NCBI GenBank assembly: GCA_964510515.1
Contig: CAZEAU010000008.1
Span: 5,379-69,378 of the forward strand
Direction: 5' to 3'
DNA: 64,000 nt
DNA from: an uncultured Actinomycetota bacterium
GTDB lineage: Bacteria; Actinomycetota; Geothermincolia; Geothermincolales; RBG-13-55-18
Shown: one piece after another, positions 1 through 64,000 of the stretch
Numbering within the stretch: position 1 is the first letter of the stretch
Layout: the number at the start of each line of letters is the position of its first letter
Made by a program: the position numbers and the translations under genes
Notes under the pieces: model-generated
The model's database searches: none
What the model was told of the DNA's origin: nothing
The model's input: the letters and a program-made list of their open reading frames with translations, nothing else

Positions 1-2
1 TC

Positions 3-1460
3 ATGGTCGGGACCATGAACCCGGAGGAGGGCGAGCTGCGCCCCCAGCTCGAGGACCGTTTCGGGTTATGCGTGGAGGTGGCGGGCGAGAGGTGCAGCCA
101 GGACCGCGTCGAGGTCATCCGCCGCCGCCAGCGTTTCCTGGAGGACCCCGCGCTTCTCCGCGCCGCATACGCCCCCGCGCAGGAACGTCTGCGGCGACAG
201 GTCCTGCAGGCGCGCGAGCTCCTGCCCCGGATCGAGCTCACGGACGCCATCCTGGAGCTGGTGGCGCGTATCGCCGTGGAGATGAGCGTCTGCGGTCACC
301 GCGCCGACATCGCCACCTGCCAGGCGGCCCGGGCCCTGGCCGCGCTCGGGGGAAGCGCGGTTATCGGCGAGGACCATATCCGCGAGGCCGCGGAGATGGC
401 GCTCGTGCACCGCCTGAGAAAGTCCCCCTTCGACGACCAGCTGAAAGACCTGGAGCGCCTGGAGCGCATCATCGAGCGCAAGGGAAGGCTGATAGGCCTC
501 CCCCTGCAGGACAACCTGCCCGCCGAAGCCCCCGGGGCGGACGCTTCCCCCCCCGCATCCCCGGAGACGGAGAGGCGGCCCGCGAGAGCGCTCGTGGAGA
601 GGCGCGCCGAGGCCTCGGGCAAGGACTTCGAGGCGCCGACCCTGCAGGAAGCGGCGGCCAGGCTCGCCGGCGCCGCGAACGGCAGGAGGGGCAGTGCGGT
701 CACGGAATCGGGCGGGGGGCGGCGAGTCGGGCACCGCCTTCTCCGCCCCGACGAGGAGGTCGGGGCCGCCGGGCTGGCCATGGACGCCACCCTGCGCGCC
801 GCGGCCACGAGGACGGCGGGCAGCGAGGAGGCCTTCGGGGTGCGCAGGCAGGATCTGCGCGCCTCCATCCGGCGGCGCAAGGCGGGCGTCCTCATCCTCT
901 TCATCCTCGACGCCAGCGCCTCCATGGGCTGCCACGAGAGGATAGAGGCCACGAAGAAGGTCGTGGGCCAGCTCCTCGTGGATGCCTACCAGAAAAGGGA
1001 CCGCGTGGGCCTGATCTCGTTCCGCGACGAAGGCGCACAGCTGGTGCTCAACCCGACCTCCAGCGTACAGCTGGCCAGCCTGCGCATCAAAGACCTTGCC
1101 ACCGGCGGGGCGACGCCGCTCAATCACGGGCTGGCCATGGGGTTGATGGTGGCCAAGCGCGAGCTCAGGCGCGACCCCGACACCGCCCCCCTGCTGGTGC
1201 TCATCACCGACGGTCACGGCAACGTGGGCTACGCCTCCGCCAACCCCCTGCGCGAGAGCCTGGAGCTGGCGGAGAAAATACGCGCCCAGCACCTTTCCTG
1301 CCTGGTCTTCGATACCTCCCCGCTGATGCCCTCCGCGAGGGCGGGCCGCGCCGCCCCGCCCCATGCCCGCCGCATAGCCGAGGCCATGGGAGCGGAATAC
1401 CACCGCCTCCCCAGCCTGCAGCCCCAGGAAATCATGCAGCGCCTGGGCAAGCACCTCTGA
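3..1460 (+). CDS. Mg-chelatase-like AAA+/vWA protein (ChlD/BchD-like), 5' partial
   Basis: ORF is open at the window start. The N-terminal part looks like the C-terminal lid of a ChlI-type AAA+ domain (ILELVARIAVEMSVCGHRADIATCQAARALAAL). A Pro/Ala/acidic linker follows, then a vWA/MIDAS domain (VLILFILDASASMGC ... LVLITDGHGNVG). Confidence 0.7.
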   Translation: MVGTMNPEEGELRPQLEDRFGLCVEVAGERCSQDRVEVIRRRQRFLEDPALLRAAYAPAQERLRRQVLQARELLPRIELTDAILELVARIAVEMSVCGHRADIATCQAARALAALGGSAVIGEDHIREAAEMALVHRLRKSPFDDQLKDLERLERIIERKGRLIGLPLQDNLPAEAPGADASPPASPETERRPARALVERRAEASGKDFEAPTLQEAAARLAGAANGRRGSAVTESGGGRRVGHRLLRPDEEVGAAGLAMDATLRAAATRTAGSEEAFGVRRQDLRASIRRRKAGVLILFILDASASMGCHERIEATKKVVGQLLVDAYQKRDRVGLISFRDEGAQLVLNPTSSVQLASLRIKDLATGGATPLNHGLAMGLMVAKRELRRDPDTAPLLVLITDGHGNVGYASANPLRESLELAEKIRAQHLSCLVFDTSPLMPSARAGRAAPPHARRIAEAMGAEYHRLPSLQPQEIMQRLGKHL

Positions 1461-1708
1461 GCCCGCCTCGCCCACCCGGCACGACGCCCGGCGGGGCTGC
1501 GGGGCCACGTCTTGCGAACCCGAGGCAAAACCCCCGGTGCGAACAGGAAAAATAGCGGAGCAGGCAAAGAACAAGACCTGACCCCATCTGGTTATATAAG
1601 GCTAAACGGAGAGGGTTTCCTGCCGATAAATGAGGGAGTAGGAGAACGCGAGGCGAGGCCGGAGCTCATGCGGCTGTCGGCGGGCGACAAAGGGGCCTTG
1701 ACGCCGAG

Positions 1709-3580
1709 GTGGTCATGGATGACGTGCTGGGGCTGAAAACGGACGGCGAGGAGGGCGCACCCCGCGCCGCGCCGGGCTACACCATTCCCCTCCTGGTGGC
1801 CATCATCGTCGCTCTGGCAGGGGGCATGATCGCGGTCAGCTCCGTGCTCAACGCGCCCGCCAACTTCATCGTGGGGGGGGTGCTGGGCGCCTGCGTGGTC
1901 GCCCTGGCGACATTCCTCGCCTTCGAATGGCAACACTACCGCGAACAGAACAAGGGATATATAGAGGAGATCACCGGCCTCAACCTGAGGTTCGGCATAC
2001 TCGCCGACGCGGTCAGCGCGGTCAGCTCCACCCTCGATCTCGAGGAGCTGGTGGCGAACATCCTGGGGGTGATGCTCACCCTGACCAACTCCTCCATAGG
2101 CGTGGTCCTCGTCCCCGACGAGAGCTCCACCTCGCTGCAGGTACTGTCGCACCGCGGCTTCAAGGAGAAGGCGGTGCGAGGCCTGAAGATCCGGCTGGGC
2201 AAGGGGGCCGTGAGCAAGGCCTTCCAGACCGGGAAGACGATCATCCGCCGGGACCTTCCCGAGGACCCCAGGGCCCCCGAGACCTACATCGAGGGAAGGA
2301 GCCCCAAATCCCAGATCATCATGCCCCTCAAGGCCCGGGGCCGGATGGTGGGCGTCGCGGTGACGGCGTCCGGCGAGGGGCACGAATACACGCCGGACGA
2401 GGTCACGCTCCTCTCCAGCCTCGCGCATGAGCTGGCCGTGGCCATGATCAACGTGGACCTCTACCAGCAGAGCCGGAAGACCCTGGAGTGGCTGGCGGAT
2501 TCACAGGAATACACGGAGCATTTCATCCGGGAGATGCTCGCGGGCGTTATGGTCATCAACAACGGCGGAGACACCATCTACTTCAACGATGAGGCGGCGG
2601 CCATATTCGGCATCGAGGCCAAGGAGGTCATCGGGGTCAACTACGAGGACCTGGCGGAGGAGGTCGAGAAGTTCCGCCCCCTCTCCTACCTCAAGCCCAT
2701 ATTCCGCCTCTGCCTCGAGGAGGGCCGGAGTTTCCGCCGCCACGAGATGGCCATCGCCGGGCCGCGGGGCGGCAAACTGGACCTCAGCTTCAACGCCTTC
2801 CCCCTCCACCGCTCCCGGGGCGAGCGCATGGGGGCCGCCATAGTCTTCGTGGACGTCACGGCGGTGAAGGCCATGGAGTCGAGGCTGCGACAGCAGGACC
2901 ACCTGTCGATACTCGGCCAGATGGCCGCCAAGATCGCCCACGAGGTGAAAAACCCCCTCTTCGCCATCATCGGGCTTGCCGACGAGCTGGCGGAGGAGGA
3001 GGGCGACCCGGAGCGCAAGCGCCTGCTGTCCATGATCCGGCGCGAGGCCACTTTCAGCAATCAGTGGATATCCGGCATGCTCGCCTTCAGCAAGTCCCCC
3101 TTCCCCGTGGGCGCGGAGGCGGCCCTCGCGCTGCGGTCCAGCCTCCCCGAGCTGATCGCGGACTTCGAACGCGTCCACGAACAGGATGGCTTGAAGATCT
3201 TATGCGACCTGGAGGAAGACCTTCCGCCGGTCATGTTGAGCCGCGATAACATGCGGCACATCCTCTTCAACCTGCTGGAAAACTCCATGCACGCCATGCC
3301 CCTGGGAGGGGTGATAACCGTACGCGGGCATTGCGCCGGCAACGGCTTCGTGGAGATGCGCGTCGAGGATACCGGGGGCGGCATCCATCCCGACGTCCTC
3401 CCTTCCCTCTTCGACCCCTTCTTCACCACCAAGGACGGGGGCACCGGCCTCGGCCTGTCCATAGTGCATAAGATCATTCTGGACATAGGCGGCGACGTAG
3501 ATGTACTCTCACAGCAGGACCTGGGAACGACCTTCATCCTGAGACTGCCGACCCAAAGGGTGAGCCATGAGCGGGATTGA
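1709..3580 (+). CDS. Sensor histidine kinase (2 TM, GAF, PAS, HisKA, HATPase_c)
   Basis: Two N-terminal hydrophobic helices. GAF-like region, then PAS (GVMVINNGGDTIYFNDEAAAIFG), H-box (AHEVKNPLFAIIGLADEL), and G-boxes (DTGGGI, GTGLGLSIVHKII). Start is GTG 1709 or ATG 1715. Confidence 0.85.
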   Translation: MVMDDVLGLKTDGEEGAPRAAPGYTIPLLVAIIVALAGGMIAVSSVLNAPANFIVGGVLGACVVALATFLAFEWQHYREQNKGYIEEITGLNLRFGILADAVSAVSSTLDLEELVANILGVMLTLTNSSIGVVLVPDESSTSLQVLSHRGFKEKAVRGLKIRLGKGAVSKAFQTGKTIIRRDLPEDPRAPETYIEGRSPKSQIIMPLKARGRMVGVAVTASGEGHEYTPDEVTLLSSLAHELAVAMINVDLYQQSRKTLEWLADSQEYTEHFIREMLAGVMVINNGGDTIYFNDEAAAIFGIEAKEVIGVNYEDLAEEVEKFRPLSYLKPIFRLCLEEGRSFRRHEMAIAGPRGGKLDLSFNAFPLHRSRGERMGAAIVFVDVTAVKAMESRLRQQDHLSILGQMAAKIAHEVKNPLFAIIGLADELAEEEGDPERKRLLSMIRREATFSNQWISGMLAFSKSPFPVGAEAALALRSSLPELIADFERVHEQDGLKILCDLEEDLPPVMLSRDNMRHILFNLLENSMHAMPLGGVITVRGHCAGNGFVEMRVEDTGGGIHPDVLPSLFDPFFTTKDGGTGLGLSIVHKIILDIGGDVDVLSQQDLGTTFILRLPTQRVSHERD

Positions 3581-3941
3581 CGCCAAGCTTCTCATCGTGG
3601 ATGACAATGAGGGAGTAAGACATCTGGTGTCCCGCTGGCTGGAGAGGGCGGGCTTCGCGGTCGAGGAGGCCAAAGACGGCGCCGAGGCCGTCGAGATGGT
3701 GAAGAAGGACCCCCCGCATATCATCCTCGCGGATATCCGCATGCCGAACATCGACGGCATCGAACTGGCGCGCATCATCAAGAACGACTATCCCGCCATC
3801 AAGATAATCCTCATGACCGCCTATTCCTCGCCGCAGACCATCGCGCAGGCCAGGCGCGAGGGGGTGGACGATTACCTGGAGAAGCCCTTCACCAAGGACC
3901 AGGTGGAGAGGATAACCATGCAGGCCCTATCCGCCAGGTAG
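3567..3941 (+). CDS. Single-domain response regulator (CheY-like receiver)
   Basis: LLIVDDNEGVRHLV .. ILADIRMPNIDGIEL .. receiver motifs. ATG overlaps the kinase stop (ATGA), suggesting translational coupling. Confidence 0.85.
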   Translation: MSGIDAKLLIVDDNEGVRHLVSRWLERAGFAVEEAKDGAEAVEMVKKDPPHIILADIRMPNIDGIELARIIKNDYPAIKIILMTAYSSPQTIAQARREGVDDYLEKPFTKDQVERITMQALSAR

Positions 3942-3981
3942 CGGGACAGCCCGCTGCCGCTCGGCGGGGCGGAGCCCGGGC

Positions 3982-4791
3982 TCATGGGGGAAGGCGCAGC
4001 GCGGTCCTCCTCCGCGCCGAGAAGACGCATATCTCTCCGTACCCCACCCGGCGCAGCAGCGCCAGCGCCTGCTCGAAGTCGCGCCCCACATCGTCGGGGC
4101 GGTGGGCGTCCGAGCCCAGGGTCACGCCTATCTCCCGCTCGCGGCACAGGCGCAGGAAATCCTCGTCCGGATACATCTCCCGCACCGGCATGCGCAGGCC
4201 GGCGGTGCTCACCTCCACCGCCACCCCGGACGCGGCTACGCGGTCCAGGCAGCGTTCCCGCAGGCGTGTCAGGTCCCCCTCGGGCCGGAACCCGAACTTC
4301 TTGACCAGGTCCGGGTGGGCCAGGATGTCGAAGAGCCCGCTCTCGGCCGCTTCCGCCAGGAGCTCGAAGTAGCGCTCCCATAACGCGTAGAGGTCGCGCC
4401 CCTCATACTCGCCCAGGTTGCGGGGGTCGTCGAAAGCCCAGCCGTCCACGAAATGCACCGCCCCCATGACGTAATCGAAGGGGTGGGAGTCGAGCAGGGC
4501 GGCCATGCGGGATACCGTCTGCGGCACATAGTCCGCCTCTATCCCCAGCTTGACCGTGAGGCGGGGAAAGCGCCCGCGCACCTCGCCCACCTCGGCCACG
4601 TAGGCCGGCAGCTCCTCCCGCCCCATGCTCAGGGTCGCGTCCCTCGTGTGCAGCAGGGGCAGATGGTCCGAGAAGCCTATCTCGCGCAGGCCCACCTCCA
4701 CCGCCCTTTGCGCATAGTCGTCGAGCCGTCCCTGGGCGTGGCCGCAACGGGCGGTGTGCAGATGATAGTCGACCAGGTGCATGGCTTTCAT
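3982..4791 (-). CDS. Histidinol-phosphatase, PHP family
   Basis: MKAMHLVDYHLHTARCGHA .. HLH and downstream His/Asp metal ligands typical of the PHP fold. The ORF-track start at 4872 is probably too far upstream; ATG 4791 or 4782 is preferred. Confidence 0.65.
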   Translation of the reverse strand: MKAMHLVDYHLHTARCGHAQGRLDDYAQRAVEVGLREIGFSDHLPLLHTRDATLSMGREELPAYVAEVGEVRGRFPRLTVKLGIEADYVPQTVSRMAALLDSHPFDYVMGAVHFVDGWAFDDPRNLGEYEGRDLYALWERYFELLAEAAESGLFDILAHPDLVKKFGFRPEGDLTRLRERCLDRVAASGVAVEVSTAGLRMPVREMYPDEDFLRLCREREIGVTLGSDAHRPDDVGRDFEQALALLRRVGYGEICVFSARRRTALRLPP

Positions 4792-4904
4792 CAGAAGAAG
4801 CATAGCAGATTCCCGAAGCCACTTCTCCCAGCGGAACCCGAGGTGATATACTTCACAGTTGTACGGCTTCAATCATTCGCCGGATCGAAAGGAGGACGCA
4901 GGGA

Positions 4905-5057
4905 ATGGGAAAGGCCAAGAAGCTCAAGAAGGCTGAGAAGGTCGTCGCCAAGACCGAGAAAAAGAAGGGCAAGCTGGAGAAGGCGCTCGGGAAGCTCGAG
5001 AAGGCAGGGGCCAAAGCCCAGAAGAAAGTGGATAAGCTCTCCAAGAAGCTTGCCTGA
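4905..5057 (+). CDS. Small lysine-rich protein (50 aa), not in ORF track
   Basis: ATG at 4905 lies 7 nt after AAAGGAGG. Clean 50-codon frame MGKAKKLKKAEKVVAKTEKKKGKLEKALGKLEKAGAKAQKKVDKLSKKLA with heptad-like K/E periodicity. GC-rich third positions. Confidence 0.45.
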   Translation: MGKAKKLKKAEKVVAKTEKKKGKLEKALGKLEKAGAKAQKKVDKLSKKLA

Positions 5058-5115
5058 CATCCGTACCCGATCGACCGCTGGGGAGAGGCTCCCAGCCGGC
5101 ATAAATATCGTTTTT

Positions 5116-5141
5116 CCGGGGCAGCATTGGCGCTGCCCCGG
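5116..5141. other. Perfect 10-bp stem / 6-nt loop hairpin downstream of the small K-rich ORF
   Basis: ccggggcagc attggc gctgccccgg, preceded by a T5 tract. No canonical U-tract follows on either strand, so its role as a terminator is uncertain. Confidence 0.3.
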
Positions 5142-5395
5142 AGCCGTTCGCCCCGGCCTCCCGGCGTGGAGATCCCTGCGCCTTCGAGGAACGCAGCGGC
5201 CGTGCCTCGGCGCTGCGGGGGCCGCTCCTGATGTTGCTTATCCGCTCCAGGGGGATAGGCGTAGCGCTCTTGTTGATGATCCCCCGGGAGATAAGGAAGA
5301 ACCCCACCGTTTGCGGGCGCCGCTTCCCGCTCCGCGATTATTCTTCCCCGCCGCCGGCCCCTGAAGCGCGCTTGCGCCGCATGCGCGCGCCGCCA

Positions 5396-6301
5396 TCAGA
5401 AAGAGGTGATGGAGGCGAACTCGCGGTATCTCTCCTCTATCTCCTCCTCGCTCAGGTCGCGCAGGCGGTTGCAGGAAAACGACTCCACGTTGAAGGAGGC
5501 GACGACGCTGCCGTAAACGATGGACCTGCGGATATCCTCCTCGTTCATCTCTGGAAAGCGCGACAGGGAGCCCAGAAAGCCGCCCCCGAAGGTATCGCCC
5601 GCGCCCGTGGGGTCGAAAACGGCCTCCAGGGGATAGGCGGGCAGGGAGAAAAAGACCCCCTCGCCGAGCATGATCACGCCGTGCTCGCCTTTCTTGATGA
5701 TCACCCGGCCCGGCCCCATCTCCAGGAGCTTCCTGCCCGCGGTGACCAGGTTCGGCTCGCCCGCGAGCTGCCTGGCCTCGGCGTCGTTGAGCAGGAGGTA
5801 ATCGACATGGGAGATGGTTTCGAGCAGGGCTTCGCGCTGGCTCTCGATCCAGAAGTTCATGGTGTCGCAGGCGATGAGGCGCGGCGAGCGTATCTGCCGC
5901 AGCACCTTGAGCTGCAGGGCGGGGTGGATATTGGCCAGAAACACGTATTCGGAGTCACGGTACTCCTCGGGTATCTCGGGGTCGAACCCCTCGAACACGT
6001 TGAGCTGAGTGTCCGTGGTGTGGGCGTCGTTGAGGTCGAACTCGTAGTATCCCTTCCAGCGGAAGGTCCTGCCCGGAAGGCGCTTGAGCCCCCCGATGTC
6101 GATGGAGCGCGAGGCGAGGAAGTCGACATGTGCCGCGGGGAAGTCCTCCCCCACCACCGCCACCAGCCTCACCCGGTTGAAGAGCGAGGCCGCCACGCTG
6201 AAGTAGGTGGCCGAGCCCCCCAGTATCTCCTCGACCTCTCCGAAGGGGGTGCGGATGGAATCGAGGGCCACGGAACCTACGACCAGTATGCTCATCTCCA
6301 C
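5396..6301 (-). CDS. PfkB-family carbohydrate kinase
   Basis: Ribokinase-like fold: N-terminal GG motif region and the C-terminal DPTGAGDTFGGGF anion-hole motif. Confidence 0.8.
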   Translation of the reverse strand: MEMSILVVGSVALDSIRTPFGEVEEILGGSATYFSVAASLFNRVRLVAVVGEDFPAAHVDFLASRSIDIGGLKRLPGRTFRWKGYYEFDLNDAHTTDTQLNVFEGFDPEIPEEYRDSEYVFLANIHPALQLKVLRQIRSPRLIACDTMNFWIESQREALLETISHVDYLLLNDAEARQLAGEPNLVTAGRKLLEMGPGRVIIKKGEHGVIMLGEGVFFSLPAYPLEAVFDPTGAGDTFGGGFLGSLSRFPEMNEEDIRRSIVYGSVVASFNVESFSCNRLRDLSEEEIEERYREFASITSF

Positions 6302-6652
6302 CTCCGTACGTAAGCGGTCCCACCGGCGTTGACGGGCCTGCCTCCGGACCCCATCGCTGCAGCCCGCGGCCCCGACACTCCGCTACCTTATCATCTATCA
6401 TCATAGTACTGCGTTCTTGCCCCGCTGCGCACCGCACAAGCGCGGGCGCGGCGCGCTCCCCCACCGCGGACGGGATACCCCGGGACGGCCTGTGTGAGGT
6501 CAGTGCGGGCATCCCGCCGGGGATGCTAGTATTGATGTGAAGAAGGATTGAGGGTATATTTTTAGACTGCAAGCCGGAAAACCCGCCACGCGCTTCCGGA
6601 TGGGGCGAAGCGCAGCGGGCGGGAGAGAGATATCGCCAGAGGTGAAGGTAAA

Positions 6653-6949
6653 ATGCCGAGATACGATTACAAGTGCGAGGGTTGCGGCGACGTCTTCGAG
6701 GCCGTGCACGGCGTCGGCGACAGCGTGGAGGGCTGCCCCGAGTGTGGAGGCAAGGTCAGGCGCCTCTTCCATCCCGTGGGGATAATCTTCAAGGGTTCGG
6801 GGTTTTACAAGACGGACTACCGCTCCTCCTCGGACAACGGCGGCGACAAGCCCGCACCCAGACACGTGGAGAAGGAAAAGGACAGGCCCGCGGACAAGGC
6901 CCCGCAGAAGGAAGAGAAGGCGGCCGAGGCGAAGGCGGCGGGAGACTGA
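6653..6949 (+). CDS. FmdB-family zinc-ribbon regulatory protein
   Basis: MPRYDYKCEGCGDVFE .. CPECGG: canonical FmdB CxxC-x-CxxC ribbon. C-terminal basic/acidic tail. RBS GAGGTGAAGG upstream. Confidence 0.75.
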   Translation: MPRYDYKCEGCGDVFEAVHGVGDSVEGCPECGGKVRRLFHPVGIIFKGSGFYKTDYRSSSDNGGDKPAPRHVEKEKDRPADKAPQKEEKAAEAKAAGD

Positions 6950-6986
6950 CGCGGGCGGCGGGGAGGAAAGGGATACGGGGGTCCAC

Positions 6987-7823
6987 ATGCAGCTTCCCCA
7001 GGTAAAGATGGGCGTCTTCGGCGGCTCCGGGTTTTACTCCCTGCTCGAGAGGGCCCGCAGCTACGCCGTGCACACCCCTTACGGTGACCCCAGCGACCGC
7101 TTCACGGTGGGGGAGCTGGGTGGCGTGGAGGTGGTTTTTCTGCCCCGCCACGGGCGTCACCACCAACACCCTCCGCACGGCATCAACTTCCGCGCCAACC
7201 TCTGGGGCATGCGCGAGCTCGGCGTGGAGCGCATCATCTCCCCCGGAGCCTGCGGCTCGCTGCAGAAGGAGATACCGCCGGGCACCTTCGTCCTCTGCGA
7301 TCAGTTCATAGACCGCACCTCGGGCCGGGACGACACCTTCCATGACGGGCCCGTGGTAGTGCACATAAACTGCTCTGAGCCTTACTGCCCCGCCATGCGG
7401 GAGGCCTGCGCCGGCACGGCTCGCGGGCTGGGCATCGACTGCCGCAACGGGGGCACGGCGGTGATCATACAAGGACCGCGTTTCAGCACCCGCGCCGAGA
7501 GCAAATGGTATCATTCCCAGGGCTGGGACGTGGTCAACATGACCCAGTACCCCGAGGTGGTCCTGGCCAGGGAGCTGGGCATGTGCTACCTCAACATCTC
7601 GCTGGTCACCGACTGGGACGTATGGGTCGCCGGCGAGAAGGGGGTCAAGACGGTGAGCGCCGAGGATATCGGGCGCGTTTTCCAGGAGAACAACGAGAGG
7701 CTGCTCCTCCTGCTCGAGGAGCTGATGCCGGCCCTGGCCGGGGACCTGGACTGCGACTGTTCCTCCATGCTCGAGGAGGCGACCATCAGCCCCATCGAGA
7801 TCGTGGAGCAGCCCCGAGCATGA
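6987..7823 (+). CDS. S-methyl-5'-thioadenosine phosphorylase (purine nucleoside phosphorylase family)
   Basis: MGVFGGSGFY .. PYGDPSD .. FLPRHG .. HQHPPHGINFRANLWGM: MTAP/PNP-I signature blocks. Confidence 0.8.
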   Translation: MQLPQVKMGVFGGSGFYSLLERARSYAVHTPYGDPSDRFTVGELGGVEVVFLPRHGRHHQHPPHGINFRANLWGMRELGVERIISPGACGSLQKEIPPGTFVLCDQFIDRTSGRDDTFHDGPVVVHINCSEPYCPAMREACAGTARGLGIDCRNGGTAVIIQGPRFSTRAESKWYHSQGWDVVNMTQYPEVVLARELGMCYLNISLVTDWDVWVAGEKGVKTVSAEDIGRVFQENNERLLLLLEELMPALAGDLDCDCSSMLEEATISPIEIVEQPRA

Positions 7824-7833
7824 GTCGCCTGCC

Positions 7834-8967
7834 GTGATCCCGAGCAAGGGCTTCCGGATAGCGAGCCTGCGGGGGGTCTCCGTTTATCTGCATTGGAGCT
7901 GGTTCATAGTCTTCTTCCTCCTCCTCTGGGTGGTGATGCGGTTCTTCCGGGCCAACACCGCTTCCGCGCCGGCGGTCTATGTTCCCGTGGCCGTGGCCAC
8001 CACCCTGCTCTTCTTCATCTCCGTGCTCCTGCACGAGCTTTCCCACTCCATGGTCGCCAACCGCAACGGCATTCCCATCAGCCGCATCACCCTCTTCGTC
8101 TTCGGCGGGGTGGCCCAGATGGACCGCGAGGTGCCCTCTCCGGGGGTGGAGTTCAAGATGGCGGTGGCGGGTCCGCTGTGCTCTTACGCGCTCTGCCTCG
8201 TCTTCGGGGGGGCGTCCTATCTCTTGCACATCCTCGGCGCGGACACCATCTCCTTCGGCTTCATACTCCTTGCCGCGGTCAACTTCGGGTTGGGGACCTT
8301 CAACCTCATCCCGGGCTTTCCCCTCGACGGGGGGAGGGTGCTGCGCTCCCTGCTCTGGCACCATTGGGGCGACCTGGAGAGGAGCACCCGCGCCGCCAGC
8401 CGCATGGGCCAGGCGGTGGGGGCGTTGCTGGCGGTAGGCGGCGTGGTCATGCTCGCCCTGGACCTCTTCCACGGCGAACGCGACCTCCTCTTCGCCAGCG
8501 TGTGGTTCATGCTCGTGGGGACCTTTCTCATCCAGGCCGCTTTCGCCGCCTACCGGCAGGCGAGCCTGCGCGCCTCCCTGGCCGGTGCCTCTGTACGGGG
8601 CCTGACCCGCATGGGGGTCCCCGCCCTGGACGCCTCGGTCACCCTGGAGGAAGCCTACCGGACGCAGCTGCAGAGGTCGCCCTCAAGCCCGCTCCCCGTG
8701 CTCAGGCAGGGCAGGCTGGCGGCCACCGTGACCCTCGCGGATCTCAAGCCGGTGAGCCCGGCGGCATGGCCCGACACCCCCCTGGCCAGGGTGGCGCGCC
8801 CGTTGGGCCAGGCCGAGAGCGTGGAACCGGACACCCCCCTCTTGGAAGCCATGCTGATCATGGAGCGTTCGGGCAGAGATTTCCTGTGGGTGGTCGAGGA
8901 CGGCCGCCTCGTGGGGGTGTTTCTGGGCACGGACGCGCGCCGCGCCGCGCAGCGGCGCAGGAAATGA
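7834..8967 (+). CDS. Site-2 protease (M50 family) with C-terminal CBS pair
   Basis: Multi-TM N-terminus with HELSHSM (HExxH) and NLIPGFPLDGGRVL (LDG) motifs. C-terminal about 120 aa is CBS-like. GTG start. Confidence 0.8.
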   Translation: MIPSKGFRIASLRGVSVYLHWSWFIVFFLLLWVVMRFFRANTASAPAVYVPVAVATTLLFFISVLLHELSHSMVANRNGIPISRITLFVFGGVAQMDREVPSPGVEFKMAVAGPLCSYALCLVFGGASYLLHILGADTISFGFILLAAVNFGLGTFNLIPGFPLDGGRVLRSLLWHHWGDLERSTRAASRMGQAVGALLAVGGVVMLALDLFHGERDLLFASVWFMLVGTFLIQAAFAAYRQASLRASLAGASVRGLTRMGVPALDASVTLEEAYRTQLQRSPSSPLPVLRQGRLAATVTLADLKPVSPAAWPDTPLARVARPLGQAESVEPDTPLLEAMLIMERSGRDFLWVVEDGRLVGVFLGTDARRAAQRRRK

Positions 8968-9057
8968 ATCGGATGCGCGCTTGGGATATAATGATGCCTG
9001 GCCTGTCGGGCTGAGAAAAGACCGGAGCGGTACCCGGATGAGAGGAAGGAGCCTGCT

Positions 9058-10101
9058 ATGAAGACGCGCATCACCGAGGCCCTGGGCATAGAGCACCCCA
9101 TTCTGCTGTCCGGCATGAGCTGGATCAGCCTGCCCAAGATGGTGGCGGCAGTATCGGAAGCGGGGGGCCTGGGCCTCCTCGCCACCGGCGTCCTCGACGC
9201 CGATGAGACGAAGGCGGCAGTGAGGGAGATCCGCTCGCTTACCGACAAGCCTTTCGGGGCCAACGTCTCCCTCCTCTTCCCCGGCGCGGCCCAGAACGCG
9301 GTGGCGCTGCTGGAGGAGAAGGTGCCGGTGATCAATTTCTCGCTCGGCAAGGGCGACTGGATCGTGCAGATGGCCCACGAATACGGCGGCAAGGTGCTGG
9401 CCACGGTGACCAATCTCCGCCATGCCAAGCGGGCCCAGGATTACGGCTGCGACGGCGTCATCGCCACCGGCAACGAGGCGGCGGCACACGGCGAGGAGGT
9501 GACCACCTTCTGCCTCGTGCCCAGCCTGGCCTCGGGCCTGGACATCCCGGTGGTGGCGGCCGGGGGGGTCGGCGACGGCAGGGGCCTGGCGGCGGCCCTG
9601 GCCTTGGGCGCGGAGGGCGTGGCCATGGGCACCCGCCTCATGACCACGGTGGAGAGCCCGCTGCACCAGAACTACAAGCAGCTCTCCCTGGAAAAGGACG
9701 TCTACGATACCCTTTTCTCCAAGAACTTCGACGGCCTGTGGTGCCGGGTGCTGGACACGCCGGCGGCACGCAAGGCCACCAAGCGCGGCCTCACCCCCCT
9801 CGGCTACCTCAAGGCCATCCCCAATTCGCGCTCCATCGCCGAGATGCTCAAGCTCCCCTATTACAAGCTCTTCGTGGGCGTGCTCGCCTCCGGCTGGGAG
9901 AACGCCCGCCAGCTGGCCTTCATGGCCAACGCCTTCAAGCAGATCCGCATCGCCACCGAGGACGGCGATATCGAGCGCGGCGTGCTTCCCGTGGGCCAGG
10001 TGACCGGGCTCATGCACGACATCCCCAGCGTGAAGGAGGTCATCGAGAGGACGGTCAGGGAGGCGGAGGAGGTAATGAAGGGCCTCGCCGCCAAGGTGTG
10101 A
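9058..10101 (+). CDS. Nitronate monooxygenase (NMO) family FMN oxidoreductase, FabK-like
   Basis: ILLSGMSWIS .. GGLGLL .. VIATGNEAAAHGEEV .. VVAAGGVGDGRG TIM-barrel FMN motifs. RBS AGGAAGGAG. Confidence 0.75.
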   Translation: MKTRITEALGIEHPILLSGMSWISLPKMVAAVSEAGGLGLLATGVLDADETKAAVREIRSLTDKPFGANVSLLFPGAAQNAVALLEEKVPVINFSLGKGDWIVQMAHEYGGKVLATVTNLRHAKRAQDYGCDGVIATGNEAAAHGEEVTTFCLVPSLASGLDIPVVAAGGVGDGRGLAAALALGAEGVAMGTRLMTTVESPLHQNYKQLSLEKDVYDTLFSKNFDGLWCRVLDTPAARKATKRGLTPLGYLKAIPNSRSIAEMLKLPYYKLFVGVLASGWENARQLAFMANAFKQIRIATEDGDIERGVLPVGQVTGLMHDIPSVKEVIERTVREAEEVMKGLAAKV

Positions 10102-10280
10102 CGCCCGCACTATCCCGCGGCCCCGCCCCGCCGGGCGGGGCCCTCTCTTTGCCCCGCATGGTCGGCGCCCGGCCCTCCCCTCCCCGCGCAGGCCCGGCCA
10201 TGCCCCCGCTGGCCGCGAGGGGGCCCGCCGCGGGGACGCGGGGCGAGGCGGATGCGCGCACGCAAGAGGCGCGGAATACC

Positions 10281-10309
10281 TTGTGTATAAGTTAAGCATG
10301 TTATATAAT
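10281..10309 (+). promoter_or_regulatory. Sigma70-like promoter: TTGTGT - N17 - TATAAT
   Basis: -35 TTGTGT at 10281-10286, a 17-nt spacer, then -10 TATAAT at 10304-10309. The first ATG of the ThiF frame (10316) lies 6-7 nt downstream, which implies a leaderless mRNA. Confidence 0.4.
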
Positions 10310-10315
10310 TCTTTC

Positions 10316-11152
10316 ATGCACGTAGACATCGCCGCCGCCATAAAGGAGCTGTCGTCCCCGAGTGAGGAGGGAGAGCCTCTGCTCATCGGGCTCGGCGCTG
10401 TCCGCCGCCTCGCCGCCGAGAGCGGGATGTCCCCCCTCGAGGTCGAGCGCGCCGCGCTGGATTGCGGCATCGTCCCCACCCGCTACCGGCTCAACACGGG
10501 CACCATCGGCATGGAGGGCCAGCTCAGACTGCTCCTCTCCCACGTGGGCATATGCGGCCTGGGGGGGCTCGGGGGGCATGTGGCGGAGGCGCTGGCGCGC
10601 TTCGGGGTCGGTCATCTCGTCCTCGCCGACGGGGACGTGTTCGAGGAGAGCAATCTCAACCGGCAGGCGCTGTGCACCGAGGCCGTGCTGGGCCGCCCCA
10701 AGGTGGAGGCGGCGGCGGAGCGCATAGCGGCCGTCAATTCCTCTCTGGTGGTGACGGCGCATCGGCGCTTCGTCGGCGCCGCCGATATCCCCGAGGTCTT
10801 TGCAGGCACCGACCTGGTCATCGACGCCCTGGATAACGTGCCCTCGCGCCTGGCGCTCGAGCGCGGCTGCGCCGAGCTGGGCATCCCGCTGGTGCACGGG
10901 GCCATCGCCGGCAACTCGGGGCAGGTGATGACGGTGCTCCCCGGCGACCCCGGACTCGCGGCCATCTACGGTGGCGGCGGGGACAGCGGCGTGGAGGCGC
11001 TCGAGGGCAACCCTCCCCCCACGCCGGCCCTCGTCGCCTCGCTGCAGGCGGTCGAGGCGGTCAAGGTCATATGCGGCGGGGAGCTCCTGCGCGGCGGGTT
11101 CCTGCTCCTGGACACCGCCGCCAACCTCTATCAGTTCATCCCCCTGAAGTAG
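10316..11152 (+). CDS. ThiF/MoeB/HesA-family E1-like adenylyltransferase
   Basis: GICGLGGLGGHVAEALARFGVGHLVLADGDVFEESNLNRQ Rossmann/ATP motif. The ORF track gives an upstream GTG start (10283), but the promoter places the start at ATG 10316 or 10298. Confidence 0.7.
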   Translation: MHVDIAAAIKELSSPSEEGEPLLIGLGAVRRLAAESGMSPLEVERAALDCGIVPTRYRLNTGTIGMEGQLRLLLSHVGICGLGGLGGHVAEALARFGVGHLVLADGDVFEESNLNRQALCTEAVLGRPKVEAAAERIAAVNSSLVVTAHRRFVGAADIPEVFAGTDLVIDALDNVPSRLALERGCAELGIPLVHGAIAGNSGQVMTVLPGDPGLAAIYGGGGDSGVEALEGNPPPTPALVASLQAVEAVKVICGGELLRGGFLLLDTAANLYQFIPLK

Positions 11153-11237
11153 GGCGGGCGGTCCCCCCGGAGCCCGCGGGGGCGGGCCTCGCTCCCGCGG
11201 CGGCGGCCGCGGTCCGCCCCTCCGGAAAGGACAGGCC

Positions 11238-11960
11238 ATGATCAGGCTCTCCGGCCGTTCATCGCGTTTCTACCTGGTCATCTCCATCGCCTCGGCGGCG
11301 CTCGCGGCCCTGTGTCTCCTCACCTATCTGCAGAGCCTGCGCTCCCGCCTGGCGGAAAGCGGGCGGCTGGTGGGCCTGGTCGTGGCGGCAAGGGACCTGG
11401 GGGCGGGGGAGGTCCTCGACCCCTCCTGCCTGGAGATGGTCGATTTCCCGGACGTTTACCTGCTGCCGGGGACCTTCAGCGACACCCTGGAGGTCGCCGG
11501 GGCCGCGCTGCGTTGCGCCATGAGGGCGGGCGAACCGCTACTCGAGAGCTGCCTGCTGAGGCGCGGCGACGGGCTCGCGCGGCAGTCTCTGGACGGGGGC
11601 TTCCGCGCCTACGCGCTGCCCGCATCCGCGGTGGCCTTCCCCGCGGGCGAGCTGCCCGCCGGCAGCCGGGTCGATCTCCTGGCCGTGCGCGCGGAGGTCG
11701 CCTCCCCCCTGCTGGAGAACATCGAGGTGCTGTGCGTGTACGGGGACGGCCGCTGGGCGGGGGAGGGCGCCGCGGGGGCGGCCGTGGGAGACCGCGCGGA
11801 CGCATGCATCCTCCTGCAGGTCACCAGCGAGGAGGCCTGCCGCCTGGCGGCGGCCAGGGAGGAGGGGGCGGTGGAGCTGCTCCTGCGCCCCGGGGGCGGC
11901 GCGCAAGCAGGGGGGGACGACCCCCTCGAGGTTCAACCTCCCGGGCCCGCACGCCGATAG
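11238..11960 (+). CDS. CpaB/RcpC-like SAF-domain protein (Flp-pilus assembly family)
   Basis: N-terminal signal anchor, then VVAARDLGAGEVLD .. GEPLLESCL .. RVDLLAV .. LLENIEVLCV, the pattern typical of CpaB SAF plus beta-sandwich. No other tad genes in the window. Confidence 0.55.
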   Translation: MIRLSGRSSRFYLVISIASAALAALCLLTYLQSLRSRLAESGRLVGLVVAARDLGAGEVLDPSCLEMVDFPDVYLLPGTFSDTLEVAGAALRCAMRAGEPLLESCLLRRGDGLARQSLDGGFRAYALPASAVAFPAGELPAGSRVDLLAVRAEVASPLLENIEVLCVYGDGRWAGEGAAGAAVGDRADACILLQVTSEEACRLAAAREEGAVELLLRPGGGAQAGGDDPLEVQPPGPARR

Positions 11961-11997
11961 TTGAAGCGCGCTATGCGCTTACGCGAAAGGAAGGGCC

Positions 11998-13464
11998 ATG
12001 GGAGACAAGGGACATCTGCTCCTGGCGGACGACAACAAGCTGGTGGTCAAGGTCACCGGCTCCATACTGGAACGGGCCGGCTACCGGGTCGACGTCGCCT
12101 GGGACGGGATCGAGGCCGCGGTCAAGGCCTTTTCCCTCCTGCCCGACCTCTTGGTCCTCGACGTGGAAATGCCCAGGATAAAAGGCTATCAGGTCTGCCG
12201 CCTGCTCAAGGAGGACCAGCTCACGTCGTGGATGCCGGTGATCATGCTCACGGGCAGGGAACACCAGAGCGACATGTTCTGGGGCCTCAAGGCGGGAGCC
12301 GACGCCTATATCACCAAGGGCTTCAGGCCCGAGCACCTGCTCGAGAAGGTGGACGAACTCCTCTCCCGGGCCCCGGGCTACACGGAGGAACGCGAGCTCT
12401 CCCGCAAGAGGAAAAAGGAGGTCAGCGAGGACTACGTCATCGACAAGATAACCGACCTCCTCGACCGTAAGCTCTACGAGACCACCATACACAACGACAT
12501 CGCCTCGCTCTCGAGCTCGCTCCAGGATTTCTCCGAGACCCTGAAATCGGTGTTCGAGTTCCTGGCCAGGCTCTTCAACTACAACGCGGCAGCCGTGCTC
12601 TTCCTCGACGAGCAGGAGATGTATATCTTCAACAACCGCAGCCCTTCCCGGCAGATGCAGGACGAGCTGGAGCGGGAGGCCATGCGCACGGCGACCGGCT
12701 ATGCCTGGAAGGTCGACGACCCGGACATGGTCAGGCGGGTGCTCCTCGACCCGGAACGCCCCGCGGACCCCGGGGACATGCAGGTGGGGCAGGAATACGT
12801 GCATATACCCCTGACCGCCCACAAGGAGGTGATGGGGGTGTTGGTGGCCGCCGGGCCGCCCTCCCCCGCCTTCCGGCGCGACGCGCCCGGCATCCTCAAC
12901 CTGGTCAACAACGAGCTGAGCATGATCCTGGACAACGCCCGCCTCTACGAGGGAGCCAAGCGCATGGCCATCACCGACGGCTTGACCAGGATATACAACC
13001 ACCGCTTCTTCCAGGAACTGCTGGAAAAGGAGTTCAAGCGCGCCTGCCGCTACAACACCATCTTCTCGCTCATCATGCTGGACATCGATTTCTTCAAACG
13101 CATCAACGACACCTACGGTCACCTCTTCGGCGACGAGATGCTCAAGCAGATGGCGGGGCTGGTGAAAGGTTGCTTGAGGGCCATGGACATACTGGCGCGC
13201 TACGGCGGCGAGGAGTTCGCCATACTGCTCCCGGAAACGGACCTCGAGGACGCGGTGTTCACCGCGGACCGCATACGCATGGCGGTCGAGAACCACGACT
13301 TCTCGCTCGCCGGGGAAGAATCCGTCCGGGTCACCGTGAGCCAGGGGGTTACGTCTTTCCCCTCGCCCGGCATCGAGACGCGCTCGGACATCGTGGCCAA
13401 GGCGGATGCCGCCCTCTACGAGGCCAAGGGGGCGGGGCGCAACTGCGTGCGCGAGAGGGTATAG
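11998..13464 (+). CDS. Response regulator - GAF-like - GGDEF diguanylate cyclase
   Basis: Receiver (LLADDNKLV .. LVLDVEMPRIKG), a middle GAF-like region, and GGDEF with RYGGEEF active site and inhibitory-site-like RxxD. Confidence 0.85.
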   Translation: MGDKGHLLLADDNKLVVKVTGSILERAGYRVDVAWDGIEAAVKAFSLLPDLLVLDVEMPRIKGYQVCRLLKEDQLTSWMPVIMLTGREHQSDMFWGLKAGADAYITKGFRPEHLLEKVDELLSRAPGYTEERELSRKRKKEVSEDYVIDKITDLLDRKLYETTIHNDIASLSSSLQDFSETLKSVFEFLARLFNYNAAAVLFLDEQEMYIFNNRSPSRQMQDELEREAMRTATGYAWKVDDPDMVRRVLLDPERPADPGDMQVGQEYVHIPLTAHKEVMGVLVAAGPPSPAFRRDAPGILNLVNNELSMILDNARLYEGAKRMAITDGLTRIYNHRFFQELLEKEFKRACRYNTIFSLIMLDIDFFKRINDTYGHLFGDEMLKQMAGLVKGCLRAMDILARYGGEEFAILLPETDLEDAVFTADRIRMAVENHDFSLAGEESVRVTVSQGVTSFPSPGIETRSDIVAKADAALYEAKGAGRNCVRERV

Positions 13465-13528
13465 CGAACCGCGAGCCCGGCCGGGCGGCCTGCGCCCGCG
13501 CTGGCGGCGGGCGCAGGCTCCGTTTCCC

Positions 13529-14935
13529 TCAACCGCTGCGCAGCGTGCGCCAGAGGTTCAACCCGCTGTCCACCGCCATCTCCGTGCCCACACCCCGACC
13601 GCCCGCGTCGGCCCCCACCAGGTAGAGGCCCTCGACCGGGGTAACGCTCGAGGGGCGCTTGTCGCCCACCTGATGGCGGTTCTGGGCCACCCCGATGACC
13701 TCTCCCGTCCACCTGCCGGAGATCTCGGCGACATAACTGATATCGGTGCGTATCTTCCAGATCACGTGCTTTTCGATGTCCGGATAGAGGTCCTGCACGG
13801 TGTTCTCCATGCGGTCGAGCAACTCATTGCAGATCGCCGCGGACTGTTCGGGATCCTCCAGGCTGGGGGGGGCCAGGGAGCCCGCCAGCACCAGCTGGCA
13901 TCCGGGAGGAGCCAGGGAGGGGTCCGCGATGGAGGGCACGGGCAGAAAGATGGGGGCCTGCCTTTCCATCATCTCCGCATCGCTGAAATCGGGGAAATAG
14001 CACGCCAGGTGGTCCTTTATCAGCTCGGCGTCCAGGGCGTACTTCACGCTCACCGCCCCGAAGGAAAGCCGCAGCCCGTCCACCATGGAGAGGTAGTCGT
14101 CGGAGAAGTTGTGCCTCCCGGCCAAGGCCACCGTCTCCTTGATGCCGTTGTTGCTGATGACGATGTCCGCGGGGATGAACCCGCCCGCCTCGACCCCCCT
14201 CACCTTGCCGCCCTCGACGACGATACGCTCCACCGGGGTGGAGTAGCGCAGCTCTCCCCCCAGCGACTGCATGGCGTCCAGGAAGGCCATGGGCACGGAG
14301 CGCATGCCGCCCACGGGGTAGCTGAGGCTTTTCTGCTTGGTCTGGGTGGAGAAGCAATAGATGAACTCCCCCGTGGAGGCCGCCCTGCGGGAGACGCACA
14401 TGTACATGCCGGTGAACCCGTCCAGGAGGCGGTTGAGCTGATCGTCATCGACGAAGCGGGCCATGTACTCGGCCAGGGACACCTCGTCGAGGGCCTGCAG
14501 CTCCTGCGGAGTGCGCTCCCGCGAGAGGTCCCTGAGCAGGGTCCGGGCGCCCTCACGGTTCTCGGGAAGGACCCCTATCTCCTCGAGAAGCTTGTCCAGG
14601 ACCTCGTCCTCGTCTAGCGTCTGAGATATCACCGCGGTGCGTCCGCCCGTGGTGAACACCATCGCCGTATCCATGACCACGAAAGAGAGCTCCGCGCCCA
14701 CGATGTTCGCGACCTCTCCCATGGGCCCCTTCTCCCCCCGGGCCAGCCAGTGCACGCCGGTGTCGTAGATGAAGCCGTCGCGCTCGAAACTCGCCCCCTT
14801 GCCTCCCGGATAGCTGTTCCTCTCCAGGACGGTGACCTTCGCCCCTTCCTTGGCGAGGAGCGGCGCCACGCTCGCGCCGCCCATCCCCGTGCCGATGACC
14901 ACGACCTTACTGCCCTTCAAAGTACCTGCCACCAT
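13529..14935 (-). CDS. FAD-dependent oxidoreductase, phytoene-desaturase (CrtI) family
   Basis: MVAGTLKGSKVVVIGTGMGGASVA .. ERNSYPGGK dinucleotide motif. Length and C-terminal blocks fit the CrtI family. The ORF-track start 15139 is trimmed to ATG 14935. Confidence 0.7.
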   Translation of the reverse strand: MVAGTLKGSKVVVIGTGMGGASVAPLLAKEGAKVTVLERNSYPGGKGASFERDGFIYDTGVHWLARGEKGPMGEVANIVGAELSFVVMDTAMVFTTGGRTAVISQTLDEDEVLDKLLEEIGVLPENREGARTLLRDLSRERTPQELQALDEVSLAEYMARFVDDDQLNRLLDGFTGMYMCVSRRAASTGEFIYCFSTQTKQKSLSYPVGGMRSVPMAFLDAMQSLGGELRYSTPVERIVVEGGKVRGVEAGGFIPADIVISNNGIKETVALAGRHNFSDDYLSMVDGLRLSFGAVSVKYALDAELIKDHLACYFPDFSDAEMMERQAPIFLPVPSIADPSLAPPGCQLVLAGSLAPPSLEDPEQSAAICNELLDRMENTVQDLYPDIEKHVIWKIRTDISYVAEISGRWTGEVIGVAQNRHQVGDKRPSSVTPVEGLYLVGADAGGRGVGTEMAVDSGLNLWRTLRSG

Positions 14936-15382
14936 GCCACCTCCTGGTCTGCCGCCTCGCCTCCTCGGTCCTGTCCGGGGCCGAATCCGGGTGCCGGAAT
15001 CAACCCACAAGCGCCCCCCGCGCCTGAGCGGGCGGGCGATCAAAAAGTAGAAACCCAAGATACCTTTGGGGCCGCCGGACCGGGGCCCGACGTTTTCTAC
15101 TCGGCATCCTGGGTTCCTACCAACGTTCCGGACGCGCAAGTCCCAAAAGCGCTTCAGTTCAGGTTTTCCCCCGATTCCAGCCGGAACGCCTCAATCATAT
15201 CATTCTCTTTTCGAGTGTCAATAGGGTGGGGGGTAATATTCTCGAAAATGTCCTTTGTGTACCAATATATACCATTTCATCGCCCCCTCCCGTTCTCCCT
15301 CTACGCCGCCGCCGGCGGCGGGCAGACCCCCGCCTTCTGCTATTATGTATTGGTGAGGAGGAGGGATGGAAGAGGAGGTACG

Positions 15383-16300
15383 ATGGCCATGTGGAACGTC
15401 AAGGGCTGCCTGATCCCACTGGTGACCACCTTCGCCGCCGACGGCGGTCTGGATGAGCAGGCCTTGAGGAACCTGGTGGATTACCTCATCGAGGAACAGG
15501 CCGCCGATGCCATCATCCCCTGCGGCACCACGGGTGAATCTCCCACCCTCAGCCACCGGGAGCACATGAAGGTCATCGAGGTGGTGCAGGAGCAGACGGC
15601 GGGGAGGGTGCCGGTCATCGCCGGCACCGGGAGCAACAGCACCACCGAGGCCATCGAGCTGACCGTCGCCGCCGAGAAACTCGGCGTGGACGGGAGCCTG
15701 CAGGTCTGCCCCTATTACAACCGCCCCACCCAGGAGGGTATTTACGCGCATTACCGGGCCGTCGCCGAGAGCACCTCCCTCCCGCTCATCCTCTACAACA
15801 TCCCCGCCAGGACGGGGAGGAACATCGAGGTGGAGACCATGCTGCGCCTCGCGCAGATGGAGAACGTGGTAGGGGTCAAAGAGGCCAGCGGGAACATCCT
15901 GCAGGTGAACGCGATAATCGAGGAGATGCGCAGGGCGGGGAGGGACTTCTTCGTCTATTCCGGCGAGGACCAGTTGACCTTCCAGGTGCTCTGCCTCGGC
16001 GGTCACGGCTGCATAGCGGCGGTCGGCCACGTGCTGGGCAGGGAGTTCGGCCGCATGTGCAGGCTGGCTTGGGAGGGCCGGGTGGAGGAGGCGCGCGAAC
16101 TGCATTTCCGCGTCATGCCCCTGGTGCGCGCCCTCTTCTGCGAGCCCAACCCCACCGCCATCAAGCAGGCCTTGAATTGGATGGGGGTGGCGGTCGGCGG
16201 CCTGCGCCTCCCGCTGCTTCCCCTCACGCACGAGGGCAGGGAGACCCTGCGCCGTGCGCTTATCGCTTTGGGGAAAGCGTCCGCCGAGGACTGCACCTGA
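15383..16300 (+). CDS. DapA-family aldolase (4-hydroxy-tetrahydrodipicolinate synthase-like)
   Basis: CGTTGES, ILYNIPARTG and VGVKEASGN blocks. RBS AGGAGG 5 nt before ATG 15383. No dapB adjacent, so the exact substrate is uncertain. Confidence 0.7.
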   Translation: MAMWNVKGCLIPLVTTFAADGGLDEQALRNLVDYLIEEQAADAIIPCGTTGESPTLSHREHMKVIEVVQEQTAGRVPVIAGTGSNSTTEAIELTVAAEKLGVDGSLQVCPYYNRPTQEGIYAHYRAVAESTSLPLILYNIPARTGRNIEVETMLRLAQMENVVGVKEASGNILQVNAIIEEMRRAGRDFFVYSGEDQLTFQVLCLGGHGCIAAVGHVLGREFGRMCRLAWEGRVEEARELHFRVMPLVRALFCEPNPTAIKQALNWMGVAVGGLRLPLLPLTHEGRETLRRALIALGKASAEDCT

Positions 16301-16403
16301 GGGTGCGGAGAGATGCGCGCCGCAGACGGTGCGGTCGCGGGACGCGAGAGGCGACAGGAGCGCCGCCGGAGGCGGCGCATGGATAAAGAGAGAGGTGGGC
16401 AAG

Positions 16404-16673
16404 ATGTGTCGGGAAGGCATAGACCTGGTCACCCTGAAAGTGGCCTTGAAACACAGCGCAGACCGCCTTGAGCAGGAGATGACCCACCTGCGCCAGTGGT
16501 CGGCCCTGGCCGCGAACGTCAACCTGGACTCGGTCTCCTCGCGCCTGCGGGGGGCCCTGGACGCGGTCACCGGGGGAGAGGAGCTGGTCAACGCCTGCGT
16601 GCGCGACCTCTCGGACCGGCAGGTGCGGGGCCCCCACGCGGCGGGGTCGGGGGTCACCATCACCCCCATGTAG
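16404..16673 (+). CDS. Hypothetical protein (89 aa)
   Basis: ATG after GAGAGGTGGG. GC3-rich clean frame with no recognisable domain. Convergent with the MoaD-like gene. Confidence 0.3.
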   Translation: MCREGIDLVTLKVALKHSADRLEQEMTHLRQWSALAANVNLDSVSSRLRGALDAVTGGEELVNACVRDLSDRQVRGPHAAGSGVTITPM

Positions 16674-16681
16674 GCGGCGGG

Positions 16682-16930
16682 CTAACCTCCCGCTACCGGC
16701 GGGTAGAGGGAGACCTCGTCGGCGGGCCGGAGCCGGGTCCTCCGGCCCTTGAGGTAATTTATATTACGCCCATTCACCAGCACGATGCAGTGCCTGGTGT
16801 AGGCAGATACCTTGCCGCCGTACCTCCTCTCCACCTCCTTGAGCACCGCTCCCACCGTCTTCTGGTCGGTCTCATATCCCGACTCGCCGGTCGCCTTGCG
16901 CAGCAGGGTGAAGAACTTTACCGTGGCCAT
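16682..16930 (-). CDS. MoaD/ThiS-family ubiquitin-like sulfur-carrier protein
   Basis: 82 aa, MATVKFFTLLRKATGE .. ends in the GG C-terminus. Lies directly downstream of AOR in the same orientation. Confidence 0.7.
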   Translation of the reverse strand: MATVKFFTLLRKATGESGYETDQKTVGAVLKEVERRYGGKVSAYTRHCIVLVNGRNINYLKGRRTRLRPADEVSLYPPVAGG

Positions 16931-17080
16931 CCGTTTCCTTTCGCATCGCGTTCTCGCGGGCTTGCTGCTCGTGGGGCGCCCGCGCCGCCTTCCTTCCCTT
17001 GCGCAGGCATGCCGCGGGACCCCGCCAAGGTCCAGCGGGCAGCATCCCGCGGGCACGCCGCGCCGCGCGCGCTTGCCGCT

Positions 17081-19147
17081 TTACCCGTGCAGCGCCGCGG
17101 CGACGTCCGCGAGGCCCAGTCCCTCCAGGCAGTCGCGGCTGGGGCGGCCCCGGTCGTCTATATCGCGGAGGCGATAGAAGTCCTCGATCATCTCGTCGAA
17201 GGCCACCGTCTTGCGCTGCATCTCCCCCGCGTCCCCCGCCGCCAGCTTTTTGCGCTTCCCCGAGAAGCCGGGCAGGTAGTTCAGCGAGACGAGTATCTTG
17301 TCCATGTGGGGATAGAGGTACTTGTTGAGGATATTGGTGGTGGTCTTGGTGAAGCCCTCGAACCTCAGCTTCTGCAGCGGCGCCAGCGACATGAACTGCG
17401 GATAGACCGCCGTGAGCAGCCCCGAGGTTGAGCCCTCGGGGTGGGGCTCGAGGATGCGCGCGGGCAGGCGGTCGTGCTCGCGTGTCGCGCCCATGAGGTT
17501 GCCCAAGGCGCGCTTGATGTACCAGATGCGGTCCCCCACCCGGCACAGTTCATCCGGATCGTAGCCGAAGCCGGTGAGGGAGTTGAGCATCATAGCCATG
17601 TCCTGCAAGGTCCCTCCCGCGGACCCCCAGGCGAACTGGCAGATGACCGCGGAGTTGGCGATCACGCCCTTCCTCTGGCTGGTGACGGTCTGGGCGGCCT
17701 TGCCCTTGGCCCGGTAGGGCCATGTCCGCTTGGTCTTCACATCGTTGTGGTTGGAAACGCCCAGCTCCACGTAGAGGTTGGCGTCGGCGCAGTGGCAGGC
17801 CCCCCGTATGGAGGTGGCGTAGGTGAGCGCCATCCCCCACAGCGCGCGGGGGTCGTGCATGGGGCACTCCAGCCCCTTGACGTGTATGGCCATCTCCTTG
17901 CCGCCATACTTCTCGGACATGGCCCGTGAGCCTTCGGCGAGGTCGTTTCCGAACCCCTCGCGCCGCGCCGTCTTCTCGACCAGGTCGAGGAGAACGTCAG
18001 GCTGACCCCAGCCCAGCTTTATGCCCCCGGTGTCCTTCTCCGTGATCAGCCCCGCCTCGAAGGCCTCGGTGGCGTAGGCGAGGGTGGACCCGCAGGAGAT
18101 GGTATCCATGCCCAGGCGGTTGCAGAGCTCGTTGGCCTTGTGGTTGGCCTCACGGCTGTCCATGATATGCAGGGTGCCCAGGGCCGCCGCGGCCTCGTAT
18201 TCCGATCCCGGCCCCTCCTCCAGGGCATAGGGACCCGATTTTACCTCCACGATGCGCTTGCAGGAGATGGGGCAGGCGTAACAGGAGTGGTTCTTGGTGA
18301 GTATGCTCTCCGCCACCGCGGTGCCCCCCAGCTCCTCCGGCCCCTTGCTCCAATAGGCCTGGCGCCAGTTCTTGGTGGGGACGTCGCCGATGGCCATGCC
18401 GTATTCCATGTGCACGTTGGACCCGTAGGCGCGAAAACCGTCCGCCACCAGGCTGAACTTGAGTATCTCGTTCATGGTCTCGCGCGCCTTTTTAAAAGCC
18501 TCCTCGTCCGCCACGGGGGGCTTCTTGTTGCCCCGCACCACCACCGCCTTGAGCTTCTTGGAGCCCATCACCGCTCCCATGCCGCATCTCCCCGAGGTGG
18601 AGCCGCGGTCGTTCATGACGTTGGCGTACCTGACCAGGTTCTCGCCCGCGGGCCCGATGGAGATGACCTGGGCGCGCTTCTCCCCCACCTCCTGCCTGAG
18701 CAGCCCCTCCATCTCGTAGTTGTCCTTGCCCCAGAGGTGGGAAGCGTCCCTGATCTCCACTTTCTTATCGGTGACGTACAGATAGACCGGCTTCTCGGAG
18801 GCGCCGGTGACGACGATGCCGTCATAGCCCGTGCGCTTCAGCTGGGGGGAGAAATGGCCCCCCATGGAGGCCTCGCCCCAGATACCGGTGAGCGGCGAGC
18901 GGGCGCAGATCTCCAGGCGCGAGACCCCGGGCAGAGAGGTGCCCGAGAGCGGACCGTTCATGATCATCAAGATACTCTGCGGCGAAAGCGGGTCGTTTTT
19001 CCAGCCCTGCCTGTCGAAAAACAGCTTGGCGGCCAGCCCGCTCCCGCCCAGGAAATCGCGGTAGAGCTTCTCCTCCAGCTCGAGATCCTGCGTGGTGCCG
19101 GCGGTGAGGTCCACCTCGAGCACCTTTCCCCAGTTTCCTCCCATCAT
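17081..19147 (-). CDS. aor: Aldehyde:ferredoxin oxidoreductase (tungsten/pterin AOR family)
   Basis: 688 aa. N-terminal AOR_N block (WGKVLEVDLT .. GGSGLAAKL), EXXH-type pterin/Fe-S ligands, and multiple conserved Cys (CGMGA .. CYACPISC). Confidence 0.9.
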   Translation of the reverse strand: MMGGNWGKVLEVDLTAGTTQDLELEEKLYRDFLGGSGLAAKLFFDRQGWKNDPLSPQSILMIMNGPLSGTSLPGVSRLEICARSPLTGIWGEASMGGHFSPQLKRTGYDGIVVTGASEKPVYLYVTDKKVEIRDASHLWGKDNYEMEGLLRQEVGEKRAQVISIGPAGENLVRYANVMNDRGSTSGRCGMGAVMGSKKLKAVVVRGNKKPPVADEEAFKKARETMNEILKFSLVADGFRAYGSNVHMEYGMAIGDVPTKNWRQAYWSKGPEELGGTAVAESILTKNHSCYACPISCKRIVEVKSGPYALEEGPGSEYEAAAALGTLHIMDSREANHKANELCNRLGMDTISCGSTLAYATEAFEAGLITEKDTGGIKLGWGQPDVLLDLVEKTARREGFGNDLAEGSRAMSEKYGGKEMAIHVKGLECPMHDPRALWGMALTYATSIRGACHCADANLYVELGVSNHNDVKTKRTWPYRAKGKAAQTVTSQRKGVIANSAVICQFAWGSAGGTLQDMAMMLNSLTGFGYDPDELCRVGDRIWYIKRALGNLMGATREHDRLPARILEPHPEGSTSGLLTAVYPQFMSLAPLQKLRFEGFTKTTTNILNKYLYPHMDKILVSLNYLPGFSGKRKKLAAGDAGEMQRKTVAFDEMIEDFYRLRDIDDRGRPSRDCLEGLGLADVAAALHG

Positions 19148-19459
19148 GGCGACTACTCCCCTCCCTGGTTTCCAGCCAGTCCCGATCGCGGGTCAAGCGA
19201 CCCCGTTTCTGAGCTCTATCGACCTCCTCCCGCACAGGCGGCCCGCGCTCTTGATGCTCCTCTATTTGCTGTCCCAAGCAAGAATATTATAGCAGAGCCT
19301 GGCGGGGGCCTCGTCCGCCTGCGGCGCGGAGCGGGGGCCGGGCGGGCTTTATGCCGCAAGCCGCCCCCCGGCGGCGCGGCCGCCGCGCGGCACATGGGGG
19401 CTTCAGGCGCTCGCGGGGTCGCCGTCGCCGGGGGGGGCGACAGAAACCCCCCGCGGGGG

Positions 19460-20326
19460 TCACCTCCGGGAGAAGGCGCGGGTGATGAATCTGTGCAGGG
19501 TCTTCCAGGTGTCCTCCTTGCGCGCCTCGCCGTCCCCGGAGAGCAGGATGGCGATGCTCTGACCCATGCCGACCATCGCATAGGATATGACCTCGAGGTC
19601 CTCGAAGGGAAACATCTGGCCCGCCTCGACCCCCTCCCGGATATCACCCTCGATGCTGCTCGCGAGCTGCCTGTAAACCTCCCGGAGTTGGTTCACGAGG
19701 CGCGGGTTTCCCACCGTCTCTCCGAGGAGCATGTAGAGGAGCTCGCTGCGCTCCAGGTAGAGCTCGAACATCTCCTGCCCCTTGACCTCGATGCGGGCGA
19801 CGAAATCCTCTCCCTCCTCCCCGTCGAGCCTGTCCGCTATGCGCGCCAGCGTGTTCTCGATAAGCCGCTTGATCACCTCGACGAGGATATCCTCCTTGCT
19901 GTCGAAGTACACGTAGAAGGTGCCCTTGGCTATCCCCGTTGCCTGCACGATCTCATCTATGGTCGTGCCGTGATAGCCCTTGGCGGCGAAGAGCTCGGTG
20001 GCGTTGTCTATGATGCGCTCCCTGCGGTCGACCGACTGCCGCTCCTCCTCCGGCTCCCCGCCGGCCTCTCCCGGCAGGGAGCTGACGATGACCCCGAAGA
20101 GCCCGGAGATGTCGCGCAGGGACATGCCGTAGCGCAAACGCAGGTGCTCTATCATGCCCAGCCTCTCCAGGTGATGCCGCGTGAACACCTCTCCCTCGAG
20201 CGGCTGAGGGAGCGCACCCTCCTTGAGGTAGCGCCCGATCTGCGTACGGTTGATACGCGAACCCGCCTCGGACTCGTAGGCCTCGATCAGCCCGCTGAGG
20301 TCCCAACCCTTTTCTTTGTCCGCCAT
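19460..20326 (-). CDS. Transcriptional regulator, TetR family with an N-terminal MerR-like extension
   Basis: Residues about 100-160 form a TetR HTH (FAAKGYHGTTIDEIVQATGIAKGTFYVYFDSKEDIL). The N-terminal about 90 aa resemble the MerR recognition/dimerisation region (RINRTQIGRYLKEGALPQP .. HHLERLGMIEHLRLRYGMSLRDI). Confidence 0.7.
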   Translation of the reverse strand: MADKEKGWDLSGLIEAYESEAGSRINRTQIGRYLKEGALPQPLEGEVFTRHHLERLGMIEHLRLRYGMSLRDISGLFGVIVSSLPGEAGGEPEEERQSVDRRERIIDNATELFAAKGYHGTTIDEIVQATGIAKGTFYVYFDSKEDILVEVIKRLIENTLARIADRLDGEEGEDFVARIEVKGQEMFELYLERSELLYMLLGETVGNPRLVNQLREVYRQLASSIEGDIREGVEAGQMFPFEDLEVISYAMVGMGQSIAILLSGDGEARKEDTWKTLHRFITRAFSRR

Positions 20327-20388
20327 CTGCGGCCGCCTTTTCCACGGTTTTCGGACAACGGGCCTTACGGCGCGAAGTATCGGAAAAC

Positions 20389-20404
20389 GACTGGCTAGTC
20401 AGTC
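20389..20404. promoter_or_regulatory. Near-perfect 16-bp palindrome, candidate TetR operator
   Basis: GACTGGCTAGTCAGTC (7 of 8 positions symmetric), 63 bp upstream of the regulator start. Confidence 0.3.
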
Positions 20405-20627
20405 ACATAATAGTACCGCGCGCTGACCCTGTCAACGCAGCGGGATGGCGGCCTGCGGCGCCCTGGAGCGCGGCGGCAGCCGATGCGCCGGCAGCGGGCT
20501 CAAGCCCCTGGAGGCCGCCTGACCCCGGCTCACCGCTCTCTCTTCGCCCATGCTTATCCCCTTGCTTCGGGCCGGGACGGTTTGAGCGGGGCCGTGGGGG
20601 GAATAAACAAGGGGGGAGGTGTTCGCC

Positions 20628-21014
20628 GTGGCCGCGACCGCACTGGTGGTGGACGACGACAGGCTCCTGCTGAGGCTGGTCGAGCTGAACCTGGGCAGGG
20701 TCGGCATCAGGGTGCTGCTTGCGGACAGCGGGAGCGAGGCCCTGCGTATAGCCCGGGAGGCGAAGCCGGACGTGATCCTGCTCGACCTGATAATGCCGGC
20801 CATGGATGGCTACGAGGTCTTGCGGCAGCTGAAGTCGGGCGAGAGCACGCGGGAGATACCGGTCGTGGTGCTCAGCGCCAAGCCCAGCCTCGACGACCGC
20901 CGCAGGTGCGAGGATATGGGGGCGGCGGGCTTCATCGGCAAACCCTTCAACCTCGCTGAACTGCGCGCGGCGGTGCGGGCTATAGTCGGCTTGGACGATC
21001 CGGGCCCGACATAG
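20628..21014 (+). CDS. Single-domain response regulator receiver
   Basis: LVVDDDRLL .. VILLDLIMPAMDGYEVL .. VVVLSAK. GTG 20628 with GGGGGAGGT RBS; the ORF track gives 20619. Confidence 0.75.
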   Translation: MAATALVVDDDRLLLRLVELNLGRVGIRVLLADSGSEALRIAREAKPDVILLDLIMPAMDGYEVLRQLKSGESTREIPVVVLSAKPSLDDRRRCEDMGAAGFIGKPFNLAELRAAVRAIVGLDDPGPT

Positions 21015-21085
21015 CCGCGGCGCTCGAGGCCGCGCTCCGCGCCCGGCGGCGGGCCACGGAGCTCCCGCGCGATTGCAGCTCGCCG

Positions 21086-21682
21086 CTAGGGAGTGAGGAA
21101 TCTCTGGAACAGCGCCAGCTGCTGCGCGTTCTTCACCGCCCCGCGCACCTTGAACCTGCCGCCGGCGACGGCCCGCAGCATCTTCTGCCCCTCCTCGCCC
21201 TGCAGCCAGGCGAGGATCTGCTTGCCCTTGCCGATGCGGGCCAGGCTGAGCAGCAGCGCGAGTTCCGTGTGCACATAGACGCCCGCTCCCTCGATTACCC
21301 CGTTGGCGACCTCGACGTCGCTCGCCCGGAAGATCATGGTAGCGGCCATCTCGGGGTGCTCGAGGTCCTGCACGGCAATGGAGACATTCATCCTGTCCGC
21401 AACCTTACGCTTGTAGGGGTCGCGGATGAACCCCTTGACCAGCTCCCCCATCATGTAGGCGAGGGGGTTCGGCTCGGCTTCCCGCATGGTGACCGTGCCT
21501 CCACCCGGGGGCAGCTGCTCCGCCTTGCCTTTCGAGGCCTGGGCGGCCGCGGCGGCCGCGCCCCCCACGAGAGCCAGGAAGAGGCACCTCCTCCTCCGCC
21601 TGCGTGCCCTCGCCCTCTTGAGTTCCCTCCTGATCAGCCGGGCCTCCTGCCCCACCGCCTTCCTTATCTCTCTTCTGCTCAC
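21086..21682 (-). CDS. SCP2 sterol-carrier-like domain protein with N-terminal Arg-rich/hydrophobic signal
   Basis: The C-terminal 110 aa fit the SCP2 fold (MMGELVKGF .. RFKVRGAVKNAQQLALFQRFL). GTG start sits after GAAGGAGG. The N-terminus RRRRRRCLFLALVGGAAAAAAQA looks like a Tat/Sec signal. Confidence 0.55.
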   Translation of the reverse strand: MSRREIRKAVGQEARLIRRELKRARARRRRRRCLFLALVGGAAAAAAQASKGKAEQLPPGGGTVTMREAEPNPLAYMMGELVKGFIRDPYKRKVADRMNVSIAVQDLEHPEMAATMIFRASDVEVANGVIEGAGVYVHTELALLLSLARIGKGKQILAWLQGEEGQKMLRAVAGGRFKVRGAVKNAQQLALFQRFLTP

Positions 21683-21914
21683 TACTTCCTCCTTCACCCT
21701 CCGGCTGGACTTGCCCCGAAGCCAACGACAGACGCCCGCTTTCCCGCCCCGATCATCCCCATATTCTACCCCATATCGGGGCATCGGATCCCGCTCAGGC
21801 CCGGCAAGGCGCAGCGGAAGGACGCGCCGCGGGGGCGCGGCGGCGGGGGGCGGTGAAGCCCCGTGGCGACCACGCATGCAAAAGCCCGGGGGGCTCATCC
21901 CCCGGGCGCGATGT

Positions 21915-22005
21915 TGGCGGAAGGGGTGGGATTTGAACCCACGGTGCGGTCTCCCGCACAATCGCTTAGCAGGCGATCACCTTAGGCCAGCTCGGTCACC
22001 CTTCC
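21915..22005 (-). tRNA. tRNA-Ser (anticodon GCT)
   Basis: Manual cloverleaf: acceptor GGAAGGG/CCCTTCC, anticodon loop CTGCTAA, long variable arm, T-loop GTTCAAATCC, 3' CCA encoded. Confidence 0.8.
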
Positions 22006-22091
22006 AGCGGTCGTTAACCGGCCTTGCCCGGCCCACACACATTATAGGATGGCGCTCTCTGCGCCCGCCAGTCAAATACCCTCGCCGAGGG

Positions 22092-22298
22092 CTATGCGCC
22101 CTCCCCGCCGGCGGCGCGGTCGCAGATGAGCTCCCCGCCGACGCACACATTCTCCGGGGAGTTCTCCTTGATGATAACCACGAATGCCTGGCGGGGAAGG
22201 CCGTAAGCCTTCTCCAGGGCATCGGTTATCTCGCTGGTCATGGCCCTCTTGGCCTCGAGATCCTTGATGGGAGGGCCGTCAACATAGACGTTCGGCAT
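22092..22298 (-). CDS. 4-oxalocrotonate tautomerase family protein
   Basis: Starts MPNVYVDG (Pro1 catalytic). About 68 aa, typical size and beta-alpha-beta pattern. Confidence 0.75.
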   Translation of the reverse strand: MPNVYVDGPPIKDLEAKRAMTSEITDALEKAYGLPRQAFVVIIKENSPENVCVGGELICDRAAGGEGA

Positions 22299-22416
22299 CT
22301 CTTTCCCCCTCTCTCCGCCGCGCGCCGTTCGCGTGCGGCTCCGCATTTGCCTCGCCTTCGCTCACACTACCATATCGCGCGCGGAGGGGGGAGCGGCCAC
22401 CCGCCGCAAGACCACG

Positions 22417-22538
22417 CCGCCGTCACAGCTGTTCGTAGAGCCAGGTGGGGAGGTAGCGCTCGCCGCTGGAGGGGACGATAACCACCACCAGCTTGCCCGC
22501 GTTTTCCTCGCGCCCGGCCACCGCCAGTGCCGCCCACA
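22417..22538. repeat. 122-bp tandem duplicate of the cysK 3' end (last 38 codons plus stop)
   Basis: 22417-22538 is identical to 22539-22660 except one base (g vs a), which gives S to P in the pseudo-copy. Track ORF 22423..22659 is this fragment. Confidence 0.85.
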
Positions 22539-22544
22539 CCGCCG

Positions 22545-23471
22545 TCACAGCTGTTCGTAGAGCCAGGTGGAGAGGTAGCGCTCGCCGCTGGAGGGGACGA
22601 TAACCACCACCAGCTTGCCCGCGTTTTCCTCGCGCCCGGCCACCGCCAGTGCCGCCCACACCGCCGCCCCCGAGGATATGCCGGCCGGGATCCCCTCTTC
22701 CCTGGCCATGCTGCGCGCCGTCTCTCCCGCGTCCTCATCGCATACGGCGATGACCTCGTCGATGAGGTCGGTCCTCAGGATGTCCGGGACGAAGCCCGCC
22801 CCGATGCCCTGTATCCCGTGCGGGCCCGGCTTGCCCCCGGAGAGGACGGGGGACTCCGCCGGCTCCACGGCCACCACCTGGAAACCCGGCTTCCTCTCCT
22901 TGATCGCCTCCGCCACGCCGCTGATGGTCCCGCCGGTGCCCACGCCCGCGACCAGGATATCGACCCTTCCTTGCGTGTCCTCCCAGATCTCCCGCGCCGT
23001 GGTCTCCCGGTGCACGGCGGTGTTGACGGGGTTCTTGAACTGCTGGGGCATGTAGCCGCGCGGCGTCCGGGCGAGGACCTCCTCGGCCCTGGCGATGGCC
23101 CCCCGCATCCCCTCCGCGCCCGGGGTGAGCAGCAGCTCGGCCCCCAGGGCGGCGAGCAGTTTCCTCCGCTCCTCGCTCATGTTGTCGGGCATGGCCAGAA
23201 TGAGGCGGTAGCCCCTGGACGCGCACACGAAGGCGAGGGCGATGCCGGTGTTCCCGCTGGTGGGCTCGATGACCACGCTCCCCTCCGCAAGCAGCCCCCT
23301 GCGCTCCGCATCCTCGATCATGCCCACGGCGATGCGGTCCTTCACGCTGCTCAGCGGGTTGAAGAACTCGAGCTTGGCGTATATCTCCGCCTTCGCCCCG
23401 CGGGAGACCCTCTTCAGCCTGACCAGGGGGGTGTTCCCCACGGTCCCGGTGATGTCCTCGTAGAGTCTCAC
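22545..23471 (-). CDS. cysK: Cysteine synthase A (O-acetylserine sulfhydrylase)
   Basis: PLP lysine block [27 protein letters not shown] and the C-terminal [15 protein letters not shown]. Confidence 0.9.
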
Positions 23472-23890
23472 TTCGTGCGTCCTTCCTCTTCATCCGGCCT
23501 GCTCCGCGCCGCATACGCGCCGCGCCGCCGCTTGATTCCGGGCATCGCCCGCCCGGCTCGGGGAGGAGGCGCTCCCCCTCGGGCGAAGAGGCCTCCGCAG
23601 CGACCATAACACAGCCTTTTGACGCGCGCACATCGCGCATTGATCCGCGGCATGACCGCGGCGCAACTCCATCCTCGGAAAGACCCACCGGCGCGCCCGC
23701 GGCCCCCGCCATCCCGCCGCGGTCATCACCTGCCCCAGACCTTTCACGCGCATTCCCCACGGGAATCATTCTTTCACCGCGCGGACAGGGACAAACACGC
23801 CGACCTCATCCGCGCCGCCCGGCCTGTCACGGCGGCGGCGCGCGCAAAGTTCACGCCGAGCAGCGTTTTGCCGGGGAGCAGGCTGGCGAC

Positions 23891-24102
23891 GCCGGAGGGG
23901 GAATAGAGCTGTGGATAAGGTGCAGCGCGTGGTGGTGGGGGCCGGCGGCATACATGCCGTGGCGGACGGAGAGGCGGGGTCTTCCCTATTTGATGTGCCG
24001 GAGGGGGAATAGAGCTGTGGATAAGGTGCAGCGCGTGGTGGTGGGGGCCGGCGGCATACATGCCGTGGCGGACGGAGAGGCGGGGTCTTCCCTATTTGAT
24101 GT
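23891..24102. repeat. 106-bp tandem duplication (2 copies) spanning the stop codon and 3' flank of the TSUP gene
   Basis: 23891-23996 equals 23997-24102. Copy 2 contains the last three codons and TAG of the exporter; copy 1 repeats them downstream. Confidence 0.85.
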
Positions 24103-24868
24103 GGTTGATGACCAGGACGGCAACGCCCAATGTGACCAATACCGTGCCCGTGGCCCGGTTCAACACCTTCACCGGCGCCCGGTTGGCGTATTTTGCGGCG
24201 ACCCTCGCCCACAGCAAGGTGCTGACGATGCAGAAGGCGAGCGCCCACGCGTCCGGCATGCCGCCGATGACGAAATGGCTGATGGAACCGGTAAGGGCGG
24301 TGAAGGCCATGATGAAGACGCTGGTCCCCACCGCGGTTTTCAGCTCGTAGCCGAGGGCGGTGGTGAGGACGAAGAGCATCATCAGCCCGCCGCCGGCTCC
24401 GACGAACCCGCAGACAAAACCCACCACAACGCCGCTGAGGGCGGAGCGGACGAACATGTCTCTTGCGCGGGCATGCGTAAGCCGCGCCCTGGGGGCCATG
24501 ACCGGCTTGACGATGAACCTGATGCCGAGCAGAAGGGTCATGAAGATGGAGGACCCCCCCAGGGCGGTGCTGGGGACGAGGCTGGAAACGTAGCTTCCCA
24601 CCAGGGTGAAACACAGGACCGCGGCCATCATGACCAGGCCGTTCCGGATGTCCAGGTTCCTGTTCCTGCCGTAGGTATAGGCGGAGACGGCACTGGCCAG
24701 GACGTCGCTGGCAAGCGCTATCCCCACCGCCATATAGGGCTCCATATCGAGGAAGGCGATGAGCATGGGGCTGATGACCACGGCCGCGCTCATGCCCGCG
24801 AAACCGGTCCCGAGGCCGGCGCCGAGGCCGGCGATAAAACAGATGGCGAACTTGAACAGCATCTCCAT
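24092..24868 (-). CDS. TSUP-family (TauE/SafE) sulfite/anion exporter
   Basis: 8 predicted TM helices and a duplicated GxGxGGG motif (FIAGLGAGLGTGFAGMS / GFVGAGGGLMM), typical of the TauE/SafE 4+4 architecture. Confidence 0.8.
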   Translation of the reverse strand: MEMLFKFAICFIAGLGAGLGTGFAGMSAAVVISPMLIAFLDMEPYMAVGIALASDVLASAVSAYTYGRNRNLDIRNGLVMMAAVLCFTLVGSYVSSLVPSTALGGSSIFMTLLLGIRFIVKPVMAPRARLTHARARDMFVRSALSGVVVGFVCGFVGAGGGLMMLFVLTTALGYELKTAVGTSVFIMAFTALTGSISHFVIGGMPDAWALAFCIVSTLLWARVAAKYANRAPVKVLNRATGTVLVTLGVAVLVINHIK

Positions 24869-25143
24869 TATCTGTTTATTTCTGCGCCGGGCCGTCATCA
24901 CCTGGCATGACTTGCGCTCCGGCGGCAAGTTGGACATCTACACCCAGCGGGTGAACGCAGGCACCTCGCCCCCGGCCGCCTGGTACCTGGCCGAGTGGCA
25001 CGACTGGGGTCAACCCTCCCAAGTGCCATACGTGCGGAGCCGGGCGGGCACAGGGGGCCAATCAGCCATCGCCTCGTGCCTCAATATCAGGCCACCAATG
25101 GGAAATCAGGATATCTATTTCCCTGACCCCAGCTCAAACATAG

Positions 25144-25202
<59 letters not shown>

Positions 25203-25309
25203 TAGCCTGATGTACTCTCGAATGGCGTTATAAGCCGGCCCCATGACAGTTACTGCTGAATCCGTTGGTGATTCTTCTCAGGCGACTTCGGATCTCTTCG
25301 GTAACGAAG

Positions 25310-25546
25310 CTACCTCAGCTTCTTCAATTGTACCTTCAAGCCTTTGATGTCCTTGCCGGCAACCCTCCAAGTAAGCTTGAGATCCAGGCCAAAGTATTCG
25401 TGGACGATTATGTCCCGCATCCCTGCCATCTCTTTCCAGGGTATGTCGGGATTCAGCTCCTTGTAGTCCTGCGGGAGGTTCTTCGTGGCTTCGCCGATTA
25501 TCTCGAGCCTTCGCATAACCGCGTCCTGAAGTTGAGTTGAGGCCAT
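25310..25546 (-). CDS. hepT: HepT-family (DUF86) toxin, annotated start probably too short
   Basis: Rx4HxY motif RDIIVHEY. The conserved N-terminal helix (YLFIEHILECIELIEGYLHGKTVDDF) continues upstream of the ATG, in frame, up to a TGA. Confidence 0.7.
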   Translation of the reverse strand: MASTQLQDAVMRRLEIIGEATKNLPQDYKELNPDIPWKEMAGMRDIIVHEYFGLDLKLTWRVAGKDIKGLKVQLKKLR

Positions 25547-25639
25547 GAAATCATCAACCGTCTTGCCGTGAAGGTAACCCTCGATGAGCTCGATGCATTC
25601 CAGAATATGCTCTATGAATAAATACCTGTGGTTCCTTTT

Positions 25640-25933
25640 TCACAGAATGACCTTCTGCTCGCCCAATATCCTGTCCTTGAGAAGTGGATGCAGGGATTCA
25701 TAGGTGAGCACATCCACGCCCCTACCCAGGATCTCCTCCAGCTCTATCTTCAGACCGGCCAGATCCAGCAGGCTCTTTTCCCCGCCCAGCTCGACGAGGA
25801 TGTCCACGTCGCTCTGCTCATCGCTTTCCTCTCTCGCGATGGAGCCGAAAAGCGAAGCCTTGATAACATCATGCCTATCGAGCACGGGTAAAATCTTCGT
25901 CTTTACCTCTTCCAAGGTCATCCTTTTGCCCAT
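25640..25933 (-). CDS. mntA: MntA-type nucleotidyltransferase antitoxin
   Basis: GSIAREESDEQSDVDILV minimal NTase motif (GS..D.D). Confidence 0.8.
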   Translation of the reverse strand: MGKRMTLEEVKTKILPVLDRHDVIKASLFGSIAREESDEQSDVDILVELGGEKSLLDLAGLKIELEEILGRGVDVLTYESLHPLLKDRILGEQKVIL

Positions 25934-26122
25934 CTGTGCCTTCCCAAACGTGACTTGTGTTTTCCCTGATCATTATAACAATCAGAGGCTGCAACCAGCA
26001 TTTATTTCTGCACGGCCCATATATTTTGTCGAGTCACAAAATATGTCACAGTCCGATTTCAGCCAGTTTCTGCGGATTTCTGATGCGGGAGACGTTTATA
26101 TAAAACCCCAGCTCTAACATAG

Positions 26123-26216
<94 letters not shown>

Positions 26217-26331
26217 GCTTCCCTATTATAGCCGTGCGCCCGCCGCGGTAAAGCCGGGGCCGCCGCGAAGATGGCCGCTCCGCAATTTCATCTGCGCGGG
26301 GTTGCGGGCGCGCGGTATGGGCGGCTCCCGG

Positions 26332-26781
26332 CTATGCGTCCAGGCGGCCGCCGCCGCGCCGGGCGGCGAAGAACTCCCGCAGCACCCGGGCGCATTCCTC
26401 CTCGAGGATGCCCTCGGTCACCTCCATGCGGTGATGCGCGGCCTCGTCGCTCACCAGGTTGTAGCGGCTCCCCGCCGCCCCCAGCCTGAGGTCGCGGGCG
26501 CCGAAGACCAGCCTGCCCACGCGGGCCTGCACCATGGCCCCCGCGCACATGGGACAGGGCTCGAGGGTCACGTAGATGGTGGAACCCTCCAACCTCCAGC
26601 CTCCCAGCCGAGCCGCCCCCTCCCGCAGGGCGAGCAGCTCCGCGTGGTCCAGGGGGTTTCCCGTGGCCTCCCTGCGGTTATGGGCGCGGGCGAGGATCTC
26701 CCCCTCCTGCACCAGCACCGCGCCCACGGGCACCTCGCCCTCCGCGGCGGCGGCTCGCGCCTCCTCCAGGGCCGTGCGCAT
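26332..26781 (-). CDS. tadA: tRNA-specific adenosine deaminase
   Basis: HAELLALRE .. TLEPCPMCAGA zinc-binding CDA motifs. ATG 26781 (MRTALEEA) preferred over the longer track ORF. Confidence 0.8.
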   Translation of the reverse strand: MRTALEEARAAAAEGEVPVGAVLVQEGEILARAHNRREATGNPLDHAELLALREGAARLGGWRLEGSTIYVTLEPCPMCAGAMVQARVGRLVFGARDLRLGAAGSRYNLVSDEAAHHRMEVTEGILEEECARVLREFFAARRGGGRLDA

Positions 26782-27177
26782 GTAATCCCGGTCTCTCAAG
26801 TCCGTCCCTCCCCGCCCATGCCTCAACCGTGCTCCCTGCTCCTCTCGTTCGCGTACCATCCAGCGCAGGACGGCGTATGACGAGGCGTGGTTGCGCCCGC
26901 CGTGATGCCAGAGCGGGCGCACCATCCGGCAGGTCATGCACCCGACGCGGTTTCCCTCACCGCACATCGTCCCTTGCTCTCCCCGCGAGCTCGGCCCTGC
27001 GGGCTGTGACTACAGCATACACGGCGTCGGCTCCGCTCAGCCGTTCAGCCCCCGCTGCACGCCGTTCAACCCAATATTCCCTCGCTTGGAGAAAACCCCT
27101 CAAAGTGGAGCATCTACGTCCCGATAACATATCCGGGACGGAGAAGATATGTACAACGAGGTTAAGGGGGTAAGGTC

Positions 27178-28035
27178 TTGAAGCGCAAATCCGGCAGGGA
27201 GATGAGGGCCTTGATGCTCGCGGTATCGGCATCTGCCCTGCTGCTGCTGCTGGCCATCATCGCCTATTTCATGATGGACGTCGTCATCACCAGCAACCGC
27301 AACATCGAACGCAACAAGCAGCTGGTGATCGAGCAATCGGAGCTGACCCTGGCCAAGATCGCAGGCAACATCTCGGGCATGCGAAAGAACCCGGCTTTGC
27401 TCCACCTTTTCAACCAGGATCTTATAAAGGACATACTGGATGCGAACCTGACCGTTTTCAACGCCTTCGTGGGGGATTTCGTCATCAGCTTCTTCCCCGT
27501 CGCCTACGTGGGGGTGGTCCGGGACGGCGAGGTCGCCTACCATCGCACCGCGCCCGGGGTCGAGGTGGATGCAACCGAGATGCCCGGCATCCCCCCGGCG
27601 GACGATTACGAGACCATGGAATCGTTCGCCGGCAAGGAAGGATTATACATCTCGGCCTTTTACCACGTGGACCTGAGCAACTTGGAGTTGGGCGATTTCC
27701 ACGTCAACATGATCCTCGACCGCAGCGATGAGATGGCGGATGTGGAGAAATACTTCGAGGGGCAGAGGAACGGTCTCGTCATCAGGCTCTCTGTGGCAGC
27801 GGCGATAGCGGTCGTCCTCTCGCTGCTGCTCACCACCCTCAGCCTGCGCCATTTCACCCGCAAGTACGTGGCCCATCCCATTGAGAGGCTCAACCGCATC
27901 GCGGAGGAGATAATCGACGGCACCCATGAGGGCGAGGTGCAGGTGGACAAGGACAGTGCCTACGCCGCCCTGCAGGGCCTGCTGCGCAGCAGCCAGAAGC
28001 TGCTCGACCGCATGGAGCAGGAGATGCGGGAATGA
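27178..28035 (+). CDS. Membrane protein with extracytoplasmic sensor-like domain, no output domain
   Basis: TM1 around residues 10-32. About 170-aa hydrophilic domain. TM2 (LVIRLSVAAAIAVVLSLLLTTLSL), then a short HAMP-like amphipathic tail ending the protein. TTG start after AAGGGGGTAAGG. Confidence 0.5.
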   Translation: MKRKSGREMRALMLAVSASALLLLLAIIAYFMMDVVITSNRNIERNKQLVIEQSELTLAKIAGNISGMRKNPALLHLFNQDLIKDILDANLTVFNAFVGDFVISFFPVAYVGVVRDGEVAYHRTAPGVEVDATEMPGIPPADDYETMESFAGKEGLYISAFYHVDLSNLELGDFHVNMILDRSDEMADVEKYFEGQRNGLVIRLSVAAAIAVVLSLLLTTLSLRHFTRKYVAHPIERLNRIAEEIIDGTHEGEVQVDKDSAYAALQGLLRSSQKLLDRMEQEMRE

Positions 28036-28195
28036 GAACCGCGAGCGGTACAAGCTCCGGCATAAAGTTTCTTCTCGCCGGACACGATATAAGATTAGGA
28101 ATCGCCGTTTCCTGCTGATGGAAAACTGGGTGGGCGCACGGAACCGGAAGTCGCGGCCGCTGCCGAAACAGCGATGCGACCGGGAGGCATAGACG

Positions 28196-28429
28196 TTGGC
28201 AAACAAGCTGGCGCAGGAGATAGAGAGGGTGCTGTCGGACGCGGTCGGCGATTTCATCGCCAAGGCGACGGTGAACAGGAACTGCGAACTCATCGGCACC
28301 ACCCCGGATACGCTGAGCGCTGACCAGCTCCCCGAGCTGGCGGAAAAGATAGATAAATCGGTTTCTTTCTTCTCGGGCAAGGATATAGGCACCGCGATCG
28401 GGGATAAGATCAGGGAGATCAAGGTGTGA
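28196..28429 (+). CDS. Hypothetical small cytoplasmic protein (77 aa)
   Basis: TTG start 8 nt after GGGAGG. Acidic helical protein with no recognised domain, 160 bp downstream of the sensor-like gene. Confidence 0.4.
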   Translation: MANKLAQEIERVLSDAVGDFIAKATVNRNCELIGTTPDTLSADQLPELAEKIDKSVSFFSGKDIGTAIGDKIREIKV

Positions 28430-28531
28430 GCGCATGGCGCGGCATGTGACCGGCCGCGCCGCCGCCGGTTTTTTTTGCCCCCCACCGCTCGCGGACACGG
28501 GCGGTTGAGTATCCTGGCCCGCGCGCGGGGC

Positions 28532-29518
28532 CTATTTGTTCGACCTGAAATCGATGGAGAAATCCAACCTTCTCAATGCCCGCGCCGCCGCCTGGCGCAC
28601 GTCTTTGTCCTCGTCCCTGGCGGCGCGCTGCAGCGGACCGACCGCCCTCTCGTCGCCTATCTTACCCAGGGACTTCGCCGCGCCCTGGCGCACGTACTTC
28701 TCGCTGTCGTCGAGAGCATCGATGAGAGCCTCCATGGATCTCTTGTCGCCGATCATGCCCAGCGCCTCCGTCGCTTTCCAGCGCACATCGAGCGTGTAAT
28801 CGTGCAGCGCCCTTATCAGCGGGGTCACGGCCCTGATATCCCTCAGCCTGCCGAGGGCTTCAGCGGCCCTCCAGCGGGCGCGCGGGCTGCCCGATTCCAG
28901 CGTCTTCAGAAGCGACAGCACCGCCGGCTCGCCGATCATCTCCAGGGCCTCCAGGGTCCCCTGCCTCACGCGCAGGCGGTCGTCGTCAAGGGCCGCGGTC
29001 AGCGCCTTCACGGCGGGCTTCCCCATCTGTATGAGGGCTTTGAGCGCGCGCTTGCGCACGCGCATGCGCGGGTCGTCCAGGGCCTCGGTGAGGGGCTTCG
29101 CCGCGGGCTCCCCCATATCGATCAACGCTTTCCTCGCGATCCAGCGCACGTTGCCGTCGTCATCCTTGAAGCATTCGATGAGGGAGTCGATGGCGCGGCC
29201 GTCCTTCATTCTCCCCAGCACCCCGGCCGCCTCCGCCCTGGCGTACTTGTTCTTCTCCACCTCCAGCATCCGCAAGAGAGGCTCCACGACCACTCCCCCC
29301 AAGGCCAGCAGGGCATCCGCCGCGTCCCATCTCACGCGGTCGTACTCGTCCCGCAGGCATGAGATGAGCAGCTCGACGGCCTGGCTTCCCCCGAGGTTCT
29401 GCAGGGACCTCACGGCAACCTGCCTGATGCCCGCGTCACCGGTCTCCAGCCTCTGTCTTATCTCGGCGAGCCTGGCCCGGTCGGCCTCGTCGTACGCGTC
29501 GTGCTGCGCCAATATCAT
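28532..29518 (-). CDS. HEAT-repeat (PBS-lyase type) protein
   Basis: About 10 tandem VRW.AA.ALG.IGD..AV.PLI.AL.D repeats. Confidence 0.8.
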   Translation of the reverse strand: MILAQHDAYDEADRARLAEIRQRLETGDAGIRQVAVRSLQNLGGSQAVELLISCLRDEYDRVRWDAADALLALGGVVVEPLLRMLEVEKNKYARAEAAGVLGRMKDGRAIDSLIECFKDDDGNVRWIARKALIDMGEPAAKPLTEALDDPRMRVRKRALKALIQMGKPAVKALTAALDDDRLRVRQGTLEALEMIGEPAVLSLLKTLESGSPRARWRAAEALGRLRDIRAVTPLIRALHDYTLDVRWKATEALGMIGDKRSMEALIDALDDSEKYVRQGAAKSLGKIGDERAVGPLQRAARDEDKDVRQAAARALRRLDFSIDFRSNK

Positions 29519-29785
29519 CGCCTCCCGCTGCTATTGTTCCCCCCAAGGGATACCCGCTTCGTCAACATCGGTCGATAAGTATAGCATACGCGAACGGGCA
29601 GCCTTATGAGCAACCCGAGGCGGCCTCTCGATCCCGCTCAACCGGCAGCGCCTGCCGCAACGCCACCGCATCAGGAGCGACGTGCGCGAGCGGGTTTTAG
29701 AGCGGCCGCCCGCCCGTAAACGGTCATTAAAATCTGCCGCCAGAAGGATTATGATATTGATGCCATTAACCTGGGAGGTGACCAC

Positions 29786-30235
29786 ATGCAAGACGGATTG
29801 GACGAGCTGCAGCACATGGTCGAGGAGGACATGCGCGGCGCGTACTCGCAGACGACCATAGACCACGCCATGAACCCGCGCAACATGGGCCGGCTCAATG
29901 ACGCCGACGGGTGGGCCAGGTACACCGGCCCCTGCGGCGACAGCATGGAGATCTGGATAAAGGTAAACGGGGAGAGCATCGTGGAGACCGGCTTCTTCAC
30001 CGACGGATGCGGAACCAGCATCGCGTCCGGGAGCATGGTCGCGGAACTGGCGAGGGGGAAGAGCATCGACGACGCCCTGGAGATAAGCCAAGGCGACGTC
30101 CTCGCAGCCCTGGACGGCCTGCCGGAGGAGAGCGAGCATTGCGCCCTGCTGGCGGCCACCACCCTCAAGCTGGCCATCGGCGACATCTTTGCCCGCCGCA
30201 GGGAGCCCTGGAAAAAGCAATACGAGCGGCACTAA
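29786..30235 (+). CDS. NifU/IscU-type Fe-S cluster scaffold
   Basis: GPCGDSMEIWIKV, TDGCGTSIASGS, SEHCALLAATTLKLAI: the three conserved Cys blocks. RBS GGGAGGTGA. Confidence 0.85.
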   Translation: MQDGLDELQHMVEEDMRGAYSQTTIDHAMNPRNMGRLNDADGWARYTGPCGDSMEIWIKVNGESIVETGFFTDGCGTSIASGSMVAELARGKSIDDALEISQGDVLAALDGLPEESEHCALLAATTLKLAIGDIFARRREPWKKQYERH

Positions 30236-30490
30236 CCCACCGTGGCCAGGGATGGCCGCGGTTGGCGGGGCGGCTTTCCGTGCCCCCTTGGCGCTGCTCA
30301 TCACCATGCCGCCGCCCCGGGGGAAACGCGCACGCGAAGCGCAGGATGCGGACCGGCACAGCCCCGGCCCTGGTCGACAGGCAAGAGGGTTCTGCAGGCA
30401 AAGCGGATGATAATCGTATCGCTGACCCCCCGAAGGCCCGCATATGGAGAAAGCAGGCCGGGACATGGCTTCCCGGCCTGCTTTTTCGGG

Positions 30491-30567
30491 TGGCACGCCC
30501 GGAGGGATTCGAACCCCCAACCTACAGATCCGTAGTCTGTCGCTCTATCCAATTGAGCTACGGGCGC
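30491..30567 (-). tRNA. tRNA-Arg (anticodon ACG)
   Basis: Acceptor GCGCCCG (G1-U72 wobble), D-arm GCTCAATTGGATAGAGC, anticodon loop CTACGGA, T-loop TTCGAAT, CCA encoded. Confidence 0.7.
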
Positions 30568-30608
30568 TTGCACTCATAATTCTATCACAGCGCTTGGCCG
30601 CTTTTTTT

Positions 30609-30703
30609 TGGCGGAAGGGGAGGGATTTGAACCCTCGAGGCGGCTTGTGACCGCCTACACGATTTCCAGTCGTGCTCCTTAGGCCAAACTCGGACACCCT
30701 TCC
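30609..30703 (-). tRNA. tRNA-Ser (anticodon GGA)
   Basis: Acceptor GGAAGGG, anticodon loop CTGGAAA, long variable arm, T-loop GGTTCAAATCC, CCA encoded. Confidence 0.8.
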
Positions 30704-30956
30704 ACGCATGACCGCGCCCGTCCCGGGCGCACGAATATTATACGGGCGCAGGCCTGCGCTTACCAGAGCCTCGGGTTCCGACGCGCACTCCCCCAGGCAT
30801 CGCCCCCCCTTCTCCGCATACCTCACCTTTCCCTATTGTAAGCCCGTTTGCAGGCGCGATAACCGCGCCCGCCCACCGGGCGCCTCCACGGAGCTTGTTG
30901 GCGGGCAAGCGGCGATGATATAAAGGGGAGTGAACCAGATACTAGAAAGCGAGGGC

Positions 30957-31919
30957 ATGTTGGCCGTAATCGGAATCGACCTGGGCGGGACCAAGACGGC
31001 GGGGCTCATACTCGACGGCGAGAGAGCCCTGCGCGGATACCGTATCTCCACGGACGCCTCCTCCCAGGAAAACGTGATGGAAGGCCTGCTCAAGGTCTGC
31101 TCCCGCCTGCGCGAGGACGCCATCCGCAGCGGAATCGCCATCGAGGCGGTGGGCCTGGGCATAGCCGGCTTCGTGGACTATGAGCGGGGGGTGGTTACCG
31201 AGGCCCCCAACCACCCCCTGCGCGAGGCGCGGGTGAGGGACATCCTGGAGGAGGACAGCGGCCTTCCCATCTTCGTGGACAACGACGCCAACACGGCCGC
31301 GCTGGCCGAGGCGCGCATGGGGGCGGGCCGGGGTGTGCGCTACCTGGTGCACCTCACCCTGGGGACGGGGATAGGCGGGGGGATAGTCATCGACGGAAGC
31401 ATCTACAGGGGGGCGCTGGGCGCGGCGGCGGAGCTGGGCCACATGATCATTCGCGAGGACGGCCCGGCCTGTAACTGCGGGGCGCGCGGATGCCTGGAGG
31501 CCCTGGTCTCGGGGGTGGCCATCTACCGCCGCGTGGAGGAGCTGGCCGCCCTGGGACACGCCTCTCCCCTGGTGTGGGATTTCCTCGCCGACCCCACGAC
31601 CTTCACCGCCGACTCCGTATGCCGGCATGCCGATGCGGGAGAAGGCCCGGCGGTGGAGATCCTGAGCGATGCGGGGTGGCACCTGGGGACGGGGATAGCG
31701 TCGCTGGTGAACATCTTCAACCCAGATGCGGTCACCTTGAGCGGCGGGCTCCTCGGCTGCATGCACCACATGGAGGAGGCCATGCGCGGCTCCTTCGCGG
31801 ACAACGCCATCGCCATCAGCCGCGACCACGTGCGCATCCTCACCGGAAACCTCGGGGACGACGGCGGCATGCTGGGGGCGGCCCTGCTGGCCCGCGAGGG
31901 CCTGGAGGCCGGCGCCTGA
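30957..31919 (+). CDS. ROK-family glucokinase
   Basis: MLAVIGIDLGGTKT N-terminal ATP motif. C-x-C-G-x-x-G-C-x-E zinc motif (CNCGARGCLE). Confidence 0.8.
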   Translation: MLAVIGIDLGGTKTAGLILDGERALRGYRISTDASSQENVMEGLLKVCSRLREDAIRSGIAIEAVGLGIAGFVDYERGVVTEAPNHPLREARVRDILEEDSGLPIFVDNDANTAALAEARMGAGRGVRYLVHLTLGTGIGGGIVIDGSIYRGALGAAAELGHMIIREDGPACNCGARGCLEALVSGVAIYRRVEELAALGHASPLVWDFLADPTTFTADSVCRHADAGEGPAVEILSDAGWHLGTGIASLVNIFNPDAVTLSGGLLGCMHHMEEAMRGSFADNAIAISRDHVRILTGNLGDDGGMLGAALLAREGLEAGA

Positions 31920-32048
31920 CCTGACCCGCGAACGCATGGGCTGGGACTCGCGTACTTGAATGCCGCCGGGAGCCGCTTGCTTGCAGGCGGCCCGGCCACT
32001 TGCCACCCCAGGCGCGAAGCCGGGCCCCGGGCCTGACCCCCGGGGGCT

Positions 32049-33179
32049 TCAGTCCTTCCTCGTGCGCAGGGAGAGGACGGCGAGGGAGAGGAAGAGGGCG
32101 GCCATGAGCGTGAGGGCCAGGAGGTCCAGCCATATCTTTCCCACCCCCCAGCCCTTGAGCATCACCGCGCGCGAGGCGTTCACCGCATAGGTGGGCGGCA
32201 CCAGGTAGGAGAGCGGCCGCAGCCACGCCGGTATGGCCTCGATAGGCCAGAATATCCCCGCCAGGAGGAAGGCCGGGAGAATGACGTAGGGCAGCACCTG
32301 TATGGCCTGCGCCTCGCGGCGGGCGGTGCTGGAGAGGAGTATGCCCAGCGCCTGGGAGACCACGGCCAGAAGGGCGATGACCGCGAAGGCGAGGAGCACG
32401 TTCCCCACCACGGCGACGTCGAAGACCAGCATGCCCACCAGCAGGAGGAGGACGGCCTGCCCCGTGCCGATGAGGCTGAAGGCGGCGGCGTAGCCGAGCA
32501 CGATGTCCCTCTCCCTGAGCCGCGTGGCCAGCATGCGCTGCAGGGTACCGGAGGTCCTCTCGCCCACGAAGGTGACCAGGGTGAGCAGGGTGGTGATCAT
32601 GTACACCGCGAAGGCCATGATGCCGGGGACGAAGAAGTCCATGAACTTGGCCCCCTCGCCGAAGACGGCCACGGCCTCCACGCTCACCGGCAGGCTCAGG
32701 CCCGCCCCCTCCATCGCCGCCAGCAACGCCTCGTTCACCGCCTTGCTCACAGCCTCGGAAACGTTGACGTTGCTCCTGTCCAGGAGCAGCTCGATGGAGG
32801 CGGGAGGGGCCCCGGGGCGGCCTTCCAGGCCCGCGAGCGCAGCGGCGGTGAGGCCGGGCGGGAAGACCACGGCGGCATAGGCCTGCCCGGCCTCCACCAT
32901 GGCCAGCGCCGCCTCCCGGTCGTCCGCGTACTCCAGCTCCATCACCTCCTCATCCAGGTTGGAGACGAGCGCGCGGGACAGCGCCGCGGGAGCCCCCGCA
33001 GCGCCCTCGTCCAGGTCCACCACCGCCACTTTCACGTCCCTCACCTCGCCGCTGAAGGCCAGCCCGAAGACGAACATGACGAAGATGGGGGCGAGGACGA
33101 TGAGAGCCAGGGAGCGCTTGTCGTTCTTGAGGTCCATGAAAACCCGCCTGGTGACGGTGAGGAAGCGGAGCCCGCTCAT
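32049..33179 (-). CDS. ABC-2 type exporter permease
   Basis: 6 TM ABC-2 architecture. ATG overlaps the ATPase stop (ATGA). Confidence 0.8.
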   Translation of the reverse strand: MSGLRFLTVTRRVFMDLKNDKRSLALIVLAPIFVMFVFGLAFSGEVRDVKVAVVDLDEGAAGAPAALSRALVSNLDEEVMELEYADDREAALAMVEAGQAYAAVVFPPGLTAAALAGLEGRPGAPPASIELLLDRSNVNVSEAVSKAVNEALLAAMEGAGLSLPVSVEAVAVFGEGAKFMDFFVPGIMAFAVYMITTLLTLVTFVGERTSGTLQRMLATRLRERDIVLGYAAAFSLIGTGQAVLLLLVGMLVFDVAVVGNVLLAFAVIALLAVVSQALGILLSSTARREAQAIQVLPYVILPAFLLAGIFWPIEAIPAWLRPLSYLVPPTYAVNASRAVMLKGWGVGKIWLDLLALTLMAALFLSLAVLSLRTRKD

Positions 33180-33925
33180 CTCTCCTCCCCTCGCCCGCCA
33201 GCGACGAAGCTCATGAAGGCGTCCTCCAGGCTGGCGCTCCCGCTCATGGCCAGGAGCTCCCGCGGCCTGCCCTCGGCCAGGAGCCGCCCCTCGTGCATGA
33301 ACCCGATGCGGTCGCAGCGCCCCGCCTCGTCCATGTAATGGGTGGTGATGACGATGGTCCTCCCGTGCCCCTTGATCTCGTTGAAGTAGTCCCAGAAGGA
33401 GACCCGCAGCTCGGGGTCCACGCCCACGGTGGGCTCGTCCAGCAGCAGGAGGGCGGGCCTGTGCACCAGCGCGCAGGCCAGGGAAACACGGTGCTTCATG
33501 CCGCCGCTGAGCTTGCCCACCATCTCGTCGCGCCACTGCGCCAGCCCGATGAAGTCGAGCAGGGTCTTTTCTCTCTCCTCCACCTCGCGCCGGGAGAGCC
33601 CGAATATGGCGGCGAAAAAGGCCAGGTTCTGATGCACGCTGAGGCCGGGGTAGAGCGCGGTCTCCTGGGGCATGTATCCAATCTCCGCGGCGGTGCGCTC
33701 GTCGGGCACGCGCCTGCCGCCCACCCGGGCCTCGCCGCCGTTTATCTTGAGCAGCCCGCAGAGCATCTTGATGGTGGTGGTCTTGCCGGCCCCATTCGGG
33801 CCCAACAGGCCGTAGATCTCGCCCTTCCTCACGCGCAGGTCCAAGCCGTCCACGGCGGTGAAATCGCCGTAGCGCTTGACCAGGCCGCGCGTCTCCACCA
33901 TGAGAGCCGGTTCGTTTTCGACCAT
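33176..33925 (-). CDS. ABC transporter ATP-binding protein
   Basis: Walker A GPNGAGKTT, signature LSGGMKHR, Walker B LLLLDEP. Confidence 0.9.
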   Translation of the reverse strand: MVENEPALMVETRGLVKRYGDFTAVDGLDLRVRKGEIYGLLGPNGAGKTTTIKMLCGLLKINGGEARVGGRRVPDERTAAEIGYMPQETALYPGLSVHQNLAFFAAIFGLSRREVEEREKTLLDFIGLAQWRDEMVGKLSGGMKHRVSLACALVHRPALLLLDEPTVGVDPELRVSFWDYFNEIKGHGRTIVITTHYMDEAGRCDRIGFMHEGRLLAEGRPRELLAMSGSASLEDAFMSFVAGGRGEER

Positions 33926-33965
33926 GGGGTTATGCCTCCTTTTTCGCCGGCTCCATGCGGGGCAA

Positions 33966-34580
33966 CTAGATGCCCAGCCCCTCCTCGATCGCCTCGACCT
34001 CTTCCTCCCCGAAGGGCTCGATGGTCCCCCGGCCCCCGCGATGGTAGAGGGCCTCGGCCAGCAGCGCCATGGGGACGAGGGCGGCTATCGTCAGCCCCAG
34101 CCGCAACAGCATGAACTTCCAGCCAAGGAACTGCAGTTCCATCAGCTCCTGGGGCAGCTTGATGCAGGCCCAGGCGGAAAGGAAGAGGATGACGTTGGCC
34201 ACCCTGGCGCCCTTCTTCAGCAGCATAGCCGCCAGGGGAAAGGCGATGTAAAGGGGGCCGGTGGGCAGCGCTCCCAGCACCATCGCCAGGAAGAGGCCTC
34301 CGGCACCCGAGCCCTTGCCCAGGTATTTCACCACTATATTGCGGTCGACCCAGATGGCGAAAAGGCCCATGAGGACCATCAGGGCGGGAAGGACGAAGAC
34401 CATCTCCTTGAAGAACTCCCAGGAGGACTGCAGAGCCCGCTCGCCTTTGTCCGGGAAGATGAGGGACAGGCCGTAGAGCGCCACCGCGGAGGCGGCGAGG
34501 GCGACCAGGTCCCATTTTATCCGCTTGCGCAAGGAGGACTTTGTCTCCGTCCCGTTTGCGATCCCTTCGTTCTTCTTCAT
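33966..34580 (-). CDS. Predicted permease, second half of a split two-gene permease (PF03773/DUF318-like)
   Basis: Four or five TM helices. Paralogous to the adjacent upstream ORF. The pair lies downstream of PadR. Confidence 0.5.
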   Translation of the reverse strand: MKKNEGIANGTETKSSLRKRIKWDLVALAASAVALYGLSLIFPDKGERALQSSWEFFKEMVFVLPALMVLMGLFAIWVDRNIVVKYLGKGSGAGGLFLAMVLGALPTGPLYIAFPLAAMLLKKGARVANVILFLSAWACIKLPQELMELQFLGWKFMLLRLGLTIAALVPMALLAEALYHRGGRGTIEPFGEEEVEAIEEGLGI

Positions 34581-34605
34581 CTTCGAGCACCTCCGTCCTC
34601 GCCCA

Positions 34606-35091
34606 TCAACCCAGCACCAGGCCCATGATGACGGCGACAATGAGGGCCGCGGCGAAGCTGAGGCCGTTGCGGAGAAATGCGAAGCGTTTGCCCAGCTCCT
34701 TTATCTCGATGGGCAGGAAAACCAACCCGATCATGGTCAGGGTGGTGATGAAGGCGGCCATGGCCATCACCCCGGCCCCCATGTCCAGCAGGGATTTCGC
34801 CAGCGGGAAGGCGATGAGCGCCGGAATGAAGAGGACGGAGCCGAGCAATGAGGCGATGAGCAGGCCGGCGACGCCGCTCTCCCCCCCGATGATCGTGGCT
34901 ATCCACCTGGGTGGGATGAATCCCACGATGAGGCCGATGAGCGCGACCACCGCCAGCACGCTGGGGACCATCCTCTTCGTCGCGTTCCACGCGATGAGCA
35001 GGGCGCTCTTGGTCTTTCCCCTGTCCTTGGCGAGCGACAGCGTGAGACACACCACGACAAACGCGTTGATAACGATGGCGGTAAGCGACAT
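34606..35091 (-). CDS. Predicted permease, first half of split permease
   Basis: Four or five TM helices. Similar topology and sequence pattern to 33966-34580. Confidence 0.5.
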   Translation of the reverse strand: MSLTAIVINAFVVVCLTLSLAKDRGKTKSALLIAWNATKRMVPSVLAVVALIGLIVGFIPPRWIATIIGGESGVAGLLIASLLGSVLFIPALIAFPLAKSLLDMGAGVMAMAAFITTLTMIGLVFLPIEIKELGKRFAFLRNGLSFAAALIVAVIMGLVLG

Positions 35092-35096
35092 CGCCC

Positions 35097-35510
35097 TCAC
35101 CCCGCTTTCTCGCACAGGGCGATGAAGCCGTTGAGCATCTTCACCCTCTCCTTGAAGGCCTCCACCCAGGCGGCCAGCCTGGCCTCGCCCTGCGCGGTGA
35201 GGCGATAGACGCGCTTGGGGGGGCCCGCCTCGCCGTGCTCCCACTCCGAGCGCACCAGGCCGCCCCTCTCCAGCTCGCGCAGCATGCGGTAAACGGAGGC
35301 GGAGTCGGGCATGGGCCCGGGGAAAGGCAGGTTGCCGATATCCTCCGTGAGCTGATAGCCGTAACCGGGGCGCAGCTTGATGAGGTAGAGAAGCCGCGGC
35401 TCGAGGAATCTCTTGCGGGGCCCCTCGCGCACGAAACGCTCGTGGTCCAGGGTCTTCTCGACGCCTTGCGGCCTCCGGGCCTCCCGTCCCTTAGCCCTCG
35501 CCATGGTCAC
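35097..35510 (-). CDS. PadR-family transcriptional regulator
   Basis: LLYLIKLRPGYGYQLTEDIG .. SVYRMLRELERGGLV winged-helix signature. Confidence 0.8.
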   Translation of the reverse strand: MTMARAKGREARRPQGVEKTLDHERFVREGPRKRFLEPRLLYLIKLRPGYGYQLTEDIGNLPFPGPMPDSASVYRMLRELERGGLVRSEWEHGEAGPPKRVYRLTAQGEARLAAWVEAFKERVKMLNGFIALCEKAG

Positions 35511-35729
35511 CCTCCGCCTCTCCGTGCCTATATGCCATCATACATATAAGTGTAGTTTACATATAGATGGGCGTCAAGCGCCATTTCTCGGTCGTTGCTG
35601 TCCAGAAAAACAGGCGCCCCATCCCGAAGAAACCCCGGCACGCCATATCGGCTTAGCCCGCCCGGGCGGCGGGTCGCCGCATGGCAGCGCGCGGCCAGAG
35701 CTCGAGTCCTGCGGCCTGACCGCCGGGGT

Positions 35730-36398
35730 TCAGGCGAGCGGGTTTCCGCATTCGCCGCAGAAGCGGGACCCCTCCTGCGAGACCGCGCCGCATTTCTCGC
35801 AGATGATGAGCTTCAGGGGGGCGCCGCAGTTGTTGCAGAACTTCTCGTCCCCGACCGGCTTCTCGCACCTGGGGCACAGGGTCTGCTTGCTCTCGATTTC
35901 GCCGCTGAAGACCTGCGTGCCCTCCGCCTTCGCCCTGATGTCCGCCACCATCTTTTCCGAGCGCGCCGCCGCCACCTCGGAGGCCAGGCGCGGAGCGCAT
36001 TCCACGCACAGCCCCTCCTGCTCGTTCCAGTCGTTCAGGCAAACCCACTTCGTGCAGCGGGGGCAGCGCTTGAAGTGCCCCTTGCTCTCGTTCATGGCCA
36101 GCTCGAAGGCGGCGTCGTGCTCCTTATGCCACTCCGGCGACATGCCCCGATAGCGCTCGCTCACCGCGTCGAGCCCGCGGCTGGCGCCGTAACCCAGTCT
36201 GTAGCCCCTGCCGGTGATGGAGGAGGCCACGTCGATAACCCCGCCTAGCTTGCGGAAGAGGCTGCCCTTCTTGTAGGTCTTGGACTCTATGAACCTGGTC
36301 TTGTACCCCTCCTGACAGAGGTCGCAGTAGAAGACGAACTGAAAGCCCGCCTCCGTGCTGCTGTCGTCGAAGTTGTCGGTAAAAGCCTGCAAGGCCAT
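35730..36398 (-). CDS. Zinc-ribbon domain protein (222 aa)
   Basis: Contains CDLC, CPRC..C..C, CPRC..C.NC and C.KC..C..C pairs (double zinc ribbons). No enzymatic motif. Confidence 0.55.
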   Translation of the reverse strand: MALQAFTDNFDDSSTEAGFQFVFYCDLCQEGYKTRFIESKTYKKGSLFRKLGGVIDVASSITGRGYRLGYGASRGLDAVSERYRGMSPEWHKEHDAAFELAMNESKGHFKRCPRCTKWVCLNDWNEQEGLCVECAPRLASEVAAARSEKMVADIRAKAEGTQVFSGEIESKQTLCPRCEKPVGDEKFCNNCGAPLKLIICEKCGAVSQEGSRFCGECGNPLA

Positions 36399-36414
36399 CT
36401 CCGTCCCTCCCGTC

Positions 36415-36744
36415 TCATCTCATCGCTTTTCCGCACTTCACACAGGTATCCCCCAGCGGCGGCTGCTCGGCCCGGCACTTGCGATGGGGGCAAAAGACCG
36501 TCAGGCGGGCATCGCACGCCTGGCAATAGTCCCCGAAAAAGGTCTCCGCGCCGCAATGCGGGCAGGATATCCTGAGCGCGAGGCCGCAGTTGCCGCACGC
36601 CGCCCAGCCATCCTGCACGGGGCTCCTGCACTTGGGGCAGCGCGGCGAGCCCAGCGGGTTCACCCTCCCGCAAAGCGGGCAGACATGCGAGCCCTGGGAG
36701 ACCAGTCCGTCGCAATAGCGGCACGGCTGCTTGTATCCCGGCAT
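36415..36744 (-). CDS. Multi-zinc-ribbon protein (109 aa, about 8 CxxC pairs)
   Basis: CRYC, CPLC, CPKC, CGNC, CPHC, CQAC, CPHRKC, CVKC. ATG 36744; the ORF-track start further upstream falls in a low-complexity Arg stretch. Confidence 0.55.
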   Translation of the reverse strand: MPGYKQPCRYCDGLVSQGSHVCPLCGRVNPLGSPRCPKCRSPVQDGWAACGNCGLALRISCPHCGAETFFGDYCQACDARLTVFCPHRKCRAEQPPLGDTCVKCGKAMR

Positions 36745-36802
36745 CTCTCTCCCTCCTCGGCCCTGCCGTCCGGTCCGCCGGCGCGGGCGCTTCCCGCGGC
36801 CG

Positions 36803-38134
36803 CTAATCCGGCGGCGCCTCCTCCTCCTCGTCCGGCGCGGCCTCCCCGCCGCGCCACCTCTCGGCGTCATCTCTCGCGTCCACATTGAAGCGCAAGAGGT
36901 CCTCCACGTCCCTCCTCCACTGCTCGGGGGAGGAATGGAACACCCGGCCGATGAAGAGGTCCCTCAACATCCTCAGCTCCGGCAGCCGCCGCAGCGCATG
37001 GCGGTAGCGCGCGTATCTCGGCTCGCGCAGCCTCTCCTCCTCCAGGTATATGGGCTCGCGGCGGAAATTCACCGCCTGCAGGCAGTCGTTCAGCGCAGAC
37101 GCCAGCTCGTCCGCGCGCCGGTCCAGCGCCTCCATGTCGCGGGCCTCCCGGTACTCCTCGCGCCCCAGCAACCTGAAGAAATAGGTGGCCCTGCCGCCGC
37201 CGCGGGAGGACGCCGCCTCCATGGCCAGCGCGTTGCCCGGGAGCCGCGGGTCGCTCGCGTAAATGGGGGCCAGGAACCACAGGTACTCCGCGGTCAGCTC
37301 GCCCATGAGGCCGCGCTTGATGCCGATGCGCATCCCGCCCTCGCGGGCCATGGCCTTGAGTTGCTCGTACTCGTCCTTGAGCCCGACCAGCTCCAGCCTC
37401 GACTCCAGCTCCTCCCAGAGACCGGGCAATTCGCCCTCCAGGTCGCCCACGCGGACGGCCCTCCCCTCCCGCATCAAGCGGGACGCCCTCGCCAGGGTGG
37501 ATATGCCGGCCTCCGGCGCGAGTTCCTTGAGCAGGACCTGCGTCCTGAGCTCCATCTCCCGCAGGCGCTCCCCGAGGGCCTTGACGAAGGGCTCGAACTC
37601 CCTCCCCAGCATGGAGAGGACGACCCCGCCCCCCGCCTCGTCCAGTATCTCTATGGCGTAGTCGGCCTCGCGCACCTCGGCCATGTTCCCGTAAGGGAGC
37701 CGCAGCGGGTCGCCCGCCCCCGGCAGCAGCACCAAGGTCGTCTCGTACAGCCTGAGCTCCGCCTCCCCGCTCTCCTCGGCGCCGTCCCGTGCTCGCAGGG
37801 AGTAGCGGGCCGCGACCCCCTGCCTCAACGGCCTCTCCTGCACCAGCATGTCCGCAAGGATGAGCTCGCCGCGCCTGCGGGCCAGCTGGCGCACGAAATC
37901 CTCGTAATCCCTTCCCAGGCGGGACAGGCGCAGCTCCTCCCCCGAAGCCAGACGCAGGACGAGCGCGTAATCGGCCGCGCGGAGCCCGACGATATCGCGG
38001 TACGAGACATGCAGGGCGGTGCCCCCCTCGGGCATTATGGATATGCTGTCCTCGCCCAGCCTCGCCCCGGCATCGCCGGCGGCGGCGAGGTCGCCGTCCG
38101 CGCCCTTGAGTTCGTAGCTGGCCCTGGCCTCCAT
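36803..38134 (-). CDS. Hypothetical protein, 443 aa, internal tandem domain duplication, acidic C-terminus
   Basis: Two about 90-aa repeats (YRDIVGLRAADYALVLRLASGEELRLSRLGRDYEDFVRQLARRR and YGNMAEVREADYAIEILDEAGGGVVLSMLGREFEPFVKALGERLREM). First gene of a three-gene operon. Confidence 0.5.
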   Translation of the reverse strand: MEARASYELKGADGDLAAAGDAGARLGEDSISIMPEGGTALHVSYRDIVGLRAADYALVLRLASGEELRLSRLGRDYEDFVRQLARRRGELILADMLVQERPLRQGVAARYSLRARDGAEESGEAELRLYETTLVLLPGAGDPLRLPYGNMAEVREADYAIEILDEAGGGVVLSMLGREFEPFVKALGERLREMELRTQVLLKELAPEAGISTLARASRLMREGRAVRVGDLEGELPGLWEELESRLELVGLKDEYEQLKAMAREGGMRIGIKRGLMGELTAEYLWFLAPIYASDPRLPGNALAMEAASSRGGGRATYFFRLLGREEYREARDMEALDRRADELASALNDCLQAVNFRREPIYLEEERLREPRYARYRHALRRLPELRMLRDLFIGRVFHSSPEQWRRDVEDLLRFNVDARDDAERWRGGEAAPDEEEEAPPD

Positions 38135-38213
38135 CCTCCATCCTCTCCGCCGCCCGGGCAGGCGGCCGTTTTTCCCATCCTAGCATAAGCGACGCGCCGC
38201 TTGCCGCCCCCCC

Positions 38214-38260
38214 GTAACTCTATATAGTAACTCTATATATATTGATATTATATTGATATA
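38214..38260. promoter_or_regulatory. AT-rich tandem repeats in divergent promoter region
   Basis: GTAACTCTATATA occurs twice perfectly in tandem (38214-38239), then TATTGATAT twice (38240-38259). A sharp AT island in a GC-rich background. Confidence 0.4.
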
Positions 38261-38458
38261 TCCCTGGGCAGACGCGCGGCGGGGAGGGGATTCCCGTTTA
38301 GCAAGCGGCAGCCGTGGGAATCAAAGTAGAGTGCCCCCGGCGGGGCGGAGAGACCGGATGCGCCCGCGGATGAGGGCGCACGCCCCCGTCCCATGCCGCA
38401 GCGCGCGAAGGTAAAGATAAGAGGGCGGCAGGCCCGTGAAAAGCGAGGAGGCAAGGCC

Positions 38459-39169
38459 ATGAGGGCGAGGATAGGGAGCAGGGTCGAGGTGGCGGAGCAG
38501 ACCCTGCAGGTGGTGTTCGACCTGCTCGGAGAGACGGTGGACTTCAAGCCGGGACAGTTCTTCTTCGTGGACCTCATCGACCCGCCCTACGACGACAAGA
38601 GGGGGGCGCGGCGTCACTTCTCCATCGTCAACTCCCCCAACGAGAAGGGGGTCATCGTCATGGCCACGCGGCTGCGCGACTCAGCCTTCAAGAGGTCGCT
38701 GGCGGAGATGCCCGTGGGGAGCGAGGTGGAGATCTCCCGTTTGGGGGGAGAGGATTTCTCCCTCCCCGACGCGGGCGAGGCGCCGCTGGTATTCATCGCG
38801 GGGGGCATCGGCATCGCGCCCTTCATCTCCATGCTCAGATACGCCATGGAGGAGGACCTGCCCCATCACATCACCCTTATCTATTCCAACCGCGACCGCA
38901 AGTCGGCCCCCTACCTGGGCGAACTCGAGGAGCGCGCCGCGGGCAACAGCAAGCTGCGCCTGGTGCTGACCATGACCGACGAGCCCTCCTGGGAGGGCGA
39001 GGCCAGGAGGGTGGACGGGGACTTCATCGCCGAATACGTGCCCGACGCGGCCTCCTCCACCTTCTATATCGCTGGGCCCCCGGGCATGAACAAGGCGCTG
39101 GCGCAGGAGCTGCAGCGCGCCGGGGTGGACGCCGATTCCATCAAGGCCTCGAATTTCGCCGGCTATTGA
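38459..39169 (+). CDS. FNR-like FAD/NAD(P)-binding oxidoreductase
   Basis: RxFS FAD motif (RRHFSIVNSP), GGIGIAPF NAD motif, C-terminal AGPPGM. RBS AGGAGG. Confidence 0.8.
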   Translation: MRARIGSRVEVAEQTLQVVFDLLGETVDFKPGQFFFVDLIDPPYDDKRGARRHFSIVNSPNEKGVIVMATRLRDSAFKRSLAEMPVGSEVEISRLGGEDFSLPDAGEAPLVFIAGGIGIAPFISMLRYAMEEDLPHHITLIYSNRDRKSAPYLGELEERAAGNSKLRLVLTMTDEPSWEGEARRVDGDFIAEYVPDAASSTFYIAGPPGMNKALAQELQRAGVDADSIKASNFAGY

Positions 39170-39178
39170 GCGCCGCCC

Positions 39179-39571
39179 TCAGGAGAGCTTTATCTCCCGG
39201 GAGGACTCCCACAGGCCATGGATATTGCACAGGGCGAGGGCGTAGAGCGTCCCCGGCTTGTTCACCTTGAGATAGGCGACCACGGCGTGATGGGTATAGG
39301 CGGGGCCCTCGTTCGCCCCCTGCACGGACTCGCCGTGGGCGGTGAACTCGAAGTTCCCCACCTGATAGCTGAACTTGTCCCCCTCGGGATGGAAGAAGAG
39401 CTGTATCCACCTGATGTGATGCTCGGTGGTGTTGGGGTGGTCCACCTCCACTCCGAGCCCGACCTTCACCTCGAAGACCTCTCCCGCCCGCACCGCGTCC
39501 GGGCAGTCGATGGTGGGGACGTGTTTCTCCGTCTTCCAGTCGGCCGACTGCACCTGATCTCCCAGTTTCAT
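39179..39571 (-). CDS. Superoxide reductase (neelaredoxin / desulfoferrodoxin Fe-binding domain)
   Basis: EKHVP, HP.T.EHHI.W and CNIHGLWE ligand blocks (His4Cys). RBS AGGAGGTTGGAG. Confidence 0.8.
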   Translation of the reverse strand: MKLGDQVQSADWKTEKHVPTIDCPDAVRAGEVFEVKVGLGVEVDHPNTTEHHIRWIQLFFHPEGDKFSYQVGNFEFTAHGESVQGANEGPAYTHHAVVAYLKVNKPGTLYALALCNIHGLWESSREIKLS

Positions 39572-39735
39572 CTCCAACCTCCTCGGCATCGGGCGGCCCG
39601 TCGCCGCCGCTTCTCTCCTGAACCGCTCTCTAATAAACATTCCCTTGCGGGGAATGAATAAACCGCCTGCACGGGGCCAGGTCCGTCTTCGAGCCTGGGG
39701 GCACAGGCGGCCCCGGGCCGGGCCCGCAAGAGGCG

Positions 39736-40110
39736 TCAGCGCGGGCCGCGGTCGAGCCTGCGTGAGGAGATGACATCCACGCCGCTGCCCAGTATGTCCC
39801 GGAGGATGACCTCGCCGTCCGCGACCGGGGCGCGCATCTCCACGCGGGCCAGCTCCCGCACCGCCTCCCCGATCATGGACTTGGGGATGGGAGAGGCGCT
39901 CACCACCGGGAGCAGGGGCAGGGCGCCCCCCTTGACCCGCACGGTGGTGCTCAGCGTGCGGCGGGGGTCGCGGAACTCCTCCTCGGCATATTTCACCCCC
40001 ACCTTGCACTCGGCCCCCGCGACCTCCAGGACCTCCCCGTCCTCCTCCGTGAGCTCCAGGCCGCAGCTCAGGGGGCAGTTGATGCATACGAAGGCGTGCT
40101 TTTTCCTCAT
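39736..40110 (-). CDS. DUF1667 domain protein
   Basis: FVCINCPLSC .. ECKVG Cys pattern and size typical of DUF1667 proteins found with GlpA-like oxidoreductases. Start overlaps the upstream stop. Confidence 0.7.
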   Translation of the reverse strand: MRKKHAFVCINCPLSCGLELTEEDGEVLEVAGAECKVGVKYAEEEFRDPRRTLSTTVRVKGGALPLLPVVSASPIPKSMIGEAVRELARVEMRAPVADGEVILRDILGSGVDVISSRRLDRGPR

Positions 40111-41384
40111 CTCCGCCTCCCGCCCTCGCCCTCCACGGCCCGCACCTCCACGGCGATGCGCGGCGGGGCCTCCGTCTCCCGCGGTCCCACCCTGGCGTGC
40201 ACCATCTCCGGGGGTCGCACCATCCTCGCCTTGCGGGAATAGACCTCCTCGCCGGAGGCCATCACCACCGCCCGCGCCTCCCTCTCCGGGCGCTCCACGC
40301 GGAAGTAGAAATCCGCCCCCTCCCCCAGGCCCTCCACCAGCTGCGGGAGCACGAATCTCACATTCCTGCCGGCCTCGACGCGCGCGCAGGGCCCCCGCCT
40401 GCGCCCGGCGAGCACGAACTCCGCCGCCCCCCTCCCCGCCGTCTCCGACGTGCGCGTCACCCAGTCCACGAGGTCGAAGACGCCCACCACGTTGCCGCAG
40501 GCGAAGATGCCCGGAACCGAGGTCTGCATGCGCTCGTCCACCACGGGGCCGGAGGTGACCGGGTCCAGCTCCACGCCGGCCTGCTTGGAGAGCTCGTTCT
40601 CGGGGATGAGCCCCACGGAGAGGAGCAGGGTGTCGCAGGGCACGCGCCGCCCGCTCTCCACGCGCGGCCTGAGGTTCTCGTCCACCGCGGCCACCGTCAC
40701 CGCCTCCACCCGCTTGCGGCCGTGGACGAAGATGACGGTATGGGAGAGGTGCAGGGGGATGTCGTAGTCGTGCAGGCATTGCACCACGTTGCGGGTGAGC
40801 CCCCCGGGCTGGTCCAGGAGCTCATAGACCCCCTCCACCTCCGCGCCCTCCAGGGTGAAGCGGCGGGCCATGATGAGCCCGATGTCCCCCGAGCCGAGTA
40901 TGACCACCCTGCGCCCCGGCATGACCCCGTCGATGTTGATGTCCCTCTGGGCGGCCCCGGCGCAGATGACCCCCGCGGGCCGGTACCCCGGTATCATCAC
41001 CTGGTGGCGCGTGCGCTCGCGGCACCCCATGGCCAGGATGACCGTCTCGGGCTCGAGCTCGAACACGCCCTCGCGCGAGTTGACCGCGGCGATGCGGCGG
41101 TCCGCCCCCATCTCCAGGACCATGGTGTCCAGCATAACCTCGATGCCCGCCCGCTCCACGCGGTCGATATAGCGCTGGGCGTACTGCGGCCCGGTGAGCA
41201 CCTCGCCGAAGACCATGGAGCCGAAGCCGTCGTGAATGCACTGCGGCAGTATGCCCCCCAGCTCGATATCCCTCTCGATGAGCACCACATCGCGCAGGCC
41301 CGCCTCGCGCGCCGCCAGCGCCGCCGCCAGCCCCGCGGGGCCCCCGCCCACCACCGCGCACTGCGGCTTTCCCGCCACCCTCAT
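40107..41384 (-). CDS. NAD(P)/FAD-dependent oxidoreductase (pyridine nucleotide-disulfide family)
   Basis: N-terminal VVGGGPAGLAAA and a second VVILGSGDIGL dinucleotide motif. Confidence 0.8.
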   Translation of the reverse strand: MRVAGKPQCAVVGGGPAGLAAALAAREAGLRDVVLIERDIELGGILPQCIHDGFGSMVFGEVLTGPQYAQRYIDRVERAGIEVMLDTMVLEMGADRRIAAVNSREGVFELEPETVILAMGCRERTRHQVMIPGYRPAGVICAGAAQRDINIDGVMPGRRVVILGSGDIGLIMARRFTLEGAEVEGVYELLDQPGGLTRNVVQCLHDYDIPLHLSHTVIFVHGRKRVEAVTVAAVDENLRPRVESGRRVPCDTLLLSVGLIPENELSKQAGVELDPVTSGPVVDERMQTSVPGIFACGNVVGVFDLVDWVTRTSETAGRGAAEFVLAGRRRGPCARVEAGRNVRFVLPQLVEGLGEGADFYFRVERPEREARAVVMASGEEVYSRKARMVRPPEMVHARVGPRETEAPPRIAVEVRAVEGEGGRRR

Positions 41385-42937
41385 CGCGCCCCGCCCCCCA
41401 GGAGCTCCTTGGCCATGCCCAAATAGAGCGGGGAGCCCTCCCCGTCCTTGGTCACCGCGGTGACCGGGATGCCCAGCTCCGCGGCGAGGATGGCGGCCAC
41501 GCGGTTGCCGCAGAAGCCGCCCTGGCAGCGCCCCATGCCGGTGCGCGTGCGCCGCTTCACCGCGTCCATGTTCACGGCGGGTATGAGGGAATGCACGGCG
41601 TTCACCACCTCCATCTCGGTCACCGTCTCACAGCGGCAGATAACGTGCCCCCAGCGGGGGTCCTCACGGATGAGGCGGTTGCGCTCCTTCCGCGGCAGCT
41701 CGGAGAACTTGGGCGCGGGCGGCGCCGGGGGGTCGAAGTCCGGGCGCGGCTCGCGCGGCAGGCCCAGCTCGTGCAGGATCTCCAGCGCCATCTCCGCGAT
41801 GGCGGGCGCGGAGGCGAGGCCGGGGGACTGTATGCCGGCCACGTTTACGAAACCGCGCACCTCCTCCGAGGCGGCGATGACGAAGTCCTCCTCCAGGGTG
41901 GGGGCGCGGATGCCGCTGAAGGCGGAGATGAGGGCGTCGCGGGGAAAGTTGGGGAGCAGGTAATGGAACCTCTCGAAGATCTCCTCTATCTCGTCGGCTC
42001 CGATGGAGGTGTCCTGCTTGTCCGCGGTCTCGATGGCCGTGGGGCCCAGCTGCAGGTTGCCCTCCGCGGTGGGCATGGCCCCCCCGCCCTTGCTCTGGGT
42101 GGTCCTCTGCCCCGGCAGGCGGAACTCCGCCACGCTGGCGCGCACGTATTCCGCCGTCACCTGGCGGTCGAAGAGCAGGGTGGCCCCCTTGCGGGGGTGG
42201 ATGACGAAACCCCCCGCGCCGGCCATGTCGGCCACCTCGTCGGCGAAAACGCCCGCGGCGTTGACCACCAGGGGGGTCGCTATCTCGCCCCGCCGGGTGA
42301 GCACCCCCCTCACCTCCCCCCCCGAGACCCGGAAGCCCGTGACCTCGGTGCCCAGGCAGACGCGCGCGCCGTTGACGACCGCGTGCTCGGCCAGGGCGAT
42401 GGTCAGCTTATAGGGGCTGATGAGGCCGTAAGTGGGGTCGAAGACCCCGGCCACCGCCTCGCGGGTCACGTTGGGCTCCATCAGGAAGACCTCGTCCCGG
42501 CTGAGCGCGCGCAGCCCGCCGATGCCCGCGCTCTCGCCGTAGGCGATGATGGCCTCGGGTATCTTGCGCGTGAGGACATCCTCGCGCTCGGGCTCGCCCA
42601 TGCCCGTCGTCCCGGGCGGGATGGTGCGCTGGGTGATGACCAGGAGCATGCCCTGCCGCTTCAGCTTCACCCCCAGGCCGCGCACGAAATCGTCGTAGAG
42701 GCGGTTGCCGCGCACGTTGAGCTTCTGCTTGAGGGTGCCGGCGTCCTCGCCGATGCCCGAGTGCACCTCGGCGTTGTTGGCCTTGCTGGCCCCGCAGGCC
42801 ACGTCGTCCTCCTTCTCCAGGACCACGATGTCCGAGACGTACTTGGACGCCTCCCTGGCGATGGAGCAGCCGATGACCCCGGCCCCCACGACGACCATGG
42901 CGGCACGCTCGGGGAGGGGTTGTCCTGCGATCGGCAA
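41381..42937 (-). CDS. FAD-dependent oxidoreductase, GlpA-like, with C-terminal BFD-like [2Fe-2S] domain
   Basis: [15 protein letters not shown] motif. C-terminal HVICRCETV .. [13 protein letters not shown] signature. Confidence 0.8.
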
Positions 42938-43188
42938 AGCCCGCGCCTCCCTTCCTCGTCGCCCTCGTTGGCGGCTTCCCGCGCCGCGGGCGGCCGCGCA
43001 TCTTCTTTTTCCTTATTCTACCCCCCGGCGCCGCGAGCGTCCCCCGCCTTTTGCCGGCCTGTCCGACCGCCGCGGGGGCGGGGCGGAGAGGGCGCCCAAC
43101 GCCCGCGGCGGCAGCGACCGCCGCGCAGCGCCCGCGCGGGTTGACGCGCGACATCGCCGCGGCCCGCCGGCTGCGCTATATTGAGGTC

Positions 43189-43560
43189 ATGAAGAAAAAG
43201 GCGCTTACGCGGGAGGAGGAGCGGGTCATCATCCACGGCGGCACGGAGATGCCTTTCGTGGGGGAATACACCGACCTCTTCGCCCCCGGCATCTACACGT
43301 GCAGGCAGTGCGGGGCGGCGCTTTACCGCTCGCAGGACAAGTTCCATTCCGGCTGCGGCTGGCCCAGCTTCGACGACGAGGTCCCGGGGGCGGTGGAGAG
43401 GAAGCCGGATCCCGACGGCATGAGGACGGAGATAGTCTGCGCCGCCTGCGGCGGGCACCTGGGACATCTTTTCCACGGCGAGGGCTTGACCCCCAAGAAT
43501 ACCCGCCACTGCGTCAACTCCGTCTCCATGAGGTTCATCCCCCATGACGACGCCGAATAG
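43189..43560 (+). CDS. msrB: Peptide-methionine (R)-S-oxide reductase
   Basis: CRQCGAALY .. CGWPSF .. [10 protein letters not shown] .. RHCVNS: both CxxC pairs and the catalytic Cys. Confidence 0.9.
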
Positions 43561-44074
43561 CCGCGAGACCATAGTCCTCGGCGGGGGATGCTTCTGGTGC
43601 ACCGAGGCGGTGCTGGGCACCGTGCCCGGGGTGCTCGGCGTGACCCCCGGTTACGCCGGCGGCCACGCTCCCGACCCTACCTACCGCCAGGTGTGCGGCG
43701 GGGAGACCGGCCATGCCGAGGTAGTGGAGGTGGAATACGACCCCACGGCGGTACGGCTGGAGGACATCCTGGAGGTCTTTTTCGCCACCCACGACCCCAC
43801 CTCCCTCAACCGCCAGGGCGCCGATGTGGGCACCCAGTACAGGTCCATCGTCCTCTACGATTCGCCGCGCCAGAAGGAGGCGGTGGAGAGGTTCATCGCC
43901 GGCATCGCCGGGAAATACGACCGCCGGGTCGTCACCGAGGTGAGGGAGCTGGAGAGGTTCTATCCCGCGGAGGAATGCCACCGGCGCTACTACGCCAGGA
44001 ACCGGGACCAGCCCTACTGCCGCGCCGTCATCTCCCCCAAGCTGGCCGCGCTGCGGCGCGGGCGCCCCGGCTGA
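43544..44074 (+). CDS. msrA: Peptide-methionine (S)-S-oxide reductase
   Basis: GGGCFWC active-site motif near the N-terminus. Overlaps msrB by 17 nt. Confidence 0.9.
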
Positions 44075-44098
44075 GAGGCGGAGGGGGGCTTTGCGCCC

Positions 44099-45061
44099 TC
44101 ACCTGCCGAAGCGGATGGCGAACCTCACGTTCCTGTGCGCCCTGTCGGCGGCTTCCCGGACCAGGACGTCCTCGTCGGCCAGGGTCTCTTCCAGCGCCTG
44201 CAGCGACCGCTCGTCCTTGAGTATCCCCAGGGACTTTACCGCCCCCAGGCGGACGTAGCGGTTCTCGTCCCCCAGCACCGCGATGAGCTCCGGGACCGCG
44301 TTGCGGTCGCCGATGACCCCCAACGCCTCCGCAGCCTTCCACCTCACGTGCGGGTGACCGTCGCGCAGCGCCGCCATCAGCGAGCCCACCGCCCTGCGGT
44401 CGCCTATCCTGCCCAGGGCGGTGGCCGCCCTCCACTTGGAGCGCAGGGTGCCGCTCTCCAGCTCCTCCATGAGCAACCCGACCGCCTGCGAGCCCATGAG
44501 CTCGCAGGCCTCCAGCGCCCCCCAGCGCACGCGCAGGCGTTCGTCGTCCAGGGAGCCCACCAGGGACCTTATCGCCGGCTGCCCCATCTTGACCAGGGCG
44601 TCCAGCGCCCGCTTGCGCACGCGCAGACTTTTATCGTCCATGGCGTCGATAAGGGGCCTGACCGCGGGGTAGCCCATGATGGCCAGGGACTTGGAGGCGA
44701 TCCAGCGCACGTTGACGTCGTTGTCCTTGAGGATCTCGATCAGGGGGGGTATGGCCCTCGCATCCCGCATCTTCCCCAACACCCCCGCGGCCTCGGCCCG
44801 GGTGTACTTGTTCTCGGCATCCAGGGCTTCGAGCAGGTAGTCGGCCACGGATTCCCCCATGTCCAGCAGAGAATCCGCGGCCGCCCACCTCACGCGCTCA
44901 TGCTTGTCCGAGAGGACGCCGATGAGCGCCCTGGCGGCGCTGCGGCTCTTGTGCCTGCCCAGCTCCTTCGCCGCCCTGAGGCGGATTCCGGGGTCCTCAT
45001 CCTCCAGGTCCTTCATCAGCTCCTGGGTGCGGTCCTCCTTCATGATGTTGAACGGGTTCAT
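44099..45061 (-). CDS. HEAT-repeat (PBS-lyase type) protein, paralog of 28532-29518
   Basis: Same VRW.AA.ALG repeat architecture. ATG 45061 after GGAGGGGAGG. Confidence 0.8.
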   Translation of the reverse strand: MNPFNIMKEDRTQELMKDLEDEDPGIRLRAAKELGRHKSRSAARALIGVLSDKHERVRWAAADSLLDMGESVADYLLEALDAENKYTRAEAAGVLGKMRDARAIPPLIEILKDNDVNVRWIASKSLAIMGYPAVRPLIDAMDDKSLRVRKRALDALVKMGQPAIRSLVGSLDDERLRVRWGALEACELMGSQAVGLLMEELESGTLRSKWRAATALGRIGDRRAVGSLMAALRDGHPHVRWKAAEALGVIGDRNAVPELIAVLGDENRYVRLGAVKSLGILKDERSLQALEETLADEDVLVREAADRAHRNVRFAIRFGR

Positions 45062-45338
45062 GTCAAACACGTCCAGCTTTCCTCCCCTCCGCTCTTCCGC
45101 ACAAAAAACGCCCCGCGAGGGGCCTCGAACCCTTGCCTGCGTCCGCATCATGACCCTGGTCCTTGCCTGCGCCCACATTATAACTCTAACAGAAGGGTTC
45201 CCCCGCGCGGGAGAGGACAAACAAGGAGCGCACGGGGGTCTTCCCACGGAGCACTCGTCTCCGGCGCGCCCCGCCTCGCCGCGCCCAGGAAGGTCGTGGG
45301 GGGCTTGGGGGCGGCGGGGCGGGTGCTACAATGTGTAA

Positions 45339-46898
45339 ATGCAAGTGCGGGATGGGTCGCCGGCGGCACAAGCGGGCGGAGCGGTTGCCGTGAGAAGAAT
45401 CGCGAAGAGGGCGCATCTGCGGACAGCCCTGCCCGCGGCCCTTTGTGCTCTGGCCGCCCTGTGCGCGCTCGCGGCGGCCTGCATCCCCGCAGCCGCGGCG
45501 CAGAGGGCGGTTCTGCCCGCCCTGCCGCCCGAGCCCGAGGGGGGAAGCGGCGAGCCCGCCCCCTCCCTGGACGAGCGGCTGCGGGAGCTGGCGCAGGGCG
45601 CCGGGGGCGAGTACGGCATCTATCTCAGCGCGTTGCAGACGGGAGAGCATGCGGGGTATCAGGAGGACAAGCCCTTCTACGCCGCCAGCTGCTACAAACT
45701 CTTCCAGGTCATGTACATCTACGAGAGCGCGGCGCGCGGCAGGATAGACCTCGGCCGCGCCATCGCCTGCGGGGAGGGCGATATCGAGGGGGAGGCGGGG
45801 GTCATACAGCATCGATCCCTGGGCACGGCCTACACCACGCGGGAGCTGTGCAGGTACGCCATCACCTACAGCGACAATACGGCGGCGAGGATGCTGCGCA
45901 GGGTCTATGGGTACGCGCCCTACCGCGATTACGCCGCCTCCATCGGCTGCAGCGTGAGCGGCCGCTATGGCGGCAACCTCACCACCGCCCGCGAGATGGG
46001 CATCCTGCTCATGCGCGTCCATCAGTTCGCCTCCGTGAGCCCGCTGGGCCAGGAGGTGGTCTCCTTCCTGGAGGAGAGCGTGCAGGACTGGCGCATCCCC
46101 GCCGGGCTTCCCGAGGGCGTGAGGGTGGGCAACAAGACGGGCGACTATCTCGGCTACGCAAACGACGCCGCCCTGGTCTTCGCGGAGGGCCTCACCTACG
46201 TGCTCTGCGTCCTCTCCAGCGGCGCACCGGGAAACCGCGTGCACACCGAGGCCTCGCGCCTGGTCTATGAGCACCTGGCGCAAGGGCCCGGGGGGGAGGG
46301 AGCCCGCGGCGCAGAAGCGCCCGCGCCGTACGTGCGGCATTTTTTCGCCCACCTCCCCGCGCCTCCGGACAGCGAGACCTGGCTGCGCCTGAGCAACGAC
46401 GCCGCCTGCACGGCCGCCGTCGCGCTCAAGCTCTCGGGCGGGGACCTCGCCCTTGCGCAGTGGAGATTGTACGCGCCCTCGCGCAGCGAGATGACCTTAT
46501 GCCCGGCTGGGATGTGGAGGGGCGGAGGGGAGTGCGTCCTCTCGCTGTCCTCCCCGGCGCCCATACGGGCGGAGCTTCTGACCTACCGCGAAGGCGGCGG
46601 CGGATGGGAGCTCGCGGGCCGCTCCGCCGGGCTGGAACATGCGGCGACGGAGCTCTGCCTCGTGGCTGACGCCGGCGCGCAGGGACCGCAAACGCGGCTC
46701 CACCTCTTCAACCCGGGGGCGGCGGCGGAGTGCACGGTTTACGGCGTCGCGGAGAGCGGGGCCGTGAAGGCGCCGCTCACCCTCCCCCCCGGAGGCATCT
46801 GCTCGCTGCCGGTCGAGCAGCTCACCGGCGGCGGCGTCTTCGCCCTCTACGTCCTCGCCGACGCGCCCCTCGTCGCCGAGGCAGCCCCCGCCCCCTAG
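45339..46898 (+). CDS. Class-A beta-lactamase-like serine hydrolase with signal peptide and about 170-aa C-terminal extension
   Basis: SxxK (ASCYK), SDN (YSDN) and KTG (NKTGD) motifs. Ala/Leu-rich signal peptide. C-terminal Cys-containing domain of unknown function. Confidence 0.7.
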   Translation: MQVRDGSPAAQAGGAVAVRRIAKRAHLRTALPAALCALAALCALAAACIPAAAAQRAVLPALPPEPEGGSGEPAPSLDERLRELAQGAGGEYGIYLSALQTGEHAGYQEDKPFYAASCYKLFQVMYIYESAARGRIDLGRAIACGEGDIEGEAGVIQHRSLGTAYTTRELCRYAITYSDNTAARMLRRVYGYAPYRDYAASIGCSVSGRYGGNLTTAREMGILLMRVHQFASVSPLGQEVVSFLEESVQDWRIPAGLPEGVRVGNKTGDYLGYANDAALVFAEGLTYVLCVLSSGAPGNRVHTEASRLVYEHLAQGPGGEGARGAEAPAPYVRHFFAHLPAPPDSETWLRLSNDAACTAAVALKLSGGDLALAQWRLYAPSRSEMTLCPAGMWRGGGECVLSLSSPAPIRAELLTYREGGGGWELAGRSAGLEHAATELCLVADAGAQGPQTRLHLFNPGAAAECTVYGVAESGAVKAPLTLPPGGICSLPVEQLTGGGVFALYVLADAPLVAEAAPAP

Positions 46899-46960
46899 CC
46901 GGTTCGGCCGCTACCGCGGCCGCACTCCGCCTCTGTATATAATGGTGGCCGGGTGATGAG

Positions 46961-48106
46961 ATGGACGAGTCAGCAAACGGTGTGCGCGACATGCTGCGCA
47001 GCGAGGCCTGCGGCTTCGCGGCGCGCGTCCTGCGCGGCGGGGGCGAAGGGCGCATGAGGGACCCCGTGCGCCTCATGGAGATGCTCGCGCAAACGGCGGC
47101 GGCGGGGTACCCGGGCCTGCTCATACCCGCCTCGTGCGGCGGCGAGGGCGGCGGCCTGCTGGAGGCCTGCATCGTGGTCGAGGAGGTCGCGGCCGAGGAG
47201 CCCAGCCTGGCCCTCATGCTCGTCCACCACCTCTCCTGCGCGCTCGGCATCGTGCTCTGGGCGGGAGAGGGGCAGAGGCTGCGCTTCCTCCCGCCGCTGT
47301 GTTCGCTGCGCAGCGTGGGGGCCGTGGCCCTCACCGAGCCCGAGGCGGGAAGCGACCTCGCGGCCGTCAAGGCGAGCCTGCAGAGAAGGGGCGGGCATCT
47401 CGTGCTCGACGGCAACAAGTGCTTCGTCACCAACACCGGGGAGGGCATCGACGCCCTGGTGCTGGGTTTCTTCCGCGATGCCTCGGGCCTGGCCTGCGCC
47501 CTGGTCCCCTCCTCGGCCCCCGGGTTCCACCTTGCCCACCACTACCGCTTCGCGGGCTGGGAGGGCCTTCCCAATCACGCCATCGTCCTGCAGGGCTGCC
47601 TTGTCCCCGCCGACCACCTCGTCGCGGAACGCCTGGAGGACGAGGGTTACCGGCGCTGGTGGGACGGCTCGATGCTGCTGGTCACGGCCCTGGCGGTGGG
47701 CATGATGAGGGCCTGCAGGGAGAAGGCGGTGCGCTACTGCGGCGAGCGCCGCCAGTTCGGCAAAAGGCTGCTCGAACACCAGGCCCTGCGTTTGCGCATC
47801 TCCGATATGGCGGTCTGCGAGACCCTGGCCAGGACGGGTATGGAGCTCGCCGCCGCGCGCTTGGACGCGGGAGCGTCCTGCCACGACGAGGTGTGCATGC
47901 TCAAACTCTTCGCCACCGGGCGCCTGGAGGAGGTCGCCTCGTCGGCGGTGGAGATGGCGGGGGGATACGGGTACACCCTCGACAGCGGCCTTTCCGCGCT
48001 CTACCGCGACGCCAAGGGGTTGCAGCTGCTGTGGGGAACGCGGGAGATGATGCGCCTGGAGATAGCCCGCTCGCTGGACGCGCCGCCGCACTCATCCCGC
48101 TCCTGA
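46961..48106 (+). CDS. Acyl-CoA dehydrogenase family protein
   Basis: AVALTEPEAGSDLAA and the C-terminal GGYGY..D block. Confidence 0.85.
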   Translation: MDESANGVRDMLRSEACGFAARVLRGGGEGRMRDPVRLMEMLAQTAAAGYPGLLIPASCGGEGGGLLEACIVVEEVAAEEPSLALMLVHHLSCALGIVLWAGEGQRLRFLPPLCSLRSVGAVALTEPEAGSDLAAVKASLQRRGGHLVLDGNKCFVTNTGEGIDALVLGFFRDASGLACALVPSSAPGFHLAHHYRFAGWEGLPNHAIVLQGCLVPADHLVAERLEDEGYRRWWDGSMLLVTALAVGMMRACREKAVRYCGERRQFGKRLLEHQALRLRISDMAVCETLARTGMELAAARLDAGASCHDEVCMLKLFATGRLEEVASSAVEMAGGYGYTLDSGLSALYRDAKGLQLLWGTREMMRLEIARSLDAPPHSSRS

Positions 48107-48170
48107 CCGCCCTCCCCGCGAAGCGGGCGGGGCGGGCTCCCGGGCAGAAAAGGGGGGACGGCCTGCGGTC

Positions 48171-48653
48171 TCAGCGCCCGCCGCGCCAGCGGTGACCCCC
48201 GCCGCGGACGCCGCTTCCCCGCGCGGGCCGCGCGGAGCCGCGGGATGCCCTGCTTGCCGCCCTCGTCCACCTTGTGCTGACGCCGCTTCCCCGCACGGGC
48301 CGCGCGGAGCCGCGGCCCGCGAACCTGGCGATCAACCGGTACAGCGCCGGGACGAGGACCGCCGCGACCGCGACCTTCTGCTCCCTGGCGAGAAGGGGCC
48401 GCGCCCTGATGGCGGACACCGGCCGCGCCTCCGCTCGGGGCTCCGCAAGAGGCCGACCTGCCGTGCGCGGAGCCGGAAGCTCCTCGTACTCGTAGATGGC
48501 GCCCTGGGGGCAGGACTCGGCGCAGGAGCCGCACGAGGTGCACAAGCCCTGGATTATCTCCGCCGTCTGACCCTGCATGCGGATAGCCCCGCTGGGACAG
48601 CTCTCCAGGCACAGGCTGCACCCCGTGCACAGTTCCTCGTCAACCGTAAACAT
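48171..48653 (-). CDS. 2x[4Fe-4S] ferredoxin with long low-complexity C-terminal tail
   Basis: CTGCSLCLESCP and CTSCGSCAESCP. The remaining about 100 aa are Arg/Ala/Gly-rich; the true stop may be earlier if there is a frameshift. Confidence 0.65.
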   Translation of the reverse strand: MFTVDEELCTGCSLCLESCPSGAIRMQGQTAEIIQGLCTSCGSCAESCPQGAIYEYEELPAPRTAGRPLAEPRAEARPVSAIRARPLLAREQKVAVAAVLVPALYRLIARFAGRGSARPVRGSGVSTRWTRAASRASRGSARPARGSGVRGGGHRWRGGR

Positions 48654-48684
48654 GCTCAAGACACCCCGGTGCGGCCGCATGCGC

Positions 48685-49944
48685 TCAATGGTCGCAGACA
48701 TTGTCGCCCAACTCCAGGGAACCGGCGACATATTCCTTCACCGCCCGCAGGGGCTCGATGGCCGGCGCGCCGCAGACCACCCTCACCCCGCTCTGGGCGA
48801 ATATCTGCTGGGCCCTCGCCCCCATGCCTCCGGCGATCACCGTCTTCACGCCCTTTTCCGCCAGCCAGCGCGGCAGCAGCCCGGGCTCGTGCGGCGGGGC
48901 GTTGCACACCTCCTTGACCGCCGGCTCTCCTCCGTCGACGGCCTGCACCAGGGTGAATTTCTCGCAGTGCCCGAAGTGCGCACACAACAGGCCATCCTGG
49001 GTGGGAACCGCGTATATCTCCATGCCTTCCTCCTCGCCTTCTTTCGCTCCTCCGGGGCTTTCGCCCGCGCCCGCCGCGGCGCTCTCCGTTTTTTCGCCGC
49101 CCGAGGTCAGGGCCACCACCCTGTCCACCATGCCGTCGAGTATGGGAGCCACTGCGGGCAGGTCGCGGTAATGGCCCTTCTTGGCCCCGCCGCGATCCGC
49201 CCAGGCCGCGAACTCCGCGTCCAGGGGAAGGGAGGCCAGCAGCTCCACCTGCATCTTCTCCGTCATCTCCGCGGCCCCGCCACTCCCGAAGATGTCCACG
49301 CTCTCCCCGCAGTGAGGGCAGACGAGGCCGCTCATGTTCTCCACCACCCCCAGCATGCGCATGCCGATGCGGCGGCAGAAAACGATGGACTTGCGCACGT
49401 CCGCTATGGCCAGTTCCTGGGGCGTGGTCACCACCAGCCCCCACGCATCCGGTATCAGCTGCGCCACGCTGAGCGGCTCGTCTCCGGTGCCGGGGGGGGA
49501 GTCTATGACCAGGTAATCGAGTTCGCCCCAGTGGATATCCTCCATGAACTGCCTGATGGCCGTCATCTTCAGGGGGCCCCTCCAGATGACCGCGCTGTCA
49601 TTATCTTCCATGAACAGTCCGATGGATATCACCTTGAGGTTGCCGGCCACGCTGAAGGGGAAGATCCCGCTCTCATCGCCGCTGACCCTCTCGCCCACCA
49701 GCCCGAATATCACCGGTATGCTGGGGCCGTGGAAATCCACGTCCATGACCCCCACCTTGTAGCCGCGCTCCGCCAGGCCCAGGGCCAGGGACGCCGCCAC
49801 CGAGCTCTTGCCCACCCCGCCTTTTCCGCTGAGCACCATGATTTTATTCTTAACACCCGCGAAATTCGGATGCTGCGACGGCTTCGCCTGTTCTCCACAG
49901 TCTCCTTTACAATCTCCTTTACATGCTGTCACTTTATCTCGCAT
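48685..49944 (-). CDS. Mrp/NBP35-family P-loop ATPase fused to NifX/NifB-like (Nitro_FeMo-Co) domain
   Basis: SGKGGVGKSS Walker A, CPHCG pair, then a C-terminal about 110-aa dinitrogenase FeMo-cofactor-binding-like fold (KTVIAGGMGARAQQIF). Confidence 0.85.
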   Translation of the reverse strand: MRDKVTACKGDCKGDCGEQAKPSQHPNFAGVKNKIMVLSGKGGVGKSSVAASLALGLAERGYKVGVMDVDFHGPSIPVIFGLVGERVSGDESGIFPFSVAGNLKVISIGLFMEDNDSAVIWRGPLKMTAIRQFMEDIHWGELDYLVIDSPPGTGDEPLSVAQLIPDAWGLVVTTPQELAIADVRKSIVFCRRIGMRMLGVVENMSGLVCPHCGESVDIFGSGGAAEMTEKMQVELLASLPLDAEFAAWADRGGAKKGHYRDLPAVAPILDGMVDRVVALTSGGEKTESAAAGAGESPGGAKEGEEEGMEIYAVPTQDGLLCAHFGHCEKFTLVQAVDGGEPAVKEVCNAPPHEPGLLPRWLAEKGVKTVIAGGMGARAQQIFAQSGVRVVCGAPAIEPLRAVKEYVAGSLELGDNVCDH

Positions 49945-49972
49945 CCCCTTTCCTTGTCGTTATTATCAACCC

Positions 49973-50383
49973 CTACTCGCCGTCCCCGCAGCGCTGGTCC
50001 CGCTTGGGCCGGCGGATGCGGTCCGGGTTCTCCTTGAGCTCGCCCTTTAAGTAACAGGCCAGCGCCTCCTGCGTCAATTCCTCGTCCGTGGCGATGGGGA
50101 GCACGTCCCTGCGCAGCATCCCCACGTAGGCATTCTCTCCCATGCCCCCGCAGATGACCACGCGCACGTCCGGGAGGAGCTTCTCCAGCAGCTCCCAGCA
50201 GCCCGCCTGGGTATCCTCCTCTCCCCTCGCACATTCCATGCGGTTCACCCGGAACTCTTCGTCGGTGACCTTGCCTTTCGTCACCGTATAGACGGCGAAA
50301 AGCGGCGCCGCGCCGAAATGGCATGCTATCACCTTGCCGTTCTCGGTGGCCACCGCGACCTTGTGCTCCTGGTGGAGGATCAT
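49973..50383 (-). CDS. NifX/NifB-like (dinitrogenase FeMo-cofactor biosynthesis domain) protein
   Basis: KVAVATENGKV .. HFG .. VVICGGMGENA pattern. Confidence 0.8.
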   Translation of the reverse strand: MILHQEHKVAVATENGKVIACHFGAAPLFAVYTVTKGKVTDEEFRVNRMECARGEEDTQAGCWELLEKLLPDVRVVICGGMGENAYVGMLRRDVLPIATDEELTQEALACYLKGELKENPDRIRRPKRDQRCGDGE

Positions 50384-50578
50384 CGCCTTCCCCTCCCAGC
50401 GCTCTTCAGCCTGCGCCATTTCGGCTCTACCCACAGGTAAACGCCAAGGAGCGCCGAGACGAGGCCGGAGTATATGTGCAGCTTTCTCAGAGTTTTTCTC
50501 CTCGGCATCATGCCTCTCATCCTCCAGCCCTCGAGGGGGTCTGCAGGGCGCCCCGACAGTTAATTATAGTCCTTATAT

Positions 50579-50696
50579 AGCATATGTCCAGTAACAAGAT
50601 CATGCTCCTCACGCTCGCATTTCATCATCTCATACACGATGCTTTACACATGGTTTACACTAGTATAATATATTTATGGGCATATGCCTAGTAATG
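50579..50696. promoter_or_regulatory. Divergent AT-rich promoter region with two 18-bp direct repeats around CATATG cores plus -35/-10-like boxes
   Basis: AGCATATGTCCAGTAACA (50579-50596) and GGCATATGCCTAGTAATG (50679-50696). TTTACA (50643) and TATAAT (50664) lie between them. About 40% GC. Confidence 0.4.
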
Positions 50697-50738
50697 AAGG
50701 CGCGGGGAGCGCCTGACGCGGATGTGGAGGTGAGACGG

Positions 50739-50921
50739 ATGGCATGGCTGGGAAGAGGACGCGGAAGCGGAAGGCCCGCGGGTGGCCGCGGTGCCGCCGG
50801 AACCGCTGTATGCCGCTGCCCCAAGTGCGGGCACAGCGAGCCGCACACCAGGGGCGTCCCTTGCTCCAGGAAGAGCTGCCCCAAGTGCGGAACGCGCATG
50901 GTGGGGGCGAACTGCGGTTGA
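50739..50921 (+). CDS. Small Gly/Arg-rich, Cys-rich protein (60 aa)
   Basis: ATG 8 nt after GGAGGTGA. MAWLGRGRGSGRPAGGRGAAG then CRCPKCGH .. CSRKSCPKCG, a two-CPKCG zinc-knuckle-like arrangement. Confidence 0.5.
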   Translation: MAWLGRGRGSGRPAGGRGAAGTAVCRCPKCGHSEPHTRGVPCSRKSCPKCGTRMVGANCG

Positions 50922-50983
50922 GAGAGCGCCGCGAGGCGCGGTCATGGCACAGGAGATTGACGCATTGAGGAGAGGAGAATGAC

Positions 50984-51532
50984 ATGAAGGTAGCCATATC
51001 ATCTACGGGACCCGACTTGACGGGCAACGTGGACCCCCGTTTCGGCCGCTGCGCCTACTTTATCTTCTACGACACCGATACGGGAAACTGGGAGGCGGTG
51101 CCCAACGCCAACCGTGACGCCGCCGGCGGGGCGGGCATCCGCACCGCCCAGTCCGTGGTGGAGAAGGGCGCGGAGGCCGTGCTCACGGGCAATATCGGCC
51201 CCAACGCCATGCAGGTGCTCTCGGGGCAGGTCAAGGTGTACACGGGCTTTTTCGGCACCATCGAGGAGGCTCTGCAGGCGCTGAAAACGGGCGGCCTCAC
51301 CGACACGACCTCGCCCACGGTCCAGGACCACGCCGGCCTGGGCGGCGGAGGCGCCGCCGGTCCCGGCACCGGCATGCCGGGCGGAGGCATGGGCATGGGC
51401 GGAGGCATGGGCATGGGCGGAGGCATGGGCATGGGCGGAGGCATGGGCCGCGGCATGGGCGGAGGCATGGGCCGCGGTGGAGGCCGCGGTGGAGGCCGCG
51501 GCAGGGGCGGTAGAGGTGGGGGGCGTTGGTAA
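50984..51532 (+). CDS. NifX/NifB-like domain protein with C-terminal Gly/Met/Arg low-complexity tail
   Basis: MKVAISSTG .. RFGRCAYFIFYD .. AVLTGNIGPNA core. Tail is (GGGMGM)n then (GRGG)n, encoded by a 21-bp DNA tandem repeat at 51383-51480. Confidence 0.8.
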   Translation: MKVAISSTGPDLTGNVDPRFGRCAYFIFYDTDTGNWEAVPNANRDAAGGAGIRTAQSVVEKGAEAVLTGNIGPNAMQVLSGQVKVYTGFFGTIEEALQALKTGGLTDTTSPTVQDHAGLGGGGAAGPGTGMPGGGMGMGGGMGMGGGMGMGGGMGRGMGGGMGRGGGRGGGRGRGGRGGGRW

Positions 51533-52386
51533 TCACAGTCGCCGCCGGCAAGGGCGGGACCGGCAAGACCCTGGTGGCGGTGAACCTGGCCCTTTCCCTG
51601 CACCGGGCGGGGGTGAAGACGCTGCTCGCGGACGCCGACGTGGAGGAGCCCAACGCTCACCTTTTCATCAGGCCCTCCATCACCAGCCGCGAGGACGTCA
51701 CCATAGCCATACCGCGCATCGACGAGGAGGTCTGCGACCGCTGCGGTGAATGCTCCTCCTTCTGCGCCTTCGGGGCGCTGGCCACCACGCCCGCGCGGGT
51801 CATCCTCTTCGACGACCTCTGCCACGGTTGCGGGGGATGCACGCTGGTATGCCCCCTCGGCGCCATCAGCGAGGAGCCGCGGCTCATCGGGGCCATCGAG
51901 CGGGGACGCAGCGCCGAGGGCCTGGACTTCATGCACGGGATCCTGGAGATAGGCGAGCCCATGGCCAGCCCCATTATCGCCGCCATCAAGGAGCGCCTGG
52001 ACCCCGCGGCCGTGAACATCGTCGATTGCGGGCCGGGAACGGGCTGCGCCGCCATGACCGCGGTGCAGGGCTCGGATGTGTGTATCATGGTCACCGAGCC
52101 CACCCCCTTCGGCCTGCACGACCTGCTCATGGCGGTGAAGATGGCCGAGACGCTCGGGGTGCCCTCGCTGGTGGTGGTGAACAAAGACGCGCCGGGCAAC
52201 ACCGAGGTGAGGGACTTCTGCGCCGAGCACGGCCTGGAGATAGCGCTCTCCATACCCTTCTCCATGGAGACGGCGCGGCTCACCTCGAGCGGCGTCAACC
52301 TGGTCGACAGCGAAAAGGACTGGCAGAGGACGTTCTATTCCCTCTACGAGAGGGTATCCCCCATGGTCTCCAGCGGAGGTGCCTGA
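51526..52386 (+). CDS. MinD/ParA-type P-loop ATPase with inserted 4Fe-4S ferredoxin domain (COG1149-like)
   Basis: AAGKGGTGKT deviant Walker A. CDRCGECSSFC and CHGCGGCTLVCP ferredoxin motifs. TTG start. Confidence 0.85.
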   Translation: MVITVAAGKGGTGKTLVAVNLALSLHRAGVKTLLADADVEEPNAHLFIRPSITSREDVTIAIPRIDEEVCDRCGECSSFCAFGALATTPARVILFDDLCHGCGGCTLVCPLGAISEEPRLIGAIERGRSAEGLDFMHGILEIGEPMASPIIAAIKERLDPAAVNIVDCGPGTGCAAMTAVQGSDVCIMVTEPTPFGLHDLLMAVKMAETLGVPSLVVVNKDAPGNTEVRDFCAEHGLEIALSIPFSMETARLTSSGVNLVDSEKDWQRTFYSLYERVSPMVSSGGA

Positions 52387-52387
52387 G

Positions 52388-53266
52388 ATGAAACAACTGG
52401 TCATCCTCAGCGGCAAGGGCGGGACGGGAAAGACCACGGTCACCGCCTCCCTGGCGCAGGCCTTAAAACCGGTGATGCTGGCCGACTGCGACGTGGAGGC
52501 GCCCAACCTGCACCTCCTGCTCTCCCTGAAAACGGAGAAGTCCTACGCCCTGCGGGTCTCGCGCAAGGCGAGGATAGACCCTGAGCTGTGCACCTCCTGC
52601 GGCCTCTGCGAGGAGCACTGCCGCTTTGGAGCCGTCGTCGCCTCCGACCCCTACAGCATCGACGTATTCAGCTGCGAGGGCTGCGGGGTCTGCGGCCACG
52701 TGTGCCCGGAGAAGGCCGTCGACTTCTTCGAGAGCGACGGGGCACAGGTCTATATCGGCACCACGCCCTACGGGCCCATGGTCGGGGCGGAGCTCGCCAT
52801 GGGCGAGGAAGCCTCGGGCAAGGTGGTGTCGCAGGTGCGGATGGAGGCCCAGGCGATGGCCCATGAGGCCGGGCTACCGCTCATCATCGTGGACGGCTCG
52901 CCGGGCACGGGATGCCCGGTGATCGCCTCCCTGAGCGGCGCGGACCTGGCCCTCATCGTCACCGAGCCCTCGCTTTCGGGCCTGCACGACCTGGAGAGGA
53001 TACTGCAGGTGGCGAAGCACTTCGGCATCCCCACCATGGTGTGCATCAACAAATGCGACATCGTGCCCGAGCTGGCGGACCGTATCAGGCGGAGATGCGG
53101 GGAGCTGGGCATAGAGGTTGCCGCGCAGATACCCTTCAGCGAAGAGGTGGTGGAGGCGCTGCGCGCCGGGCGTCCGCCCCTGGGAAACGTGCCGCAGCGG
53201 GTGGAGGAGCCCCTGCGGCGCCTGGCCGAAGCGGTCGTGGCGCACACGGCGGTAGCCGCCAATTGA
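52388..53266 (+). CDS. Second MinD-type ATPase with ferredoxin insert (paralog)
   Basis: SGKGGTGKTT. CTSCGLCEEHC and CEGCGVCGHVCP. ATG 52388 after AGCGGAGGTG. Confidence 0.85.
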   Translation: MKQLVILSGKGGTGKTTVTASLAQALKPVMLADCDVEAPNLHLLLSLKTEKSYALRVSRKARIDPELCTSCGLCEEHCRFGAVVASDPYSIDVFSCEGCGVCGHVCPEKAVDFFESDGAQVYIGTTPYGPMVGAELAMGEEASGKVVSQVRMEAQAMAHEAGLPLIIVDGSPGTGCPVIASLSGADLALIVTEPSLSGLHDLERILQVAKHFGIPTMVCINKCDIVPELADRIRRRCGELGIEVAAQIPFSEEVVEALRAGRPPLGNVPQRVEEPLRRLAEAVVAHTAVAAN

Positions 53267-53451
53267 GAAGCGCGGTCACGCGGGGCCGGAGGCGGGGCGG
53301 CGGAGGTGACAAATGCCCGCCGTTGCCATATAAAAGAGGCGAGGGAGGTGGGCTCTTGACCGCACCCGCCGATCCCGGGCCGCCGGGGGAGGCGCCCCGC
53401 ACGTAACGCCAGGGGCAGGAGGAGAACAGCGCGCATAAAGGAAGTGAGCAA

Positions 53452-53850
53452 TTGGCCAGGCCCGTCAAGCCCAAGCTGGTGGGGTGGGCGCCCCGCACGG
53501 ATTACTTCAAACCCAGGGGCATACCCCTTGCCCAGCTCGAGGAGGTCAGACTGAGCGTGGAGGAGCTGGAGTCCCTGCGCCTGGTGGACCTGGAGGGCAT
53601 GTATCAGGAGGACGCCGCCCGGGAGATGGGCGTCTCGCGCCAGACGGTGCAGCGCATGATCGCCGAGGCCCGGGCCAAGGTTATCGGAGCCCTGGTTACC
53701 GGCCGGGCCCTGCGCATCGAGGGGGGGAGCTACATCCTCCGCGAGGGCGCGGGCCAGTACCGCTGCGGCCGCTGCGGCGACGCCTTCCCCTTCCGCCAGG
53801 GGCGCAAGGGGCGGGGGTGGAAGTGCCCCACCTGCGATTCCGGCGAATGA
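53452..53850 (+). CDS. DUF134-family predicted DNA-binding protein with C-terminal zinc ribbon
   Basis: YFKPRGIPL .. VEELESLRLVDLEGMYQEDAAREMGVSRQTVQRMIAEARAKV sigma-70-region-4-like HTH. CGRCG..CPTC ribbon. TTG start. Confidence 0.75.
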   Translation: MARPVKPKLVGWAPRTDYFKPRGIPLAQLEEVRLSVEELESLRLVDLEGMYQEDAAREMGVSRQTVQRMIAEARAKVIGALVTGRALRIEGGSYILREGAGQYRCGRCGDAFPFRQGRKGRGWKCPTCDSGE

Positions 53851-54082
53851 CGGCGGGTGAGCCGCCCTGGCGGGATATCGCCCGCCGCCCCATAGTCATC
53901 ATGCGCTCCCCCCATACCCGCGGCCCGGGCACCCCCATGCGGCCCGAGGGGGCCGGGTGCGGTTCGCTGCTTGGCTTAACCTTGCCAAACCGCCCCTTGC
54001 GCACCCCGATATGCGGCAGAGCGACGGTGCTTCCCCGCCGCTTGAGGTATGGTATTAGAAAGCCCGGGGGAAAGGTGCGAGC

Positions 54083-54808
54083 ATGTTAGCGCAGAGCATA
54101 GTGTCCCAGGCCATGCGGGCGGGCGGGGGACTTCGCCTGCACGAAGCGGTGGTCGGCCTGGGTTTCACCCTGGTGAGCCTGGAGGGCGGCGCCTGCGGCC
54201 TCGCCTATACCCTGCGCGACGAGCTGGGGCGCGGCTGCGACGCTTTCACGCAAGCGGGGAGCCTGGTGGGCAGGGAGGCAGGAGAGGCCCTGGAATGGAT
54301 GGGGAGGGGCTCGGTCGTCGCCTCCGCCGTCGGCCTCGCCGTGGCCAACGCCCTGCTGCCGCCGCCCGCGGAGGCCTTGGCCACGGACCTCATGGATATG
54401 CTTTCCCTGCGGCCCGGGGAGCGCGTGGTCACGGTGGGGAGGTTCCGCCCCCTGGAGCCGAGGCTGAAAAAGAGGGGGGTGGCCCTGGAGGCCGTCGAGC
54501 GGGGAGACCCGCTGCAGCCCCTGCGGGGATGCGACGTGGCCCTCGTCACCGCCACCGCCATCATCAACGGAACCCTTGAGGACATCCTCCCCGCGACCGC
54601 GGGAGCCCGGGAGGTGGTCGTCCTCGGACCCAGCACCCCCTGCGCCCCCGCGGCTTTCGCCGGAACCGCCGTCACCCTCCTCGCCGGCTCGGCCGTGGCC
54701 GACCGGGAGCGGGCGCGGGCGGTGGTGCTCGAGGGCGGAGGCACGCAGACCCTGGGCAAGTCGCTGCACAGGTGGACGCTGCGCGTGAGCGAGGCGAGGC
54801 GGGGATGA
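54083..54808 (+). CDS. DUF4213/DUF364-type Rossmann-like protein (putative metal-chelation domain)
   Basis: GFTLVSLEGGACGLAYTL N-terminal block and the central glycine-rich fold typical of the family. Confidence 0.6.
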   Translation: MLAQSIVSQAMRAGGGLRLHEAVVGLGFTLVSLEGGACGLAYTLRDELGRGCDAFTQAGSLVGREAGEALEWMGRGSVVASAVGLAVANALLPPPAEALATDLMDMLSLRPGERVVTVGRFRPLEPRLKKRGVALEAVERGDPLQPLRGCDVALVTATAIINGTLEDILPATAGAREVVVLGPSTPCAPAAFAGTAVTLLAGSAVADRERARAVVLEGGGTQTLGKSLHRWTLRVSEARRG

Positions 54809-56007
54809 AAAGGACCGAGCGGGCGGCCGCCCTCTCCGTCGTCGTCACCACCCTCCTGGGCGGGGGCATGATCGCCGTCGCCGCTGTCTCGGGCAGCGTG
54901 TCCCTGGTCGCCGAGGGCATACACACCATGACCGACAGCGTCACCTCGCTGGCCCTCCTCATCGGCCTGCGCCTCTCCGAGCGCCACAGCGAGACCTTCC
55001 CCTTCGGCCTCTATAAGCTGGAGAACCTGGTGGCCACGGCCATCGGCGTCCTCATCCTGGTCGGCGCCTACGAGCTGGGCTCCGAGTCCATCCGCCATCT
55101 CGGCGAAGAGCCGCGCGCCCTGGAGCACGAATGGCTGATGATGGCGGTGATGGCGGTGAGCATACTCTGCATAGGAGCCCTGGCCTGGTACAAGAACAAG
55201 GTCGCCCGCGAGGAGAACTCCCCCGGGCTGCGGGCGGACGCGCGCCACTCCATGAGCGACCTCGCCGCGGCGGTGGCCGTGCTGGTGGGTATCGGCCTGC
55301 ACATGGCGGGCGTGCCCCGGGCGGACTCCGTCGCCGCCCTGGTGGTGGTGGCCTTCCTCGCCTGGGCGGGGATAAACGTCACCCTCAACGGGGTGAAGGT
55401 GCTCCTCGACGCCTCGGTGGAGAAGGAGGTGCTCTTCCAGGCGCGGGAGATAGCGCAGGCCCATCACGGGGTCAAGGAGGTCCTGCATGTGGAGGGGAGG
55501 AACTCGGGCAGCTACCGCTTCCTCAACCTCGTCCTCGTGCCCCGCAGCCGGAACCTGGACCTCGCCGACCACGTCGCCGAGGAGGTGCGGGACAGCATCT
55601 CCCGGGGCATCCCCAAGGTGGATCGGGTGAACATCAACCTGCGCACCGAGGCAAGGGAAAGCATGCGCGGCGCCGTCATGCTGGAGGCGGACGGCGCGAC
55701 CGTGTCCGGCCATTTCGGCGACGCCCCGGCCTTCGCCCTGCTCGACTTCTCCCTCCCTGGCGCGGGGACCGTCTCCCGGGAAATGCTGTTGAACCCCTTC
55801 ACCGACCTCTCCCGGGGCAAGGGGGTCAAGGTGGCGGAGTTCCTGGCCCAGCAGGGCGTGGACGTCGTGGTGGTCAAGGAGGACCTGGAGGGCAAGGGCT
55901 CCCATTACGCCCTGGAGGCGCACGGGGTGCTCGAGCTGTTCCGGCCGGAGCTGAAGAGCCTGGAGGACGCCGAGAGGGAGCTGGCCGACTTCGTGCGCGG
56001 CCATTAA
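54805..56007 (+). CDS. Cation-diffusion-facilitator transporter fused to C-terminal NifX/NifB-like domain
   Basis: 6 TM with HTMTDS and HSMSD metal-site motifs, a cytoplasmic CDF C-domain, then an about 100-aa NifX-like fold (HFGDAPAFALLDF .. GVDVVVV). Confidence 0.8.
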   Translation: MKRTERAAALSVVVTTLLGGGMIAVAAVSGSVSLVAEGIHTMTDSVTSLALLIGLRLSERHSETFPFGLYKLENLVATAIGVLILVGAYELGSESIRHLGEEPRALEHEWLMMAVMAVSILCIGALAWYKNKVAREENSPGLRADARHSMSDLAAAVAVLVGIGLHMAGVPRADSVAALVVVAFLAWAGINVTLNGVKVLLDASVEKEVLFQAREIAQAHHGVKEVLHVEGRNSGSYRFLNLVLVPRSRNLDLADHVAEEVRDSISRGIPKVDRVNINLRTEARESMRGAVMLEADGATVSGHFGDAPAFALLDFSLPGAGTVSREMLLNPFTDLSRGKGVKVAEFLAQQGVDVVVVKEDLEGKGSHYALEAHGVLELFRPELKSLEDAERELADFVRGH

Positions 56008-56044
56008 GCACCTCCCGCGGGGGCGCCAGTGATAGAATACCCCC

Positions 56045-56812
56045 ATGATGCATACATCACACCTGGAAGGCATGGCTTTCACCGCGGGGCGCTGGCCCCT
56101 GGACCCAGGCCTGCCCACCGCCGTCTTCATCCACGGCTCCGGGGGGGCGGGTGTGCTCTGGCACGCGCAGGCGCAAGAGCTGGCGGAGGAGATGAACACG
56201 CTGGCCCTCGACCTCCCGGGACATGGCGCGAGCGGCGGCGAGGGCATGGAGCGCGTGGAGGATTACGCCGCGCGCGTGGACGCCTTCATCGCCTCGCTGG
56301 GGGCGCCGCGCCCCATACCCTGCGGCCTGAGCATCGGCGGGGCCATCGTCCTGCAGCTGCTGCTGGACCACCCGGGCCGGTACGCGGCGGGCATCGTGGT
56401 CAACTCAGGCGCCAGGCTGCGGGTGCTGCCCATGATATTTGAGGCCGTGGAGAAGGATCCGCGGGCCTTTGCCGAGGCCGCCCCCGCCTTCAGCATCGCG
56501 GAGAAGACCGACCCCTCCGTCATCGCTCCCCTCCTGGAAGCGATGGCCGCATGCCCCCCCGAGGTCACCCTGGGCGACTTCCGCGCCTGCGACTCCTTCG
56601 ACGTCATGGAGAGGCTGGGCGAGATAGAGGCGCCCGTCCTCGTCCTCACCGCCGCGGAGGACAAGATGACCCCCGTCAAGTACGGCGCCTTTCTCGCGGA
56701 GCGCATCGCGCGCTCCACCCTGCTCAACATCGAGGGAGCCGGCCACCTCTCCCCCATGGAGAAGCCCCGCGAGGTGGGCGAGGCCATAGCGGAGTTCGTG
56801 CGCTCGCTGTGA
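56045..56812 (+). CDS. Alpha/beta hydrolase
   Basis: HGSGG oxyanion region, nucleophile elbow GLSIGG, C-terminal GAGH. Confidence 0.8.
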   Translation: MMHTSHLEGMAFTAGRWPLDPGLPTAVFIHGSGGAGVLWHAQAQELAEEMNTLALDLPGHGASGGEGMERVEDYAARVDAFIASLGAPRPIPCGLSIGGAIVLQLLLDHPGRYAAGIVVNSGARLRVLPMIFEAVEKDPRAFAEAAPAFSIAEKTDPSVIAPLLEAMAACPPEVTLGDFRACDSFDVMERLGEIEAPVLVLTAAEDKMTPVKYGAFLAERIARSTLLNIEGAGHLSPMEKPREVGEAIAEFVRSL

Positions 56813-56966
56813 GGCCCTCCCCGCACGGGAGAGGGACCACGCGTTCCCGCTCACCTATTCCCGGAAGGGTGCACCCGACTCCACGTGGGGAAAGGAGCCA
56901 CGCGGGCCACGCCGCCCACTCGTGTCATCCCCGGATGCTAGAATTATTCTAAAGGAGGCGGTCGGG

Positions 56967-58163
56967 ATGGCGGTGTATTCCCACTCAAGGCTGCAGACTT
57001 TCCAGAACTGCCCGCTGCAGTACAAGCTGCGATATATCGACCGGGTGAAGTCGGAGAGGCACGGCATCGAGGCCTTCATGGGCAGCATGGTGCACGAGGC
57101 TATGGAGAAACTCTACCGCGACCTCAGGGTGTCCAAACTCAACGAGCTGGAGGACCTGCTGGGCTTCTACCGCCAGAGCTGGGACAGCGCCTGGCACGAC
57201 GGCATCTTCATCGTCAAAAAGGACTACACGGCGCGCAACTACCGCGACACCGGCGAGCGCTGCATCCGCGACTACTACGAGCGCTGCTACCCCTTCGAGG
57301 ACGGCAGGACCCTGTGGCTGGAGGAGTGGGTGCGCATCCCCCTGGATTCGGGGGGCAAATACTCCATGACCGGGGTGGTGGACCGCCTGGTGGACAGGGG
57401 CGGCGGTGCCTACGAGATACACGACTACAAGACCTCCGCGAGCCTCCCCACCCAGAAGCAGGCGGACTCCGACCGTCAGCTGGCCCTCTATCAGCTGGCG
57501 GCGATGGAGGCCTTTCCCGATGCCCGCGAGATGAAGCTGGTGTGGCATTACCTGGCCTTCGACAAGGACATCGTCTCCGAGAGGAGCGAGGAGGACCTGC
57601 GGGAGCTGAAGCGCAGCACCATCGCCCTCATCGAGGTCGTGGAGGGGGCGCGGGAGTTCGAGCCCAGGGAGAGCGCCCTCTGCGCATGGTGCGATTATCC
57701 CCACCTTTGCCCGCTGCGCAGGCACCTCTTCGCGGTGCAGGACCTCGCACCCCGGGAGTTCAGCGAGGAGGACGGGGTCAGGCTGGCGGACAGGTACGTG
57801 GAGCTGAGGGGAAGGAAGAGGGAGCTGGAGGCGGAGCTGGAGGGGCTGCAGGAGGAGATAGCGGAGTACTGCGGGGCCAAGGACTACGCGACCCTGCGGG
57901 GGACGGAGCACATGCTGACGGTGAAGAGGGAGACGAGGCCGGCCTTCCCCAAATCCGGCAGCCAGGAGCGATCCGAGCTGGAGGAGCTCCTGAGAAAGCT
58001 GGGGCGCTGGGACGGCGCCGCGGCCCTCAATGCCGCCAAGCTGACCAAGACGCTGCGGGAGAGGAGCTGGCCGGAGAAGGAGCTGCGCGAGCTGGAGCGC
58101 TTCGCGACCTGGGAGGAGAGCGTCAGCATACGCCCCCGCAAGCTCAAGGACCAGGAGAGATAG
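56967..58163 (+). CDS. PD-(D/E)xK nuclease, Cas4/RecB-like with C-terminal Cys cluster
   Basis: D..EIHDYKT (D-ExK) core, QxxxY-like block, C-terminal CAWCDYPHLC. Start ATG 56967, 7 nt after AAAGGAGG. Confidence 0.7.
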   Translation: MAVYSHSRLQTFQNCPLQYKLRYIDRVKSERHGIEAFMGSMVHEAMEKLYRDLRVSKLNELEDLLGFYRQSWDSAWHDGIFIVKKDYTARNYRDTGERCIRDYYERCYPFEDGRTLWLEEWVRIPLDSGGKYSMTGVVDRLVDRGGGAYEIHDYKTSASLPTQKQADSDRQLALYQLAAMEAFPDAREMKLVWHYLAFDKDIVSERSEEDLRELKRSTIALIEVVEGAREFEPRESALCAWCDYPHLCPLRRHLFAVQDLAPREFSEEDGVRLADRYVELRGRKRELEAELEGLQEEIAEYCGAKDYATLRGTEHMLTVKRETRPAFPKSGSQERSELEELLRKLGRWDGAAALNAAKLTKTLRERSWPEKELRELERFATWEESVSIRPRKLKDQER

Positions 58164-58189
58164 GCGCAGGCCCGCCCTCCGCGCGGGGC

Positions 58190-59509
58190 TCAGATGATAG
58201 GCGCCACATTGGCCCGCGAGCCCTTGAGCTTCGCCGCGATGAGGAGGAAGAGGGAGCGCACGGGGTCAACCGGTGAGAGCTGCACCGTCTGGACTCGCAT
58301 CTGCCGGGACAGGCCGCCGATGCTTAGGGCCAGGTCATTGCATCCGGGGCTCATGGTCACGCGGCGCTTTCCCAGCCGCTTGCGCAGCGCCACGCCGTGC
58401 TCCTGTATGGCGCAGCTCCCCGCGATGTGCACGCGGCCCTCGAGGCCATCCACCACCTCCTTGCCTATGCCCTTCCCCATGAGCACGGTGAAGCCCCCTT
58501 TGCCCCCATGGTCGCGGTAGAGCAGCTCGATGATGGTCTCGGTGTTGCGGCGGCAACCCTCCTTGCAGCAGCGCTCCTCGCCCCTGATGATGGTCACATC
58601 GGGCGGGAAATCGTCCAGCAGCTCGCAGGTCAACTGCCGCTTGCGCTCCTCCAGGAGGGGCCGGTTGACGATGTCGATCTTCTCGATATCCCCCTGCCCA
58701 AAACCGGTGTCCGCGCAGAGCTTGAGATGCGCGACCTCCTGCAGGCCGAAGCCCATCAGCGCCGCGCCCACGACATCGGTGGCCAGCGCGTCCGGGCCCC
58801 CGATAAGTAGGTCGAAGGGCAACACGCAGCGCACGGCGTTGAAAACCGTCGGGTAGTGGCCGTGATCGGTGCCGACGAGCCCGTCGATAAGGGCGAAATC
58901 CGGGCGGATGACGCGGTAGATGTCGGCGAACTTCTGATGCAGTCGGTAGTTGTGGTTGGCGATGCGGCTCATCTGATGCACCAGCCCGAACTGATTCTTG
59001 ATGGAGAGCGTCACCTGGGACATGCTGTGGGTCTTGAGCTTGGGGATGGACACATAGAGGTTCTCCGCGCGCCTCTCTATGAGGCGCTCGTAGGCGAAGT
59101 CCGATATCTCCACAAACTCCTCCAGCGTCTCCAGAAACACCGGCACGGCCCCCGTCTCGTCCAGGTAAATGGGCACGGCCCCGGTCTCTTTGCACACGCG
59201 CTTGTAGCCGGTGCCCAGAAAGACCAGCCGGGTGAAGTTGGCCTGGGTGCTGTTCTCGATGACATAGACATCGCGCGCCCCGCAGGCCTGAAAGTAGAGG
59301 ATGGTCTGGCGCAGCACCTCGGGGTCGGTATAGACATTCGGCTCTGGGCCAACGCCGTTGACCTTGAGATAGACATCCCGGCTGGAGCGCAGCATGCTCT
59401 TCCCCCCGCCGAAATGCTCGAAGACCTCCCTCACGGCCGCGGCTATGCCCTGCCGGGTGTCCGCCAGCACGACCTCCGCTCTCGCGTCTGAAGCGCCTTC
59501 ACCGACCAT
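58190..59509 (-). CDS. DUF362 domain protein
   Basis: N-terminal block VVLADTRQGIAAAVREVFEHFGG .. YLKVNG typical of DUF362. C-terminal CCKEGC Cys motif. ATG 59509 after GGGAGGT. Confidence 0.65.
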   Translation of the reverse strand: MVGEGASDARAEVVLADTRQGIAAAVREVFEHFGGGKSMLRSSRDVYLKVNGVGPEPNVYTDPEVLRQTILYFQACGARDVYVIENSTQANFTRLVFLGTGYKRVCKETGAVPIYLDETGAVPVFLETLEEFVEISDFAYERLIERRAENLYVSIPKLKTHSMSQVTLSIKNQFGLVHQMSRIANHNYRLHQKFADIYRVIRPDFALIDGLVGTDHGHYPTVFNAVRCVLPFDLLIGGPDALATDVVGAALMGFGLQEVAHLKLCADTGFGQGDIEKIDIVNRPLLEERKRQLTCELLDDFPPDVTIIRGEERCCKEGCRRNTETIIELLYRDHGGKGGFTVLMGKGIGKEVVDGLEGRVHIAGSCAIQEHGVALRKRLGKRRVTMSPGCNDLALSIGGLSRQMRVQTVQLSPVDPVRSLFLLIAAKLKGSRANVAPII

Positions 59510-60196
59510 CGCCTTACCTCCCTCGCTGCCGCGCGCACGGCGGGGGCCGGCCCGCGGCCTCCCGCGGGGCATGCCGTCCCCGTGCCGCCCTCTCGCAGGA
59601 CATCTTGCTTCCTTTTTGGGCTCAAGCGGGCGCCGGGCCACGGCTCGCCATCTCGCCACGCGGCGGGCGCGCGCTCCCGAGCTCCGCCTGCGACCATCCA
59701 TATCATAGAATCGGGCCCGCGCGCATGTCCATCCGCGCGGGCCCCCATATCCACCGGTCGCCGCCGACGGCCGCATGCTGGAGGAGGATGCGTCGCCAGG
59801 AAGGGAAATGGCGGGTCCCCTGCGGGAATCGCGCGAAAACAGGGGCGGCAACATGGCCGAGTTGCTCAAGGGGCGGGGTCGCCCTGCCGAATGTAATAAC
59901 GTTGAGCGGGAGGGCCCGCGCCATGCGCCACGCCGCTTTTTGCGGAGCGAGAGGAGAGGGGCGCGCCGCGAGGTCGCCCGCCGGGGCGTTGCGTCAAAAC
60001 GGACAGGAAAACCTGGAAACGTATATGCCGAGCGGATATACCGAGCGAGCGCGAGGCCTCCATCCCGGCCCGAAGCGCCGGGGGGAGGAGGGCCTCTCCG
60101 CCCATGGCATCCGCTCGCGCGAGGTCAGGGAGACAAAGCCGGAAAGCCCCATTACATGTAGCACCGGACCGGCATGAGTTCACGGAGGTGGAGGGT

Positions 60197-63100
60197 ATGC
60201 TGTCTAGACAGGGTCACGGGGGGCTGAGAAAGCCCGCGGTAGTGCTGTTCATGGTTCTGCTGCTGCTGGGGGCGCTCGCCCCGCTGGGCATAACCCCCCT
60301 GGACGGCGGGAGAAAGGCCTATGCGGACGGCCCCGGCGGGTCGATCTCCGGCACCGTCAAAGACGCGGATGATAACGCAGTGAAGGAAGTCCGCGTCGAG
60401 GTATGCGACGCGTCAGGCATGGAGGCGGGCATCGCCGATACCGATGAGGACGGCTTCTACGAGGTGGACGGCCTGGAGGCGGGCAACTATTTCGTGTATT
60501 TCTCTCCCCCGCCCCAATATCGCGGCCAGTGGTACGAAGGCGCGCAGGGCCTCGAGGAAGCCGAGCCCGTGGAGGTCGAGGAGGGCGTGGCCACGACGGA
60601 TATCGACGCCACCCTGGATGCGGCGGGCTGGATAACGGGCACCGTCACGGATAAGGGTGATGAGGGCGTGGAGGGCGTGCAGGTCGAGGTCTTTGACGCG
60701 GACGGGAATCCGGCGGGCGTCACCACGTGGACGGATGAAAACGGCGCCTATGTGGCGGGCGGCCTGGAGGCGGGCGAGTACTACATATTTTTCTTCCCCC
60801 CGCACGAATACCTGCGCCAATGGTATGAAGGGGCGGAGGACTTCATGGACGCCACAAAGGTAACGGTAGTGGTGGGCCAAGCCACGGAGGAAATCGACGC
60901 CGCCCTTGAGCCGGCGGGCTGGATAGAGGGCACGGCGACCAGCGCGGTCGAGCCCGAAGGGGTGGAGGGCGTCCAGGTCGTGCTCAACGACGAGCATGGC
61001 AACTGGCTGGGAGAAGCCATGACCGATGAGAACGGTCAATATGTGCTGGGCGGCCAGAAGGCGGGCGAATACTACATATTCTTCTATCCCCCGTATAAAT
61101 ACCTGCCCCAATGGTATGAAGGGGCGGAGGACTTCATGGGCGCCAAAAAGGTAACGGTGGTGGTGGACCAAGCCACGGAGGAAATCGACGCCGCCCTTGA
61201 GTCGGCGGGCTGGATAGAGGGCACGGTCAAAGACGCGCATGGCGACGGAGTGAAGGACGTCCAGGTCGAGGTCTTTGACGAAGGTGGGAACTGGGTCAAC
61301 TTTGGGGTGACCAAGGAGGACGGCAGCTACGCGGCGGGCGGCCTGCATAAGGGCACCTACCGGGTGAGCTTCAGGCCCGATGGCCCCTACTTCCCCCAGT
61401 GGTATGACAACAAGCCGGACTTCGAGAGCGCCACTGATGTTGAGATTGAGAATGTGGGCGAGGCCACGGGGGACATCGACGCCACCCTGGAGGCGGCGGG
61501 CGCGATAAGCGGCACCGTCAAAGACGAGTACGGCCGCACAGTCGGAAATGTCTTCGTGCAGGTCTATGACGCCGATGAGAACTTAATCCGTGAGGTTCCG
61601 ACCCATCCCTTCGCCCAACCCTATGTGGTGAGCGGCCTTCCCACGGGCAAATATAAAGTGTGCTTCTTGCCCCCGCAGGAATACCTGGCCCAATGGTATG
61701 ACAACGAGACGAACTTCGACGATGCCGACGAGGTGGAGGTGGTGCTGGGCGAGACCACGGAGGACATCGACGCCACCCTGGAGGCGGCGGGCTGGATAAG
61801 CGGCACCGTCACCGATACGGAGAATGAGGGCGTGGCGGGCGTCTGGGTCGAGGCCTTCGACGAGAATGAGAACCCGGTGGGCGGCTCGCTGACGGGAGAA
61901 GACGGCGCCTACGAGATGGGCGGCCTTCCCGCGGGCACATACAAGGTGCGCTTCGACCCCCCCCCACAGGAATACCTGCCCCAATGGTATGAAGACAAGC
62001 CGAACTTCGACGATGCCGACGAGGTGGAGGTGGTGCTGGGCGAGACCACGGAGGACATCGACGCCACCCTGCAGCCGGCGGGCTGGATTAAAGGCAAGGT
62101 GACCAGCGCGGTCCAGCCCGATGGGGTGAAGGACGTCTGGGTCGAGGCCTTTGACGAGAATGAGAATTCGGTGGGCAGCTCGCTGACGGAAGAAGACGGC
62201 TCCTACGAGATGAGCGGCCTGGCGGAAGGCACATACAAAGTGCTCTTCGAGCCCCCGCTCGGACACTTCCCCCAATGGTATGAAGACAAGCCGAACTTCG
62301 GGGAAGCCGACGAGGTGGAGGTGGAGGCCGGCAAGGTCACGGAGAACATCGACGCCACCCTGGAGGCGGCGGGCACGATCAGCGGCACCGTGACCAGCGC
62401 GTCCGAGCCGGGCGGCGTGGAAGGCGTCCGCGTCGAGGTCTGGGACCTGTCCCATAACTGCATACGCGAGGCCGAGACCGATGGAAGCGGCGCCTACGAG
62501 ATGGACGGCCTTCCCGCGGGCACATACAAAGTGCGCTTCGAGCCCCCGCCCACATACGCGCCACAATGGTATGACAACGAGAAGAACTTCGACGATGCCG
62601 ACTATGTGGAGGTGGAGGCCGGCAAGGTCACGGAGAACATCGACGCCACCCTGGGTGCGGCGAACGCGATAAGCGGCACCGTCACCGACGAAGGCGGGCA
62701 TGGGGTGGGGAACGTCAAGGTTTACGTCTTTACGACAAGCGAGTCACCGATGCCGATAGCCCTTACGGAGACGGCTACCGACGGTACCTATGAGACCGAG
62801 ATGCTGCCTGTCGGCGAATACAGGGTGGGGTTCGAGCCCCCGGACGACTACCTTCCCCAGTGGTACGACGGCAAGGCAGACTACGAACATGCTGACCCGG
62901 TAGAGGTGAAACTGGGCGAGACCACGGAGAACATAGACGCCACCCTGGAAGCGGCGGGCGTGATAAGCGGCACCGTCACCGACGAAGGCGGGGATGGGGT
63001 GGGGAACGTCAAGGTCAGCGTATATGACCTCGATGAGGAATTCGTGGGCTCTGTATCGACCAACTCCGAGGGCGAATACGAGATGCGCGGCCTGCCTGCG

Positions 63101-64000
63101 GGCAACTACCGGGTAGAGTTCTTTCCTTGGGGAAGCTACCTTCCCCAGTGGTACGACGGCGCGGCGGACTTCGAGCATGCCACCACGATAGAGGTGGAAC
63201 TGGGCGAGACGGTAGGCGGGATAAACGCCGTCCTGGAGCGCAAGGTATGGACCGTCACCGCAAGCGCGGACGCGGGCGGCTCCATCGACCCCGAGGGAGC
63301 CGTCACCGTCACCGAGGGCGACGACCAGACCTTCACCATCGCCCCGGACGAGGGCTGGAGGATAGCCGGCGTCGAGGTGGACGGTAATTCGGTAGGTAAG
63401 GTCACCAGCTACAAGTTCGAGAACGTGACCGCGAACCATACCATCTCGGCCTCCTTCGAAAAGGTATGGATCATCACCGCATCGGCGGGCGCAGGTGGCT
63501 CCATCGAGCCCGAGGGCGAGGTCACCGTCGCCGATGGCGACGACCAGGCCTTCACCATCGACCCGGATGACGGCTACGGCATACTCGATGTGCTGGTGGA
63601 CGGGGAATCGGTGGGCAGGGTCGATACCTACACCTTCGAGGATGTGACCGCTGACCACACCATAGAGGCGCAGTTCGCCAAGCTGTGGACCATCACCGCA
63701 TCGGCGGACCCCGATGAGGGAGGCACGGTCACGGGCGCGGGAATCTACGAGGACGGTGAAGAGGTCACCCTCATAGCCGAGGCCGCCGAGGGCTGGCGCT
63801 TCAAGTACTGGCACGAGGACGAAACGCTGGTGTCCGAAGACGCCACCCTTACCTTCACGGCCGAGGAGGACCGCGACCTGGTGGCGGGCTTCGAGCTGAT
63901 ACCCACCTACACCATCACCGCCAGCGCGGGCGCAGGTGGCACCATCGACCCCTCCGGAGCTGTCACGGTCACCGAGGGCGATGATAAGTCCTTCACCATC
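60197..64000 (+). CDS. Giant secreted repeat protein, 3' partial (more than 1268 aa): signal peptide, about 13 CarboxypepD_reg/transthyretin-like repeats, then at least 5 InlB-B/Listeria-Bacteroides-type repeats
   Basis: ATG 60197 after GGAGGTGGAGGGT. Hydrophobic signal (VVLFMVLLLLGALA). About 100-aa repeats each have GTVTD..G..V..V.V.....G......TD..G.Y...L..G.Y.V.F.PP..Y.PQWY. From 63240 on, about 80-aa repeats VWTVTASA.AGGSIDPEG.VTV..GDDQ.FTI.PD.G. Not in the ORF track because there is no in-window stop; I translated it manually and it is open to the window end. Confidence 0.85.
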   Translation, partial: MLSRQGHGGLRKPAVVLFMVLLLLGALAPLGITPLDGGRKAYADGPGGSISGTVKDADDNAVKEVRVEVCDASGMEAGIADTDEDGFYEVDGLEAGNYFVYFSPPPQYRGQWYEGAQGLEEAEPVEVEEGVATTDIDATLDAAGWITGTVTDKGDEGVEGVQVEVFDADGNPAGVTTWTDENGAYVAGGLEAGEYYIFFFPPHEYLRQWYEGAEDFMDATKVTVVVGQATEEIDAALEPAGWIEGTATSAVEPEGVEGVQVVLNDEHGNWLGEAMTDENGQYVLGGQKAGEYYIFFYPPYKYLPQWYEGAEDFMGAKKVTVVVDQATEEIDAALESAGWIEGTVKDAHGDGVKDVQVEVFDEGGNWVNFGVTKEDGSYAAGGLHKGTYRVSFRPDGPYFPQWYDNKPDFESATDVEIENVGEATGDIDATLEAAGAISGTVKDEYGRTVGNVFVQVYDADENLIREVPTHPFAQPYVVSGLPTGKYKVCFLPPQEYLAQWYDNETNFDDADEVEVVLGETTEDIDATLEAAGWISGTVTDTENEGVAGVWVEAFDENENPVGGSLTGEDGAYEMGGLPAGTYKVRFDPPPQEYLPQWYEDKPNFDDADEVEVVLGETTEDIDATLQPAGWIKGKVTSAVQPDGVKDVWVEAFDENENSVGSSLTEEDGSYEMSGLAEGTYKVLFEPPLGHFPQWYEDKPNFGEADEVEVEAGKVTENIDATLEAAGTISGTVTSASEPGGVEGVRVEVWDLSHNCIREAETDGSGAYEMDGLPAGTYKVRFEPPPTYAPQWYDNEKNFDDADYVEVEAGKVTENIDATLGAANAISGTVTDEGGHGVGNVKVYVFTTSESPMPIALTETATDGTYETEMLPVGEYRVGFEPPDDYLPQWYDGKADYEHADPVEVKLGETTENIDATLEAAGVISGTVTDEGGDGVGNVKVSVYDLDEEFVGSVSTNSEGEYEMRGLPAGNYRVEFFPWGSYLPQWYDGAADFEHATTIEVELGETVGGINAVLERKVWTVTASADAGGSIDPEGAVTVTEGDDQTFTIAPDEGWRIAGVEVDGNSVGKVTSYKFENVTANHTISASFEKVWIITASAGAGGSIEPEGEVTVADGDDQAFTIDPDDGYGILDVLVDGESVGRVDTYTFEDVTADHTIEAQFAKLWTITASADPDEGGTVTGAGIYEDGEEVTLIAEAAEGWRFKYWHEDETLVSEDATLTFTAEEDRDLVAGFELIPTYTITASAGAGGTIDPSGAVTVTEGDDKSFTI

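Follow-up and report, generated by a model that had tools for sequence, protein, structure and literature searches.

A co-conserved gene trio encoding a predicted tandem PH-like protein and two zinc-ribbon proteins in bacteria and archaea

Known bacterial PH (bPH) proteins are mostly small and membrane-anchored. The archaeal chemotaxis adaptor CheF (PF04283/DUF439) has two PH-like domains at its N-terminus and a helical region at its C-terminus, and its PH domains are platforms for protein docking, not lipid binders (PMC9126983). Tandem PH domains are also present in FACT and Rtt106, and for the SSRP1 tandem PH a role in DNA binding is reported (PMC4685450). Zinc ribbons are found in PSP-type systems. 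In the ydjFGHI/L system of Bacillus subtilis, YdjG has two zinc ribbons and a band-7 protein has one at its C-terminus, and membrane-associated proteins of PSP systems carry pairs of zinc ribbons at their cytoplasmic ends (PMC11237479). The small zinc-ribbon protein Ruc is described as becoming a chaperone upon oxidation (PMC7448276).

We analyzed three adjacent genes, here called A, B, and C, in a 64,000-nt stretch of DNA (the window) from an uncultured Actinomycetota bacterium. An earlier note, made from the sequence alone, had described them as a co-oriented, tightly spaced, and uncharacterised unit with no enzymatic domain, and both parts of that description held. The three open reading frames are on the minus strand, with A at 36803-38134 (443 aa, pI 4.98), B at 36415-36744 (109 aa), and C at 35730-36398 (222 aa). 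The gap from A to B is 58 nt and that from B to C 16 nt, and a GGAGG-type ribosome-binding site precedes each gene. B begins with MPGYK, as do its orthologues, rather than at the start of a longer 156-aa reading frame. Compared to the closest orthologue, dN/dS is 0.34 for A, 0.23 for B, and 0.14 for C, indicating that purifying selection acts on all three and that they are real genes. None of them matched an enzymatic, defence, or phage family in searches of Pfam, NCBIfam, PADLOC, and PHROGs; A had no matches at all while B and C matched only generic zinc-ribbon families. PADLOC-DB 2.0 likewise gave 0 families for the three proteins at E<=1. None of the three proteins in the window has a transmembrane or strongly hydrophobic segment. 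A search of Rfam over 35400-38600 yielded no RNA element, only one sub-threshold chance match, and the module was not described in the literature that we searched.

To judge whether the genes belong together, the earlier note had proposed an analysis of co-occurrence and synteny, and the trio proved to be strongly co-conserved. All three genes are present in 61 of the 80 genome loci found through A, 56 of them colinear in the order A>B>C, four in the order B>C>A, and one in another arrangement. The remaining A loci are almost all on truncated contigs; only one lacks both partners despite full flanks. Across loci a median of 81 nt separates A from B and one of 29 nt B from C; four loci have an overlap of a few bases between the matches to A and to B, compatible with translational coupling. 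Pairwise identity matrices of the three proteins correlate with one another (r about 0.53, Mantel p=0.001), with mean pairwise identities of 51% for A and 65% for both B and C. The trio is thus kept together and very strongly conserved, and we conclude that it is a real unit, an undescribed module.

The loci come from bacteria and archaea of more than 25 phylum-level groups, including Asgard archaea, Thermoplasmatota, methanogens, Patescibacteria (CPR), Mollicutes, Chloroflexota, and Actinomycetota, with archaeal members interleaved among the bacterial ones in the tree. Distribution is patchy, with 323 loci among 185,579 species genomes, or about 0.2% of species. Most carriers are bacteria, and carriers belong overwhelmingly to anaerobic lineages, a bias that may reflect the sampling of MAGs. 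Two are cultured, Methanocella arvoryzae MRE50 and Thermospira aquatica; the others, in their hundreds, are mostly uncultivated bacteria and archaea. No copies of the trio were found in phage, plasmid, or IMG/VR viral collections, and an origin from a mobile element or phage was rejected on these grounds.

Protein A appears, by its sequence, to represent a previously unannotated family. It has at least 311 homologues, with 925 clusters at 50% identity under a threshold of E<=1e-3. A profile search of the PDB with A gave only matches with E>1 (best E 1.3), so that the remote-homology check suggested in the earlier note left A without confident homology to a characterised family. Structure prediction, suggested there for all three proteins, gave an AF2 model of A with a pLDDT of 90.7. 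The same note had read two internal repeats of about 90 aa in A. These are real (residues 5-100 against 108-205, 35% identity, BLASTP E 7e-14; hhalign profile-profile E 6.8e-24), but they are not anonymous. In the model a set of seven strands and a helix occurs twice, at about residues 2-95 and 104-205 (DSSP), and the repeat is predicted to be a tandem pair of PH-like domains. The first comprises residues 1-100 (37835-38134, minus strand), seven strands with a C-terminal helix, and the second, its duplicate, residues 103-205 (37520-37828, minus strand). Foldseek matches of A to single PH domains (TMt 0.55-0.65, rmsd 3-4 A) are those of a member of the PH-like fold superfamily. The PH fold is a generic one. 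Foldseek of A against viral structures returned nothing meaningful.

The most conserved part of A is its C-terminal domain (residues 206-425, 36860-37519, minus strand), in which the model has a helical region and a five-stranded beta/alpha domain. It carries the invariant motifs GxKRGL..Y.WF..P and NFRREP.Y, and no relatives of it were detectable. Its reading as a third PH repeat was not supported by hhalign (E 0.07-0.3). Between AMEA and ATYFFR, homologues tolerate insertions of 70-100 residues in a loop; these are of low complexity and fall exactly at the Gly-rich EGGG, ruling it out as a phosphate-binding loop. The protein ends in the tail GGEAAPDEEEEAPPD (residues 426-443, 36806-36859, minus strand), with a pLDDT of about 40-47 and predicted to be disordered. 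It is acidic in the window, as first noticed, but is not a feature of the family, as the last 25 residues of 78 homologues have a median net charge of 0 (range -10 to +5).

B consists of four consecutive zinc ribbons. Its 16 cysteines form eight pairs, seven of them CxxC and one Cx4C, in good agreement with the approximately eight CxxC pairs counted earlier. All pairs are conserved in 46 orthologues, to which B is 52-84% identical. Both B (44.2 bits) and C (37.8 bits) score above the Pfam gathering score of 27.3 bits for DZR (PF12773). In C the match is at residues 175-218, bearing out the reading of this protein as an N-terminal domain plus a double zinc ribbon, the latter comprising residues 170-222 (with the stop codon, 35730-35891, minus strand). 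DZR was matched by 40 of 40 C homologues. C has 15 cysteines, with seven CxxC. Six of these residues, C25, C28, C112, C115, C120, and C131, are invariant within the N-terminal domain (residues 1-165, 35904-36398, minus strand). The model of C has a pLDDT of 71.5, with a Gly-rich linker of low confidence at residues 49-79 and a long helix at 138-160. Foldseek gave no PDB match with E<0.1 for this model, and a PDB profile search with C returned generic ribbons only. With neither a fold nor a family match found for it, the N-terminal part of C is probably a new, zinc-bound domain. The median pI values across homologues (A, 5.55; B, 8.9; C, 8.2) show an acidic A and basic B and C with complementary charges. 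JGI labels some of the C homologues as stomatin/prohibitin family.

Outside the trio, flanking genes are unrelated from locus to locus. Among 150 neighbouring genes from about 50 loci no family occurs more than four times, and the neighbours are housekeeping genes. Two Patescibacteria loci (L004 and L041) differ in the form of B, which there makes up residues of about 640-750 of a membrane protein of 733-751 aa. Besides a Cys-rich extracellular region and three to four transmembrane helices (DUF5684), this fusion protein carries a signal peptide. In this lineage, the only one in which the fusion was seen, a multi-pass membrane protein of about 740 aa with a large extracellular domain thus has B as its cytoplasmic tail. 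At three further loci (L060, L080, and L085) the N-terminal part of the fusion protein adjoins A and the contig then ends. Other lineages have optional genes between A and B, whose proteins bear a FecR or DUF4352 domain or a lipoprotein signal. Accessory genes across the loci include those for a CsgG/FlgO-like lipoprotein in L006, lipoprotein or transmembrane proteins in L007, L060, and L080, and a FecR-like protein with a signal peptide in L023. Most accessory FecR and DUF4352 proteins have neither signal peptides nor transmembrane helices and may be cytoplasmic.

The reading we favor, with a probability of roughly 35%, is that A, B, and C form one self-contained, non-enzymatic adaptor complex at the cytoplasmic face of the membrane. 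The trio would be inherited and horizontally transferred as a unit. A would serve as the scaffold, its two PH-like domains acting as docking platforms for peptides or proteins, as in CheF, and its ultra-conserved C-terminal domain providing the core interface of the complex. B and C, both basic, would bind the acidic A as rigid interaction modules stapled by Zn(Cys)4. The assembled complex might then be an adaptor or assembly platform for envelope-associated partners. Co-conservation, co-evolution, and complementary charge are consistent with a physical A-B-C complex, and a position near the membrane outside of Patescibacteria is suggested by extension from the B fusion. Archaeal and bacterial membranes differ, and a role in lipid binding is therefore hard to reconcile with free transfer between the domains.

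B and C might instead bind DNA, RNA, or the transcription or translation machinery, with the acidic A as a chaperone or regulator similar to FACT or Rtt106. The best PDB folds for A in Foldseek are the tandem PH domains of Pob3-M (2gcj), SSRP1-M (6l1e), Spt16-M (5umu), and Rtt106 (3gyo), with E of 4e-6 to 3e-3, and the DNA binding reported for SSRP1 (PMC4685450) would fit, as would the charges of the three proteins. A universal DNA or RNA target would also explain both the extreme conservation and the free inter-domain transfer. However, over the tandem pair the TM-scores are only 0.15-0.20 (TMq) and 0.25-0.30 (TMt) with an rmsd of 9-12 A, indicating that the inter-domain geometry of A differs from that of FACT and Rtt106. 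No helix-turn-helix, nuclease, helicase, or polymerase partner was found, nor any conserved neighbour; the acidic tail is unconserved; and most carriers are bacteria without histones. B has a weak match to a PHROG 'DNA binding protein' (E 0.0016), and source annotations of its homologues include RPABC4/Spt4 and L40e, which would point toward nucleic acids except that the names are generic zinc-ribbon COG assignments. With B tethered to a membrane protein in Patescibacteria, the balance tips slightly toward protein binding at the membrane over nucleic-acid binding, and we consider a nucleic-acid complex unlikely.

In the window, the trio is preceded by a divergent intergenic region (38135-38460) containing an AT island (38207-38273, assigned to no strand). 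The earlier note had seen two perfect tandem repeats here and taken them as part of an AT-rich promoter of the operon. Both repeats are perfect: GTAACTCTATATA occurs twice at 38214-38239 (100% match), while the second repeat is better described as two copies of the 11-nt unit TATATTGATAT at 38238-38259 (100% match). At 17% GC, positions 38214-38261 are the most AT-rich 48-mer of the window, which is 67% GC overall and whose next lowest 48-mers have 27-29%. A perfect TATAAT is at 38252>38247 on the minus strand. The island is a putative promoter or operator, local in nature and common to the trio and a divergent oxidoreductase gene. It stands outside the module and is specific to this lineage, and no AT-rich tandem-repeat region was found upstream of the closest orthologue (L009). 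The trio would probably be transcribed from the island, and the tandem repeats, which overlap the perfect -10 hexamer, could be an operator. The motif was also considered as a regulon signature and rejected, since the window has no further good copy of it and the region upstream of the orthologue has none.

The PadR regulator and the redox and oxidative-stress genes named in the earlier note do flank the trio here, but they recur only in the closest relative. PadR (35097-35510) adjoins the trio on one side, and on the other are an FNR-like oxidoreductase, a superoxide reductase, and a DUF1667/Pyr_redox_2/DAO operon. PadR was rejected as the regulator of the module, as the adjacency is otherwise limited to L009 and this PadR is the first gene of a separate operon, of permease and ABC-transporter genes, that has a promoter-like site to itself. 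Both the PadR and the redox context are lineage-specific. A further reading is a redox or metal module of anaerobes, in which the approximately eight Cys4 sites of B and C form rubredoxin-like iron centers or a zinc-thiolate switch like that of Hsp33 or Ruc, and A binds clients or partners. The 31 cysteines of B and C with their CPxCG knuckles, the anaerobic lineages of the carriers, the promoter region common with the FNR-like oxidoreductase, the adjoining superoxide reductase, and the Ruc precedent (PMC7448276) agree with such a module. However, the redox neighbourhood lies 6 kb away in L009 and is conserved nowhere else, and the 150 neighbours have no enrichment in oxidoreductase families. 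The Pfam matches of B and C, including those of C homologues, are to zinc ribbons and not to rubredoxin, the identity of the metal cannot be inferred from sequence, and the anaerobe bias may stem from the sampling of MAGs; a redox or metal module is distinctly doubtful. Conflict systems evolve rapidly, and an anti-phage defence or toxin-antitoxin-like cassette of three genes, to which the patchy distribution, the interleaving of archaea with bacteria, and an integrase, ParB, or transposase near two loci (L007 and L006) might point, is very improbable given 65% identity across domains, far above the norm for such systems, housekeeping neighbours rather than defence islands, no PADLOC match, no effector-like enzymatic or pore-forming domain, and absence from phages, plasmids, and viral contigs.

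Conserved modules without functional annotation that span both prokaryotic domains are rare. The 65% identity of B and C exceeds, to our knowledge, the typical inter-domain identity of most universal ribosomal proteins. Such identity in only about 0.2% of species implies that the function is portable, under strong constraint, and directed at something that all carriers share. With the adaptor complex as the preferred reading, it is a long shot, which we consider improbable, that the trio is an unrecognised, self-contained cellular machine, built of a tandem-PH scaffold and two subunits of arrayed zinc ribbons, moving between bacteria and archaea as a cassette and linking membrane or envelope events to cytoplasmic assembly. 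As Asgard archaea carry the trio, eukaryotic adaptors with both PH domains and zinc fingers, such as FACT or the Vps36 GLUE domain might exemplify, could then have a prokaryotic antecedent in it. The module defines A as a new protein family and the N-terminal part of C as a new domain, and it may provide the very common, functionally opaque DZR domain with its first defined partner. Its function is directly testable in the two cultured carriers. It has no immediate medical or biotechnological relevance.

Set against the systems described above, the trio as a whole matches none. Like FACT and Rtt106, A has tandem PH domains and, in the window, an acidic C-terminal tail; unlike them, it lacks sequence similarity, the pair does not superpose as a unit, and the family does not conserve the tail. 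Bacterial PH proteins (bPH_5, YcxB) are of the same fold class as the PH-like domains of A. In the A family sub-threshold matches were to YcxB in 3 of 48 proteins (best E 0.0019) and to bPH_5 in 2 of 48, with 0 matches to bPH_1-6/YcxB for A of the window at E<=5. We know of no bPH protein with a C-terminal domain of the A type or with paired zinc-ribbon genes. The Pfam DZR domain is generic and covers only 45 residues of C and not the four-ribbon array of B as a unit. CheF may be comparable to A in its architecture, two N-terminal PH-like domains and then a helical C-terminal region; Foldseek aligns A with CheF (7ovp_A) at E 2.3e-5 over 317 columns, but with a TM of 0.17-0.21 and an rmsd of 20 A, and the C-terminal part of A has beta strands as well. 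Unlike archaeal CheF, A is found in bacteria as well as archaea, its C-terminal part includes a beta domain with invariant motifs of its own, no che/arl families are among the 150 neighbours of the trio, and the CheF-arch model (PF04283) has 0 matches in A and 47 homologues at E<=5. CheF, in contrast to A, does without obligatory zinc-ribbon partners.

PadR regulators are recurrent partners of PSP-type systems, and PadR adjoins the trio in the window, an adjacency that is lineage-specific. The 25 commonest families in the set of 150 neighbours do not include PspA, band-7, TPM, or Toastrack, and the flanks in the window have none of these either. The likeness to PSP-type systems is in the Patescibacteria, where the fusion of B puts zinc-ribbon pairs at the cytoplasmic end of a membrane protein, as in the membrane-associated proteins of those systems.

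The three genes of the trio are encoded on the minus strand at 36803-38134 (A, the tandem PH-like protein; 443 aa, pI 4.98), 36415-36744 (B, a zinc-ribbon protein of 109 aa with 16 Cys) and 35730-36398 (C, also a zinc-ribbon protein; 222 aa, 15 Cys). Gaps of 58 nt (A-B) and 16 nt (B-C) separate them, and a GGAGG-type ribosome-binding site precedes each. The earlier note had described three co-oriented, closely spaced genes, and every detail of its sequence observation was confirmed. B starts with MPGYK, as in all orthologues; a 156-aa ORF overlapping A has the wrong start. Very long spurious ORFs are typical of 67%-GC DNA. Two cover A in other frames (36731-38188, plus strand, 485 aa; 36867-38186, minus strand, 439 aa); they are not genes, and a naive longest-ORF filter selects such ORFs in place of A.

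More than 311 homologues of A were found (925 clusters at 50% identity), along with 1,248 matches to C at about 65-70% identity and B orthologues at 53-84% identity. A pattern search covering a single genome for each species recovered 323 loci among 185,579 species. Of the best 80 of these, 61 encode both B and C beside A: 56 are colinear as A>B>C, four read B>C>A and one has another arrangement. Only one partner is present in six loci. Neither is found in 13, though in 12 of them the contig ends near A; the other, from a Thorarchaeota MAG, has full 10-kb flanks. Between A and B the median gap among the loci examined is 81 nt, and between B and C it is 29 nt. Carriers occur in over 25 phylum-level groups. 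They include Asgard archaea (Frey-, Jord-, Borr- and Thorarchaeota), Thermoplasmatota, Bathyarchaeia, Methanomethylicota and methanogens, and among the bacteria Actinomycetota, Chloroflexota, Bacillota, Mycoplasmatota, Patescibacteria, Elusimicrobiota, Aminicenantes, Spirochaetota and others. Two carriers, Methanocella arvoryzae and Thermospira aquatica, are cultured, making the trio testable.

Across 40 complete loci mean pairwise identity is 51% for A and 65% for both B and C, and the three proteins co-evolve, their identity matrices correlating at r about 0.53 (Mantel p 0.001). In a star-like tree of A, archaeal branches are scattered between bacterial ones, and A, B and C have dN/dS values of 0.14-0.34 relative to their nearest orthologues. 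Together with the arrangement counts, these comparisons indicate that the trio is inherited as one unit, with transfer of the whole from time to time, and that it is under strong purifying selection. Such exceptional conservation, combined with a patchy distribution over both domains, is surprising.

Several loci carry variants of A. In L008, a MAG locus on a 1.56-Mb contig (6310-7666), A is a 127-aa ORF with the first PH domain only (42% identity to A residues 1-78), and the B and C genes behind it are intact; A here is either decaying or a minimal form. The A homologues of loci L011 (1325-3382) and L020 (9938-11998) are extended at the C-terminus by a further domain of about 240 aa that matches no family and that in locus L048 is a separate ORF (1805-2473). 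All three co-occur with the FecR-domain and DUF4352-like accessory genes discussed below.

Protein A had no match in Pfam, NCBIfam, PADLOC or PHROGs, nor in the PDB by profile search. The internal duplication noticed earlier was borne out (35% identity, E 7e-14; hhalign E 6.8e-24). The AlphaFold2 model, based on 48 homologues, has high confidence (pLDDT 90.7, pTM 0.86) and predicts PH-like domains at residues 2-95 and 104-205, then a helical segment and a beta/alpha domain. Searching the PDB with this model, Foldseek returned the tandem-PH proteins Pob3-M (E 4e-6), SSRP1-M, Spt16-M and Rtt106, and the archaeal chemotaxis adaptor CheF (7ovp, E 2.3e-5 over 317 columns). As TM-scores to these tandem-PH matches are only 0.15-0.30, with single PH domains superposing at 3-4 Å, the similarity is one of fold and architecture, not family membership. 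Remote-homology search and structure prediction thus give A a tandem PH-like fold matching no characterised family. Most invariant residues (e.g. GxKRGL, Y.WF..P, NFRREP.Y) lie in the C-terminal part (206-425), for which no relatives were detectable. An hhalign comparison gave no support for this part being a third copy of the repeat. Its Gly-rich loop is not a phosphate-binding loop, since homologues tolerate insertions of 70-100 residues there.

B and C proved to be multi-zinc-ribbon proteins as proposed, both in the double zinc ribbon (DZR) family. B consists of four ribbons with all Cys pairs conserved among orthologues. C has a highly conserved N-terminal domain (invariant Cys 25, 28, 112, 115, 120 and 131), a low-confidence Gly-rich linker, a long helix and a C-terminal double zinc ribbon; profile search of the PDB, Foldseek and a family scan gave only generic ribbon matches for it. 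Median pI across homologues is 5.55 for A, 8.9 for B and 8.2 for C, so that an acidic protein accompanies two basic ones of complementary charge.

B has no gene of its own in Patescibacteria. At loci L004 and L041 its sequence makes up the last ~110 residues of a longer protein (733-751 aa) that also has a signal peptide, 3-4 TM helices (DUF5684) and an extensive extracellular region (Cys-rich DUF7107); at three further Patescibacteria loci the N-terminal part of this protein adjoins A before the contig ends. The fusion puts B on the cytoplasmic side of the membrane in this lineage and implies the same for its partners. About 13 loci have additional genes between A and B. Their products include proteins of ~450 aa with a C-terminal FecR domain and of ~380 aa with a DUF4352-like end, which have an N-terminal 'LPxxWxE' region in common. 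Most have no predicted signal peptide or TM helices; the FecR-like protein of a Bacteroidales locus has a signal peptide. Thermospira encodes a CsgG/FlgO-like lipoprotein at this position, and Saccharicenans encodes lipoprotein and TM proteins as well as another DZR protein. The PH domains of CheF are protein-docking platforms (PMC9126983), and PSP-type envelope systems repeatedly use zinc-ribbon pairs at the cytoplasmic ends of their membrane-associated proteins (PMC11237479).

We tentatively favor, at a probability of roughly 35%, a non-enzymatic complex that serves near the membrane as an adaptor or in assembly. A would be its PH-domain scaffold and B and C its Zn-stapled interaction modules, the three presumably binding one another and perhaps lying near the membrane beyond Patescibacteria as well. 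Against this, B is fused to a membrane protein in one lineage only, and the main gap is that A's most conserved domain is unaccounted for. A nucleic-acid-associated complex, which we consider rather unlikely, would suit the FACT-like folds of A, the basic ribbons of B and C and a target as universal as nucleic acid, but the trio has no nucleic-acid-related partner gene and in Patescibacteria a membrane protein carries B.

The 31 Cys of B and C, the anaerobic carriers and the redox genes nearby could also suggest a redox or metal switch of anaerobes. That context is not conserved, however, and we regard such a switch as quite unlikely. On one side of the trio (38393-42937) lie a divergent FNR-like FAD/NAD oxidoreductase gene (likely true start 38461, behind a GAGGAGG site) and, on the minus strand, a superoxide reductase gene (Desulfoferrodox, about 39179-39568) followed by an operon for DUF1667, Pyr_redox_2 and DAO+BFD (GlpA-like) proteins; ORFs 39179-40087 and 39736-40779 have over-extended 5' ends. 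Directly downstream of C, PadR (35097-35510) heads its own minus-strand operon (32049-35510) of two half-size ArsP_1-like permeases (34606-35244, 33966-34640), an ABC ATPase (33176-33925) and an ABC-2 permease, with an AT-rich promoter-like site at 35577>35549. The PadR block recurs behind C, at 73-83% identity, only in L009, the closest relative, as do the superoxide reductase and FNR-like genes, there 6 kb away. The 150 flanking genes surveyed, from about 50 loci, belong to ordinary metabolic and transport families, and no Pfam family exceeds a count of four. A defense or conflict cassette is very improbable given zero PADLOC matches, loci outside defense islands, no effector and too high a conservation. 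Relatives of A were not found in IMG/VR, phage or plasmid collections. The probability left over from these four explanations goes to something else.

The region upstream of A (38135-38460) is shared with the divergent FNR-like gene and includes the window's most AT-rich 48-mer (17% GC against 67% overall), with perfect tandem copies of GTAACTCTATATA x2 (38214-38239) and TATATTGATAT x2 (38238-38259) and, read from the sequence, a perfect minus-strand TATAAT (38252>38247); a promoter consensus scan of this region found a promoter-like site on the plus strand only. The only other AT-rich islands (10273-10329, 15233-15281, 50556-50698) have 27-29% GC over 48 nt. No other good copy of the repeats occurs in the window; the second of these islands, at 15259, resembles them weakly (2-3 mismatches, both strands). 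A GC-rich hairpin, GCCGCCCGGGCAGGCGGC (38149-38166), in the presumed 5' UTR just upstream of A's ribosome-binding site, was flagged as terminator-like on the plus strand by a terminator scan. It could influence how translation of A starts, or stop transcription reading in from the other side. The island and repeats are real but absent upstream of the A orthologue in L009, and the acidic tail, present in the window's A, is not conserved across homologues. The AT-repeat promoter, acidic tail, PadR and redox genes, all present as the earlier note had it, are features of this lineage only.

Its core reading, an uncharacterized three-gene module with zinc ribbons, stands, the trio being co-conserved and matching no described system. 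B and C fall into the generic DZR family (PF12773) and the repeats of A belong to the PH-like fold class. A may share with CheF a two-PH-plus-tail layout, but failed tests of membership in CheF, FACT/Rtt106 and the Pfam bPH families, as did the trio for PSP modules and PADLOC defense systems, and literature searches found no published description of an A-B-C module. We therefore rate the trio as outside all described kinds of system, though it is made of familiar folds.

What the first reader, a model, noticed from the sequence alone, without database searches (positions are those of the whole stretch)
48171..56007. Divergent NifX-like / Mrp / MinD-ferredoxin / DUF134 / DUF364 / CDF cluster: a metallocofactor trafficking system with no nitrogenase nearby
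Within 8 kb there are four NifX/NifB-type cofactor-binding domains: two stand-alone, one fused to an Mrp/NBP35 ATPase and one fused to a CDF metal transporter. The same stretch holds two paralogous MinD-type ATPases with ferredoxin inserts, a 2x[4Fe-4S] ferredoxin, a DUF364 putative metal-chelation protein, a DUF134 DNA-binding protein and a small Cys-rich protein. All are arranged divergently around one AT-rich promoter. No nifHDK, nifEN or nifB radical-SAM gene is present. The system therefore presumably builds or stores a non-nitrogenase metal cluster, which could feed the AOR, hydrogenase-like or other Fe-S enzymes. The function of this gene neighbourhood is not established.
Basis: partly seen in the sequence, partly recalled or inferred. 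Interest (0 to 1): 0.7.

Follow-up and report, generated by a model that had tools for sequence, protein, structure and literature searches.

The report
Orange-protein (ORP) metal-sulfur cluster, actinobacterial variant
This 8-kb stretch is an actinobacterial version of the "orange protein" (ORP) gene cluster known from sulfate-reducing Desulfovibrio, a set of iron-sulfur and metal-sulfide handling proteins of anaerobes whose role is still unclear, here with a different predicted regulator (DUF134) and extra metal-handling genes.

Summary
All ten genes and all four NifX-like domains pass Pfam thresholds. They form two divergent operons around a 49%-GC promoter region, and about 60 scanned ORFs of the window contain no nif gene.

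The locus does have a name, though. The Mrp-NifX fusion passes NCBIfam's equivalog model for MrpORP (491 bits, cut-off 450) and carries every MrpORP motif. Beside it lie an ORP-type NifX protein (61 bits to D. gigas ORP, 2wfb) and two MinD-ferredoxin ATPases like Orp3/Orp4. This is the Desulfovibrio ORP cluster (DVU2103-2109), whose role the literature still calls unclear.

The host is a Geothermincolia-like anaerobic Actinomycetota. Differences from Desulfovibrio:
- No sigma-54 promoter or OrpR. Instead there are two sigma-70-type promoters, each overlapped by an operator with core GCATATGC. That palindrome also precedes DUF134-led orp-like operons in Planctomycetota, Spirochaetota and four unassigned metagenome contigs, so DUF134 is the predicted repressor.
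- The ORP homologue carries an IssA/IssX-like Gly/Met/Arg tail.
- A translationally coupled DUF364 + CDF-NifX pair, a ferredoxin and an unannotated 43-aa ORF are present.

Verdict: a variant of a known but functionally unresolved system. Interest is moderate.

The parts
48171..48731 (-). 2x[4Fe-4S] ferredoxin with a ~100-aa C-terminal extension. The extension has a hydrophobic stretch KVAVAAVLVPALYRLIA followed by an Arg/Gly/Trp-rich cationic tail (pI 12). It is the last gene of the leftward operon. The start is uncertain: 48731 or 48653.
   Evidence: Pfam Fer4 59 bits and several dicluster models. Tail composition. Ribosome-binding-site comparison. Conserved after Mrp in L001-L005.
48685..49944 (-). 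MrpORP: an Mrp/NBP35 P-loop Fe-S carrier ATPase fused to a C-terminal NifX-like (Di-Nase) domain.
   Evidence: NCBIfam NF041136 MrpORP equivalog, 491 bits against a 450 cut-off. Pfam ParA 302 bits plus Nitro_FeMo-Co 64 bits. Motifs in the sequence: CKGDCKGDC, GKGGVGKS, CPHC, LCAHFGHCE, APPHEPGLLP and C-terminal CDH. These match those described for MrpORP.
49973..50383 (-). Divergent stand-alone NifX-like protein. It is 136 aa from ATG 50383; the open frame extends to GTG 50434. It sits directly upstream of MrpORP.
   Evidence: Pfam Nitro_FeMo-Co 46 bits. Weak NCBIfam nifB/nifX matches. Only weak PDB matches to NafY, NifX and TM1816. Start inferred from conservation and an ATGA overlap.
50380..50511 (-). 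Unannotated 43-aa ORF (MMPRRKTLRKLHIYSGLVSALLGVYLWVEPKWRR...). It is the first gene of the leftward operon and is translationally coupled to the NifX-like gene. It contains one hydrophobic helix; whether this spans the membrane is not established.
   Evidence: The reading frame and peptide are conserved in L001, L002, L004 and L005. GGAGGA ribosome-binding site. Only a handful of small-protein relatives among 1.84 billion representatives. No Pfam hit. Hydropathy is not decisive.
50563..50590 (-). Leftward sigma-70-type promoter, TGGACA-16-TATAAT (11 of 12 matches).
   Evidence: Conserved in the alignment of five actinobacterial loci.
50580..50594 (.). Operator box 1, GCATATGTCCAGTAA. This is a degenerate copy that overlaps the -35 element of the leftward promoter.
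   Evidence: The two copies in the window compare with 0.01 expected by chance, and they lie exactly 100 bp apart, as they also do in L001 and L002.
50643..50671 (+). Rightward sigma-70-type promoter (TTTACA ... TATAAT/TAATAT).
50674..50693 (.). Operator box 2, TTATGGGCATATGCCTAGTA (core palindrome GGCATATGCC). It lies immediately downstream of the -10 element of the rightward promoter.
   Evidence: The same palindrome family precedes DUF134-led orp-like operons in L006, L016, L084, L085, L086 and L087.
50739..50921 (+). Small 60-aa Cys-rich protein with an RG-rich N-terminus and a CxCxxC...CxxxxCxxC zinc-ribbon-like motif. It is the first gene of the rightward operon and sits in the position of the small Cys-rich Orp5.
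   Evidence: Sequence. Only 5 relatives, all unnamed or hypothetical and without Pfam. Only a sub-threshold zinc-ribbon Pfam match.
50984..51532 (+). ORP/IssA-type NifX-like protein: a ~112-aa globular domain plus a 70-aa Gly/Met/Arg tail (41 G, 10 M, 7 R, pI 12) that ends in RW.
   Evidence: Pfam Nitro_FeMo-Co 82 bits. PDB matches: TM1290 83 bits, MTH1175 73 bits, D. gigas ORP 2wfb 61 bits (E 1e-15). Tail composition and its presence only in the actinobacterial orthologues. IssA/IssX tail criteria.
51526..52386 (+). MinD-type ATPase with an inserted 2x[4Fe-4S] ferredoxin domain (Orp3/Orp4-like), copy 1.
   Evidence: Pfam ParA, CbiA and Fer4. GKGGTGKT and two CxxCxxCxxxC motifs. No solved homologue of the whole architecture.
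52388..53266 (+). MinD-type ATPase with an inserted 2x[4Fe-4S] ferredoxin domain (Orp3/Orp4-like), copy 2. It is 34% identical to copy 1.
   Evidence: Start site from the GGAGGTG ribosome-binding site.
53452..53850 (+). DUF134/UPF0251 DNA-binding protein: a sigma-70-region-4-like helix-turn-helix plus a conserved C-terminal Cys4 ribbon. It is the predicted repressor of both promoters.
   Evidence: Pfam DUF134 81.5 bits. The four Cys are at least 90% conserved across 36 homologues. AlphaFold model has pLDDT 83, and its HTH superposes on sigma region 4, ArdK and DeoR DNA-binding domains. The link to the operator rests on co-occurrence.
54083..54808 (+). DUF4213 + DUF364 protein (enolase-N-like plus Rossmann-like folds). 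This family neighbours metal transporters; its only characterised member cyclises a SAM derivative.
   Evidence: Pfam 102.6 and 58.8 bits. PDB 3npg and 3l5o. Literature. Also found beside orp-like clusters in L002, L004 and the Desulfatiglandales loci.
54805..56007 (+). CDF metal transporter with a cytoplasmic C-terminal NifX-like domain. Its start codon overlaps the DUF364 stop codon. Transport site A reads H-D / H-D.
   Evidence: TIGR01297 CDF 176 bits against an 82 cut-off; best equivalog scores are MamB 140 bits, MamM 116 bits and FieF 101 bits, all below their cut-offs. Pfam Cation_efflux 139.6 bits, ZT_dimer 25.7 bits (just below its 26.7 cut-off) and Nitro_FeMo-Co 38.7 bits. Alignment to E. 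coli FieF/YiiP. A recurrent ~400-aa fusion family.

Best explanation
What it is. The locus is an ORP-type ('orange protein') system of a Geothermincolia-like anaerobic actinobacterium.

Gene layout. Two back-to-back operons encode the system.
- Leftward: a 43-aa peptide, a divergent NifX-like protein, MrpORP and a ferredoxin.
- Rightward: a small Cys-rich protein, an ORP/IssA-type NifX-like protein with a cationic Gly/Met/Arg tail, and two MinD-type ATPases that each carry two [4Fe-4S] sites.
- Further downstream: DUF134, DUF364 and a CDF-NifX transporter.

How it most likely works.
1. MrpORP assembles a bridging [4Fe-4S] cluster on its CPHC motif and passes clusters to the two MinD-ferredoxin ATPases. 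This step is shown for the Desulfovibrio orthologues and inferred here.
2. The ATPase pair, fed with electrons by the ferredoxin, acts as an ATP- and redox-driven handler of a labile inorganic metal-sulfide species. That species is held non-covalently on the NifX-like domains (inferred).
3. The long cationic tail of the ORP homologue buffers or stores the anionic metal-sulfide, as proposed for IssA and thioferrate (inferred).
4. The translationally coupled DUF364 + CDF-NifX pair is a lineage-variable accessory module. It couples the system to metal export across the membrane and possibly to a small-molecule chelator (inferred).

Regulation. Two sigma-70-type promoters drive transcription. Each is overlapped by one copy of an operator with core GCATATGC. 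DUF134, an HTH protein with a conserved Cys4 ribbon that could sense metal or Fe-S status, is the predicted repressor. It takes the place of the sigma-54/OrpR/IHF control used in Desulfovibrio.
For: Identity as an ORP cluster.
- MrpORP equivalog HMM scores 491 bits against a 450 cut-off.
- All published MrpORP motifs are present: CXXC, CXHFGHCE, Pro-rich PPHxPGxxP and C-terminal CDH.
- The ORP homologue matches 2wfb at 61 bits, E 1e-15.
- There are two paralogous MinD-Fd ATPases.
- The divergent two-operon layout matches DVU2105-2103 / DVU2107-2109.
- A Desulfatiglandales locus (L013) has the same genes at 43-60% identity beside a PAS/sigma-54 activator of the OrpR type.

Conservation.
- Full synteny in five Actinomycetota MAG loci.
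- Core synteny in Planctomycetota, Spirochaetota, Bacillota and Desulfatiglandales.

Cluster transfer. Transfer from MrpORP to Orp3/Orp4 is shown in vitro for Desulfovibrio.

Fe-S context. NifU_N scaffold genes lie inside the L013 cluster.

Tail. 41 Gly, 10 Met and 7 Arg in about 70 residues, pI 12. This fits the IssA/IssX description.

Regulation.
- No sigma-54 promoter in 64 kb; promoters.
- The operator occurs twice in the window against 0.01 expected.
- TTATNNGCATATGCNNATAA with at most 2 mismatches: 7 sites observed against 0.35 in shuffles over 1.34 Mb. Six of the seven sit just upstream of orp-like operons.
- Sites in L085 (a perfect 20-mer), L086 and L087 turned up in loci fetched independently through DUF134 homologues.
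- In all three of those loci, DUF134 is followed directly by NifX, Mrp-NifX or MinD-Fd genes.
Against: - No biochemical function of the ORP complex is established in any organism. The cargo (Fe-S, thioferrate, or Mo/W-Cu sulfide) is therefore unknown.
- I could not align against the Desulfovibrio Orp3/4/5/7 sequences themselves.
- The small Cys-rich protein and the 43-aa peptide have no detectable similarity to anything characterised.
- The tail lacks the aromatic and proline richness of P. furiosus IssA.
- CDF-NifX lies beside an orp-like cluster in only 2 of 8 contexts. In the closest complete relative it is on another contig.
- The DUF134-operator link is correlative. The 20-mer pattern was derived from three of the sites it then recovers.
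- DUF134 could be an activator rather than a repressor.
- There is no promoter-like site in front of DUF134, DUF364 or CDF, so their co-transcription with the rightward operon is assumed.
Confidence: 0.7

Rival explanations
1. The system handles molybdenum or tungsten as thiometalates, with or without copper, rather than iron-sulfur. ORP-type proteins would sequester or deliver [S2MoS2CuS2MoS2]-like clusters that form in sulfidic cytoplasm. The Met-rich (GGGM)n tail would bind Cu(I). DUF364 and CDF-NifX would link the system to Mo/W/Cu trafficking, ultimately protecting or supplying tungsten/molybdenum enzymes such as the AOR encoded in the window.
For: - D. gigas ORP, to which the 182-aa protein is homologous, binds a Mo-Cu sulfide cluster.
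- DUF364 genes sit beside molybdate, tungstate and vanadium transporters in many genomes and inside a modABC operon that is cofit with nifH in M. maripaludis.
- One CDF-NifX homologue (L089) lies next to TOBE, modABC-like and two MoeA genes.
- An AOR with a ThiS/MoaD-like gene is at 16682-19147.
- The tail has 10 Met in about 70 residues.
Against: - No Mo/W transporter, TOBE or MoCo gene lies in or next to this cluster.
- The AOR is 30 kb away.
- The experimentally shown activity in the system is Fe-S transfer.
- NifU_N Fe-S scaffolds are embedded in a related cluster.
- The CDF is of the Fe/Zn type: FieF, MamB and MamM are its best matches. CDFs are not known to move oxyanions (established knowledge).
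- Whether the Mo-Cu cluster of ORP is physiologically relevant is itself unsettled.
Confidence: 0.2
2. The two MinD-like ATPases are positioning or cell-division proteins, as first proposed for the Desulfovibrio ORP complex. The metal-binding partners would only mature or regulate them.
For: - The ATPases belong to the MinD/ParA group: minD_arch 55 bits, with MinD structures among the best PDB matches.
- In Desulfovibrio, loss of OrpR gives morphological defects, MrpORP is polar, and Orp3/Orp4 have a MinD-like C-terminal amphipathic helix.
Against: - Scores against the MinD models are far below their cut-offs: 55 against 202 bits.
- No minC, minE, ftsZ or par genes are nearby.
- The neighbours are uniformly metal and Fe-S proteins in every phylum examined.
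- The literature itself calls the division link a hypothesis.
- The amphipathic helix was not tested here.
Confidence: 0.1
3. The locus is an ordinary or remnant nitrogenase cofactor (FeMo-co) maturation locus, with NifX/NafY-type carriers working for a nitrogenase encoded elsewhere.
For: - There are four Nitro_FeMo-Co domains.
- The 136-aa protein has weak nifB and nifX NCBIfam matches (34 and 31 bits) and weak NafY and NifX PDB matches.
Against: - No nifH/D/K/E/N/B is found among about 60 ORFs of the 64-kb window or in the 10-kb flanks of the syntenic loci inspected.
- The nifB and nifX scores are about tenfold (nifB) and 3.6-fold (nifX) below their cut-offs.
- The same cluster occurs in Desulfovibrio, where it is studied as a nif-independent system.
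Confidence: 0.03

Closest known systems
ORP (orange protein) gene cluster and complex of Desulfovibrio vulgaris Hildenborough (DVU2103-DVU2109; Orp3, 4, 5, 7, 8, 9) and D. alaskensis G20 (Dde_3202 = MrpORP)
   Same: - A two-domain MrpORP with all its signature motifs.
- An ORP-type single-domain NifX-like protein.
- Two paralogous MinD-like ATPases, each with two [4Fe-4S] ferredoxin motifs.
- A small Cys-rich protein at the head of the ATPase operon.
- Two divergent operons controlled from one shared intergenic region.
- Restriction to strict anaerobes.
   Different: - No sigma-54 promoter and no OrpR enhancer-binding protein. Sigma-70-type promoters, a GCATATGC operator and a DUF134 protein take their place; IHF sites were not examined.
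- The ORP homologue sits in the ATPase operon and carries a 70-aa Gly/Met/Arg tail.
- A second, divergent NifX-like protein precedes Mrp.
- Extra genes: a ferredoxin with a cationic tail, a 43-aa peptide, DUF364 and CDF-NifX.
- The host is an actinobacterium, not a deltaproteobacterium.
IssA (PF2025) of Pyrococcus furiosus, the thioferrate iron-sulfur storage protein, and the uncharacterised 'IssX' clade
   Same: - An IPR003731/NifX-like globular domain of the MTH1175 type.
- It is followed by a long, unstructured, glycine-rich tail of high pI.
   Different: - The tail here is Gly/Met/Arg-rich, with one Trp and almost no aromatic or Pro residues.
- No direct comparison with the IssA sequence was possible.
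- No evidence exists for nanoparticles.
- Here the protein is embedded in an ORP-type operon.
CDF transporters FieF/YiiP (E. coli, Shewanella) and magnetosome MamB/MamM
   Same: - A six-helix Cation_efflux domain plus a cytoplasmic ZT_dimer domain.
- The H/D-x3-D and H-x3-D transport site in TM2 and TM5.
- These are the best-scoring characterised relatives.
   Different: - An extra C-terminal NifX-like domain.
- Site A reads H-D/H-D rather than the D-D/H-D of YiiP.
- Scores lie far below the MamB, MamM and FieF equivalog cut-offs.
- The transported metal is unknown.
NifX / NafY / the NifB C-terminal domain (nitrogenase FeMo-co carriers)
   Same: The same Pfam domain (PF02579) and the conserved HFG motif. 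These are non-covalent carriers of inorganic metal-sulfur clusters.
   Different: - No nitrogenase or radical-SAM NifB partner is present.
- Scores lie far below the nifX and nifB equivalog cut-offs.
- The genomic partners are different.

Membership tests
ORP (orange protein) cluster/complex of Desulfovibrio | A two-domain MrpORP: an Mrp/NBP35 P-loop domain with a CXXC motif, plus a Di-Nase domain with CXHFGHCE, a Pro-rich PPHxPGxxP stretch and a C-terminal CDH. | tested here: met
   NF041136 equivalog scores 491 bits against a 450 cut-off. GKGGVGKS, CPHC, LCAHFGHCE, APPHEPGLLP and the terminal CDH are read in the translation and checked against the published description.
ORP (orange protein) cluster/complex of Desulfovibrio | Two paralogous MinD-like ATPases, each with two [4Fe-4S] ferredoxin motifs (Orp3/Orp4). 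| tested here: met
   Both have Pfam CbiA/ParA and Fer4 hits. Each has two CxxCxxCxxxC motifs. They are 34% identical and 53% similar. No direct comparison with DVU2103/2104 was possible.
ORP (orange protein) cluster/complex of Desulfovibrio | A single-domain NifX-like protein homologous to the D. gigas orange protein (Orp8). | tested here: met
   Residues 2-104 of the 182-aa protein align with 2wfb at 61 bits, E 1e-15.
ORP (orange protein) cluster/complex of Desulfovibrio | A small Cys-rich Fe-S protein (Orp5 / Dde_3197-like). | tested here: inconclusive
   A 60-aa Cys-rich protein heads the ATPase operon. It has no Pfam or NCBIfam family and only 5 unnamed relatives. No Orp5 sequence was available for comparison.
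ORP (orange protein) cluster/complex of Desulfovibrio | Two divergent operons expressed from one shared regulatory region. | tested here: met
   Gene order and strands. Back-to-back promoters at 50563-50590 (-) and 50643-50671 (+).
ORP (orange protein) cluster/complex of Desulfovibrio | Sigma-54 promoters activated by the PAS/AAA+ enhancer-binding protein OrpR with IHF. | tested here: not met
   No TGGCAC-N5-TTGC match with at most 1 mismatch in 64 kb. No Sigma54_activat protein among about 60 scanned ORFs. The literature restricts OrpR to Deltaproteobacteria. An OrpR-like gene is present in the Desulfatiglandales locus L013.
ORP (orange protein) cluster/complex of Desulfovibrio | Physical Orp3-4-5-8-9 complex, and a Mo-Cu sulfide cluster on ORP. 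| not testable with these tools
   Needs protein purification and metal analysis.
IssA-type thioferrate storage proteins | An IPR003731 globular domain of the MTH1175/IssA clade. | tested here: met
   MTH1175 (1eo1) matches at 73 bits, E 2e-19. The IssA paper names MTH1175 as an IssA-type protein. No phylogeny was made.
IssA-type thioferrate storage proteins | A long, unstructured, cationic, glycine-rich C-terminal tail, with aromatic residues and a proline-rich segment in P. furiosus. | tested here: inconclusive
   The ~70-aa tail has 41 G, 7 R, 10 M, 1 W, 3 P and pI 12. It is cationic and Gly-rich but neither aromatic-rich nor Pro-rich. It fits the looser 'IssX' description.
IssA-type thioferrate storage proteins | Forms Fe-S (thioferrate) nanoparticles and is induced by abundant iron and sulfide. 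| not testable with these tools
   Needs TEM, XAS and expression data.
nif (nitrogenase FeMo-co maturation) locus | nifHDK, nifEN or radical-SAM nifB in the neighbourhood, and NifX/NifB scores above the equivalog cut-offs. | tested here: not met
   No such Pfam families among about 60 ORFs. TIGR01290 nifB scores 34 bits against 344, and TIGR02663 nifX 31 bits against 112. The rest of the genome is not available.
Cation diffusion facilitator (CDF) transporters | Cation_efflux membrane domain, cytoplasmic dimerisation domain, and the H/D-x3-D motifs of transport site A. | tested here: met
   TIGR01297 scores 176 bits against 82. Pfam Cation_efflux scores 139.6 bits; ZT_dimer scores 25.7 bits, just under its 26.7 cut-off. 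H..D in TM2 and H..D in TM5 align with D45/D49 and H153/D157 of FieF. The MamB, MamM and FieF equivalog cut-offs are not reached.
DUF134 / UPF0251 DNA-binding proteins | A PF02001 domain with an HTH. | tested here: met
   PF02001 scores 81.5 bits against 27. The model has pLDDT 83 with a sigma-region-4-like HTH. DNA binding and the operator assignment are inferred, not shown.
DUF364 (PF04016) enzymes | A DUF4213 enolase-N-like domain plus a DUF364 Rossmann-like domain. | tested here: met
   102.6 and 58.8 bits. 3npg matches at E 2e-10. Catalytic activity was not tested. The only characterised member is a methyl-SAM cyclase.

The most novel reading that the evidence does not exclude
The actinobacterial variant may be a dedicated iron-sulfide storage and export system rather than a simple Fe-S maturation factor.
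- An ORP/IssA-like protein, together with two further proteins bearing Arg/Gly-rich cationic tails, would nucleate and hold an anionic thioferrate-like (or thiometalate) polymer.
- The MinD-ferredoxin ATPases would load or unload it using ATP and electrons.
- A MamB/FieF-like CDF with its own NifX-like domain would move the metal across the membrane.
- DUF134 would be a previously unassigned family of metal- or Fe-S-sensing repressors that recognises TTATnnGCATATGCnnATAA and controls such clusters across several phyla.
Probability: 0.12. Interest if true: 0.8.

Novelty: new variant of a known kind. Interest (0 to 1): 0.45.

Why it matters
The ORP system is widespread in strict anaerobes. It has been studied since the orange protein was isolated, yet its physiological role is still open.

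This variant adds testable clues.
- A cationic IssA-like tail on the ORP homologue and a fused CDF-NifX transporter point to handling of an anionic inorganic metal-sulfide rather than to cell division.
- Recurrent DUF364 and NifU_N neighbours tie the system to metal and Fe-S supply.
- The conserved GCATATGC palindrome gives DUF134/UPF0251, a family with no assigned function or structure, a concrete predicted operator and regulon. Gel shifts and genome-wide scans can check this directly.

It also shows that ORP-type clusters outside the Deltaproteobacteria use a completely different regulatory logic.

Tried and rejected
- **Sigma-54 control.** TGGCAC-N5-TTGC has no match with at most 1 mismatch in the window. 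A TGGCAC at 50944 has the wrong spacing to TTG. Rejected.
- **Exact-sequence look-up of MinD-Fd 2**. It failed because the real start is 52388, not the GTG at 52379.
- **CDF-NifX in the DUF134 regulon when unlinked.** GCATATGC lies 37-49 bp upstream of a stand-alone CDF-NifX in L082/L083. It is not conserved in the orthologous L088 and is absent in L081. Treated as chance.
- **Small Cys-rich protein as an MJ0401-type zinc ribbon.** BLASTP against the equivalent 82-aa protein of L084 gives only E 0.013 over 21 residues. Not established.
- **Membrane anchoring of the 43-aa peptide.** Its Kyte-Doolittle score (1.47) is no higher than that of a soluble control (1.56). Left open.
- **Riboswitch or other RNA in the 185-bp and 232-bp gaps around DUF134.** Rfam finds only four tRNAs in the window.
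- **Positional orthology of the 136-aa NifX with Orp8.** By sequence, the 182-aa protein is the ORP homologue. The 136-aa protein has only marginal NafY/NifX matches.
- **Literature on DUF134, UPF0251, COG1342 and COG1149**. Nothing relevant was found.
- **Fievet et al. 2011** (PMC3133258). The paper is not held, so the original description was used only through later papers.
- **Solved structures.** No full-length structure exists for DUF134 or for the MinD-Fd architecture.
- **Operator scan at 4 mismatches.** It is uninformative: 56 sites observed against about 43 in shuffles. Only sites with at most 2 mismatches were used.

Full report
**1. Observation**

- Four Nitro_FeMo-Co (NifX-like) domains score 64.4, 46.4, 82.3 and 38.7 bits against a gathering score of 26.3. 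Two are stand-alone, one is fused to an Mrp/NBP35 ATPase, and one is fused to a CDF transporter.
- Two CbiA/ParA-type ATPases carry an inserted pair of CxxCxxCxxxC motifs. They are 34% identical to each other.
- Also present are a dicluster ferredoxin, DUF134 (81.5 bits), DUF4213+DUF364 (58.8 and 102.6 bits) and a small Cys-rich ORF.

The genes diverge from one intergenic region.
- Its central part, 50521-50738, is 49.5% GC against 66.8% for the window.
- It holds all four sigma-70-like promoter matches found in 8.3 kb; 0.7 are expected by chance.

The flanks are unrelated: acyl-CoA dehydrogenase at 46961-48106 and an alpha/beta hydrolase at 56045-56812. About 60 ORFs across the window were scanned. 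None is nifH/D/K/E/N/B or a sigma-54 activator.

**2. Refined anatomy**

Comparison with five syntenic loci and inspection of ribosome-binding sites change several starts.
- The Cys-rich gene begins at 50739 (60 aa).
- The 153-aa NifX ORF most likely begins at 50383 (136 aa).
- MinD-Fd 2 begins at 52388.
- CDF-NifX begins at 54805. Its ATG overlaps the DUF364 stop codon, so the two are translationally coupled.

A 43-aa ORF at 50380-50511 (-), MMPRRKTLRKLHIYSGLVSALLGVYLWVEPKWRR..., was missed.
- Its frame and peptide are conserved in L001, L002, L004 and L005.
- It is ATGA-coupled to the NifX-like gene.
- It has no Pfam family and only a few small-protein relatives among 1.84 billion representatives.

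**3. What it is**

NCBIfam's equivalog model for MrpORP (NF041136) scores 491 bits against a curated cut-off of 450. The translated protein carries each feature the MrpORP paper describes:
- a Cys-rich N-terminus (CKGDCKGDC),
- GKGGVGKS,
- the cluster-bridging CPHC,
- the Di-Nase motifs LCAHFGHCE and APPHEPGLLP,
- a C-terminal CDH.

MrpORP is Orp9 of the 'orange protein' (ORP) complex of Desulfovibrio vulgaris. [quoted passage not shown] The remaining parts fit.
- The globular domain of the 182-aa protein aligns over its whole length with D. gigas ORP (2wfb, 61 bits, E 1e-15). It aligns even better with TM1290 and MTH1175.
- The two MinD-ferredoxin ATPases correspond to Orp3/Orp4, described as paralogues with two [4Fe-4S] motifs each.
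- A small Cys-rich protein heads the ATPase operon, as Orp5 does.

The 136-aa NifX-like protein is a divergent extra, with only marginal NafY, NifX and TM1816 matches. I could not obtain the Desulfovibrio Orp3/4/5/7 sequences, so orthology of those parts rests on architecture and context.

**4. Host and conservation**

The closest loci are anaerobic Actinomycetota MAGs, 76-82% identical for Mrp. One is labelled Candidatus Solincola. DUF134 homologues are labelled Candidatus Solincola and Geothermincolales/Geothermincolia.

A tblastn of the ten proteins against 80 loci gives the following picture.
- The order ferredoxin-Mrp-NifX <> Cys-NifX-ATPase-ATPase-DUF134 occurs in the four long actinobacterial loci (L001, L002, L004, L005). 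The short contig L003 shows the part it covers.
- The core (Mrp, ORP-type NifX, two ATPases) also occurs in Planctomycetota (L006), Desulfatiglandales (L008-L013, L015), Spirochaetota (L016-L020) and Bacillota (L023).

In the Desulfatiglandales locus L013 the cluster is preceded by a PAS/Sigma54_activat/HTH_8 protein of the OrpR type. It also contains CGGC, two NifU_N scaffolds, two ORP-like NifX genes and two DUF364 genes. This ties the actinobacterial cluster to the deltaproteobacterial ORP system. It also shows that Fe-S scaffolds and DUF364 are recurrent companions.

**5. Regulation**

There is no sigma-54 promoter in the window. Instead there are two sigma-70-type promoters.
- Leftward: TGGACA-16-TATAAT at 50590-50563.
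- Rightward: TTTACA...TATAAT at 50643-50671.

Each promoter is overlapped by one copy of GCATATGYCYAGTAA.
- The copies lie at 50580 and 50680. Two copies compare with 0.01 expected by chance.
- They are exactly 100 bp apart, as in L001 and L002.
- Box 1 covers the -35 element of the leftward promoter. Box 2 lies just after the -10 element of the rightward promoter.

The palindromic core GCATATGC also sits 31-59 bp before the DUF134 start codon in three further loci:
- L006: ATGAGCATATGCTCAT.
- L016: TTAGCATATGCTAA.
- L084.

I then fetched three further loci through DUF134 homologues only. In all three, DUF134 is the first gene and is followed by NifX, an Mrp-NifX fusion, or Fer4-NifX-NifX-ATPase-ATPase-DUF5320. 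All three carry the palindrome in the core promoter:
- L085: TTATTGGCATATGCCAATAA, a perfect 20-mer.
- L086: AGAGCATATGCTCT, lying between TTGACA and TATATT.
- L087: TTTTGAACGTATGTTCATAA.

Across 1.34 Mb of fetched DNA, TTATNNGCATATGCNNATAA with at most 2 mismatches occurs 7 times against 0.35 in shuffles. Six of the seven sites are at orp-like promoters. The pattern was derived from three of these sites; those in L085 and L086 are independent.

The DUF134 protein itself fits a DNA-binding role.
- Its four C-terminal cysteines are at least 90% conserved across 36 homologues.
- Its AlphaFold model (pLDDT 83) has an HTH that superposes on sigma-70 region 4 and on the ArdK and DeoR DNA-binding domains. 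A beta-rich ribbon follows.
- No DUF134 structure or functional study was found.

I infer that DUF134 is the local, probably autoregulated, repressor, and that its Cys4 ribbon is a candidate metal or Fe-S sensor. This is correlative, not shown.

**6. Lineage-specific additions**

*Tails.*
- The ORP homologue carries a ~70-aa tail (41 Gly, 10 Met, 7 Arg, pI 12, ending RW) in all six actinobacterial loci. Orthologues in the other phyla are 119-120 aa and end in EGHW.
- The IssA paper defines IssA-like proteins by an MTH1175-type IPR003731 domain plus a cationic glycine-rich tail that is proposed to wrap anionic thioferrate. It also names an uncharacterised 'IssX' clade with high pI and glycine-rich tails. 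The protein here fits that looser description. It lacks the aromatic and proline richness of P. furiosus IssA.
- The ferredoxin (100-aa Arg/Gly/Trp extension, pI 12) and the Cys-rich protein (RG-rich N-terminus) are also cationic.

*CDF-NifX.*
- The fusion is a recurrent ~400-aa family.
- Its best characterised relatives are FieF/YiiP, MamB and MamM, and its transport site reads H-D/H-D.
- It lies next to an orp-like cluster only in the window and in L084. In the MAG that contains L004 it is on another contig. Elsewhere it is paired with a second CDF, or sits near Mo genes.

*Region downstream of DUF134.* Its content varies among close relatives:
- DUF364 + CDF-NifX in the window,
- DUF364 alone in L002 and L004,
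- a Peripla_BP_2/FecCD ABC transporter in L001,
- unrelated genes in L005.

*DUF364.* The family neighbours Fe, Mo, W and V transporters. Its only characterised member cyclises methyl-SAM to an azetidine amino acid.

**7. Mechanism**

Shown for the Desulfovibrio orthologues:
- MrpORP binds a bridging [4Fe-4S] cluster and transfers it to Orp3/Orp4.
- Orp3, Orp4 and Orp8 co-purify.
- ORP holds a non-covalent metal-sulfide cluster.
- Expression is confined to very low redox potential.

Inferred here:
- The same transfer chain operates.
- The ATPase pair and the ferredoxin act as an ATP- and electron-driven handler of a labile inorganic metal-sulfide carried on NifX-like domains.
- The cationic tails buffer an anionic species.
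- DUF364/CDF-NifX is an optional link to metal export or chelation.
- DUF134 represses both promoters.

The cargo is unresolved. I favour an Fe-S species, for three reasons:
- Fe-S transfer is the activity actually shown.
- NifU_N scaffolds sit inside a related cluster.
- The CDF is of the Fe/Zn type.

A Mo/W-Cu thiometalate is the main rival, on four grounds:
- the Mo-Cu cluster of ORP,
- the Mo/W neighbourhoods of DUF364,
- the Met-rich tail,
- the AOR with a ThiS/MoaD-like gene at 16682-19147.

A cell-division role is weakly supported. A nif maturation role is essentially excluded within the window.

**8. Novelty and score**

The system belongs to a known kind, the ORP cluster. That kind is itself functionally unresolved. 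The window shows a variant in regulation, tail and accessory genes, in a phylum where it has not been described. The most useful new point is the predicted DUF134 operator. A specialist would find the locus informative rather than surprising, so I score interest at 0.45.

Noticed in passing
window 50380-50511 (-): An unannotated 43-aa ORF (MMPRRKTLRKLHIYSGLVSALLGVYLWVEPKWRR...). It is conserved in four related loci and translationally coupled to the NifX-like gene. It has no family and very few relatives in public protein sets.
   Followed up: yes
window 25310-25546 (-) and 25640-25933 (-): A HepT-like RNase (79.7 bits) and an MNT-type nucleotidyltransferase (55.9 bits) form a toxin-antitoxin pair. 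It lies in a low-GC island (53% against 67%) next to tRNA-Ser (26125-26216) and was probably acquired horizontally.
   Followed up: partly
window 16682-19147 (-), 19460-20326 (-): An aldehyde:ferredoxin oxidoreductase (AFOR_N/AFOR_C, 265 and 383 bits) with a ThiS/MoaD-family gene immediately downstream and a TetR regulator upstream. It is a tungsten/molybdenum-pterin enzyme 30 kb from the ORP cluster.
   Followed up: partly
window 29786-30235 (+): A stand-alone NifU_N/IscU-like Fe-S scaffold gene (104 bits), about 18 kb from the cluster. NifU_N genes lie inside the related Desulfatiglandales cluster (L013).
   Followed up: no
window 33966-34640 (-) and 34606-35244 (-): [quoted passage not shown] This may be a tandem pair of half-size permease genes, a duplication or a frameshift.
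   Followed up: no
window 28532-29518 (-) and 44099-45247 (-): Two HEAT/PBS-lyase-repeat proteins (HEAT_2 at 183 and 192 bits) of unknown role.
   Followed up: no
L013 7527-16851: A Desulfatiglandales extended ORP cluster. Its gene order is: OrpR-like PAS/sigma-54 activator, NifX, Mrp, CGGC, NifU_N, two MinD-Fd ATPases, two ORP-like NifX, a response regulator, NifU_N, then two DUF364 genes.
   Followed up: partly
L004 3462-3481: An operator-like site, TAATTAGCATATACTCATAA (2 mismatches), lies 1.2 kb beyond the DUF364 gene, between a methyltransferase and an enoyl-CoA hydratase gene. Its target gene is unclear.
   Followed up: no
L089 8001-17233 and L090 6719-9257: In other genomes, CDF-NifX is paired in tandem with a second ~400-aa CDF, reminiscent of MamB/MamM pairs. 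In L089 the pair lies beside TrmO_N, TOBE, modABC-like and two MoeA genes.
   Followed up: no
L087 10852-11211; L084 6408-6656; DUF134 homologues: Other small proteins recur in DUF134-led clusters: DUF5320 and zinc-ribbon proteins of the Pfam MJ0401 type with RG/W-rich tails. Many DUF134 proteins carry the MJ0401-type ribbon fused at their C-terminus.
   Followed up: partly
window 51526-53266: Both MinD-Fd ATPases have a conserved Cys seven residues after the Walker-B Asp (DCGPGTGC and DGSPGTGC). From memory, Cys132 of NifH occupies this position as a switch-II cluster ligand. This was not tested by alignment.
   Followed up: no

Follow-up and report, generated by a model that had tools for sequence, protein, structure and literature searches.

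A cation diffusion facilitator fused to a NifX-like domain in an orp-type gene cluster of an uncultured Actinomycetota bacterium

Among solved transporters that are cation diffusion facilitators (CDFs), E. coli FieF/YiiP (PDB 2qfi/3h90) and Shewanella YiiP are the closest relatives of the protein described here, both by sequence (E 1e-18) and by fold, and MamB and MamM, two iron-linked CDFs that act as a heterodimer, are the specific models that it resembles most. IPR003731 domains bind Fe-S, Mo-Cu-S or thioferrate, which in ORP and IssA occurs without cysteine ligation (PMC6345978, PMC5524996), and MTH1175 has been placed in the IssA clade (PMC5524996). The ATPases Orp3 and Orp4 have been described, and together with Orp8 they co-purify (PMC6345978), whilst the role of this orange-protein complex is "still unclear" in the words of its investigators (PMC8359166). 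Proteins of the ORP/MTH1175/IssA type are free and soluble, whereas the gene which is the focus of this report encodes a domain of the same family tethered to a membrane transporter.

The CDF-NifX fusion gene occupies positions 54805..56007 on the forward strand of the window, that is, of the whole stretch of 64,000 nucleotides which was analysed. Read from an ATG, with the purine-rich GAGGCGAGG just 5' of position 54805, it encodes 400 amino acids up to the TAA stop at 56005-56007 and contains no internal stop across 54805-56007; an alternative GTG start lies at 54772 (ORF 54772-56007, +). The protein consists of three parts, namely a six-helix CDF membrane core, a CDF cytoplasmic domain and a cysteine-free PF02579/IPR003731 domain. 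In the AlphaFold2 model of the full-length fusion (mean pLDDT 85.5), six long helices come first, a cytoplasmic domain of alpha-beta-beta-alpha-beta order second and a beta/alpha domain at residues 286-399 last; the placement of this last domain relative to the CDF part is uncertain (pTM 0.52). The preliminary description of this DNA had reported a complete CDF core and cytoplasmic domain running into a NifX/NifB-type fold, which Pfam, AlphaFold2 and Foldseek confirm; domain HMMs and the structure prediction of the full-length protein both support the three-part fusion. It had also named the artefact that could feign such a protein, a frameshift or a stop codon lost in assembly which merges a CDF gene with a downstream NifX-like gene. 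Four contigs, each assembled independently and from different sequencing runs, yielded the identical 400-aa protein with the same neighbours, and more than 100 homologous clusters share its architecture. Furthermore, GC at third codon positions is uniform over the three parts (0.94, 0.94 and 0.95, in one frame), and in the AlphaFold2 model merely some 6 residues link the cytoplasmic domain to the PF02579 domain. Given the identical protein on four contigs and the retention of the fusion in homologues with as little as 37% identity, such an artefact is ruled out for practical purposes.

The membrane domain (residues 1-201, 54805..55407, +) is delimited by Pfam Cation_efflux PF01545 (residues 10-201, E 1.4e-40, 139.7 bits against a cut-off of 26.6), by the predicted helices at 3-29, 32-59, 70-100, 109-137, 140-167 and 173-200, and by alignment to YiiP; the general CDF model of NCBIfam, TIGR01297, gives 176 bits against a cut-off of 82.35. 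The canonical cytoplasmic domain (residues 202-284, 55408..55656, +), placed by PF16916, AlphaFold2 and Foldseek, contains an invariant GRNSGxxRF motif. Its match to ZT_dimer PF16916 at residues 210-277 lies, with 25.8 bits, slightly under the cut-off of 26.7, and the same model is matched in 69 of 69 family members. In Foldseek, YiiP and ZnT structures match over about 285 columns with E down to 2.8e-14. The fusion and YiiP agree in their six helices, in the tetrad on TM2/TM5 and in the order of the cytoplasmic domain. The tetrad of transport site A is intact, with H40 and D44 in TM2 and H148 and D152 in TM5 aligning to D45, D49, H153 and D157 of E. coli YiiP; D152 is invariant across the family, and the site is intact (HD-HD or DD-HD) in this protein as well as in every single-copy relative.

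The two proteins differ in the first tetrad residue (D45 in YiiP, H40 in the fusion), in the loop site (site B), whose residues are replaced by the invariant, family-specific motif FPxGLYKLEN at residues 65-74, and in the extra domain of 116 residues, which no solved CDF possesses. A FieF/YiiP equivalog was thus rejected on the loop residues and on the scores of NF007064 (100.8 vs 447 bits) and NF050169 (97.5 vs 420). The nearest NCBIfam models are MamB, MamM, MamV, FieF and MntE, not ZitB or DmeF, and the protein is a member of a widespread FieF/YiiP-like CDF subfamily of anaerobes. By analogy, its mode of action is very probably YiiP-like, that of a dimeric metal/proton antiporter. The sequence does not identify the metal, since Zn2+ classically has the tetrad HD-HD as well; we infer that Fe2+ is the most likely exported metal, with Zn2+ in second place.

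MamB and MamM are the top-scoring specific NCBIfam models (140 and 115 bits), and their heterodimer has a parallel in the tandem pairs found among the relatives of the fusion, although the IPR003731 domain is absent from both. It is conceivable that the transporter acts in a MamB-like manner and, instead of exporting iron, delivers it into an internal compartment or onto a deposit of iron sulfide in the cytoplasm (thioferrate or IssA particles). The rank of the MamB model, an IssA-like protein encoded in the same cluster and the NifX/NifB-type domain of a D. magneticus magnetosome protein (PMC4287615) would fit such a role. We nevertheless consider it very improbable, as both scores are far under the cut-offs of 350 bits, no mam or mad genes occur among the annotated neighbours, and IssA particles are cytoplasmic and have no bounding membrane (PMC5524996). 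The low scores and the missing magnetosome gene context also led to the rejection of a MamB/MamM equivalog.

The appended domain (residues 285-400, 55657..56004, +) was placed by Pfam, PDB sequence matches, a domain model and Foldseek. Nitro_FeMo-Co PF02579 matches at residues 296-375 with 38.5 bits against a cut-off of 26.3, and the domain modelled alone reaches a pLDDT of 95.9. Its 11 best PDB matches in Foldseek, which include TM1816, ORP, PH0822, NifX, NafY, Ta1041m, TM1290 and MTH1175, are all of the PF02579 fold (TM-score 0.67-0.75), and a common fold at TM-score 0.73-0.75 links it to ORP/Orp8 (2wfb), MTH1175 (1eo1), TM1816, PH0822 and the globular domain of IssA. By sequence, the PDB matches are MTH1175 (8e-5, best) and ORP (0.22). 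The domain retains two Gly-rich loops, SRGKG at 336-340 and EGKG at 362-365, contains zero cysteines and has a calculated pI of 4.8; the two loops and a low or zero cysteine content are common to the ORP/MTH1175/IssA-type proteins, which moreover are encoded in gene clusters of this kind. On these features, the fused domain is of the ORP/MTH1175 (IssA-clade) type. The fused protein as a whole is not an IssA, as it ends at residue 400 directly after the acidic domain and has no cationic Gly-rich tail. NifX (9ian_F) and NafY (1p90) share Pfam family and fold with the domain and are among the top structural matches, but sequence identity to NifX, NafY and the NifB C-terminal domain is at most 20%. 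A true NifX, NifB or NafY was rejected, as TIGR02663 (nifX) and TIGR01290 (nifB) were unmatched at E <= 0.01 and no nif genes were found among the annotated neighbours (40-60 kb of the window). In its design the fusion is akin to MrpORP (Orp9), a metal-trafficking protein with a C-terminal IPR003731 domain which is encoded in the orp cluster. The MrpORP domain, however, has CxHFGHCE and CDH motifs and a [3Fe-4S] cluster (PMC6345978), and the CDF-fused domain lacks both motifs and any Cys.

Family conservation and composition reveal no conserved His or Cys in the fused domain, and only A290, A307, P331, L347 and G351 are conserved at 90% or more. Because of this lack of cysteine and of any conserved His or Cys, the domain appears unlikely to ligate an Fe-S or FeMo-type cluster covalently. 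Only 47 of 69 family members match PF02579 at E <= 0.001, and the sequence of the domain therefore drifts. Among 1.84 billion representatives, a search with the domain sequence gave only 196 matches (E <= 1e-3); of the 150 matches listed, about one third lie C-terminally in proteins of about 400 aa, and many others are shorter entries. Compared as profiles, the fused domain and the three co-encoded PF02579 domains showed only weak relations, the best being that to the IssA-like domain (72% probability). By these sequence comparisons, the fused domain is a subfamily of its own.

The CDF-NifX gene is the last gene of an orp-type ("orange protein") cluster. Measured against the definition of such clusters (PMC6345978 and PMC8359166), the locus contains MrpORP, two Orp3/Orp4-type ATPases, free PF02579 protein(s) and divergent operons. 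The reverse strand encodes an MrpORP (Orp9) equivalog (48685..49944; NCBIfam NF041136, 491 bits against a cut-off of 450; Pfam), in which a Mrp/NBP35 P-loop domain is joined to a PF02579 domain with CxHFGHCE and CDH motifs as in PMC6345978, and a Cys-rich stand-alone PF02579 protein with 6 Cys (49973..50434; Pfam E 5.1e-12). The forward strand begins with an IssA/Orp8-like carrier (50984..51532), whose PF02579 domain (Pfam E 3.1e-23) precedes a Gly/Met/Arg tail of 72 residues, (MGGG)n(RGGG)n, with a pI of 12; this gene thereby displays the feature of IssA, an IPR003731 domain followed by a long cationic Gly-rich tail (PMC5524996). There follow two overlapping genes for Orp3/Orp4-like P-loop NTPases of the MinD/ParA type (51526..53266; Pfam CbiA/ParA and Fer4), each with an inserted 2x[4Fe-4S] ferredoxin module, a DUF134 helix-turn-helix protein (53452..53850; Pfam PF02001, E 6.9e-23), the DUF364 gene and the fusion. 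The sigma-54 activator OrpR is absent between the operons, where the gap 50434-50984 holds only one small ORF of 81 aa; DUF134, a probable regulator, is present in this cluster where OrpR is missing and also in 5 related loci. The divergent intergenic region (50560..50690, both strands) contains four sigma-70-like sites versus 0.3 expected, the only ones of the cluster and consensus matches only. No terminator was found on the forward strand from 50984 to 56007, and Rfam models gave no riboswitch or other RNA element at E <= 1 in the gaps of the cluster.

The gene directly upstream (54083..54808, +) encodes a DUF4213 + DUF364 protein (Pfam). As the preliminary description had stated, the start of the fusion overlaps it, the TGA of the one and the ATG of the other forming ATGA at 54805-54808. 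The translational coupling which it had read from this overlap is plausible, since 11 of 62 non-tandem related loci, spread over three phyla, likewise have DUF364 upstream of the fusion and on its strand. A consensus scan of the 232-bp gap, itself weak evidence, found no promoter specific to the DUF364/CDF pair. DUF364 genes are known to stand in clusters with transporters of molybdate, tungstate and iron (PMC2954201; bioRxiv 10.1101/2024.03.05.583561).

This association would suit a system that handles Mo/W-Cu or another thiophilic metal instead of iron, in which the fused domain would bind a Mo-Cu-sulfide cluster like D. gigas ORP, DUF364 would act in molybdate/tungstate handling and the CDF would export the partner cation (Cu, Zn or Co). 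The neighbouring IssA-like carrier has a tail rich in methionine, which typically serves as a ligand of soft metals. ORP (2wfb) is furthermore the second-best structural match of the fused domain, and an S2MoS2CuS2MoS2 cluster is found in Orp8 homologues (PMC6345978). CDFs, however, transport divalent cations and not oxyanions, the core is nearest to the FieF, MamB and MntE models, the cluster contains the MrpORP Fe-S carrier and Fe-S ATPases, and no mod or tup transporter gene is present in the annotated 40-60 kb stretch, so that we regard this alternative as unlikely.

The pairing of the two domains had been thought rare, which did not hold when other genomes were searched. Of the 120 best protein clusters, 102 have the C-terminal domain, and species-representative genomes contain at least 595 stretches that encode relatives. 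The 79 best loci were fetched, from at least six phyla, and 78 of them have retained the fusion. With more than 100 clusters and nearly all loci sharing it, the pairing is therefore unstudied and not rare: no searchable paper names both domains or describes a CDF-NifX fusion, and databases annotate these proteins only as "cation diffusion facilitator family transporter". The neighbours of the relatives were counted in 62 non-tandem loci, with 17 tandem-pair loci counted apart. An Orp3/4-like pair lies near the fusion in 19 of the 62 (at 73 to 5275 bp), a free NifX-like gene in 30, and at least one of the Orp3/4-like pair, the free NifX-like gene and DUF364 in 42. A Thermodesulfobacteriota MAG repeats the gene order of the window, namely NifX-like, two ATPases, DUF364 and CDF-NifX, and loci of Nitrospirota, Anaerolineae and Desulforhopalus have NifX, ATPase, ATPase and CDF-NifX in this order. 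Taken over all related loci, orp-type neighbours are present in only about half, and they occur in none of the 17 tandem-pair loci. A tandem pair can combine the site residues LRFD and DDHD.

The question arises whether the extra domain is a structural add-on only, for example a dimerisation or stability module without ligand or partner, in which case the orp neighbourhood would reflect shared anaerobic regulation and no common function. Conserved Cys, His and acidic ligand residues are absent from it, small or hydrophobic residues of the core make up most of its conserved positions, and the sequence drift described above points in the same direction. Nonetheless, the domain is full-length in every lineage, with identity falling to 33%; this holds for at least six phyla and, where tandem pairs occur, for either paralogue. 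Both Gly-rich loops of the ORP/MTH1175 pocket are kept, and Orp3/4-like genes stand adjacent on the same strand in several phyla, as near as 73-211 bp. A purely structural role is consequently improbable in our estimation.

The reading that we favour, with a probability of about 0.45, is that of a homodimeric, proton-coupled exporter of divalent metal, whose extra domain would couple efflux to the Orp/IssA metal-sulfide machinery. The homodimer would move a divalent metal against protons, and the extra domain would sit at its cytoplasmic tip and carry no covalently bound cluster. One possibility is that it docks to the Orp3/Orp4 ATPases in the manner of Orp8, a free PF02579 protein; the other is that it binds an anionic metal-sulfide species non-covalently in the glycine-loop pocket. 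By either route, efflux would track the state of the iron-sulfur pool of the cell. The coupled DUF364 protein would belong to the same pathway and possibly makes or handles a small-molecule ligand. According to the preliminary description, the transporter may pass a metal or a cluster on to a cofactor carrier, or may be gated by it. The orp-type neighbourhood makes a link of the fusion to metal-sulfide trafficking credible. Counting against the coupling, the fused domain has no conserved ligand-binding residue, and its acidity does not favour the binding of an anion.

CDFs are among the best-studied metal exporters, and no solved or characterised member has a domain of the cofactor-carrier type. 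The recurrent linkage to orp-type genes ties this transporter to the orange-protein complex and also to the recently discovered thioferrate/IssA storage of iron and sulfur. If the link is functional, it would offer an experimental handle on the balance of free Fe2+, sulfide and Fe-S assembly in strict anaerobes. A bolder proposal, which we hold to be doubtful, is that CDF-NifX is the missing membrane part of the Orp/IssA system of anaerobes, that its domain senses or receives an inorganic iron-sulfide species from the Orp3/Orp4/Orp8/MrpORP machinery and so gates the efflux of Fe2+, and that in many Actinomycetota it works as an obligate heterodimer with one transport-dead subunit. Were this true, the role of the orange-protein complex would be iron/sulfide homeostasis instead of cell division. 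Tandem pairs in which one site is dead would be the counterpart, in bacteria, of the ZnT5/ZnT6-type heterodimer.

The gene at 54805-56007 (+) lies in a single open reading frame (54772/54805-56007) with zero internal stops, and its product of 400 residues, counted from the ATG at 54805, joins a CDF metal transporter to a NifX-like domain at the C-terminus. Pfam assigns residues 10-201 to Cation_efflux (E 1.4e-40), 210-277 to ZT_dimer (at 25.8 bits just short of the 26.7-bit cut-off, yet matched in 69/69 aligned family members) and 296-375 to Nitro_FeMo-Co (PF02579; 38.5 bits, cut-off 26.3). With the NCBIfam CDF superfamily model the protein scores 176 bits, where the cut-off is 82. The AlphaFold2 model, computed from 69 homologues (mean pLDDT 85.5), consists of six long helices followed by an alpha-beta-beta-alpha-beta domain, about 6 linker residues and a beta/alpha domain at 286-399. 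The three parts share one frame and have nearly the same third-codon-position GC (0.94, 0.94 and 0.95). The preliminary description, which had proposed this fusion and a start overlapping the upstream DUF364 gene, is confirmed in its observation and partly supported in its interpretation. The ATG shares ATGA (54805-54808) with the TGA of the upstream gene, immediately downstream of a purine-rich stretch. The frameshift or assembly-derived missing stop named there as a refuting scenario is ruled out by the identical 400-aa protein, with the same neighbours, on four contigs (independent assemblies, different sequencing runs), and by the architecture still being present in homologues at 33-37% identity.

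The pairing had also been called rare, which did not hold. The C-terminal domain is present in 102 of the best 120 clusters at 90% identity, and a scan of species-representative genomes, queried with two family-specific peptide motifs, yielded at least 595 confirmed stretches encoding relatives. The fusion is kept in 78 of the 79 best loci, which belong to Actinomycetota, Thermodesulfobacteriota, Chloroflexota/Anaerolineae, Nitrospirota, Clostridia, Poribacteria, Myxococcota and one Methanotrichaceae archaeon; the lone exception is a single-chain double CDF. The closest relatives are from Actinomycetota (62-78% identity). In databases these proteins are named solely "cation diffusion facilitator family transporter", and no description of the CDF plus NifX-like pairing was found in the searchable literature.

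Among solved proteins, the transporter part comes closest in sequence to E. coli FieF/YiiP (E 1e-18); its top fold matches are YiiP and ZnT transporters, and H40, D44, H148 and D152 align with the YiiP transport site D45, D49, H153 and D157. Whereas YiiP has a second site in the TM2-TM3 loop, the fusion family carries there the invariant, family-specific motif FPxGLYKLEN; a second such motif, GRNSGxxRF, lies in the cytoplasmic domain. Specific NCBIfam models rank MamB, MamM, MamV, FieF and MntE first, with Cdf31, ZitB and DmeF far lower, and all of them score far under their cut-offs; judged by these models, the protein therefore falls on the Fe/Zn/Mn side of the CDF family, outside every named equivalog. 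A MamB-like loading role is an unlikely rival reading of the protein, with MamB leading the ranking. The protein is a CDF family member outside the FieF and MamB equivalog groups. The metal cannot be read from sequence alone: HD-HD is the classical zinc tetrad too, and MamB has a similar tetrad.

Two adjacent fusion paralogues, both with the NifX-like domain, occur in 17/79 related loci, mostly of Actinomycetota (L007-L021 and L034; for example L007:6750-7982 and 7986-9206). The upstream paralogue has a destroyed site (L/I/V/M-R-F/H-D replacing D/H-D-H-D) and the downstream one an intact DD-HD, a pairing that has the look of an obligate, ZnT5/ZnT6-type heterodimer in which one subunit is dead; orp-type ("orange protein") neighbours were found at none of these 17 loci within the fetched flank. 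Single-chain proteins of about 600 aa combine two complete CDF cores of the same subfamily without the NifX-like domain (P0015, P0016, P0018, P0019, P0021, P0025, P0029, P0041; L075:7794-9674), consistent with the heterodimer idea. One of them is attributed by its source to an uncultured Thiodictyon sp. In Anaerolineae/Chloroflexia members, H-D/E-H replaces H-D/H-D (L026, L028, L056, L065, L066, L067, L072, L073, L081), a substitution that suggests a different metal preference.

The appended domain, modelled separately, reaches a pLDDT of 95.9, and its eleven best PDB matches (TM-scores 0.67-0.75) all have the PF02579 fold, among them TM1816, ORP, PH0822, NifX (NifEN complex), NafY, Ta1041m, TM1290 and MTH1175. 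Among solved structures the strongest sequence match is MTH1175 (8e-5), assigned to the IssA clade by Vaccaro et al. (PMC5524996), followed by ORP (0.22). The domain retains both Gly-rich loops that are typical for ORP and MTH1175, has zero cysteine, four non-conserved histidines and a pI of 4.8, and is at least 90% conserved across the family only at A290, A307, P331, L347 and G351. The cationic tail by which IssA is defined is missing, and the nifX and nifB models gave no match to the protein at E <= 0.01; the domain is a PF02579 member outside the NifX and IssA equivalog groups and forms a subfamily of its own. Of 1.84 billion representatives searched, only 196 matched at E <= 1e-3; among the 150 listed, about one third are C-termini of ~400-aa proteins and many others are shorter entries, fragments or free domains. 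The three co-encoded PF02579 domains are weakly related to it in profile comparison (best, the IssA-like neighbour, 72% probability).

The fusion is the last gene of an orp-type cluster. Its minus-strand genes encode an MrpORP equivalog (48685-49944; NCBIfam, 491 bits, cut-off 450) with the CxHFGHCE and CDH motifs published for MrpORP (PMC6345978) and a Cys-rich Pfam PF02579 protein with 6 Cys (49973-50434), both in an apparent Actinomycetota genome. The plus strand encodes a PF02579 protein (50984-51532) whose 72-residue (MGGG)n(RGGG)n tail and pI of 12 match the IssA/'IssX' architecture (PMC5524996), two overlapping MinD/ParA-type ATPases (51526-53266), each with a 2x[4Fe-4S] insert, which fit the description of Orp3 and Orp4 (PMC6345978), a DUF134 HTH protein (53452-53850), found instead of the OrpR sigma-54 activator absent from this cluster, and DUF4213/DUF364 (54083-54808). 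The methionine content of the IssA-like tail is unusually high, which could mean binding of soft metals (Cu/Ag) rather than thioferrate. Sigma-70-like promoter matches are confined to the divergent gap 50560-50690, and neither a plus-strand terminator before 56007 nor an Rfam element in the cluster was found, which points weakly to a single long plus-strand operon. At its head, an 81-aa candidate ORF (50676-50921, +) of uncertain reality, which failed the GC3-based coding filter (at least 80 codons also required), has an RG-rich stretch, two CPxCG zinc-ribbon motifs and a sub-threshold Pfam match.

In the fetched flanks of the 62 related loci that have no tandem paralogue, an Orp3/4-like ATPase pair occurs in 19 (73-5275 bp away), a free NifX-like gene in 30, a same-strand upstream DUF364 gene in 11, and at least one of the three in 42. 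A Thermodesulfobacteriota MAG (L031) repeats the window's series of NifX-like, two ATPases, DUF364 and CDF-NifX, and loci of Nitrospirota (L050), Anaerolineae (L026) and Desulforhopalus (L077) show NifX-like, ATPase, ATPase, CDF-NifX. Independently, an ANME-2a study lists a separate CDF gene among 4Fe-4S protein, NifX-family and P-loop NTPase genes (PMC12622379). Downstream, the alpha/beta hydrolase (56045-56812, +), PD-(D/E)XK nuclease-family (56922-58163, +) and DUF362 (58190-59869, -) genes accompany the fusion on contig L001, an independent assembly, and the hydrolase does so in L003 and L004 as well; nothing was found that ties these genes functionally to the fusion. The upstream region (40107-42937, -; 43051-44074, +; 44099-45247, -) holds ordinary redox genes: a pyridine-nucleotide-disulfide oxidoreductase, a DAO-type FAD oxidoreductase with a BFD-like [2Fe-2S] domain and an MsrB/MsrA pair, together with a HEAT-repeat protein.

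These results show an intact CDF that carries an additional IPR003731 domain, well folded and free of cysteine, and whose gene lies with genes for metal-sulfide trafficking of the Orp/IssA type. We infer that it would act as a homodimeric proton-coupled exporter of Fe2+, with Zn2+ as second choice. One rival is a pathway handling Mo/W-Cu, in favour of which stand ORP cluster chemistry and the linkage of DUF364 with transporters of molybdate and tungstate (PMC2954201; bioRxiv 10.1101/2024.03.05.583561); only one DUF364 enzyme has been characterised, and it converts a SAM derivative by cyclisation (PMC12930334), which by analogy hints at small-molecule chemistry and nothing specific to this locus. 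In the Fe2+ exporter, the extra domain may couple transport to Orp/IssA-type machinery, either by docking onto the Orp3/Orp4 ATPases, with which free Orp8 co-purifies (PMC6345978), or by non-covalent binding of anionic metal-sulfide species, ligand binding without cysteine ligation being described for ORP and IssA (PMC6345978, PMC5524996). Against such coupling stand the domain's acidity and absence of conserved ligand residues, its uncertain placement in the structure model (pTM 0.52) and the presence of orp-type neighbours at only about half of the loci; the domain could instead be a purely structural add-on. The value of the fusion is that it connects the Orp complex, itself unexplained, with a transporter and makes simple experiments possible.
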